The notes under the pieces were generated by a model. That model was not told where the DNA came from and made no database searches. It saw nothing but the letters and a program-made list of their open reading frames with translations. A DNA stretch of 30,586 bases, from the NCBI GenBank assembly GCA_031366735.1, contig JANLOU010000276.1:1-30586 (forward strand), read 5' to 3'. How positions within the stretch are numbered: position 1 is the stretch's first letter; each line of letters opens with the position of its first letter. Shown here in pieces: positions 1 through 30,586 of the stretch. Source of the DNA: Candidatus Eiseniibacteriota bacterium. Its GTDB lineage: Bacteria; Eisenbacteria; RBG-16-71-46. The position numbers and the translations under genes were made by a program.

Positions 1-666
1 CGTTGCGAGCGCGTAGCGGTCGTGCACCAATGGGGTGCCGGCAATGGCGCCGGAGCCCAAGGGCATGCGGTCGGCCGCCTCGCGCGCGGCGGCAAAGCGT
101 TCTTCGTCGCGCTCGAATGCCGCCACATGCGCCAGCCACCAATGCGCGAACAGCACGGGCTGCGCCGGTTGCAGATGCGTGTACGCCGCGCCCGCGAGGT
201 CGCCCGAGAGTTGGGCCTGATGCACCAGGGCGCGTTCCAGTTCGCGCACACCCGCGATCGCCTCTTCCGCCAGGCGCATCACATGCATGCGGAACAGCGT
301 CGCGACCTGGTCGTTGCGACTCCTGCCGGTGTGCAGCCGGCGCGCGGGGTCGCCGCAGCGCTGCTCCAGCGCGGCTTCCACGGCTGAATGCACATCCTCG
401 CCGACCAGCTTGCCGACGCCCGAGACAAGGTCCGCCTCGAGTGAGTCACAGGCATTGAGCAGCGCGTCATGCTCGGCGGCGGACAGCACGCCGCATTCGG
501 CGAGCGTCGTGGACCACCCGCGCGAGAGCGTGATCTCCTCGGGCCACAGGCGCGCATCCACGGGCAGGGAGTCGTTGAGTTTCCGGGCGCGCGGATCGAG
601 GCCGGCTTTGAGCCGCCCGGCCCACACCGCACCCGCTCCGGCGTTGCCCGTCTCGTCAGCCGACAT
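1..666 (-). CDS. argH: Argininosuccinate lyase, N-terminal part (3' end beyond window start)
   Basis: Not in the ORF track; read manually from ATG at 666, overlapping the argG stop: MSADETGNAGAGAVWAGRL...EDVHSAVE...LHTGRSRNDQVAT...YTHLQPAQPV...MPLGSGAIAG. These are ArgH/fumarase-superfamily motifs. The frame is open to base 1. Confidence 0.95.
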   Translation of the reverse strand, partial: MSADETGNAGAGAVWAGRLKAGLDPRARKLNDSLPVDARLWPEEITLSRGWSTTLAECGVLSAAEHDALLNACDSLEADLVSGVGKLVGEDVHSAVEAALEQRCGDPARRLHTGRSRNDQVATLFRMHVMRLAEEAIAGVRELERALVHQAQLSGDLAGAAYTHLQPAQPVLFAHWWLAHVAAFERDEERFAAAREAADRMPLGSGAIAGTPLVHDRYALAT

Positions 667-1909
667 GCGGCACGGCCTCGCGCGGCTCGGCCGTGTGGGA
701 GGAAACCGCGGGCTGACCGCGCCGTGCTGCGGTCGCCAGCGGCAGGCCGAACAGGCGGATGAAGCCCTCGGCATGCGCGGAGTTGTAGCCCGTCATGTCG
801 AACGAAGCGAGATCCGGGCGGTACAGCGTGTACGGACTGGTGCGCGCCACGGCGGTGGCGCGGCCGCGGTACAACTCGATTGTGACTTCGCCCGTGACCA
901 CTTCCATGGCGGTGTCCACGAACGATTGCAGCGCCCGCCGTAGCGGCGAGAACCACAGGCCGTTATAGACGAGGTCGGCATAGCGGTGAGACAGTTCGAG
1001 GCGCGTGTGCAACAGGTCATGCGGCAGTGTCAGGCGGCACAGGTCCTCGATCGCCTCGTGCAGCACGGTGCCGCCTGGGGTCTCGTAGACGCCGCGCGAT
1101 TTCATGCCCACCAGACGGCTCTCCACGAGGTCGGCGCGGCCCACGCCATGGCGCCCCGCGACCTGGTTCAGCGCTTCAATGAGTTCCACTGGGCCCAGTG
1201 CCGTTCCGTTCATGCTCACGGGCCGCCCGCCCTCGAAGCCCACGGTGATGCGCTCGGGCCATGCGGGGTGTTGCTCGGGCGCAGCGGTGAGCTTGAACAT
1301 GGGCTCAGGCGCCGAGTTCGCCGGATCCTCGAGCGGACCTCCTTCATGCGACAAATGCCACAGGTTCGCATCGCGCGAGTACAGGTCGCCCACCTTCTGC
1401 GCCACCGGGATGTGGTGCTTCTCGGCGTACGCCAGCGCGTCCTCGCGGGAGCTGATCTCCCACTCGCGCCAGGGCGCGATCACCACGAGTTGCGGCGCCA
1501 AGGCCATGTAGGTGAGCTCGAAGCGCACCTGATCGTTGCCCTTGCCGGTGCAGCCGTGCGCCAGCGCGTCGGCCCCGACGCGTTCGGCGCACCACACCTG
1601 GCGCGAGGCGATCAGCGGGCGCGCGAGCGCCGTGCCCAACAAGTAGCGGCCTTCATAGACCGCACCTGCGCGAAGCGCCGGGAACGCGAAGTCGCGCAGG
1701 AATGGCACCCGCAGGTCCTCCACGATCACATCGCTCGCGCCGATCTTGCGCGCCTTGGCCTCGAGCCCATCCAACTCCATCCCGCCCTGACCCACATCGG
1801 AGCAGTAGCAGATGACCTCGCACCCATAGTGCTCCTTGAGCCAGGGCACGATGATGCTGGTGTCGAGTCCGCCGGAGTACGCGAGGACTGCCTTCTTGAT
1901 CGGCTTCAC
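656..1909 (-). CDS. argG: Argininosuccinate synthase
   Basis: AVLAYSGGLDTS PP-loop, AHGCTGKGNDQVRFE, YSRDANLWH, GMKSRGVYETPGG; operon context. Confidence 0.98.
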   Translation of the reverse strand: MKPIKKAVLAYSGGLDTSIIVPWLKEHYGCEVICYCSDVGQGGMELDGLEAKARKIGASDVIVEDLRVPFLRDFAFPALRAGAVYEGRYLLGTALARPLIASRQVWCAERVGADALAHGCTGKGNDQVRFELTYMALAPQLVVIAPWREWEISSREDALAYAEKHHIPVAQKVGDLYSRDANLWHLSHEGGPLEDPANSAPEPMFKLTAAPEQHPAWPERITVGFEGGRPVSMNGTALGPVELIEALNQVAGRHGVGRADLVESRLVGMKSRGVYETPGGTVLHEAIEDLCRLTLPHDLLHTRLELSHRYADLVYNGLWFSPLRRALQSFVDTAMEVVTGEVTIELYRGRATAVARTSPYTLYRPDLASFDMTGYNSAHAEGFIRLFGLPLATAARRGQPAVSSHTAEPREAVPHVG

Positions 1910-3165
1910 AGCGAACCTCCCGTCCTGCTCGTCAACAGGCTCAGCGCGGCGTCAAGCTTGGCCAGCGCTTCGTCGATCTCGGCGTCGGTCACATTCAATG
2001 GCGGCAGCAGGCGCAGGGCGCGTTCTCCGCCGCGGATCAACAGCAGGCCCTGCTCGCGCGCAGCGCTCACCAGCGCCGGGGCATCGAAGCCCGCGTCGGC
2101 GGCCAACTCGATCGCACGCAACAACCCGAGCCCCCGCGTTTCGCGGACCGTGGCGTGTTTCGCGGTCAGCGCGTCGAGCCCCGCGGCCAAGCGCTCGGCG
2201 GAACTGCGCACCTGGTCGAGGAACCCGTTGGCGAGCACGCCCTGCAATGCCCACAGACCGGCTGCGGCGCTCACGGGATTGCCTCCGAATGTGCAGCCAT
2301 GCATGCCGGGCGCCAAGGTGGCTGCAATCGCAGGTGTGGTCAGCACGGCGGCAATGGGCAGGCCGACGCCGAGCGCCTTGCTCATCACCGTGATGTCGCC
2401 TATCACGCCGTGGTGCTGTTGCGCCAGCAGTCGCCCCGTGCGACCCATGCCGGTCTGGACTTCGTCGTAGATGAGCGTGGCCCCGACTTCCGTGGTGCGC
2501 GCGCGCAGCGCCTGCATGAACGCGGTCGTCGCAGGCACGCCGCCACTCTCGCCCTGGACGGGCTCGACCACCACGGCGCAGACCCCCGAATCCAGCACGG
2601 CGTCGAGCGCGGCCACATCGTTGAAAGGCGCAAAGCGCACGCCGGGGATGAGCGGCAGGAACGGCTCGCGGTAGGACGGCGTGTAGGTGGCCGACAACGC
2701 GAATCCGGTCCGCCCGTGGAAGCCGCCTTGGAACGCGAGGATGTCGCGACCGGGGCGGCCGAGCTGGAAGGCGTGGGCGCGCGCGAACTTGATCGCCGAG
2801 TCGATGCTCTCGGTGCCCGAGTTGCAGAAGAACACATGCGAGTAGCCGGTATGTTGTGTCAGGAGTTTCGCCAGTTCGATCGCCGGACGGTTGGCATAGA
2901 GGTTCGAGATGTGGCCCAGCTCGGCCAGTTGCTGGGAGATCGCCTCGGCCAACCCCTTGGGCGTGTGGCCGAACGCGTTGACCGCGATCCCGCTGACGAA
3001 GTCCAGGTACTCGCGGCCTGCCGCGTCACGCACGCGGGCGCCGTGTCCGGACACCAGCTCGAGTCGGGGCAGGGGATAAATGGGGGCGAGCAGGCCCGGC
3101 TCCTCGCCGGCGAAGCCGACGGGAAGCGCCGGGACTTGCGGCGTGAGCGTGTCAGCGCTGGCCAT
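1906..3165 (-). CDS. argD: Acetylornithine aminotransferase (class III PLP enzyme)
   Basis: YLDFVSGIAVN, FFCNSGTESI, GGFHGRT, VEPVQGESG, DEVQTGMGRTG, SKALGVG (PLP Lys). Start set at ATG 3165 (MASADT), not the track's 3318, which lies inside argB. Confidence 0.95.
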   Translation of the reverse strand: MASADTLTPQVPALPVGFAGEEPGLLAPIYPLPRLELVSGHGARVRDAAGREYLDFVSGIAVNAFGHTPKGLAEAISQQLAELGHISNLYANRPAIELAKLLTQHTGYSHVFFCNSGTESIDSAIKFARAHAFQLGRPGRDILAFQGGFHGRTGFALSATYTPSYREPFLPLIPGVRFAPFNDVAALDAVLDSGVCAVVVEPVQGESGGVPATTAFMQALRARTTEVGATLIYDEVQTGMGRTGRLLAQQHHGVIGDITVMSKALGVGLPIAAVLTTPAIAATLAPGMHGCTFGGNPVSAAAGLWALQGVLANGFLDQVRSSAERLAAGLDALTAKHATVRETRGLGLLRAIELAADAGFDAPALVSAAREQGLLLIRGGERALRLLPPLNVTDAEIDEALAKLDAALSLLTSRTGGSL

Positions 3166-4003
3166 GGAATGTCTCCGAGGTCGGGGTGAGCGTGGGGACC
3201 GTCGCCATCGGGGCGCTGGGATCCGCAGACACCGTGGTGCCGTGGCCGTTCCCGCGCAGCAGCCACCGCAGCGTGTCGTCATGCGTCCAAGCGGCGATGT
3301 GCACGCGCGCGACCCCACCCGCGAGCGCAGCCTGGGCTGCGCGGAGCTTGGGAATCATGCCGCCTTCCACTTCAGGGTGCGTGAGGGTTGTGTCCAGTTC
3401 GTGCGCCGAGAGTCGTTCGACCACAGCGCCCGCGAGGATCAGCCCGGGTGCGTCGCTCAGCAGCACAAGGTCGCTCGCGCCGAGTGCGGCGGCCAGCGCC
3501 GCGGCGGCATCGTCAGCGTTCACATTCAGCAATCGGCCCGCCGCATCGCAGGCCAGGCTGGCAACAACAGGGGTGCGGCCTGTGTCGAGCAATTGCTGGA
3601 GCAACGCCGCGTCGGCGCCGATCACTTCGCCCACTTCCCCCAGCAGATCCGCCTGCGCATGGCGCTGCACCCGGAGCATGCCACCGTCGAGCGCGGCCAA
3701 CCCCACGGCGTCGAGGCCATGGGTGCGAAGCCCTGCGACCAGGCGTTTGTTGGCGAGGCCCGCGAGCACGGCCGCAGCCACTTCGAGCGTGTCCGGATCA
3801 GTCACGCGCAGGCCCTCGTGGAATCGGGGCGCGATGCCAAGGCGTTCGCACCAGCGTGTCACCTCGGCGCCACCCCCGTGCAGCACGAGCGTTGGACGGT
3901 CCAGGCGTGCCAGCGCCGCGGCGAAACCCGCAAGCGCTCCCGGAGCTTCGAGGGCACGACCACCGAGCTTGACGACGACCGCGGGAGGTCCGGCGTGCTT
4001 CAC
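3152..4003 (-). CDS. argB: Acetylglutamate kinase
   Basis: VVKLGG, LVLHGGG, GLRVTD, LNVNADDAA, GGMIPKL motifs. GTG start at 4003 overlaps the argC TGA (GTGA coupling). Confidence 0.95.
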   Translation of the reverse strand: MKHAGPPAVVVKLGGRALEAPGALAGFAAALARLDRPTLVLHGGGAEVTRWCERLGIAPRFHEGLRVTDPDTLEVAAAVLAGLANKRLVAGLRTHGLDAVGLAALDGGMLRVQRHAQADLLGEVGEVIGADAALLQQLLDTGRTPVVASLACDAAGRLLNVNADDAAAALAAALGASDLVLLSDAPGLILAGAVVERLSAHELDTTLTHPEVEGGMIPKLRAAQAALAGGVARVHIAAWTHDDTLRWLLRGNGHGTTVSADPSAPMATVPTLTPTSETFHGQR

Positions 4004-5064
4004 CAAGGGCTCCCGTGCACGGGCAGGCCCCAGTGCTCTGGCCACCCCAGCATGAGGTTGAGGTTCTGCAGCGCTTGGCCAGCGGCGCCCTTGACCAGAT
4101 TGTCGATCGCCGCGGTCGCGACCAGTGTGCGGCCGCCGTGCACCACGCTCACCGCGACATCGCAGCGGTTGGAGCCCTTCACCGCGCGAGTCTCGGGCCA
4201 CGCGTCGGCTTCGAGCACGCGCACGCAGGTCTCGGCAGCGTAACGGTCGGCGTAGGCCGCGGTCACCGTTGCGAGGTCGAGCGGTTGCGCCAGCGGCGCG
4301 ACTGCCGTCAGCAGGATGCCGCGAGCCATGGGCGCCAATTGGGGCGCGAAGGCGACGGCGACATCGTGACCGGCGAGTCGCCCCATGTTGCGGGCCATCT
4401 CGGGCACATGCGGGTGATCCTCGCCCACTTTATAGAACGCAGCGCCGCCATCCAGTTCGACGAACGAGGTCCGAAGCGCCGGCTTACGGCCCGCGCCCGA
4501 GACCCCCGAGAGCGCCGTGACGGTGACGGGTCCACCGAGCCAGCGCTGCTCCAGTGCCGGCAGCAATGCGAGAGTGGCCGCGGTGGGATAGCAGCCAGGG
4601 TTCGCGACGCGAGTCGCGCCAGCCAACTGGGCGCGGAACGCTTCCGGCAGGCCGTAGACATATCCTGCTTCGCCCGCGCGGTGATCATTGGAGAAGTCGA
4701 CAATGAACTCGGTGTTGTCGGCAACGCTGGGGTGTTCCGCCGAGAACGCGCGCCATGCGCCGTGCGGCAGGCAGACGATGAGCGTGTCGAACACGCCCTC
4801 GGCCAGCAGCGCGGGCAGCGCCTCGGGCGCGACAGGGTCCGGCAGCTTGGCCTGCCTTGCATCGAGTCCGGGCATGACTTCGCCCGCCGGGCGGCCAGCG
4901 TGCTCACGCGACACCAGCACGCTCACTTCGAGCCCGGGGTGGCCGAGCGCGAGGCGCACGAACTCCTGCCCGGAATAACCGCTGGCGCCGAGCACCGCGA
5001 TTCGCGCCGAGCGCCCTGAAGCCCGTGAGGTCGGCGTCTGTGCGGGTGCAATCGATGTGGTCAT
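4000..5064 (-). CDS. argC: N-acetyl-gamma-glutamyl-phosphate reductase
   Basis: IAVLGASGYSG Rossmann motif, ANPGCYPTA catalytic Cys, SGVSGAGR, IDNLVKGAAGQALQNLN. ATG 5064 overlaps the argR stop (ATGA). Confidence 0.97.
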   Translation of the reverse strand: MTTSIAPAQTPTSRASGRSARIAVLGASGYSGQEFVRLALGHPGLEVSVLVSREHAGRPAGEVMPGLDARQAKLPDPVAPEALPALLAEGVFDTLIVCLPHGAWRAFSAEHPSVADNTEFIVDFSNDHRAGEAGYVYGLPEAFRAQLAGATRVANPGCYPTAATLALLPALEQRWLGGPVTVTALSGVSGAGRKPALRTSFVELDGGAAFYKVGEDHPHVPEMARNMGRLAGHDVAVAFAPQLAPMARGILLTAVAPLAQPLDLATVTAAYADRYAAETCVRVLEADAWPETRAVKGSNRCDVAVSVVHGGRTLVATAAIDNLVKGAAGQALQNLNLMLGWPEHWGLPVHGSPW

Positions 5065-5534
5065 CTGCCCACTCCTGTCTTGCCGGCCAGGCCATCCAGA
5101 CGCTTCTTGAACTTCTTGGCGAACGAAATATCCTGAAGGATGCACAACACGGTGTCGTCGCCGGCCACGGTGCCCATCAGGCCATCGAATCCCGTCAGGT
5201 CGATTGCCCGCGCAACCGCGCTGGCGTGGCCCGGAGGGGTCTTCACCACCGCCAGGTTCTGGGCAAGGCGGGTTTCGTTGACGAACACTTTCAGGTCCAG
5301 CAACTGCCGCTCGCGGTCCAGCGCTTCGGTGGCGGGCCCCGGCAGTTCGTACCAACTGGTGCCGTCACCGCCCGCGCGTTTGGCCACCCCCATGCTGCGA
5401 AGATCGCGCGAGAGCGTGGCCTGCGTGACCTCGACGCCGGTGCGCGTCAGCGCGACGGCCAGCTCCTCCTGATTGGAGAAGCGGCGTCCGCTGAGCATCT
5501 GCGCGATGACGGTGAGCCGGCGACTGCGCGACAT
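5061..5534 (-). CDS. argR: Arginine repressor
   Basis: NQEEL...VTQATLSRDL winged helix, VVKTPPG, GTVAGDDTV arginine-binding motif; first gene of the arg operon. Confidence 0.97.
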   Translation of the reverse strand: MSRSRRLTVIAQMLSGRRFSNQEELAVALTRTGVEVTQATLSRDLRSMGVAKRAGGDGTSWYELPGPATEALDRERQLLDLKVFVNETRLAQNLAVVKTPPGHASAVARAIDLTGFDGLMGTVAGDDTVLCILQDISFAKKFKKRLDGLAGKTGVGR

Positions 5535-5551
5535 GGGGGCTCCGGAGTGGG

Positions 5552-5587
5552 TGCATAATCATGCGTGAGTGTGCATAAAATCATTCG
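5552..5587. promoter_or_regulatory. ARG box(es): one good palindrome plus a degenerate second box
   Basis: TGCATAATCATGCG (5552-5565) fits TGMAT-N4-ATKCA. TGCATAAAATCATTCG (5572-5587) is a degenerate neighbour. Both lie 18-53 bp upstream of the argR start. Confidence 0.75.
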
Positions 5588-5597
5588 TCCGCTTCGG

Positions 5598-5627
5598 ATG
5601 CAAGCATTAATTCTCAGTTGCTTGCAT
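5598..5627. repeat. Perfect 9-bp inverted repeat ATGCAAGCA-N12-TGCTTGCAT in the arg promoter region
   Basis: Read directly. It overlaps a possible minus-strand -35 (TTGCAT) that has a 17-bp spacer to a weak -10 (TTTTAT). Confidence 0.6.
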
Positions 5628-5653
5628 TTTTTCCCATGACTGCGCTCCCCATG

Positions 5654-5688
5654 CCGAACGGCGCCCCCCTCGCGGGAAGCGCCGTCGG
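5654..5688 (-). terminator. GC-rich hairpin after the 5721-8402 gene (probable terminator or stabiliser, no U-tract)
   Basis: Minus strand CCG-ACGGCGC-TTCCC-GCGA-GGGGG-GCGCCGT-T-CGG. The GNRA loop and G.U pairs work only on the minus strand. Confidence 0.55.
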
Positions 5689-5720
5689 TGGAACTCGTTG
5701 GGTGCTGGACGGTTACTGAC

Positions 5721-8402
5721 TTACTTCATGAACACCATACGCTGGGTCCTCGACTGGCCGTTGCTCTCGAGCCGGTAGAAGTAGGCGCCCGACTTCACGC
5801 GTTGGCCGCGGGAATCCGTGCCATCCCACACCACACTGTGTTGCCCTGCGGTCAGCTCGCCGTCCACCAACTGACGCACGCGCGCGCCCGACAGATCGTA
5901 GATCGCGAGCCGCACGCGACCCGTGGTGGGCAGCGAGAAGGCCAGGCGAGCCTGTCCCGACGCTGGGTTCGGCACGCTCGGAGCCAGCGCGAATCCCGTG
6001 AGCTGCGCGCCGACACCGAGTTGCCCGCCCTGCACGGTGATGACGAAGCAGTCCTGCTTCACCACCGCCCCGGTCGAGTTGCTGAAGGTGAGGCACACCG
6101 TGTTGAAGCCCGAGGCCGCAGTGTCCGGCACAGCCACATTGCGGCTCTGGAAGAAGCTCTGCTCCGCGGCCAGTGTGACGGGCGTGGGAATGCCCGTCAG
6201 CCAACCCCGTGTGTCGCTGTACGCCACGGAGTAGAGCCCCGTGAAGAGCTCGTTGTCGTTCCGCAGCGTCCAGCCGAAGTCGGCATTGGTATTCGCCACC
6301 ATGGTGGTGTCGTTGGGGCCGGTCGTGATCCGGCTGGTCGTGGTCATGGCCGCCGACCAGGTATCGATATTCGCGGCTCGGCCGTCGGACCAGACCGCAT
6401 GCATGCGCGAGGCGCTCGCAGAGGAATGGTTGTAGTCCCCATGGTTGGGCGCGATGTTGCTGGCGGAGGTGGTGAAGTTGCTCTGCGCTGTGCTCAGCTT
6501 GGTGCTGGGCTGCCACGCACCGCCGAAAGCGCCCGCGCGCGCGGTGTAGATCCACGCCCGAGAACCGTACAGATCGTCGCGATGGTCGTACCAGTGCAGG
6601 TAGGGGATCCCGTCGCCGCCGAACATCACCTCGGGCAGGAAGTTATCGAAGCCGACGGCGTCATCGTTCACGCGCACGGGTGTGCTGAACGAGGTGCCGT
6701 TGTCCGAGTAGGAAACGCAGACATCGCGCTGGTCACGGCCGAGGTCGCCCGCAGACGACGCCGCCATGGTGCGGATGCGATAGCCAACGGAACGGTTGCT
6801 GACCTGCGCTAGGCGCATGAAGTAGGTGCCCGCCACCGGTGCGGTGAACACGAATCGCGCGCTGGTGGCGCCGCTGGTGCTATCCGGGCGACCCGTGTAG
6901 ACGAGTCGCTGGGTTTGATCGGGCGAGGGTGCGAACAGGCGCAGGGTCCAGGCGCGGCTCGCGGTGAGCGAGTCGAGGTAGACATACATGTTCTGGCCGG
7001 CCGTGAGGGACACCGACCAATAGTCCGTGTCCAGCACATTGCTGGCCTTGGCGAGTGTTCCACGAACTACCGAGCCCAGAGTGAAGGGCGTTGCAGTCCC
7101 GGTGGTGCCGTTGCTCTCGACTTCGCTCTTCGAGATGGCGGCCGTCGGCGTGGGGAAGAAGTCGTCCCAGAAGTTGTAGCTCTGATGCCACGCCAGATAG
7201 ACGCGACCTCGCGTGCTGCTGGTGGTGCGGTCCACGGCGAGACTCGGAAAGGTGGAGGCGCGTTCGCGGTTGAACGCTGGAGCACCGGCAAAGTTGTTCG
7301 CGATCGTCTTCACGGCCGTCACCTCGGGACCGAAGCTCAGGCCGAAGTTCGTGCTCTTGCGGTAGCGGAAATTATCCGGGTCGGTCACCTGGTCGACCGC
7401 GAACCAGGTCACATGCACTTCACCCGCCGGACCGATCGCCACGCGCGAACCCTGCACGAAACCGTCGTCCAGTGTGGAGGAGAGTTTCGCCGCAGCACTC
7501 CAGGTGCGACCACCATTGGTGGAGCGGTAGTAGTCCACCAGATCGATCGTGTTGAAGGTGGTGTTGGTGACATACAGATTGCCGGAGAGCGAGTCCACGG
7601 CGATCCACTGCTTGTCGAGGAACTCCGAGGCGCTCACCGCCGTGCGCACCACGAAGACGCTGTCGAATGCGAACACGCCGGCCGTGAAGCGACCGCGCGC
7701 CACGCCGATGCCGTTGTTCGTGCCACTGTTGAAATCGAACAGCCCGCAGTACCAGAACTCGCCCGTCTTCTCGTTGACCGTGAGCACCGGGTCGCTGGTC
7801 CATTTGAATGCGGGATAGGTCACGGCCGAGGGGTGTGGCACATCGCCGCCGTCGGTGAACGACGCTCCACCGTTCGCGGACCAAGCGAAGCCCTGCGTGT
7901 CGCCATTGGTGACGAAGCCGTCACCGTCATTCCATGCGACCACCACCTGATCGCCGAGCGCCGCGATGGTGCTCTCGGACTGGCCCGAGTTTCCCCCGGT
8001 GTCGCTGGCGGGATTGTTCGCGCGAGCATTCGCCGGCGTCGCCGCAGTCGAGGAGGCCGACATGGGGTTGGCCAAGCCGGTCCAGGTGCGCGCTTCGTTC
8101 GAGGCCGCGTCGGCTTCCTCGAAGCCTTTCTTCACGGTGACGCCCGCTTTGGCGTGCTTGGACTTGGCCAGTTTGGCCGCTGCGCGCGCCTTGTTCAGGT
8201 GGCGCATCGGGCCGGCCCACAGCAGCGCTTTCTTGGTTGGAACCTTCGCTGCGCGCTGAACGCTCGCGTCGTCCGCCGTGGTGCGCTGTTGGTCCTCGAG
8301 GTTCTGGGTCCTGCCCATGCTCGGGGTCGTGAGCAGGGCCAATGCGGTCAGGAGCCCCGCCGCGAGCAGTCGCGGAGAAGGGGCGCTGGGGTAGCGATGC
8401 AT
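5721..8402 (-). CDS. Secreted BNR/Asp-box beta-propeller protein (sialidase-like fold) with inserted PPC-like domain and C-terminal FlgD-Ig/Por-tail-like domain
   Basis: ATG 8402 with GGAGG RBS; signal peptide; Asp-boxes (WSANGGASF, RSTNGGRTW, KSTNFGLSF, YSDNGTSF); EVESNGT...DTDYWSVSLTAGQ PPC-like insert; C-terminal VPNPASG...IYDLSGARVRQL...VWDGTDSRGQRVKSGAYFYRL. No catalytic function can be assigned. Confidence 0.85.
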   Translation of the reverse strand: MHRYPSAPSPRLLAAGLLTALALLTTPSMGRTQNLEDQQRTTADDASVQRAAKVPTKKALLWAGPMRHLNKARAAAKLAKSKHAKAGVTVKKGFEEADAASNEARTWTGLANPMSASSTAATPANARANNPASDTGGNSGQSESTIAALGDQVVVAWNDGDGFVTNGDTQGFAWSANGGASFTDGGDVPHPSAVTYPAFKWTSDPVLTVNEKTGEFWYCGLFDFNSGTNNGIGVARGRFTAGVFAFDSVFVVRTAVSASEFLDKQWIAVDSLSGNLYVTNTTFNTIDLVDYYRSTNGGRTWSAAAKLSSTLDDGFVQGSRVAIGPAGEVHVTWFAVDQVTDPDNFRYRKSTNFGLSFGPEVTAVKTIANNFAGAPAFNRERASTFPSLAVDRTTSSTRGRVYLAWHQSYNFWDDFFPTPTAAISKSEVESNGTTGTATPFTLGSVVRGTLAKASNVLDTDYWSVSLTAGQNMYVYLDSLTASRAWTLRLFAPSPDQTQRLVYTGRPDSTSGATSARFVFTAPVAGTYFMRLAQVSNRSVGYRIRTMAASSAGDLGRDQRDVCVSYSDNGTSFSTPVRVNDDAVGFDNFLPEVMFGGDGIPYLHWYDHRDDLYGSRAWIYTARAGAFGGAWQPSTKLSTAQSNFTTSASNIAPNHGDYNHSSASASRMHAVWSDGRAANIDTWSAAMTTTSRITTGPNDTTMVANTNADFGWTLRNDNELFTGLYSVAYSDTRGWLTGIPTPVTLAAEQSFFQSRNVAVPDTAASGFNTVCLTFSNSTGAVVKQDCFVITVQGGQLGVGAQLTGFALAPSVPNPASGQARLAFSLPTTGRVRLAIYDLSGARVRQLVDGELTAGQHSVVWDGTDSRGQRVKSGAYFYRLESNGQSRTQRMVFMK

Positions 8403-8454
8403 GCAATGACCTCCGGAGAGTTGTCGGGTTGAGCGGGATCCGATGCTATTGGGA

Positions 8455-8470
8455 TGCAAGGGGGACGCCA
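8455..8470 (-). promoter_or_regulatory. Putative sigma-54 (-24/-12) promoter
   Basis: Minus strand TGGCGTCCCCCTTGCA matches TGGCAC-N5-TTGCW with exact GG/GC spacing, 53 bp upstream of ATG 8402. Confidence 0.55.
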
Positions 8471-8626
8471 GCGACTCGGTGCAAGCGTACCATTAGAAGT
8501 GTCGGCCACTTGCGGGAAAGCTTGCCCGCAATACTGGCCCGGGACACCGGGTGGGCGGAGTCGGGTCATCTCGCCCGGACGACCCGCAAGCATGGGAAGA
8601 AACCCGCTGGAATGCCGGGCAACGGG

Positions 8627-11600
8627 TCAGTCGAGCACGGCCACCTTAAGAGAGCGGGTCTGGCCGGCATGGGTCAGCCGCACCAGGTACACGCCGGGTC
8701 GCAGGGCGCGGCCAGTCGTCAGGGTCACACGGTGTCCCCCCGCGCCCAGGGATCCCACCTCGCGCATTGCAACGCGTCGCCCCGCCAGGTCGAGCAGTTC
8801 GAGCGAAGCCGGACCGCCGCCGGGGAGGGACAGTGCCACCGTGAGGTCGCGCCGCATGGGATTCGGGTACGCGCCTCGCAGCGCCAAGCGGTAATCCCTG
8901 GAGTCCTCCACGGCGAGCGCGGACTGCGCGACCACCTGGAAGTCCGCAGCGCTGCCATCGCTGTATTGCGGCCGCGAACTATCCACCACGCGCACGCGTG
9001 CATGGGTGCTGGAGGGTTCCGTCACCGTCCAAGTGATCGTGGTGTCGGTGACGCTGCGCGCAATCGTCTGCCAGTTCACGCCGCTGTCGCGCGACACCTG
9101 CACATCCACCGCGGTGATGCCAAGCGCCTTGCTCCAGCGGATGGGCCGCTCTTCGCCCGAGATCCACTGCTCGCCGCCGTCGGGGACGATGAGCGCGAGC
9201 GTGGTCGGCAGCGCCGCGCCGCACGCAGTGACCAGCACGCTCACCGAGGAGCTTCCGCGGTTCGCAACCGCGAGGTCGTAGCCCCCATCCTTGTTGAAAT
9301 CGCCCACCGCGAGCGCCCCCGGACTCGTCTGGGTCGCAAATGTCTGGGCGCCCTCGAAGCTGCCATTGCCTTTGCCGAGCAGCACGCTGGCCACCTTGCT
9401 GGTGTTGTTGTTCGCCAACGCGATGTCGGGAATACCGTCGCCGCTCCAGTCCGCCACGCTCACGCCGTTGGGGCCGGAGCCGCTCGCCGCCGTGATCGCC
9501 CCGCCGAATGTTCCGTCCCCGGTGCCGCCCACGCCATTGCCCAGCAGCACGCTGACGCTGCTCGCGCCCGAGTTCGCAACGGCCAGATCGGTGATGCCGT
9601 CGGCATTGAAGTCACCCGTCGCCAGATGGTTGGGAGTCGCGCCGACGCTGTAGGCGACCGAAGCCTGGAATGTGCCGTCGCCCTTGCCCGCAACGCCATT
9701 GCCGAGCAGCACGCGCAGGTTGTTGCTCGAGACCGCAAGATCGTTGATGCCGTCGCTGTTGAAATCGCCCACCACGACGCTGCGCGGAGCGCTGCCAGCC
9801 GGCGCGAGCGTTGCTTCGGCAAAAGTGCCGTTGCCCACTCCCGCAACGCCCAGTCCTCGGACAAGGGCCACCGAGTTGCTGCCGCCCGCGGCGATGAGAT
9901 CCTGGATGCCATCCTCGTCCAGATCGGCGATCGCGATGCCACTCGCCGGGAGGGCGCAGTTCACCAGGTAGGGCGCGGCGAAAGTGCCGTTGCCCACTCC
10001 GCCCGCGCCTTGACCCAGGTGCACCGCCAGCGTGGTGTCCACGAGCGAACCCACCACCAGGTCGGTGATGCCGTCGCCGTTCAGATCGGCAGCAGCGATA
10101 CAGCCGGGCGAAGTTGCGGTGACCACCGAAGTGGCCGCGGCGAAAGTGCCATTGCCCACACCGCCGGCGCCGTTGCCGCGCAGCAAGCTGATGCTATCGG
10201 TGTTGTTGTTCACCACGGCCAGATCCTGGATGCCGTCCTCATCCCAGTCGCCAGTGATCAGCGCCGAAGGGAACGAGCCCACCGCAAGCGCGGCCGTGTT
10301 GGTGAAGTTGCACGCAACGGCTTTCACTTCGGCGCTGAACTGCGAGGAGTCGGCCGCGCGCATCGTCCGCATCTTGTAGTAGTAGGTGCCGAGCCCGCTG
10401 GTGTTGAACAGCAGCGTGGTGGTGTTGCCGATCTTGATGGGATTCAGGTCCAGTTGGGTGCGACTGCGGTAGACATCGTAGCGAAGGATGCTGGGGCTGC
10501 CGCCCGAGGTCCACTGCAGCCGCAGTCCCGCGGGAATCACAACGGCGCTCGGATTGCGTGGTGGCGCAACGCCCGGCGAGCTCCAACATGCGGTCGAAGC
10601 CGAGACCGTGCGCATCTTGGTGATGCAGACCGGATGGAAGTCCAGGCGGACGCCATTGGCAACTCCCGCGATCAAGTGGCAGTAGCTCATGATCGTGCCC
10701 TTGTTGGGCGGCAGGCGGTTGGACACCGCGTTGCAGTTGCCCTCGCTGCTCTGGCAGGAGTCGAGCGTTGCGCCCGCGGGGACGAAGCCCTCGCTGGCCC
10801 ACGAACAACTGTGCGTGTGGTAGGAGCCGAAGTTGTGCCCCAGTTCGTGCGCCACCACATTCGCGTCCCAGGTGGTGGTATTGGTGGGATAACTGTAGAC
10901 CGCGTCGATCGCGCTGACGGCATAGCCGAACGAGCCACAGACACTGCCCACATAGGCGATGCCACCGCCCAGGTTGCGACCCGAGATGAGGTGCGCGAGC
11001 GAGCGGCTCACATCGGCGTGGTTGTTCTCCCAGTAGGTGCGGAACTCCGGCAACTGCCCGCTGGTCGTGCCCTGAGTGTAGGGGTCAGGGGTCACCGTCC
11101 AGAAGTTCACATACGGGAAGCGCAGCGTGAACTCACAGTCGCGTTCATAGATGAGTGACACCGTGCCCAGCAGTGTGAGCATGTAGGAGGTGGCGTTCGG
11201 CAGGTTCGACGCGAACTTGTTGGCGTAGATCTCGTAGTCGCAATCGATCGCCACATCGAACACCAGCCGGGGCGAGTTGACCTGTGCCGAGTAGGGCGAG
11301 GCTTCCCGGTCGAGGCCACCGCTGGGGATCGGCGCGTCGATCCCGATCTTGTTGTACTGCGCTTCGTTCGTGCCATCGATGCCGCACCGAAACGGGCTGG
11401 GCGGATTCTCGAGCGTGGCTTCGTTGGCCAACGCGAACAGCGGCTGCGCTCCCGCGAGGCTCGGCGCGGGCATGAGCGACCAGCGCTCGCCATCCACCGC
11501 GATCGTGGCGGCAGCAGTGCCTGCCCCCAGCGTGACCACGGCCCACGATGCGGTGTCGCCTTCGACCTTGCCCTTGAATACCGAGAAGTCGTTCGGCAGG

Positions 11601-11917
11601 GCGTGGCGGCCGGTGGCGTCGGTGTAGGTGAGCGAGCCTTCCGGCGGCAGGATCGCGAGCGGCTCGAGGGTCAGCGTGAAGCTGCGGTCCTCGGACACCG
11701 GGAGCGTGATCGTGCCGCCATTGCGGGCGCGGAACTCCTCGACGGCGGTGGCGTCCAGAACCAACAGTGTTGTGCTCGGGCGCACGGCGAGGGGGCCGAC
11801 GCGCGTCATGCTGGGCGCAACGCGAGAGAACAACTCGAGGGCGCTGGCCGGGGTATTGCCCGCGAGCAGGAATGCAGCAGCTGCGATGGTCAGTGCGAGT
11901 TGGCGAGCGGGATGCAT
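8627..11917 (-). CDS. Secreted metzincin (reprolysin/M12B-like) zinc metalloprotease with FG-GAP/VCBS propeller and Por-tail-like C-terminus
   Basis: Signal peptide; propeptide ending PFRCG (cysteine-switch-like); HELGHNFGSYH at 10817-10849; Met-turn GTIMSYCH; Fn3-like domain; about 6 FG-GAP repeats (GDWDEDGIQDLAV, ADLNGDGITDLVV etc.); C-terminal YPNP...LLDLAGRRV...PGVYLVRL. Confidence 0.9.
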   Translation of the reverse strand: MHPARQLALTIAAAAFLLAGNTPASALELFSRVAPSMTRVGPLAVRPSTTLLVLDATAVEEFRARNGGTITLPVSEDRSFTLTLEPLAILPPEGSLTYTDATGRHALPNDFSVFKGKVEGDTASWAVVTLGAGTAAATIAVDGERWSLMPAPSLAGAQPLFALANEATLENPPSPFRCGIDGTNEAQYNKIGIDAPIPSGGLDREASPYSAQVNSPRLVFDVAIDCDYEIYANKFASNLPNATSYMLTLLGTVSLIYERDCEFTLRFPYVNFWTVTPDPYTQGTTSGQLPEFRTYWENNHADVSRSLAHLISGRNLGGGIAYVGSVCGSFGYAVSAIDAVYSYPTNTTTWDANVVAHELGHNFGSYHTHSCSWASEGFVPAGATLDSCQSSEGNCNAVSNRLPPNKGTIMSYCHLIAGVANGVRLDFHPVCITKMRTVSASTACWSSPGVAPPRNPSAVVIPAGLRLQWTSGGSPSILRYDVYRSRTQLDLNPIKIGNTTTLLFNTSGLGTYYYKMRTMRAADSSQFSAEVKAVACNFTNTAALAVGSFPSALITGDWDEDGIQDLAVVNNNTDSISLLRGNGAGGVGNGTFAAATSVVTATSPGCIAAADLNGDGITDLVVGSLVDTTLAVHLGQGAGGVGNGTFAAPYLVNCALPASGIAIADLDEDGIQDLIAAGGSNSVALVRGLGVAGVGNGTFAEATLAPAGSAPRSVVVGDFNSDGINDLAVSSNNLRVLLGNGVAGKGDGTFQASVAYSVGATPNHLATGDFNADGITDLAVANSGASSVSVLLGNGVGGTGDGTFGGAITAASGSGPNGVSVADWSGDGIPDIALANNNTSKVASVLLGKGNGSFEGAQTFATQTSPGALAVGDFNKDGGYDLAVANRGSSSVSVLVTACGAALPTTLALIVPDGGEQWISGEERPIRWSKALGITAVDVQVSRDSGVNWQTIARSVTDTTITWTVTEPSSTHARVRVVDSSRPQYSDGSAADFQVVAQSALAVEDSRDYRLALRGAYPNPMRRDLTVALSLPGGGPASLELLDLAGRRVAMREVGSLGAGGHRVTLTTGRALRPGVYLVRLTHAGQTRSLKVAVLD

Positions 11918-11918
11918 T

Positions 11919-14528
11919 TCACCTCACGAGGCTGATCCTCTGCGTGAGCGAATGTTCGCCCTGCGCGAGGCGCAACAGATAGACCCCGGCGGCCAGAGCG
12001 CGCGTACCGGAGAGCGGGACGACATGGCGGCCTGCACTCAGTGTGAGCGAGCGGGCCAGTACGATACGGCCCGTCACATCGACCACCGAGAGAGTGATCG
12101 GCTCGGACGAGGCCAGCGCGAATGACACGGTGAAATCCGCGGACGCCGGGTTGGGGAATGCGGGATCGAGCGCGAACGACAGTTGCACCGGAACCGTGAG
12201 CGAGGCGGCCCCGTAGTAACGCGTCACGCCATTCTCTTGGATGGCGAGACGATACCGATAGGTGCGGCCGGCGACGACCGCGAGGTCGAGGTAGCGCAGG
12301 TGGCCCTCGCCATCGGCCTGGACCATGCCCAGAGGAACGAAAACCCCATCCTCGGCGCGCTCGACGGAAGCTTCGAACCCGCTTGGAGCGTCTACGAACC
12401 ATTCGAGCTCGACGCGGTCGGCCGAGGCCGTGGCCGACACCAGTGCGAGCGCAGTGGGCACCGTGGTCTGAGCGATCGTCCACGGAGCGACATACACATT
12501 CGGGTTGCCGTCGCGGCCATCGCCCCAACAGGCGAACACATTCGTGTTGTTCGCGAACAGGGCCTGATAGTCGCCTTGGTTGGGGGCGATGTTGCTGCTC
12601 ACATTGGTCCAGTCGCTGGTCGCGTCGCTGGTGGCGCCCATCTGTGACCAGTTGCTGCCACCATCATCGGAGAACGCCATATAGATGTTGGACTGTCCGC
12701 CGTTGGTCGCCGCGGCGGCGTCACGGAAATCGAACCATGTGCAGTACACGCGACCATTCCCGGCCACCGCCACCTCGGGCAACCAATCGTCGAATCCGAC
12801 CGGGCTCTGCGACACCCGCACGGGGGTGGCCCAGGTGGTGCCGTTGTCCGAGTAGGTCACGAACACATCGCGTTGGTCGCGGCCGCGCTCGGTGGTGCGG
12901 GCGGCCAGGCCGGTCTTGATGGTGTAGGCGCCGGTGGCGCCGTTGGCGGCGACCCGGAAGAAGTAAGTTCCGGCAGCAGGGGCGGTGAACATGAAGATGC
13001 CGCCAGCGTCCGCGTTGGCCGTGGTCAGGGCCAACCGCGTGGTGCCGTCGGTGGCGAACAAACGCAGCGTGAGGTTGTTGGTGCCCGTGCCGGGCGCGAT
13101 GCCCGATTCGAAGATCACCGATTGGCCGGCGACAAGCGGGGTGCTGTAGTAATCCGCGTCGCCTGTCCCCGCGTTGCCGCTTAACACCTGGCCCACTGTG
13201 AAGGGGTTTGCGGTGCCCGCGGTACCATTGCTCTCGGTTTCGCTCAGCGTCCCCGCCGCACCGATCAAGGGCTCATCGTCGTACCAGTTGAGGGATTCGC
13301 TGAACGACAGATACAAGCGCCCACGCCTGGGGCCAGTGCTGCGGTCCACCGCGAACCCCGCGAACTGGATGCCGGAGGCGCGATTGAAGCCCGGGGCGCC
13401 GCTACCGTAGTTGGTGTAGTAGCTCACGGCGTCCACTGTGGCTGCGAACGATGCGCCCTGAGTGGTCGACTTCCGAATCCGAATGAAGTCCACGTCCACA
13501 AGGCCGATCTTCCAATACTGCACGTAGAGGGCGCCGTCGCCCGCCACGATGGGGCGAGAGCCCTGCACGAGGCTGGCTTCGCCCCCAGCGGCAGGGGAAT
13601 TCGGGTTTGAGATGGTGACGGCGCTGCCCCAACTCGTAACGTTGCTGTCGACGGAGGCATTGAAGTTGATGACGCTGCCGGCGGCTGGGAAGCGCGTATA
13701 GGTGACATACACCTTGCCGCTGCTGGAGTCCGCGACCACCCATTGCTTGTCGATCAAATCGCTGCTCATGCTGACGGTACGGATACTGACCGGGGTGTTC
13801 CAGGCCATGGTGCCGTTGCTGTTCATGCGGCCCTTGATGATGCCGACGCCGCTGGTGGTGGCGAGTGCTCCCGCGCCATTGGCATCGAACAATGCGGTGA
13901 AATAGAACGCGCCGCTCTGCTCATTGACCGCGAGCACCGGGTCGCTGGTCCAGACCCAATCGGGAAGCGAGCCCACCGGGAAGTTCCCGCGGTCGACCCA
14001 GGTGATCCCGCCGTCGATCGAAGTGGCATAACCCTGCCCCGCGCCGGGCGTGACAAACCCCTGCCCATCATTCCACGCCGCGAGCACCTTGTTCCCCCAC
14101 GCCACGATCGAGGTCTCGCTCTGGCCCACATTGGTGCCGGTGTCACCGGCAGGGTCGTTCGCGCGCTTGTTCGACACCGGCGGCGCGGTGGCCGTCGTGC
14201 GCTGCGCGACGCGCGGATGGGTCGGGGGCTCGTCGGCCCGTCGCGCGCCATCCTCGTCGATGCCCTCCGGCTTCTTGCGCAGCCCAGCCGTGGAGAACTG
14301 GGTGATGCCCTTTTTCTTCATCAGCCGCACCAGCTTGCGCAGTTCCTCGTGACGCTCCCTGGCCTCGCGCCGCTCGTGCATGGGTTCGCGGGCCATGAGC
14401 TTGGCTTGCAATGCTTTGAGTGGGGCCAGACCTGTCGCGGGCTGAGCAACCGACGCGAACGATCCAACCGCCATCGCGGCCAGCGCAAGGGTCGCGAGCC
14501 GGCTTGGGAAAGTCGCGCAGTGCCGCAT
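11919..14528 (-). CDS. Secreted BNR beta-propeller protein with PPC-like insert, Fn3-like domain and Por-tail-like C-terminus (paralog of 5721-8402)
   Basis: ATG 14528 with GAGAGG RBS; signal peptide; Asp-boxes (TSIDGGITW, KSTTQGASF, YSDNGTTW, FSDDGGSNW); shared blocks with 5721-8402 (WTSDPVL, DKQW, GRDQRDV, APNxGDY); C-terminal FPNP...VVDVTGR...AGVYLLRL. Its stop is 1 bp from the protease start. Confidence 0.85.
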   Translation of the reverse strand: MRHCATFPSRLATLALAAMAVGSFASVAQPATGLAPLKALQAKLMAREPMHERREARERHEELRKLVRLMKKKGITQFSTAGLRKKPEGIDEDGARRADEPPTHPRVAQRTTATAPPVSNKRANDPAGDTGTNVGQSETSIVAWGNKVLAAWNDGQGFVTPGAGQGYATSIDGGITWVDRGNFPVGSLPDWVWTSDPVLAVNEQSGAFYFTALFDANGAGALATTSGVGIIKGRMNSNGTMAWNTPVSIRTVSMSSDLIDKQWVVADSSSGKVYVTYTRFPAAGSVINFNASVDSNVTSWGSAVTISNPNSPAAGGEASLVQGSRPIVAGDGALYVQYWKIGLVDVDFIRIRKSTTQGASFAATVDAVSYYTNYGSGAPGFNRASGIQFAGFAVDRSTGPRRGRLYLSFSESLNWYDDEPLIGAAGTLSETESNGTAGTANPFTVGQVLSGNAGTGDADYYSTPLVAGQSVIFESGIAPGTGTNNLTLRLFATDGTTRLALTTANADAGGIFMFTAPAAGTYFFRVAANGATGAYTIKTGLAARTTERGRDQRDVFVTYSDNGTTWATPVRVSQSPVGFDDWLPEVAVAGNGRVYCTWFDFRDAAAATNGGQSNIYMAFSDDGGSNWSQMGATSDATSDWTNVSSNIAPNQGDYQALFANNTNVFACWGDGRDGNPNVYVAPWTIAQTTVPTALALVSATASADRVELEWFVDAPSGFEASVERAEDGVFVPLGMVQADGEGHLRYLDLAVVAGRTYRYRLAIQENGVTRYYGAASLTVPVQLSFALDPAFPNPASADFTVSFALASSEPITLSVVDVTGRIVLARSLTLSAGRHVVPLSGTRALAAGVYLLRLAQGEHSLTQRISLVR

Positions 14529-14583
14529 GGGTCGAGTCCTCTCTGGAGAATCCGCAGGGATGGTGAAAAGTGCCGCCGCGCGG

Positions 14584-15060
14584 CTACTGCCAGGGCGAGA
14601 CCATGAAATAGAGCAGGCCCAGGAACAACGCCAACTGCGCCGCATTGGCCACGCGCCAGCGTCCCAGGGTACCGCCCCATTCCACGGGATCACTGCCGTT
14701 GGGGCCACTGGCTGCCGAACGGGCCAATGCAGCCAGCTTCATGGAGGTCGGCAGGTCCACGGCCAGCGACAGCACCAAGGAGCCCAGCCACAGCCCATTC
14801 ACGATCCGGAACACGGTGGTGGTCTTCATCGAGTAACCCAACTGCATGGCGAGGAAATTGCCGACCAGCCCCAGCCCCAGCAGCGCCGCCAAGCCGAACA
14901 CGACCGAGATGCGTTGATTCAGCTCGAGGAGTGTGGCGCGCACGGTCCAGTCCTTGGCGCGGCGCGCGGCCAACACATTCCAGTGGGTGGCGAACAAGGC
15001 TGCCACGAAAACGAAGGAGAACAGGACATGGGCATACTTCACCCAGGCGATCATCGGCAT
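14584..15060 (-). CDS. Four-helix integral membrane protein, DUF2269-like
   Basis: ATG 15060 with GGAG RBS; four hydrophobic segments; His-containing first helix (KYAHVLFSFVFVA) and LMVxKP-like end (LYFMVSPWQ), typical of DUF2269/CopD-like proteins. Confidence 0.7.
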   Translation of the reverse strand: MPMIAWVKYAHVLFSFVFVAALFATHWNVLAARRAKDWTVRATLLELNQRISVVFGLAALLGLGLVGNFLAMQLGYSMKTTTVFRIVNGLWLGSLVLSLAVDLPTSMKLAALARSAASGPNGSDPVEWGGTLGRWRVANAAQLALFLGLLYFMVSPWQ

Positions 15061-15197
15061 CAGGGCTCCATGAGGAGGATGCTTGCGCGAAGCTGCTTGC
15101 GAAGGGGGAGCTAGAGGATAGCCGGGCGGGACGGAGCGGCCAACCCCGTTCATTTAGTTCGTGCCGAACTCAAGTTTCAGGCGTTATAGAGGATGAG

Positions 15198-15368
15198 GGC
15201 GGACATGGTGATTCCCGCGAGGGTCCCGGGTCCCACTCGGATAGGAAGGGGCTGAACCGGAGCAGCCGGGTGGGACGCATGGGTCCACCCAGCCCGCTCA
15301 GGGGAAGCGCTTGCAGCACCAGCGGTGCCCGTTCGGGGACTCGGGGGAGACCCGACGGGTGTCCAGGC
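15198..15368 (+). ncRNA. Candidate structured ncRNA, long rod with central bubble (6S-RNA-like)
   Basis: End pairings GGACA/TGTCC, GGT/ACC, TTCCC/GGGGA, CGA/TCG, GTCCC/GGGAC; bubble with small hairpin GCACC-AGC-GGTGC; apical stem CTGA..GGGTGGGAC/GTCCACCC..TCAG. It is followed by a plus-strand terminator. Family and strand are not proven. Confidence 0.45.
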
Positions 15369-15373
15369 GCGAG

Positions 15374-15400
15374 GGCTCGGCGGGCAACCGCCGGGCCTTT
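15374..15400 (+). terminator. Intrinsic terminator-like hairpin oriented for a plus-strand transcript (may also end the adhesin mRNA)
   Basis: GGCTCGGCGG-GCAA-CCGCCGGGCC-TTT: 10-bp stem with one G.U pair, a GNRA loop and Ts on the + strand. On the - strand it has a C.A mismatch and no U-run. Confidence 0.7.
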
Positions 15401-15406
15401 CGTGTC

Positions 15407-18400
15407 TCAGGGCACGCGCACGCGGAAGCTGACGCTGCCCGTCGCGCCGGGGGCCAGGGATCCGGCGAGGGTCCACTCCACCGCCCCGGCGGTCCCCAGT
15501 GTCGGGGAGATCGTCAGCGCACAGCCGGTGATGCCGGCGCCAGGCGCGGCGCAACTGGCGGCATCGAACACCGTCCAGGCTGGCGTGGCGTCGCGGATGA
15601 CGATGTTCGAGAGCGCCGTGTTGCCCGGATTGGTGTAGGTGATCGTGTAGGTGATGTTCTGCCCGGCACGCACGCTGTCGCGGTCCACCGTCTTGGTCAG
15701 CACCAGACCGCTGCTCGAGAGGACCGTGGTGCGATCATCGAGACGCTCGTCCCCACTCAATGCTGGGCTCGCTCCGCTGTAGCTGAACGACGCGGTCAGC
15801 GTGGCCATGCTGCTGGCGCCGCCGGGCGCAGCGACCGGCGAGGTGTGGCGTGCGAGCACACAGACATTCTGGCCCGTGGTCACCGCGAATGGCGCGGTGA
15901 GCAGCGGCTCGCCCGCATCGAGTACGCCATTGCAGTTGAGGTCCCGGTACAGTTCGATGGTCCAACCGGGCAGGCTCGGCGCGAGTGATTGCGTGGCCCC
16001 GAAGCCCACGGTGCCGGCGCTTCCCGCGGTGAAGCGGTGCGCGTACAGGGCAACGCCTCCCGCCACGATGCTGCGTGTCTCGGCGGCCACCCAGGAGTTG
16101 CGTGGCACATCGCCGAATGCGAGCGCCGTGTAGCGGGTGCCGCTCATCGCGGTGAACGCGACGGCATCGCTCGTGCGGTCGTAGGCGCCCCCGGTGCCGC
16201 CCGCACCACCACCGGTCGAGCGCCAGCCACTGGGGTCCTGCTCGGCGATCCGCACGGTTTGGCCCGAGAGCGTGAACGGGGCCCACAGGGTGAACGCGCC
16301 CGCGCCATCCGTGAGCGTCGAGTCGCAGGCGCCGCCAGGGCATGTGCTGTTCGCCAGCCGCATGCGCACTGCGCTCACCGGACCCTCGCCCGCTTGTGGG
16401 GCGCCGTCGTTGGCCGTGCCCCCCGCTGCGCCGTCGTCGCGGAAGACGCGGCCGTCCACGCGACTGCCATGGTAGAGCCCGAAGTCCAGTCCGCTCACAT
16501 CGGTGGCGTTGACCGGCACGGCCACGCGCACGCCACCGGAGACCTCGGTGCCGATCCAGCCCGCGGGATAAGTGGGCAACAGGTCGGCGGCCGAAGCGTC
16601 CTGATCGAGGATCACATCGTAGGCCCCCGCGCTCACGAAAGTGAACGCGTACGCGCCCGTGATGGGATCCACGCTGGTGGTCTGGCGCACGAGCGCGGTG
16701 CCGTTCAACACCAGTTTGGCATACAGGGTCTGAGCGGTTCCGGTCTCGCCCGGGTCGCGCTGGGAGTCGTGGTCCGCGTCGGCGTAGGCAATGCCGTTGA
16801 GGGTCACGCCGGTGGTGACGGCGACGACTCCCGAGAACTCTGAGGTTCCCACGCCGGTGTGGGTTGCGCTCGCGGTGAGCCGGACACCCGCGGCGACGCC
16901 GCTCGGGGCGGGCAGGGTGAAGCGGAATCGATTCGTGAAATCCGTTCCCTGCGCCACGCCGTTCACGCTGCCACTGTACGAACTGGCGCTCGCGTCGAGG
17001 TCAGCCCCCGAGCCTTCGGTGATGCTGGTCACGAAGGTGGCCCCTTCACCGAACGAACTGGCGTCGCCGTCGCTCACGAACACTTCGATGACCGCGCCCG
17101 GGCGGGCCCACCCGCTCACCGTGAAGTTGCCGTTCGCCAGCACCGCGCTCTCGATCACCGGGAAGTTGACGAGCGCATTGCCGCCGGCATCGCCGTCGCC
17201 GTTGTCGTTGAGGGTCACATACGGCGCTGTGCCGAGCGCCGCGTCGTCGGTTGCGCGCTGCAGGTCGATTCCGAGCGTGCCGTTGTCGCGGATGCGATTG
17301 CGCGTGAAAATGTGATTCGCGCCCGCGCTCACCACCACGATGCCCGCGCCGCCCTGATCCGTGATGACGCAGCGATCCACCCGGCTCGCGCTGCCGCCCA
17401 GACGCAGCCCCGCGGTCACTCGCGCCGCGCCACTGCCGCGGCCATTGCGTTGCACATTCACATTCGTGAAGTTGTCGCTGCCCAGTCCGGTGAGCGCGTC
17501 CACCCCCGGCCCGTCATGGTCGGTGATGCGGGAGTTGCTCGCGGTGAGCGTGCCGCTGCTGGCCAGCACGATCGCGCCGAGTGCGGCATTGCCGATCGTA
17601 TTGCCGCGCAGTTCGCAGGTGGTCAGGCTCCAGCTGTTGGACCCCGAGGTGAGCGCCACGCCGCTGCCGGCGCCGTACGCGATGACCGAGCCCACGAGTA
17701 CGCCGTTGTCGCCGCCCAACACGCGCACATGGTCGCCGCCCGAGCGCAGCAACGCGCCCGGGTCGGCGAAGCTCGTGGCGAGCACCCCAAGCGCACACGA
17801 TTCGATCCGCGCGGCGTTCGCGCTGGCTCCCACCCGCACATCCGCGTTGGCATCGCTGCCGACGGAGTTGCCGAATCCCACGATCGCCATGCGCGAGAGC
17901 GTGAGCGAGGCGGCTTGCAGATCGAACCCGAGCGCGAGTCCGGCGCCGTCGCGCACCTCGACTTCGGGTCCGGCGAGCGTGGCGAATGCCACATCGTCGG
18001 CCCCGACAGTCCCGCCGCTGCCCAGCGTGGCCCCGTTCGTATCCCCCACGAGCGAAGTCTGCGTGCCGCCCTCCACGCGCGTGTTGGCGTCGGTCAGCGG
18101 GGGTAGCGTGGACAGCAGGGTGATCCGCACGACGCCGCCGGTGAGCAGGTTCGCGAGTCCCGCGCGAAGCCCCGGGTGGGCTGCGCCATCGCTCACCATG
18201 AACAGCGAGGTCTCCTCGCCGACCGTGCGACCGACCTGTGCAAGGCCCGCGTTGGTGAGGGCATTGGCGTTGAGCAGGAACTGCCGCAGGGAGCCCTGGC
18301 CGGCATCGTTCGCATTCACGATGGTGTCGAAGTTGAAGCCGAAATCGATTCCTGTCACATCGCTCGACCCCAGCGTGACGGGGGCAAGCGACTGCGCGGT

Positions 18401-20320
18401 GAGCGTGGCGGTCGTGAGGCTCGCAAGCGACGCGGCGGACAGATTCAGCCCCGCGTCCGCACGCGCGGGAATCTCGCCGCCCACGCGATCGCCCACCGCC
18501 ACGGCGGTGCCACTGGACGCATCGGTGCGGTAGGTCTGCACCGCCACCAGCGCCGCGACACTCCCGGGGCGCGACGAGGTCACCATGCTGTTGACGACGC
18601 GCACCTGGTAATTGCCTGCCGACCAGCCATCGAAGCTGAACAGTCCGGCCGCATCGGTCGTGTCGGCATCGATCGCGGCGCCGGCGGCGTCATACAACTC
18701 GACCCGCACATTGGGGCGTGCGACGCCGCTCGATGCAACGCGTGAGCGGCCCGAGCCACCGCCGAAGTTCACATCCTCGAACACACTGCCGGTCATGCGC
18801 GACGCGACGACCGTGACGGTCGTGGGCTGCAGCCCGGCAAGGGTGGCGTTCCCGTCGCTGGCCGAGGCGAATGCAACGCCGGATTGTGCGCCCACGAACG
18901 ACAGCCAACCCTGATTGCTGACCACGGTGCCCGTGGGTGCCGGCGCCCGAACGCGGGCGCGGAAGCGCAGGCTGGTGGTGGTGTTGATGTCGATCTGGCC
19001 ACCGGCGGTCGTATTCGCGCCCGTGCCGAGCCGTGCGACGACCGTGCGGGAAGCCGGGACATACTCCATCACATCGTCCCCGCTGGCGTCGGATTTCGCT
19101 CCGGTGTTGGGCCCGGAGAAGATCTGCAGCGATCCCGGTTCGAAGGTGAGGTTGGCCGCCAGCGTGTCACGCATGACGCATTGCGCGGCATGGTCCTGCC
19201 CGGTGTTCCGCATGGTGATGGTGTATTCGAGCAGGTCGCCGGGGCGCACCGAACCACCGTCCAGATCGACCACGGTCTTGGTGAAGTTCGTGGCATCGAA
19301 CACCGGCGCGTACAGGTCGGTCGCGAAGGTGACGACGCCGGGGTAATAGACATCGTTCGAACTGGTCAGGCGGATGTTGGCCGTGGTGGCATTGTTCGCG
19401 AGCAGGCCGTTGGCGCTGACCAGGTCGATGTCGAAGCCAAGCTGATTGATATAGTTGGGATTCTTCGTGGTGATGTGGGCTCCAAGCGCCGAGATGGTCG
19501 AGTTGAAGAAGTTGTCCGCGGGGTTGCGGGCGTCGGTGAGCGAGGTGCCGTTCAACTGGAACGCATCGCCCGTGTAGCCAAGGTCGCCCTCGAACGCGAC
19601 CACGCCCAGGCGCGTGCTCACCGCCCCGGCAGGCGGGGTCAGGAAACCACTCACGGTCATGTTGATGTTCGTGGTGGTGCTGACCGCGCCGAATCCATCG
19701 AACACGACCAGATTGCGCGGAGATTGGGTGGCGTCGCGATACAGCACCACCAGTGACCAGCCAGCATGCTTGTCGGCCGCGCCGGGGGTGGAATACACAT
19801 TCGCCACGCGGTAGGTGCCATTCAAGCCGGCCTGCACCAGCGCGGTCACATCCCGGAACCCCATGTAGTCGGTGGTGCCGGTCAGGTCCAACTGGGTCGC
19901 AGTGAGGGTCGTGTACGCCGCCACCGGCGTCCCGAAACGACAGGTGTTACGCAGCGCGTTCGCCGACTCGCCGCCCCAGTACAGCCCGGCCCATGTCACG
20001 GTGGCGCCCGGCGGCAGCGCCAGGTCCGCCGTACTGGAGGAGAAGGTCGAGGCATCGCCATCGATGTCCACATACTGCATGGTGAAGTCGTTGTCGTTGA
20101 TGCTGCCGCCGGTGCCATTGCGACCATTCGGGCACTGGCCGTTGCCGCTGCACGACATGAGGGTGTTGCCGATCAAAGTGATATCGCCGGACTGATTCGC
20201 ACTGATGCGGGGCGTGAAGCTGCGCACGATCTGCGCGCGGACGGGCGCTGCGGTCGAGAGCAACAGCGCGAACGCCGCGACCACGCCGATCCTGGCCGAA
20301 CGCATGTCGCCCCGGCTCAT
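15407..20320 (-). CDS. Large secreted adhesin: DUF3344-like N-domain, complete DUF11, SdrD-B-like domains, parallel beta-helix, C-terminal truncated DUF11
   Basis: Signal peptide (…STAAPVRA); WAGLYWGG DUF3344-like region; DUF11 FTKTVV…PGDLLEYTITMRNTG…MRDTL; GSVFEDVN and GIAYADAD SdrD-B starts; NANDAGQGSLRQFL followed by a beta-helix; ends LTKTVD…ITYTITYTNPG…IRDATP…VSFRVRVP. ATGA overlap with the upstream gene and GAGGTG RBS. Confidence 0.88.
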   Translation of the reverse strand: MSRGDMRSARIGVVAAFALLLSTAAPVRAQIVRSFTPRISANQSGDITLIGNTLMSCSGNGQCPNGRNGTGGSINDNDFTMQYVDIDGDASTFSSSTADLALPPGATVTWAGLYWGGESANALRNTCRFGTPVAAYTTLTATQLDLTGTTDYMGFRDVTALVQAGLNGTYRVANVYSTPGAADKHAGWSLVVLYRDATQSPRNLVVFDGFGAVSTTTNINMTVSGFLTPPAGAVSTRLGVVAFEGDLGYTGDAFQLNGTSLTDARNPADNFFNSTISALGAHITTKNPNYINQLGFDIDLVSANGLLANNATTANIRLTSSNDVYYPGVVTFATDLYAPVFDATNFTKTVVDLDGGSVRPGDLLEYTITMRNTGQDHAAQCVMRDTLAANLTFEPGSLQIFSGPNTGAKSDASGDDVMEYVPASRTVVARLGTGANTTAGGQIDINTTTSLRFRARVRAPAPTGTVVSNQGWLSFVGAQSGVAFASASDGNATLAGLQPTTVTVVASRMTGSVFEDVNFGGGSGRSRVASSGVARPNVRVELYDAAGAAIDADTTDAAGLFSFDGWSAGNYQVRVVNSMVTSSRPGSVAALVAVQTYRTDASSGTAVAVGDRVGGEIPARADAGLNLSAASLASLTTATLTAQSLAPVTLGSSDVTGIDFGFNFDTIVNANDAGQGSLRQFLLNANALTNAGLAQVGRTVGEETSLFMVSDGAAHPGLRAGLANLLTGGVVRITLLSTLPPLTDANTRVEGGTQTSLVGDTNGATLGSGGTVGADDVAFATLAGPEVEVRDGAGLALGFDLQAASLTLSRMAIVGFGNSVGSDANADVRVGASANAARIESCALGVLATSFADPGALLRSGGDHVRVLGGDNGVLVGSVIAYGAGSGVALTSGSNSWSLTTCELRGNTIGNAALGAIVLASSGTLTASNSRITDHDGPGVDALTGLGSDNFTNVNVQRNGRGSGAARVTAGLRLGGSASRVDRCVITDQGGAGIVVVSAGANHIFTRNRIRDNGTLGIDLQRATDDAALGTAPYVTLNDNGDGDAGGNALVNFPVIESAVLANGNFTVSGWARPGAVIEVFVSDGDASSFGEGATFVTSITEGSGADLDASASSYSGSVNGVAQGTDFTNRFRFTLPAPSGVAAGVRLTASATHTGVGTSEFSGVVAVTTGVTLNGIAYADADHDSQRDPGETGTAQTLYAKLVLNGTALVRQTTSVDPITGAYAFTFVSAGAYDVILDQDASAADLLPTYPAGWIGTEVSGGVRVAVPVNATDVSGLDFGLYHGSRVDGRVFRDDGAAGGTANDGAPQAGEGPVSAVRMRLANSTCPGGACDSTLTDGAGAFTLWAPFTLSGQTVRIAEQDPSGWRSTGGGAGGTGGAYDRTSDAVAFTAMSGTRYTALAFGDVPRNSWVAAETRSIVAGGVALYAHRFTAGSAGTVGFGATQSLAPSLPGWTIELYRDLNCNGVLDAGEPLLTAPFAVTTGQNVCVLARHTSPVAAPGGASSMATLTASFSYSGASPALSGDERLDDRTTVLSSSGLVLTKTVDRDSVRAGQNITYTITYTNPGNTALSNIVIRDATPAWTVFDAASCAAPGAGITGCALTISPTLGTAGAVEWTLAGSLAPGATGSVSFRVRVP

Positions 20321-23300
20321 GGCTGCACCTCGCGTCGGCGCTGGAACAGGGCCTCATCGAACTTCGCGCGCAGGCGCACGAAGCCGCCCTCGCGCGTCCA
20401 CTCGCTTTCGGTCAGTTCGTCATCGTGGTAACCAAAGCGGTTGAAGCCGAACGAGACCCAGACATCTCCCGGCAGCTGCCGCCCCAGTTCGACCCCGAGT
20501 CCCGCCTGACGCTGCGAGAGGCGCCGACCCATCAATGCGCTGGTCGTGAGGGACGCGTCCCAACCCTGCGCCAGGTCGCGCGTCACTCGAGCCTGCACCC
20601 ATTGGGCGCCGCCTGCGCTGAGGAGTCCGGCCGACTGGTCGCGCGTGATCTTGCCGGCCCACGAGAGCGAGGTACGGGTGGCGCGTGCGACCTGCCCAGT
20701 GCCGGAGAACCCCACGATGTTGCTGACGCGCCGAGTGCGCACCGGTCCGGCAGTGCGGTCGTAGCGCAGCTCCCAACGCCCGAGTGCGTCCCATGCATCG
20801 CCGTCGGGCCGGTAGGCGAAGGCCAAGCCCAGTCGTTCCCGTGCCTGACTGCCGCCCACATGCTCGCGGGCCACGAACAACTGGTGGCGGCCGAGCGCGG
20901 TCCACACGGAATCGAGTTTCACGGCGGCCGCCATCGTCTGTAGGAACTGATCACTGGCGCGACTCGTGCGGACTTCGGCGCGCGCGCTGCCCTTCCATAC
21001 CGGGTCGTCCCCGAAGTCCACGCTTCCCGTGAGCGCCGTGGTGGGGCCTGCTGCGAGACCGGCGCCCGCCAATGGGTTCACGCGCTCGAACGAACCGCCG
21101 ACACGCATGCCGCTCGCCAGACGCCAGGCGTTGCGCAGCCCCACGGCAGCCTGCGCCTCGCGCCCTGCGATCGCGTCGTTCATCCGGTACTCACTGAAGA
21201 CATGCGCATCGGTCGCGAGGTCGGCATCCACTCCAAGCACGGTTGCCAGTTGGCGTTGCGACCCGCTCAGCGCCCACGCGCTCGTGAGTGTCGAGGCCAG
21301 TTCGTGCCGCGCGTACAAGCGGCCCCGCTTGGTGAAGCGGTACTCGCCCCCCGTCGCCGCCAGCCGCCGCTGGAACTCGCGCGTGTCCTGCTCGTACTCA
21401 CCGTATCCACTCCATTCCGGATGCCGCGGCCATTGCCCGCTGAGTTTGGCGCGCAAGGAAGCCGTGGCCGTTTCGTTCGCGCGAGCGCGCGACGATCCAT
21501 CGGCCCAACGCGTGCCCAGTTCGCCGCGCCAGGCGCTCGACAGTTGCCGATCCAACGCCAGCAGGAAGCCTTGGCGTTTCTCCTGTCCCAGCGCATCCGC
21601 GCTGAACAGCATCTCGGCGTTGATGCGCGTGCGTTCGGCCAGGCGAAGCGTGATGCGTCCGCCCGCTTCGCTGCGCCCTCCGGTGAGCCCGGCGGACGGA
21701 TTGTCGAATGCCCGCGCCGCCGCCGCGCCCCAGACGCGGCTCTGGATGCGCGCATCCTCATGGGTGAACTCGAGGCGGGTGGCATCGCCTGCCCGTTCGA
21801 ACCGTCGCGTCGCCGCCCATTCGAGTTCCAACAGCGTGCGGGGTCCCAGGTGGGCGGAGGCCACGGCGCCGCGCAGTTCGAGCGGTTGCGAGACATCGTG
21901 GTCGTCCACATAAGTGCCGCCGAGCTCGAGTCGGGGATTCACCCGCAGCCGCGCATCCGCGCCCTGAACCCAGACGGGCTCGCCGCCGGTTTCGGTTTCG
22001 TAGGTGACGCGGATCGAGACCGGATCCAGCTCGGCCGTGACGCTCGGGATCGGGAATCGGAACAGCAAGCGCCCGGTGAGTGACTCGACTTCATAGTCGG
22101 TGAAGCGCTGCTGCGTGCGCGTGCTGATCACCAGTGCGGGCTGGCTGCGGTCGCGCACGAGGATCTCGACGCGCTCGCTGTTCTCCACGAACGGCGCACG
22201 CCCAAGCGCATACGGGCCCGAGATGCCCTGGCCGCGGAACTCCTCGACAGCGCGTGTGGTGCGCGTGCGGCTCGAGAACGCGCGCAGCGTATTGCCGTCG
22301 GCGCTCCAACGGGCTTCCGCCCCGGTCAGGCTGCGGCCGAAGTTCGCCAGGGACCGACCCGAGGCGCTGGTGGTGAAATCGCCGTAGCCCAGCGTCGCGT
22401 CGCGTCGTTCGAGGCGCGCATACAGGTGGCCTGCAGACTGCGCGTCATAGCCCCGAACCGCGGCGTCGCCGAACACCGGGTAGCCGCGGTCGGGCTGTTG
22501 GTCGCGGAACAGCCGCGCTGCGGCGTCGCGGTCGGAGTCGTAGCCGAGCGTGAGTTGCATGTCGTCCCGCACGCGGCCCTTCATGAAGAAGGCGCCGTGG
22601 GCGGCGGCGCTGGCCCGGCCATCGACGCGCTGCGACAGGAACTGCGAGATCGGCGCTTCGAACCCCGCACGCGGAATGCCGCGCACGGCGCCGCCGCGTC
22701 GGGACAGGTTCTGCATGGACAGCACGCCCTCGAGCGCGCCCACCGCAAGCAGCGGTCGCAGATCGGGAACGAACTGCACATTCACCATGGTGCGGGTCTC
22801 GCCGCTGACCGCGGTGACATGGGCAGCCCCCGGTTGCTCCGGCGAGATGAGCCCCACGCGAAGCGCGCCGTCCTCGACCGCAACCTGCACGCCGGGCGTG
22901 GCAGGATCGAGGTCCTCGGATGCGAGGCGACCCAGCGAACTCTCCAGCGTGACAAGTGTGCGCGCTCCCACCGGCACGCCCGCAGCATCGGTCACCCGCA
23001 ACAAAAGTGAGGCGATCGCGCGGCCATCGGCACGCGTGCTGCGCGGCGCCAACAGATCGAGCCGAGCAAAGGGTCCCGGAGCCACGAGCCGCAGGGCCAC
23101 GCGCCCGACCGAACGGGGTGGCGCGACCTCGAGCACATTGAGCCCGGGGCGCAAAGTGACGCCGACATACTCCCAGGCCTCGAGTCCAGCGCGCGGCGCG
23201 CTCAGACGCTGCCCGACGCGCGATTCGGGCAAGGTGCGACCGTTGACGCGCAGCGCCAGCGTGGTGCCGAGCCGACCCTTGACGCGCACCGCGATCTGGT

Positions 23301-25677
23301 TCGAGGTCACGGTGTCCAGATCCGCCAGCCCGACGAAGCCCAGGTCCGAGTCGAGTGTATCCATGAGCCGATCGAGGGTGACCGCAACCGGTGCGTCGGC
23401 GCTGGCCGAAGCCGGTTGCGCGTCGATGCGCGGATCGGCGACGGGCAGCGCGCCTTCGCCCGTCAGGATGCGAGCGGCTGGCAACGAGCGCGGGTCGCCC
23501 AACGGGGCTGGGTCGCGCGGGTCGGCGGCGCGGGCCAGTGCGTGGTTGCGCTCGTCGCGGGTGTGCGCCGCGGCACGACGCTCGCCGGCCTCGCGCAGCG
23601 AAGTGGTGTCGCCCGCCACAGCGAAGTCCGCGCGCATCAGCTCCCCGCGCGAGCAGTCGATGAAGCGCAACCCTGCGCGCTGCCCGTCACGCCGGTCGGT
23701 GACGACAGGGTGCGTCATGGGAGGCAGCGTCGTGGCGTCGATCTTGAGGGCGTGGGTGCGCGGGGTGATGCCGGCGAAGCTGTAGCGGCCATGCTCGTCG
23801 GTCACTGCGTAACTGCCGTCGTCCAGATACAGCCGTACGCCCGCGAGTCCAAGCGTGCCAGCCGAGGCGAAGCCATCCGCAGCCCGCCCGCTCGTCCCGG
23901 CGGCGAGCGTCACGCTTCCGACGATCGAGCCCTCGGTGGCGAAGGCGTCGCCGCGCACCTCCACGCGCGCGGTGGCATCGTTGGAGCGTGCGTTGCCGGC
24001 CTCGGCCCACGCGGTATTGATCGCCACTCCCTCGGGGGCTCCGGGCGTGATCCGAACGCGATAGGTGATGCGCACATCGCTGCGCGGCGCCAGCGCGCCG
24101 AGCGCAAAGGTGAGCGCGGGCCCTGCGCCTGTGGGATCCGTCAACGCCGCCCCGTCGCGGCGTGCGGTGCCGGACACATAGGCGAAGCCCGCGGGCAGGG
24201 CGTCGCGCATGCGGACCGGCGCGAGCGTGCTGTCGGAACGGTTCGCCAGACGGACTTCGTAATCGAGCAGGTCGCCCACTTCGGCGCTGGAGCGCGAGGC
24301 GCGTTTCTCGGCGAACAGGGCCACGGGCGAAAGGTCATCCACGGGGATGTCGAGTCGCACGGGGGACAGCGGGTCGGTGAGCACGAACGGTCCGCCGTAG
24401 CTCGCCGCGGCATCCAGCAGGTGGCCTGCGGGCAGTTGCGCGAACGGGACGAGCGAGGGGAAGCGATAGGGTGCGACTGGCGTCACCACCACGCGATAGC
24501 TGCTCGGGGGCACGAGCGGGAAGCGGAATCCGCCATCGGTTGCGGTGAACACTTCGGCCGGGGCGGGCGTGACCCCGTCCGAATCGAGCACGCGGGCCAG
24601 CGCTCCGGGTTGGCCGCCATTACCGGCGCCAGTCAGGTCGATCAACTGCACGCGCGCGCCCGCCACCGGAGCGTCGCTGCGAGCATCGAACACCACGCCC
24701 TGAGATTCGACCCAGGCATTGGCACGCGTCTCGGTCGCGCCGCAACCCGCGAGCACCGCGGTCAGTTGATCCCCGCGCAGTTGCGTGACGACGCCGTCGT
24801 AGTTCTGCGCCGCAGTGGTGAGCGCGCTGGTGGTTGGCGCACCGGGCAGGATGCGGAAGACGCCCGTGCTGGCGCCCGTCTCCACCGCCGCGAAGCTGTC
24901 GGCGTCGCCGGTCAGGAGCGAATGGATTGTGACCAGCACGGTATCGGGCTGTGTGAAATCACGGTTGCACTGCGGCGCGTTCGCTTGCACATACAACGGC
25001 GCCCCGAGCGCGGTGATGCTCGTGGGAGTGCCGTAGGTGTCCGAGGCGTAGAATCCCAGATTCGGGCCGCCCGGCAGGAGCAGCGTACCGAGCGAATCGC
25101 GAACGCTGCTCGACCCGCCACCATCGAGGCGATCCGCCGTCAGCGTCAGTCGCGCGCGCGACAGGCTTGGCGCGGTGATCGGGACGGCCAGGTCGAGCAG
25201 GAGTTCCGCGGTGGCGCCGCCCGCCAGTGTGAGCGTGCCGCCATTGGCGATCGGGGTGTCGAGTGCGCCAAGGGCGCCGTCGCCATCGCGGTCGTGCGTG
25301 AGCGTAAAGCCGCTGACATCGAAGCCGTCGCCTGCCAGATTCGCAGCCGTCAGTCGGATCTCGGCCGGACTATTACCAAGGTTGGTGAGCGTGTGGCGCA
25401 GTCGCACCGAGGCGCCGGGCATGACCTGCGCGTAGCGTTCGGGGGTGAGCGATAGCCCCAGTGTGGATTGCACGATCGCGCTCACGGTGTTGCTCGTGAG
25501 CGTGATCGCGCCAGCGCCCAATGGGAGCATGGCGGTCGCGCCCGCGGTGTTCACGATCGGAGTTCCTGCCGGGGGGGCTGCAAAAGATCGTCCGGTCAGC
25601 ACAAGACCCGCCAGTCCCATGACCGAAGTCATGAGCATGGCGGGGAGACGCCGAGACTTCGCCGTCCGCTTGTGCAT
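20317..25677 (-). CDS. Large outer-membrane protein: N-terminal DUF11 donor fragment, Ig/carboxypeptidase-regulatory-like, DUF11, SdrD-B, invasin-like Ig, C-terminal beta-barrel of about 800 aa
   Basis: Signal peptide; QGVVFDARSDAPVAGARVQL; complete DUF11 (AEKRAS…VGDLLDYEVRLAN…MRDALP…INTAW); GVRLYLDDGSYAVTDEHGRYSF; ADGRAIASLLLRVTD; then long alternating amphipathic strands ending GGFVRLRAKFDE. Confidence 0.85.
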   Translation of the reverse strand: MHKRTAKSRRLPAMLMTSVMGLAGLVLTGRSFAAPPAGTPIVNTAGATAMLPLGAGAITLTSNTVSAIVQSTLGLSLTPERYAQVMPGASVRLRHTLTNLGNSPAEIRLTAANLAGDGFDVSGFTLTHDRDGDGALGALDTPIANGGTLTLAGGATAELLLDLAVPITAPSLSRARLTLTADRLDGGGSSSVRDSLGTLLLPGGPNLGFYASDTYGTPTSITALGAPLYVQANAPQCNRDFTQPDTVLVTIHSLLTGDADSFAAVETGASTGVFRILPGAPTTSALTTAAQNYDGVVTQLRGDQLTAVLAGCGATETRANAWVESQGVVFDARSDAPVAGARVQLIDLTGAGNGGQPGALARVLDSDGVTPAPAEVFTATDGGFRFPLVPPSSYRVVVTPVAPYRFPSLVPFAQLPAGHLLDAAASYGGPFVLTDPLSPVRLDIPVDDLSPVALFAEKRASRSSAEVGDLLDYEVRLANRSDSTLAPVRMRDALPAGFAYVSGTARRDGAALTDPTGAGPALTFALGALAPRSDVRITYRVRITPGAPEGVAINTAWAEAGNARSNDATARVEVRGDAFATEGSIVGSVTLAAGTSGRAADGFASAGTLGLAGVRLYLDDGSYAVTDEHGRYSFAGITPRTHALKIDATTLPPMTHPVVTDRRDGQRAGLRFIDCSRGELMRADFAVAGDTTSLREAGERRAAAHTRDERNHALARAADPRDPAPLGDPRSLPAARILTGEGALPVADPRIDAQPASASADAPVAVTLDRLMDTLDSDLGFVGLADLDTVTSNQIAVRVKGRLGTTLALRVNGRTLPESRVGQRLSAPRAGLEAWEYVGVTLRPGLNVLEVAPPRSVGRVALRLVAPGPFARLDLLAPRSTRADGRAIASLLLRVTDAAGVPVGARTLVTLESSLGRLASEDLDPATPGVQVAVEDGALRVGLISPEQPGAAHVTAVSGETRTMVNVQFVPDLRPLLAVGALEGVLSMQNLSRRGGAVRGIPRAGFEAPISQFLSQRVDGRASAAAHGAFFMKGRVRDDMQLTLGYDSDRDAAARLFRDQQPDRGYPVFGDAAVRGYDAQSAGHLYARLERRDATLGYGDFTTSASGRSLANFGRSLTGAEARWSADGNTLRAFSSRTRTTRAVEEFRGQGISGPYALGRAPFVENSERVEILVRDRSQPALVISTRTQQRFTDYEVESLTGRLLFRFPIPSVTAELDPVSIRVTYETETGGEPVWVQGADARLRVNPRLELGGTYVDDHDVSQPLELRGAVASAHLGPRTLLELEWAATRRFERAGDATRLEFTHEDARIQSRVWGAAAARAFDNPSAGLTGGRSEAGGRITLRLAERTRINAEMLFSADALGQEKRQGFLLALDRQLSSAWRGELGTRWADGSSRARANETATASLRAKLSGQWPRHPEWSGYGEYEQDTREFQRRLAATGGEYRFTKRGRLYARHELASTLTSAWALSGSQRQLATVLGVDADLATDAHVFSEYRMNDAIAGREAQAAVGLRNAWRLASGMRVGGSFERVNPLAGAGLAAGPTTALTGSVDFGDDPVWKGSARAEVRTSRASDQFLQTMAAAVKLDSVWTALGRHQLFVAREHVGGSQARERLGLAFAYRPDGDAWDALGRWELRYDRTAGPVRTRRVSNIVGFSGTGQVARATRTSLSWAGKITRDQSAGLLSAGGAQWVQARVTRDLAQGWDASLTTSALMGRRLSQRQAGLGVELGRQLPGDVWVSFGFNRFGYHDDELTESEWTREGGFVRLRAKFDEALFQRRREVQP

Positions 25678-25794
25678 CCGTGCCGTCCCTTTGGGGAATC
25701 GCGAGCGCCGCGGGAGCCAGGCCAGGGTCCCGGCCCATCCGCGACGTCGCGGTTCAGCAGTGCGTTCCCGCGCCGATGGGCCGCGGTCCCTGCT

Positions 25795-25825
25795 CGAGGC
25801 GGGAGCCGTGCAGGCTCCCGCCTCG
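25795..25825 (-). terminator. Perfect 13-bp hairpin just after the 876-aa gene (mRNA stabiliser or partial terminator)
   Basis: CGAGGCGGGAGCC-N5-GGCTCCCGCCTCG, 8 bp downstream of the stop at 25834; no U-tract. Confidence 0.7.
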
Positions 25826-25833
25826 CAGGTTCA

Positions 25834-28464
25834 TCAGGGGTAGTCGATCCGGACGTTGAAGCGGATGACCGCGGACTGGCCGGGTCCGAGCACGCCGATG
25901 TTGGCCGTGACCACACCCGCCGACCCGTTGGCCGGCACCGTGATGGTGCCCACCGAGGTCGAAGCGGAGACCAAGTTCGACGAGGTCGTGTTGGCCGGCG
26001 TCGCGTCATTGATCACCACCGCGGTCACCGGCGTGGAGCCGATGTTCGTGACGGTGATTTCGTAACGGATGCAAGCCCCCGGAATCGCGCCGGTCGTGAG
26101 GTTCAGCGAAGTGAAGGCCGCGTCCTCGATGCCGTTGCAGTCCCCGTCCAGCGCCTGCCGCTTGCTGATCGTGAGCTGCCCGTTGATGACCGTCGTCCCA
26201 TCGGTGGCCTGAACCAGCGCCGGCACCGGATTGGTGAAGGCGACGTTCGAGGTCGTGGCCGAGATCGTCGTGGTGTTCAGCTGGCCCAGCGGGGCGCCGG
26301 CCGGTGAGAACACCTGCACGAACAAGCGCACACTGGCGCCCGGTGCGAGTCCACCCGCGGCGGACAGATCCGAGAGCGGCGCATCGCCGACATCGTAGAC
26401 ACCACTGCCGTTCGCGTCCCAGTACACAGCCGAACTCCAACCCGCCTGATCATCGGCACGCGAGATGGCGATGAAGCTGCCGACGGCGTTGCCTTCCGTG
26501 ACATTGCCCGTGTTCGACAGCAGGTGGGCATACACCACGAACCCGCCGGGAATCACCTGGGCCGAGTTGTTCGGCACGAGTGCGAGCGAGCGCACGACAT
26601 TCACACCTACCGCATCGTGGATGCGGTCCGCAGAGCCCGACACAGCCGAACGAGCGCGGAAGTACAGCGCCACATCGCCGGCGGGAGTGCCATTGGCCAC
26701 GAACACATCGGCGTACACGAGCGAGTTGCCGCCCGCAGCGATCGCCCCGGTCGAAGTGATGACCGAGTTGGCCGCGTCGCGGAAGGTGACCGTCCAGCCC
26801 GCCGGCAACGACAGCGCGCCAAACGTGTTGTCCGTGCTCGCTGTCATCGCGAAGTTATCCGCCTGAGCGCTGGTGTTGTTCACGACGAGCGTGAAGCGCG
26901 TGGTGGTTCCGGGGTTGGTGGTATTGCGGATCACGGCGATGGCCTCAGGACCTGCACCCGCGCCCGGGGCACCCGGTAGCGGCGTGTTGTTCGTGAGGTC
27001 GACCGTGTTCGCGGTGATCAGCGTGAGCACATCCGTCGCGGTGCGCGACACGCCCGGGTTGGAGACCGAGGTGGCGACCTTATCGACGGAGTACGGCCCG
27101 CCGGTGGCACCGGTCGGCAGCGTCACCTTGAGGATCACGCTGTACGAGGCACCCGAGGCGAGTGGACCCGTGTCCGGGATCCCGTTGGCATTGGTGTCGT
27201 TCAGCAATGCGACACCGTTGCTCTGGTAGAGCTGGTAGGTCCAACCCGCCGGGAAAGTGGCCGTCAGCGTGTTCACGGCGATATCGAACACATCCGAGCC
27301 ATTGCCCGTGTTCACGAGCTGGTTCGTGAAGGTCACCGTCGAACCCTGCAGCGCGCTGGCGATGGTCTGGCCCGTGAAGGAGAACGTCACCGCCTGATTC
27401 ACCGTGAATGGCGCCAGGTTGGTGAAGAACGGTCCCACATTGCCGGCGCCGTCGTTGTAGGCATAACGCGCTGAGTTGTTGATTGTCTGCGGCGCGAGCG
27501 CGGCCGAGACATTCACTTGGAAGGTGAGGCTGCCCGACTGGCCAGAAGGGATGTTATTGATCTGCGCGGTGACCGCACCCGCCGTGGCGATGTTGTAGTC
27601 GAACCGCACGGTGTTCGGGTTGATGCCCTGCGCATCGGTGCTGTCGGCATCGGTCAGCGGCGTGCCGGCGCCCGTTGCGCTCCAGCGTGCACTGCCCGGC
27701 ACATAGGTCATGCCGGCTGGGATGACGTCCGTGATGCGCAGCGCGCTCGCGGCGGCATTACCCGAGTTGGTATAGCTGATGGTGTAGGTCCGCGGGCCGC
27801 TCGGCGAGGCGCCGTTCGACTGATCGATGCCCTTGGTCACGCTGAGCACCGCGTTGCCCGTGACCGTGACGACATCCGTGTTGAACGCGGTCTGGGTGTT
27901 GTCGAAGCTGCTGAGCGCCGAGATCCGCACGCGCGAGAGGTCGCCGCCCACTTGCGTGCCGGGGACGGATCCGACCACGACGAAGCGGTACGCCGCGCCC
28001 GGAGCGAGCGACGGCGTGACGAGCACCGGCGTGAAGTTGTCCGGAACGCCATTGCCATTCGCGTCGATGTAGATGGCGAGGCCCGTGAGGTCGAAGTTGT
28101 CACCCGCCAGATTCGCCAGCGTGAGCGGGAATGTGTCGGCGCCGTTACCCACGTTCGTCAGGATGTGCGGGAACGAGGCCTGGCCACCCGGGGCAGCCGT
28201 GCGCGCACCGTCGGCGGTGAGCGTGAAGCTCGCCACCTGCTGCACGATGGTGGTCACCGGATTCGAAGTGATGGTGTAGCTGTTCGAGGCGGCGTCGGTA
28301 TAGGTCGCCGTCGCGCGATTGCCGATGGGCGTGCCGGCCGGCGGCGCGGCATGAGCTGGCGTCACCGTACCGGTGAGCGTCAGGACCGCGCACGCGACGG
28401 CAATGCCGGTCGTGAGCGGGGACAGGAGGCGCTGGCGGATGCCAGCAAGCTTCGCGGCGTTCAT
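25834..28464 (-). CDS. Secreted DUF11/Ig-repeat protein (predicted fibre shaft subunit)
   Basis: ATG 28464 (GGAG RBS, 7-nt spacer); signal peptide ending PAHA; four Ig-like repeats with L.N.GN..D.F and DxNxNG loops; one complete DUF11 (VTKGID…ITDVIP…INNSA); C-terminal truncated DUF11 (ISKRQ…INDATP…IRFNVRIDYP). Confidence 0.88.
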   Translation of the reverse strand: MNAAKLAGIRQRLLSPLTTGIAVACAVLTLTGTVTPAHAAPPAGTPIGNRATATYTDAASNSYTITSNPVTTIVQQVASFTLTADGARTAAPGGQASFPHILTNVGNGADTFPLTLANLAGDNFDLTGLAIYIDANGNGVPDNFTPVLVTPSLAPGAAYRFVVVGSVPGTQVGGDLSRVRISALSSFDNTQTAFNTDVVTVTGNAVLSVTKGIDQSNGASPSGPRTYTISYTNSGNAAASALRITDVIPAGMTYVPGSARWSATGAGTPLTDADSTDAQGINPNTVRFDYNIATAGAVTAQINNIPSGQSGSLTFQVNVSAALAPQTINNSARYAYNDGAGNVGPFFTNLAPFTVNQAVTFSFTGQTIASALQGSTVTFTNQLVNTGNGSDVFDIAVNTLTATFPAGWTYQLYQSNGVALLNDTNANGIPDTGPLASGASYSVILKVTLPTGATGGPYSVDKVATSVSNPGVSRTATDVLTLITANTVDLTNNTPLPGAPGAGAGPEAIAVIRNTTNPGTTTRFTLVVNNTSAQADNFAMTASTDNTFGALSLPAGWTVTFRDAANSVITSTGAIAAGGNSLVYADVFVANGTPAGDVALYFRARSAVSGSADRIHDAVGVNVVRSLALVPNNSAQVIPGGFVVYAHLLSNTGNVTEGNAVGSFIAISRADDQAGWSSAVYWDANGSGVYDVGDAPLSDLSAAGGLAPGASVRLFVQVFSPAGAPLGQLNTTTISATTSNVAFTNPVPALVQATDGTTVINGQLTISKRQALDGDCNGIEDAAFTSLNLTTGAIPGACIRYEITVTNIGSTPVTAVVINDATPANTTSSNLVSASTSVGTITVPANGSAGVVTANIGVLGPGQSAVIRFNVRIDYP

Positions 28465-28593
28465 GTTCACACTCCGAGGGTTTGGTGTGGACGTGACGAT
28501 TGCTCATGGAGTCGCGCGCGTCCGATGTCAGGGCCGGAAAGGCCATGACGGGACCCGGCGGTTTCGATGGAGGTCGGCGAGAGCGGCGACGCT

Positions 28594-29100
28594 CTAGCGG
28601 GTGTTCGCAGCCACCGCGATCGGCGTGACGCGCACGCGCGCCGTCACCGTGCAGGCCTGCTTCGCGGCCAGCGTGCCAACGGCCCAACGCAGGAAGCGGT
28701 ACTGCGACGCGGGAATCTCGCGAATCACTTCGCGCCCGTCCGCCGTGCGTTCCTTGCGTGTGAGCGGAACGGCGGCATACGAAACGCCGTCGAGGCTCGC
28801 GAACACCACCGTGGGAGCCGCGGTGCGGGGCAGGTACTCGACACCGGCCGGGATCGGCAGCGTGGCCAACAACTGGCGCACGGCACGCTTCCCATCATTC
28901 GTGTAGACGGCACGGTATTCGAGGATCTCGCCGGGCTTGGCCTGTGCGGCCGAGGCGAGGACTTCACGGTTGTTCGTCATGGTCACGCGAGCCGCTTGGA
29001 GCGTGACATGGACATCGCCGTCGGCATACGCCAGTACCGGAGCAAGAAACGCCACGGTCACGAATGCGCACGCAAGGGTGCGCTGGATGATGCGATGCAT
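28594..29100 (-). CDS. Small secreted single truncated-DUF11-like protein
   Basis: ATG 29100 with GGAGG RBS; signal peptide (…PVLAYA); AKPGEILEYRAVYTNDG…LPIPAGVEY…LRWAVGTLAAKQACTVTARVRV. Confidence 0.85.
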   Translation of the reverse strand: MHRIIQRTLACAFVTVAFLAPVLAYADGDVHVTLQAARVTMTNNREVLASAAQAKPGEILEYRAVYTNDGKRAVRQLLATLPIPAGVEYLPRTAAPTVVFASLDGVSYAAVPLTRKERTADGREVIREIPASQYRFLRWAVGTLAAKQACTVTARVRVTPIAVAANTR

Positions 29101-29319
29101 CGCCGAAACCTCCCTGGTGGGTCCGATGAAGCGGACGGACACAATCGGTTCGCGTCGACGCGGACTGCGCCCACGTTCACCGTTCCTAGGCGAGGCACCG
29201 GCGGATCAGAGAAGCGGAAGCGAGATGTGTCACCCGACGCTATGGCTGAGGGGCCAGAAGCCGGGAGTCGGATGCCTGCCACGGTGTGCATCGGCAGGTG
29301 GCCCCCGCCAACTTGAGCG

Positions 29320-29333
29320 GGAATCGCGATTCC
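29320..29333. promoter_or_regulatory. Perfect 14-bp palindrome GGAATCGCGATTCC upstream of the DUF11 cluster (possible operator)
   Basis: Read directly in the cheX to DUF11-cluster intergenic region; function unknown. Confidence 0.35.
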
Positions 29334-29395
29334 GCAATGTCGATGTGGCGGAAAGCACGGCGGTTGCGCGGGCCTTACGCTTGGCGTTCCCGGCC

Positions 29396-29881
29396 TCAGG
29401 CCGCCGCGCGCCCCGCCAATCCGCGGCGGTACACCGTGAGCCGGCAGGTGACGGGCCCGAGCGACAGTTCGACGGTGGCCGTTTCCATGTCGCCCGCCGG
29501 CGTGATCGGTCGTGGGATGAACATGGGCAGCCCCAGGCGCAGCGTCTCGCCGCGACTGGCCATCCTGGACTTCACTTTACCGGCCACGATGTTCATCACT
29601 TCGCTCACGCCATCGACCATATCCTTCTCCGACAAGGTGTCGTGCGAGCCCATTCCCAGCAACGCGCGGGCCAACAGGTAGCATTCCTGAGAGGACATGC
29701 ACAGGCCCAGGTGGATGCTTTCCGACTCGCTCAGGATCGCGATGTAAGCGCCAGGGCGTTCGCCCGTGTCCTTGGCGGGAGTGGGCTTGTTCTCGAAGCG
29801 CCGGGATCCCTGCGCGAAGTCGTCGGCCGCACCCCGGAAGGTGTCGAGCCAGTCCTGAATCGGAATCACGCGGCTTTCCAT
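29396..29881 (-). CDS. cheX: CheX/CheC-family chemotaxis phosphatase
   Basis: DGVSEVMNIVAG matches the D-x3-E-x2-N-x3-G phosphatase motif; LGLPMFI; about 160 aa; overlaps the cheR end. Confidence 0.8.
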   Translation of the reverse strand: MESRVIPIQDWLDTFRGAADDFAQGSRRFENKPTPAKDTGERPGAYIAILSESESIHLGLCMSSQECYLLARALLGMGSHDTLSEKDMVDGVSEVMNIVAGKVKSRMASRGETLRLGLPMFIPRPITPAGDMETATVELSLGPVTCRLTVYRRGLAGRAAA

Positions 29882-30586
29882 CGGTTCGCCTCCTCGAGGG
29901 TTTTCGGGCGCGGGCGGTGGATGACCGTCCTGCCCTGATTCATGGGTTCGAAGGAATCATCCATGGTGAGCGTGGTCTCGCCACCTCCCAGCACCAGCCC
30001 CCCATCGGGCGCGAGCGCGCCGTGCAACTGGCGCAATACGCGTCGGCGCGTGGAGGTGTCGAAGTAGATCAACACATTCCGCATGAGCACGAGATCGACC
30101 GGGGGCAGTATCGGCCACGGGCCGGTGAGGTTCAGTTCGCGGAACTCGACCATGGCGCGCACATCGTCCCGAATGCGCCACTCATTGCGATCCTTGCGGA
30201 AGTAGCGCACAAGCAGTGGCGCCGCCAGACCGCGATTCATCTCGATCTGGCTGTACTCGCCATCGCGCGCGCGGCGCAACATCGTGGTGCTGAAATCGGT
30301 CGCCAGGAGCGTGACCTTCCACTCGAACAGCGCCGGGAAGTGCTCGCGCAGCATCATCGCCAGGCTATAGGGCTCCTGCCCACTCGCGCACGCCGCACTC
30401 CAGATGCGAAGTTCGCGCGTCGCGGCGCGGCGTTGCAGTAGTTCAGGGATCCACAGGGTTCGCAGCGCGTCCCAAGTGTGCAGGTCACGGAACCAGGAGG
30501 TCTCGCAGACCGCCAGCGATTCCACCACCAGCCGGTGGAGCACGCCCCAGGCCTCCTCGGTGCGCAGCGCATCCATGACATGCGAG
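29866..30586 (-). CDS. cheR: CheR chemoreceptor methyltransferase (5' partial)
   Basis: ETSWFRD, LRIWSAACASGQEPYS, ATDFS, MRNVLIYF, LVLGGGE. The frame stays open past 30576 to the window end. Confidence 0.93.
   Translation of the reverse strand, partial: SHVMDALRTEEAWGVLHRLVVESLAVCETSWFRDLHTWDALRTLWIPELLQRRAATRELRIWSAACASGQEPYSLAMMLREHFPALFEWKVTLLATDFSTTMLRRARDGEYSQIEMNRGLAAPLLVRYFRKDRNEWRIRDDVRAMVEFRELNLTGPWPILPPVDLVLMRNVLIYFDTSTRRRVLRQLHGALAPDGGLVLGGGETTLTMDDSFEPMNQGRTVIHRPRPKTLEEANRWKAA

Follow-up and report, generated by a model that had tools for sequence, protein, structure and literature searches.

A four-gene cassette from an uncultured Eisenbacteria species encoding predicted surface-fibre subunits that share a split DUF11 (CLIPPER) domain

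The window, by which the whole analysed stretch of 30,586 nucleotides is meant, contains a cassette of four neighbouring ORFs on the minus strand, and comes from an uncultured sediment bacterium whose genome is 97.7% complete. In order, the genes encode a small secreted protein (28594..29100; 168 aa from an ATG), a shaft subunit (25834..28464; 876 aa, with its ATG at 28464 and an in-frame GTG at 28470), a barrel or base protein (20317..25677; 1786 aa) and a tip adhesin (15407..20320; 1637 aa), the ATG of the last overlapping the stop codon of the barrel gene as ATGA. A sequence-only reading of the same DNA had named these ORFs, the residues of a Lys/Asp/Asn triad and three complete DUF11 domains, and all of them were confirmed when the sequence, the ORFs and the Pfam and NCBIfam matches were checked.

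The shaft protein consists of about six Ig-like domains with an N-terminal donor segment and a C-terminal acceptor domain. The acceptor (25837..26190, minus strand, residues 761-878) is a truncated DUF11 domain that carries Lys770 (codon 26161-63), Asp822 (26005-07) and a Cys778/Cys800 pair, and the chain ends 3-4 residues past its F.V.I strand. The donor (28237..28347, minus strand, residues 42-78, with Asn51 at 28318-20) forms the mature N-terminus after a signal peptide ending AHA/A, the slash marking the cleavage site, and is followed immediately, with no linker, by the first Ig domain. It is the best-conserved part of the protein, which has over 1200 homologues of similar length (about 870 aa), and can be aligned with complete DUF11 domains over their back half. 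The sequence-only reading had the position of this segment and its Asn right; a small correction is that its approximately 37 residues are modelled as four short strands and not as one. A G+C-rich hairpin of 13 bp (25795..25825, minus strand) lies 8 nt past the shaft stop codon. It has no U tract, and strong hairpins of differing sequence occur at the same spot in loci L001, L002 and L004. It is possible that this is an intercistronic element that raises shaft levels over those of the barrel protein and adhesin. In chaperone-usher pili, too, a hairpin lies 3' of the major subunit gene.

The barrel protein comprises a signal peptide, a donor, an Ig-like stalk with one complete DUF11 domain and an outer-membrane barrel of about 810 aa at the C-terminus (20320..22749, minus strand, about residues 977-1786). 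Its donor (25468..25578, minus strand, residues 34-70, with Asn43 at 25549-51) is the mature N-terminus after SFA/A and begins with the same conserved motif as the shaft donor; neither signal peptide has a lipobox Cys. The protein contains no truncated acceptor. An AF2 model of residues 900-1786 (pLDDT 86.9, pTM 0.82) has a barrel of roughly 38-40 strands into which a small beta domain is inserted. A Foldseek search of the PDB with this model returned only generic large barrels (SlpA, LptD, BtuB, FimD, MtrB and SprA) with TM scores of only 0.14-0.25, and the barrel therefore has no solved homologue. Pfam scans of six barrel relatives, taken singly, gave only generic porin and OMP signals and no usher model at E values up to 1. 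One AFDB neighbour of the barrel (TM 0.69, 17% identity) bears the automatic name 'usher'.

The adhesin features a DUF3344-like head, a complete isopeptide-type domain, SdrD_B domains, a beta-helix and a C-terminal acceptor (15410..15715, minus strand, residues 1536-1637) with Lys1543 (15692-94) and Asp1577, and it lacks a donor. At other loci, adhesins with unrelated heads have an identical acceptor ending. The small protein consists of just one acceptor domain, a truncated one of the DUF11 type, which gives a weak DUF11/TIGR01451 match over profile positions 8-86 of 114. It contains Ala in the column of the triad Lys and Leu or Thr in that of the Asp, and exactly these two residues are lost in its relatives across all lineages.

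Complete DUF11-type domains are recognised by Pfam and NCBIfam at residues 209-337 of the shaft, 457-567 of the barrel protein and 344-470 of the adhesin, the last being matched as RrgB_K2N_iso_D2. Scores for the shaft, barrel protein and adhesin are 48.5, 38.4 and 62.6 bits with DUF11 (PF01345; cut-off 24.6) and 54, 37 and 82 bits with TIGR01451. In both the shaft and the adhesin, the C-terminal DUF11 match reaches only profile position 84-86 of 114, where the stop codon cuts it off; that of the adhesin covers positions 2-84 and ends right after the F.V.V strand. When the C-terminal domain was fused to the mature N-terminus in 120 homologues and compared by hhalign with the shaft's own complete domain, the joined acceptor and donor proved collinear with it and ungapped over the cut (probability 96.8%, E 2.9e-10). 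The profile stop and this alignment together uphold the earlier suggestion that the domain is cut at one exact junction. When the window's complete domains are aligned by MAFFT with the joined ones, each of the three triad residues occupies one column. The donor motif occurs just twice in the 3.6-Mb genome, both times within the cassette and directly past the signal-peptidase site, and DUF11 is essentially absent from the genome outside the cassette. Further donor-like matches within barrel proteins were considered as extra donors and rejected, as they are the back halves of ordinary complete domains. Judged from the sequences, the split pattern is far beyond chance expectation.

Complex prediction covered one pairing, that of the shaft acceptor with the shaft donor, and gave an ipSAE of 0.78 against 0.00 for the best control. 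Of 80 solved complexes, 58 reach this level, as do 2 of 110 mismatched pairs; this calibration is only approximate here because the alignments used were our own, and a high score is expected of any natural split domain regardless of whether its halves meet in trans in the cell. K770, D822 and N51 are all among the predicted interface residues. The pLDDT of the acceptor is 83-86 with the donor compared with 65-66 with unrelated partners, and that of the donor is 33 when the acceptor is absent. The modelling supports docking of the two halves into one domain, as the sequence-only reading had predicted, and its controls are clean. The C-terminal domains might instead be self-folding short DUF11 variants, with the N-termini forming part of their own first Ig domains and the proteins acting separately, and Ig-like domains do tolerate the loss of an edge strand. 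We consider this very improbable, given that the joined halves are collinear with complete domains, that each half is modelled poorly without the other, that the donor is restricted to cassette proteins, and that the position of the cut is identical in hundreds of genomes.

Because the domain halves lie on different secreted proteins, these proteins probably plug together; for the adhesin, which has an acceptor with invariant Lys and Asp but no donor, and the barrel protein, which has an Asn-bearing donor but no acceptor, complementation in trans is forced. The arrangement that we favour, and regard as reasonably probable, is that the four genes form a surface-fibre cassette in which subunits connect when one split CLIPPER (DUF11, CnaA-like) domain is made whole between proteins. 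The acceptor, a C-terminal domain ending after the F.V.V strand, would contribute the catalytic Asp and the strand with the Lys, and the donor would supply the last four short strands and the Asn, bared as the mature N-terminus by signal peptidase. The adhesin acceptor would receive a shaft donor, and the shaft acceptor would receive the donor of either a further shaft or the barrel protein, so that a fibre may contain more than one shaft. The barrel protein, as a donor only, would anchor the chain in the outer membrane.

Relatives of the barrel protein form 2821 clusters at 50% identity and are found in at least 596 species genomes from many phyla, including Proteobacteria, Gemmatimonadota, Nitrospirota, Verrucomicrobiota and Acidobacteriota, as well as Abditibacteriaceae. 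Within the Eisenbacteria, the cassette is found amid differing neighbour genes. A survey of 80 loci, with denominators that vary with the presence of complete genes or enough flanking sequence, detected an N-terminal donor in 50 of 52 complete barrel proteins from other genomes and a shaft ending in a truncated acceptor in 44 of 46 loci; an orthologue of the small protein precedes the shaft gene in 44 of the 46 loci with enough flank. An acceptor-only gene was found directly downstream in only 21 of 58 loci, using a narrow acceptor profile, and in Moraxellaceae it is located upstream instead. The division into donor-only, donor-plus-acceptor and acceptor-only proteins, for which the sequence-only reading had proposed a search across genomes, is retained in many phyla and in distant clusters with barrels only 42-43% identical.

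The same numbers of donors and acceptors would balance equally well in a one-to-one tether, in which the barrel donor takes the adhesin acceptor directly and the shaft is either self-closed or a single spacer, giving a stalk of fixed length and no pilus of variable length. The AF2 monomer of the shaft (mean pLDDT 84.5) has its donor in strand conformation (pLDDT 70-83) and a confident C-terminal domain, as docking in cis predicts, and this model is as compatible with cis as with trans docking. Three Rosetta-stone relatives (P0184, P0264 and P0272), in which the same adhesin head and barrel form a single chain and which also favour the proposed fibre, are themselves of fixed length, and several donor-strand systems have self-complemented precursors, such as the 'closed form' of TafA (PMC11821415). 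However, the direct passage of the donor into the first Ig domain resembles a continuous stalk, and with no linker, closure in cis would require six rod-forming domains to form a ring. An irreversible isopeptide in cis would also be a dead end for the best-conserved gene of the cassette. Moreover, the motif that opens both the shaft and barrel donors is a shared one, and the strong hairpin past the shaft gene suggests an excess of shaft. On balance, a tether of this kind seems unlikely, and chain assembly through shaft subunits is preferred.

In the proposed fibre, the junctions are probably locked by a spontaneous Lys-Asn isopeptide, since docking, as modelled, brings the three triad residues together again. 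In a complete CLIPPER domain such a bond does form, with Asp as the catalyst, although some DUF11 domains lack the full triad or the bond (PMC12617251). The latter fact is in keeping with another possibility, namely that the subunits are held by non-covalent donor-strand complementation in the manner of chaperone-usher or type V pili, the triad being ancestral or kept for packing and no interchain isopeptide being formed. The predicted docking is equally in line with this, and oligomers of BsaA are SDS-stable even without their isopeptide (PMC11580942). It is nevertheless difficult to reconcile with the split domains across phyla, in which the triad is essentially invariant while the remaining domain is variable: the acceptor Asp is preserved in 84 of 84 sequences and the donor Asn in 54 of 55 barrel and 46 of 46 shaft donors (100 of 101 together). 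Furthermore, it is precisely the Lys and Asp that have been lost from the small protein, the one acceptor for which reversible binding would be expected. A purely non-covalent fibre thus appears distinctly unlikely.

The small protein is a candidate for capping or chaperoning the donor segments in the periplasm, and within the locked fibre proposed here, an acceptor that lacks Lys and Asp probably holds donors reversibly before assembly. The barrel of about 40 strands is probably also the exit route for the Sec-exported shaft and adhesin. Export by the T9SS was considered, as three neighbouring genes encode a Por_Secre_tail, and was rejected, as the fibre proteins lack that tail.

The closest known relative of the split domain is CLIPPER itself, represented by the structure of the Acinetobacter silvestris fibrillar adhesin B9T28_05395 (PDB 9IFR; PMC12617251). 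Both belong to the common DUF11 family, have the Lys/Asp/Asn triad in the same order and serve as stalk modules of diderm surface adhesins. In CLIPPER, however, the triad lies within one chain of a single-polypeptide adhesin with an OmpA-like anchor, whereas in the terminal domains of the shaft and adhesin the Asn half is the N-terminus of another polypeptide; the cut parts the F.V.V strand from that of the Asn, and any bond formed would link separate molecules. A sequence search of PDB chains with both acceptor domains yielded no significant match (all E above 0.05), and 9IFR was not among the hits. SpyTag/SpyCatcher and related engineered pairs are similar in that the larger part contains Lys and an acid, the smaller contains Asn or Asp, and docking restores the bond. 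They were made in the laboratory by dividing CnaB-type domains of Gram-positive adhesins, whereas the cassette would contain a natural, CnaA-like split that builds a structure.

The cassette resembles chaperone-usher pili in its acceptor-only tip adhesin, with the acceptor as the C-terminal domain, its donor-only last subunit, its outer-membrane barrel at the base and its polarity, with the tip first and the N-terminal extension facing distally; the likeness in docking is one observed in silico (the ipSAE contrast and the collinear profile alignment). It differs in that the donor is four strands rather than one, an isopeptide triad is present at the junction, the barrel doubles as the base subunit, and the subunits are multidomain proteins of 876-1786 aa. 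Membership in this class was rejected: the genome has no match to a PapD-like chaperone (PF00345) or an usher (PF00577), the TM score to FimD is only about 0.2, and the small protein is DUF11-like. Sortase pili share the covalent fibre, the multidomain pilins with isopeptide-stabilised Ig-like domains and the tip, shaft and base subunits, but require a sortase, an LPXTG signal, a pilin-motif Lys and peptidoglycan anchoring, all of which are missing here. The genome contains no sortase (PF04203) match, as the sequence-only reading had supposed for a sortase-free fibre, and the proteins, which end in a truncated domain, carry neither LPXTG nor a hydrophobic tail, so that this class was likewise rejected. 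Type V pili (FimA and Mfa1 of Bacteroidota) have lipoprotein precursors, proteolysis of an N-terminal strand and a C-terminal donor strand, and were excluded on account of the N-terminal donors and the signal peptides of the cassette. Type Va autotransporters also place a passenger before a barrel, although theirs has 12 strands (PF03797); no autotransporter model matched the much larger barrel described here, and this assignment too was rejected.

Donor strands combined with intermolecular isopeptides have already been described in the archaeal threads of Saci_0406 (PMC9715654) and in BsaA of C. perfringens, of the TasA family (PMC11580942). As is proposed for the cassette, these systems 'exchange and lock' with a donor bared by Sec signal-peptide cleavage and an apparently spontaneous isopeptide, which joins Asn57 to the N-terminal amino group of subunit n+2 in the threads (PMC9715654) and involves an Asn-Glu-Lys triad in BsaA (PMC11580942). 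The folds are unrelated, and both are homopolymers of cells without an outer membrane, with no barrel anchor and no dedicated tip. Pfam and NCBIfam searches of the cassette proteins returned only DUF11-clan, SdrD_B, NEW3, CarboxypepD_reg and beta-helix models, with no homology to Saci_0406 or to TasA/BsaA. Two other candidate precedents were set aside: the Litorilinea DUF11 filament is one unsplit chain of 6596 aa, and the matches to haloarchaeal 'tafi' concern DUF1102. While the docking (as a prediction), the distribution pattern, the triad and the lack of a sortase, usher and PapD chaperone were supported, the earlier statement that this assembly logic had never been described was overstated in view of the threads and BsaA. 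Literature searches returned no account of a split DUF11/CLIPPER fibre; what is new in the cassette is that a CLIPPER domain is split, that this occurs in a diderm and that the anchor is a giant barrel.

Taken further, and with some hesitation, the cassette may define a new class of covalent pilus in diderms, distributed over hundreds of species that range from Eisenbacteria to Acinetobacter and Moraxella. Natural tag and catcher halves would form a polymer from tip to base that exits through the barrel and is then crosslinked to it, without a sortase or chaperone-usher pair, and a dead acceptor would serve as an inverse chaperone, shielding donors rather than grooves. If the junctions do lock, this would constitute a further route to surface fibres in diderms beside the chaperone-usher, type IV, type V and curli systems, and the barrel would be the first outer-membrane protein covalently joined to its own fibre through a self-catalysed bond. 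It would also raise the question of how a barrel of this size passes folded or crosslinked Ig-like domains, and would offer natural, co-evolved tag/catcher pairs for protein engineering. The carriers include the culturable genera Acinetobacter, Moraxella and Variovorax. Finally, a fibre of this kind would explain a cassette whose proteins, across all of these species genomes, have so far been annotated merely as 'DUF11 repeat proteins'.

The DUF11 domain is genuinely split between proteins of a cassette of four co-directional minus-strand genes at 15407-29142. In order, these encode a small secreted protein (28594-29100, counted from its ATG), the 876 aa shaft (25834-28464), the 1786 aa barrel protein (20317-25677) and the 1637 aa adhesin (15407-20320), whose ATG overlaps the barrel gene stop codon. 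The longest shaft ORF begins at a GTG at 28470, but the start used in all homologues, as in the database copy, is the ATG at 28464, two codons later, which gives the 876 aa protein. Pfam and NCBIfam recover complete DUF11-type domains at residues 209-337 of the shaft and 457-567 of the barrel protein, and a third at residues 344-470 of the adhesin that is matched as an RrgB isopeptide D2 model, in agreement with the three complete domains of the sequence-only reading, whose residues and coordinates were all correct on re-checking. An extra DUF11 match at the extreme C-terminus of both the shaft and the adhesin (the acceptor) covers the profile as far as position 84-86 of 114, where the stop codon cuts it off. 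Once the signal peptide is removed, the shaft (from A42, after AHA) and the barrel protein (from A34, after SFA) both open with the motif that comes after the F.V.V strand in complete domains (the donor).

Joined end to end in 120 shaft homologues, the C-terminus and N-terminus gave an hhalign alignment with the internal complete domain of the same proteins that was ungapped over the junction (probability 96.8%, E 2.9e-10). The Lys, Asp and Asn of the isopeptide triad each occupy one alignment column across all domains in the window. Across the 3.6-Mb assembly the donor motif is found at two sites, both in the cassette, to which DUF11 is essentially restricted in this genome. The profile ends, the hhalign comparison and the confinement of the donor motif uphold the earlier proposal that one domain has been cut at a single junction, with its halves on different proteins. 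Each acceptor also contains a cysteine pair (778 and 800 in the shaft, invariant among homologues; 1590 and 1600 in the adhesin), which suggests, from sequence, a disulfide in an oxidising compartment.

Complex prediction with the shaft acceptor (alignment A1) and donor (alignment A2), a check proposed in the sequence-only reading, predicts docking, with an ipSAE of 0.78 (three runs: 0.82, 0.78 and 0.71) versus 0.00 for all three controls. When the tool was calibrated, 58 of 80 solved complexes scored this high, as did 2 of 110 mismatched pairs; these figures are a rough guide here because custom alignments were used, and a high score is expected for any cut natural domain. The confident interface contains all three triad residues, comprising acceptor residues 12-18 (Lys770 is 16), 59-69 (Asp822 is 68) and the C-terminal 121-124, and donor residues 8-19 (Asn51 is 10). 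Acceptor confidence is ~85 with the donor versus ~65 with unrelated partners, and donor confidence drops to 33 without the acceptor; the truncated domain is therefore not modelled as a finished fold alone.

The arrangement is preserved well beyond this genome. Within the Eisenbacteria, the source of the closest named homologues, there are more than 1200 shaft relatives, all of ~870 aa, in which the donor is the best-conserved stretch, K770, D822 and N51 are invariant, and the four genes remain together although their neighbors differ. A search with the barrel domain returned 2821 clusters at 50% identity; at least 596 species-representative genomes contain a relative, and these come from many groups, including Beta- and Gammaproteobacteria (among them Variovorax, Polaromonas, Acinetobacter, Moraxella osloensis and Alkanindiges), Geobacteraceae, Gemmatimonadota, Nitrospirota, Verrucomicrobiota, Acidobacteriota and Abditibacteriaceae. 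Two clusters whose barrels are only 42-43% identical to that of the window also comprise these four parts, with the domain cut at the same position.

The counts that follow come from 80 fetched loci. A signal peptide and donor begin 50 of 52 complete barrel genes, and a directly adjacent gene ends exactly at the truncated acceptor in 44 of the 46 loci with enough upstream DNA; a narrow profile also detects an N-terminal donor in 38 of these 44 genes. An acceptor-only gene lies downstream in 21 of 58 loci, and upstream instead in Moraxellaceae. The pattern of donor-only, donor-plus-acceptor and acceptor-only proteins, whose conservation the earlier reading set as a check, is maintained in distant clusters. 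The acceptor Asp is invariant (84/84 domains, the Lys strand being visible in all 84), and the donor Asn is found in 54 of 55 barrel donors and 46/46 shaft donors. The small protein, present in 44 of 46 loci, retains the fold and break point, but throughout has Ala or another residue at the Lys position and lacks the Asp. In the two distant clusters with 42-43% barrel identity, unrelated adhesin heads precede the same C-terminal acceptor, which suggests exchangeable tips; heads at 9154-11883 and 18093-24626 of the homologous loci L004 and L005 differ, with DUF8293 in one and DUF7933 and a HYDIN-like Ig domain in the other. An OmpA-family gene inserted between the L005 barrel and adhesin genes (16816-18096) may tie the system to peptidoglycan.

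The window DNA is high-GC (65-71% G+C), comes from an uncultured bacterium and was found again in freshwater-sediment metagenomes. On one side the cassette is flanked by CheR and CheX genes; on the other come genes for a DUF2269 membrane protein, for three large secreted proteins with T9SS tails and for arginine biosynthesis. The arginine-biosynthesis genes (including argininosuccinate synthase-like and ArgR-like ORFs) and CheX/CheR genes, at 1-5560 and 29396-30586, are considered outside the system because homologous cassettes have different neighbors. The three adjoining secreted proteins (5721-8459, 8627-11917 and 11919-14708, minus strand) are probable T9SS cargo; two have C-terminal PPC and Por_Secre_tail/FlgD_ig domains, and the remaining one, a reprolysin-like metalloprotease, carries FG-GAP repeats. 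The fibre proteins have Sec signals but lack the T9SS tail of these neighbors.

AF2 models residues 900-1786 of the barrel protein confidently (pLDDT 86.9, pTM 0.82): an Ig-like domain comes first, and ~38-40 long strands follow, with a small beta domain as an insert. Against this model, solved large barrels (SlpA, LptD, TonB-dependent transporters, FimD, MtrB and SprA) reach TM of just 0.14-0.25, and relatives give generic porin/OMP signals in Pfam. The nearest AlphaFold-DB cluster, A0A841I056 (1048 aa, TM 0.69, 17% identity), is auto-named 'Outer membrane usher protein', but the barrels here match no usher model, so this label could be an annotation error or could reflect a very distant link. 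Three independent clusters of single-chain relatives (P0184, P0264 and P0272; 2321-4482 aa) carry the DUF3344-like head of the window adhesin at the N-terminus and the barrel at the end, and their sequences indicate that split and unsplit fibre versions coexist in nature. This backbone linkage argues that head and barrel are linked via the split domain in the window cassette, and that the barrel protein N-terminus is the distal, exposed end.

Neither the adhesin nor the barrel protein carries the other half of the domain, so the adhesin acceptor and barrel protein donor must be completed in trans. The fibre would run from adhesin through shaft(s) to barrel protein. There would be several shafts per fibre, a proposal supported by a strong G+C-rich hairpin of 13 bp (25795-25825) that lacks a U tract and lies immediately behind the shaft stop codon, a position shared with hairpins of different sequence in the homologous loci L001 (~12617-12650) and L002 (~12623-12651). 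A one-to-one tether with a single or self-closed shaft, which this hairpin does not favor, seems unlikely, although the AF2 shaft monomer (pLDDT 84.5, pTM 0.46), with the donor as four strands, does not distinguish cis from trans docking. Junctions would lock by a Lys-Asn isopeptide, given the triad invariance, the loss of the triad in the small-protein acceptor, where binding is expected to be reversible, and the published complete-domain chemistry (K715/D748/N806, PDB 9IFR; PMC12617251). Non-covalent complementation would also fit the predicted docking, but in view of the triad is distinctly improbable. Joining of the four proteins in trans through the split domain, with a covalent lock, is the reading we hold to be reasonably likely. 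Given the Sec signals and missing T9SS tail, shaft and adhesin may be exported via the giant barrel, and the small protein could be a donor-shielding chaperone or cap. The earlier interpretation is supported in part. The split, the complementarity of the halves and the conservation of the gene arrangement and of the triad are established in silico, while the fibre order, covalent lock, shaft number, export route and chaperone role are still proposals.

The cassette domains belong to the CLIPPER/DUF11 family, but the terminal copies lack its one-chain feature. The cassette resembles chaperone-usher pili in working and probable polarity, yet lies outside that family; PapD, usher and sortase were all absent from the 97.7%-complete genome. 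Type V pili were rejected as a match, as there is no lipobox and the donors are N-terminal. The earlier claim that this assembly logic was undescribed is too strong, because a donor strand is already combined with an apparently spontaneous intermolecular isopeptide in two systems: Sulfolobus threads, where Asn57 is joined to the N-terminal amine of subunit n+2 (PMC9715654), and C. perfringens BsaA, where mutation confirmed the N35/E56/K74 triad (PMC11580942). No description of a cassette-type fibre was found in the literature searched, which covers few subscription journals. New here are a CnaA-like isopeptide domain that is split in nature and put to use in diderm bacteria, a barrel protein as the base to which the fibre is predicted to be covalently joined, and an accessory protein whose acceptor is dead. 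Fibres that pair donor strands with an isopeptide lock are already known as a kind, and the cassette encodes a probable fibre system that is widespread yet unannotated.
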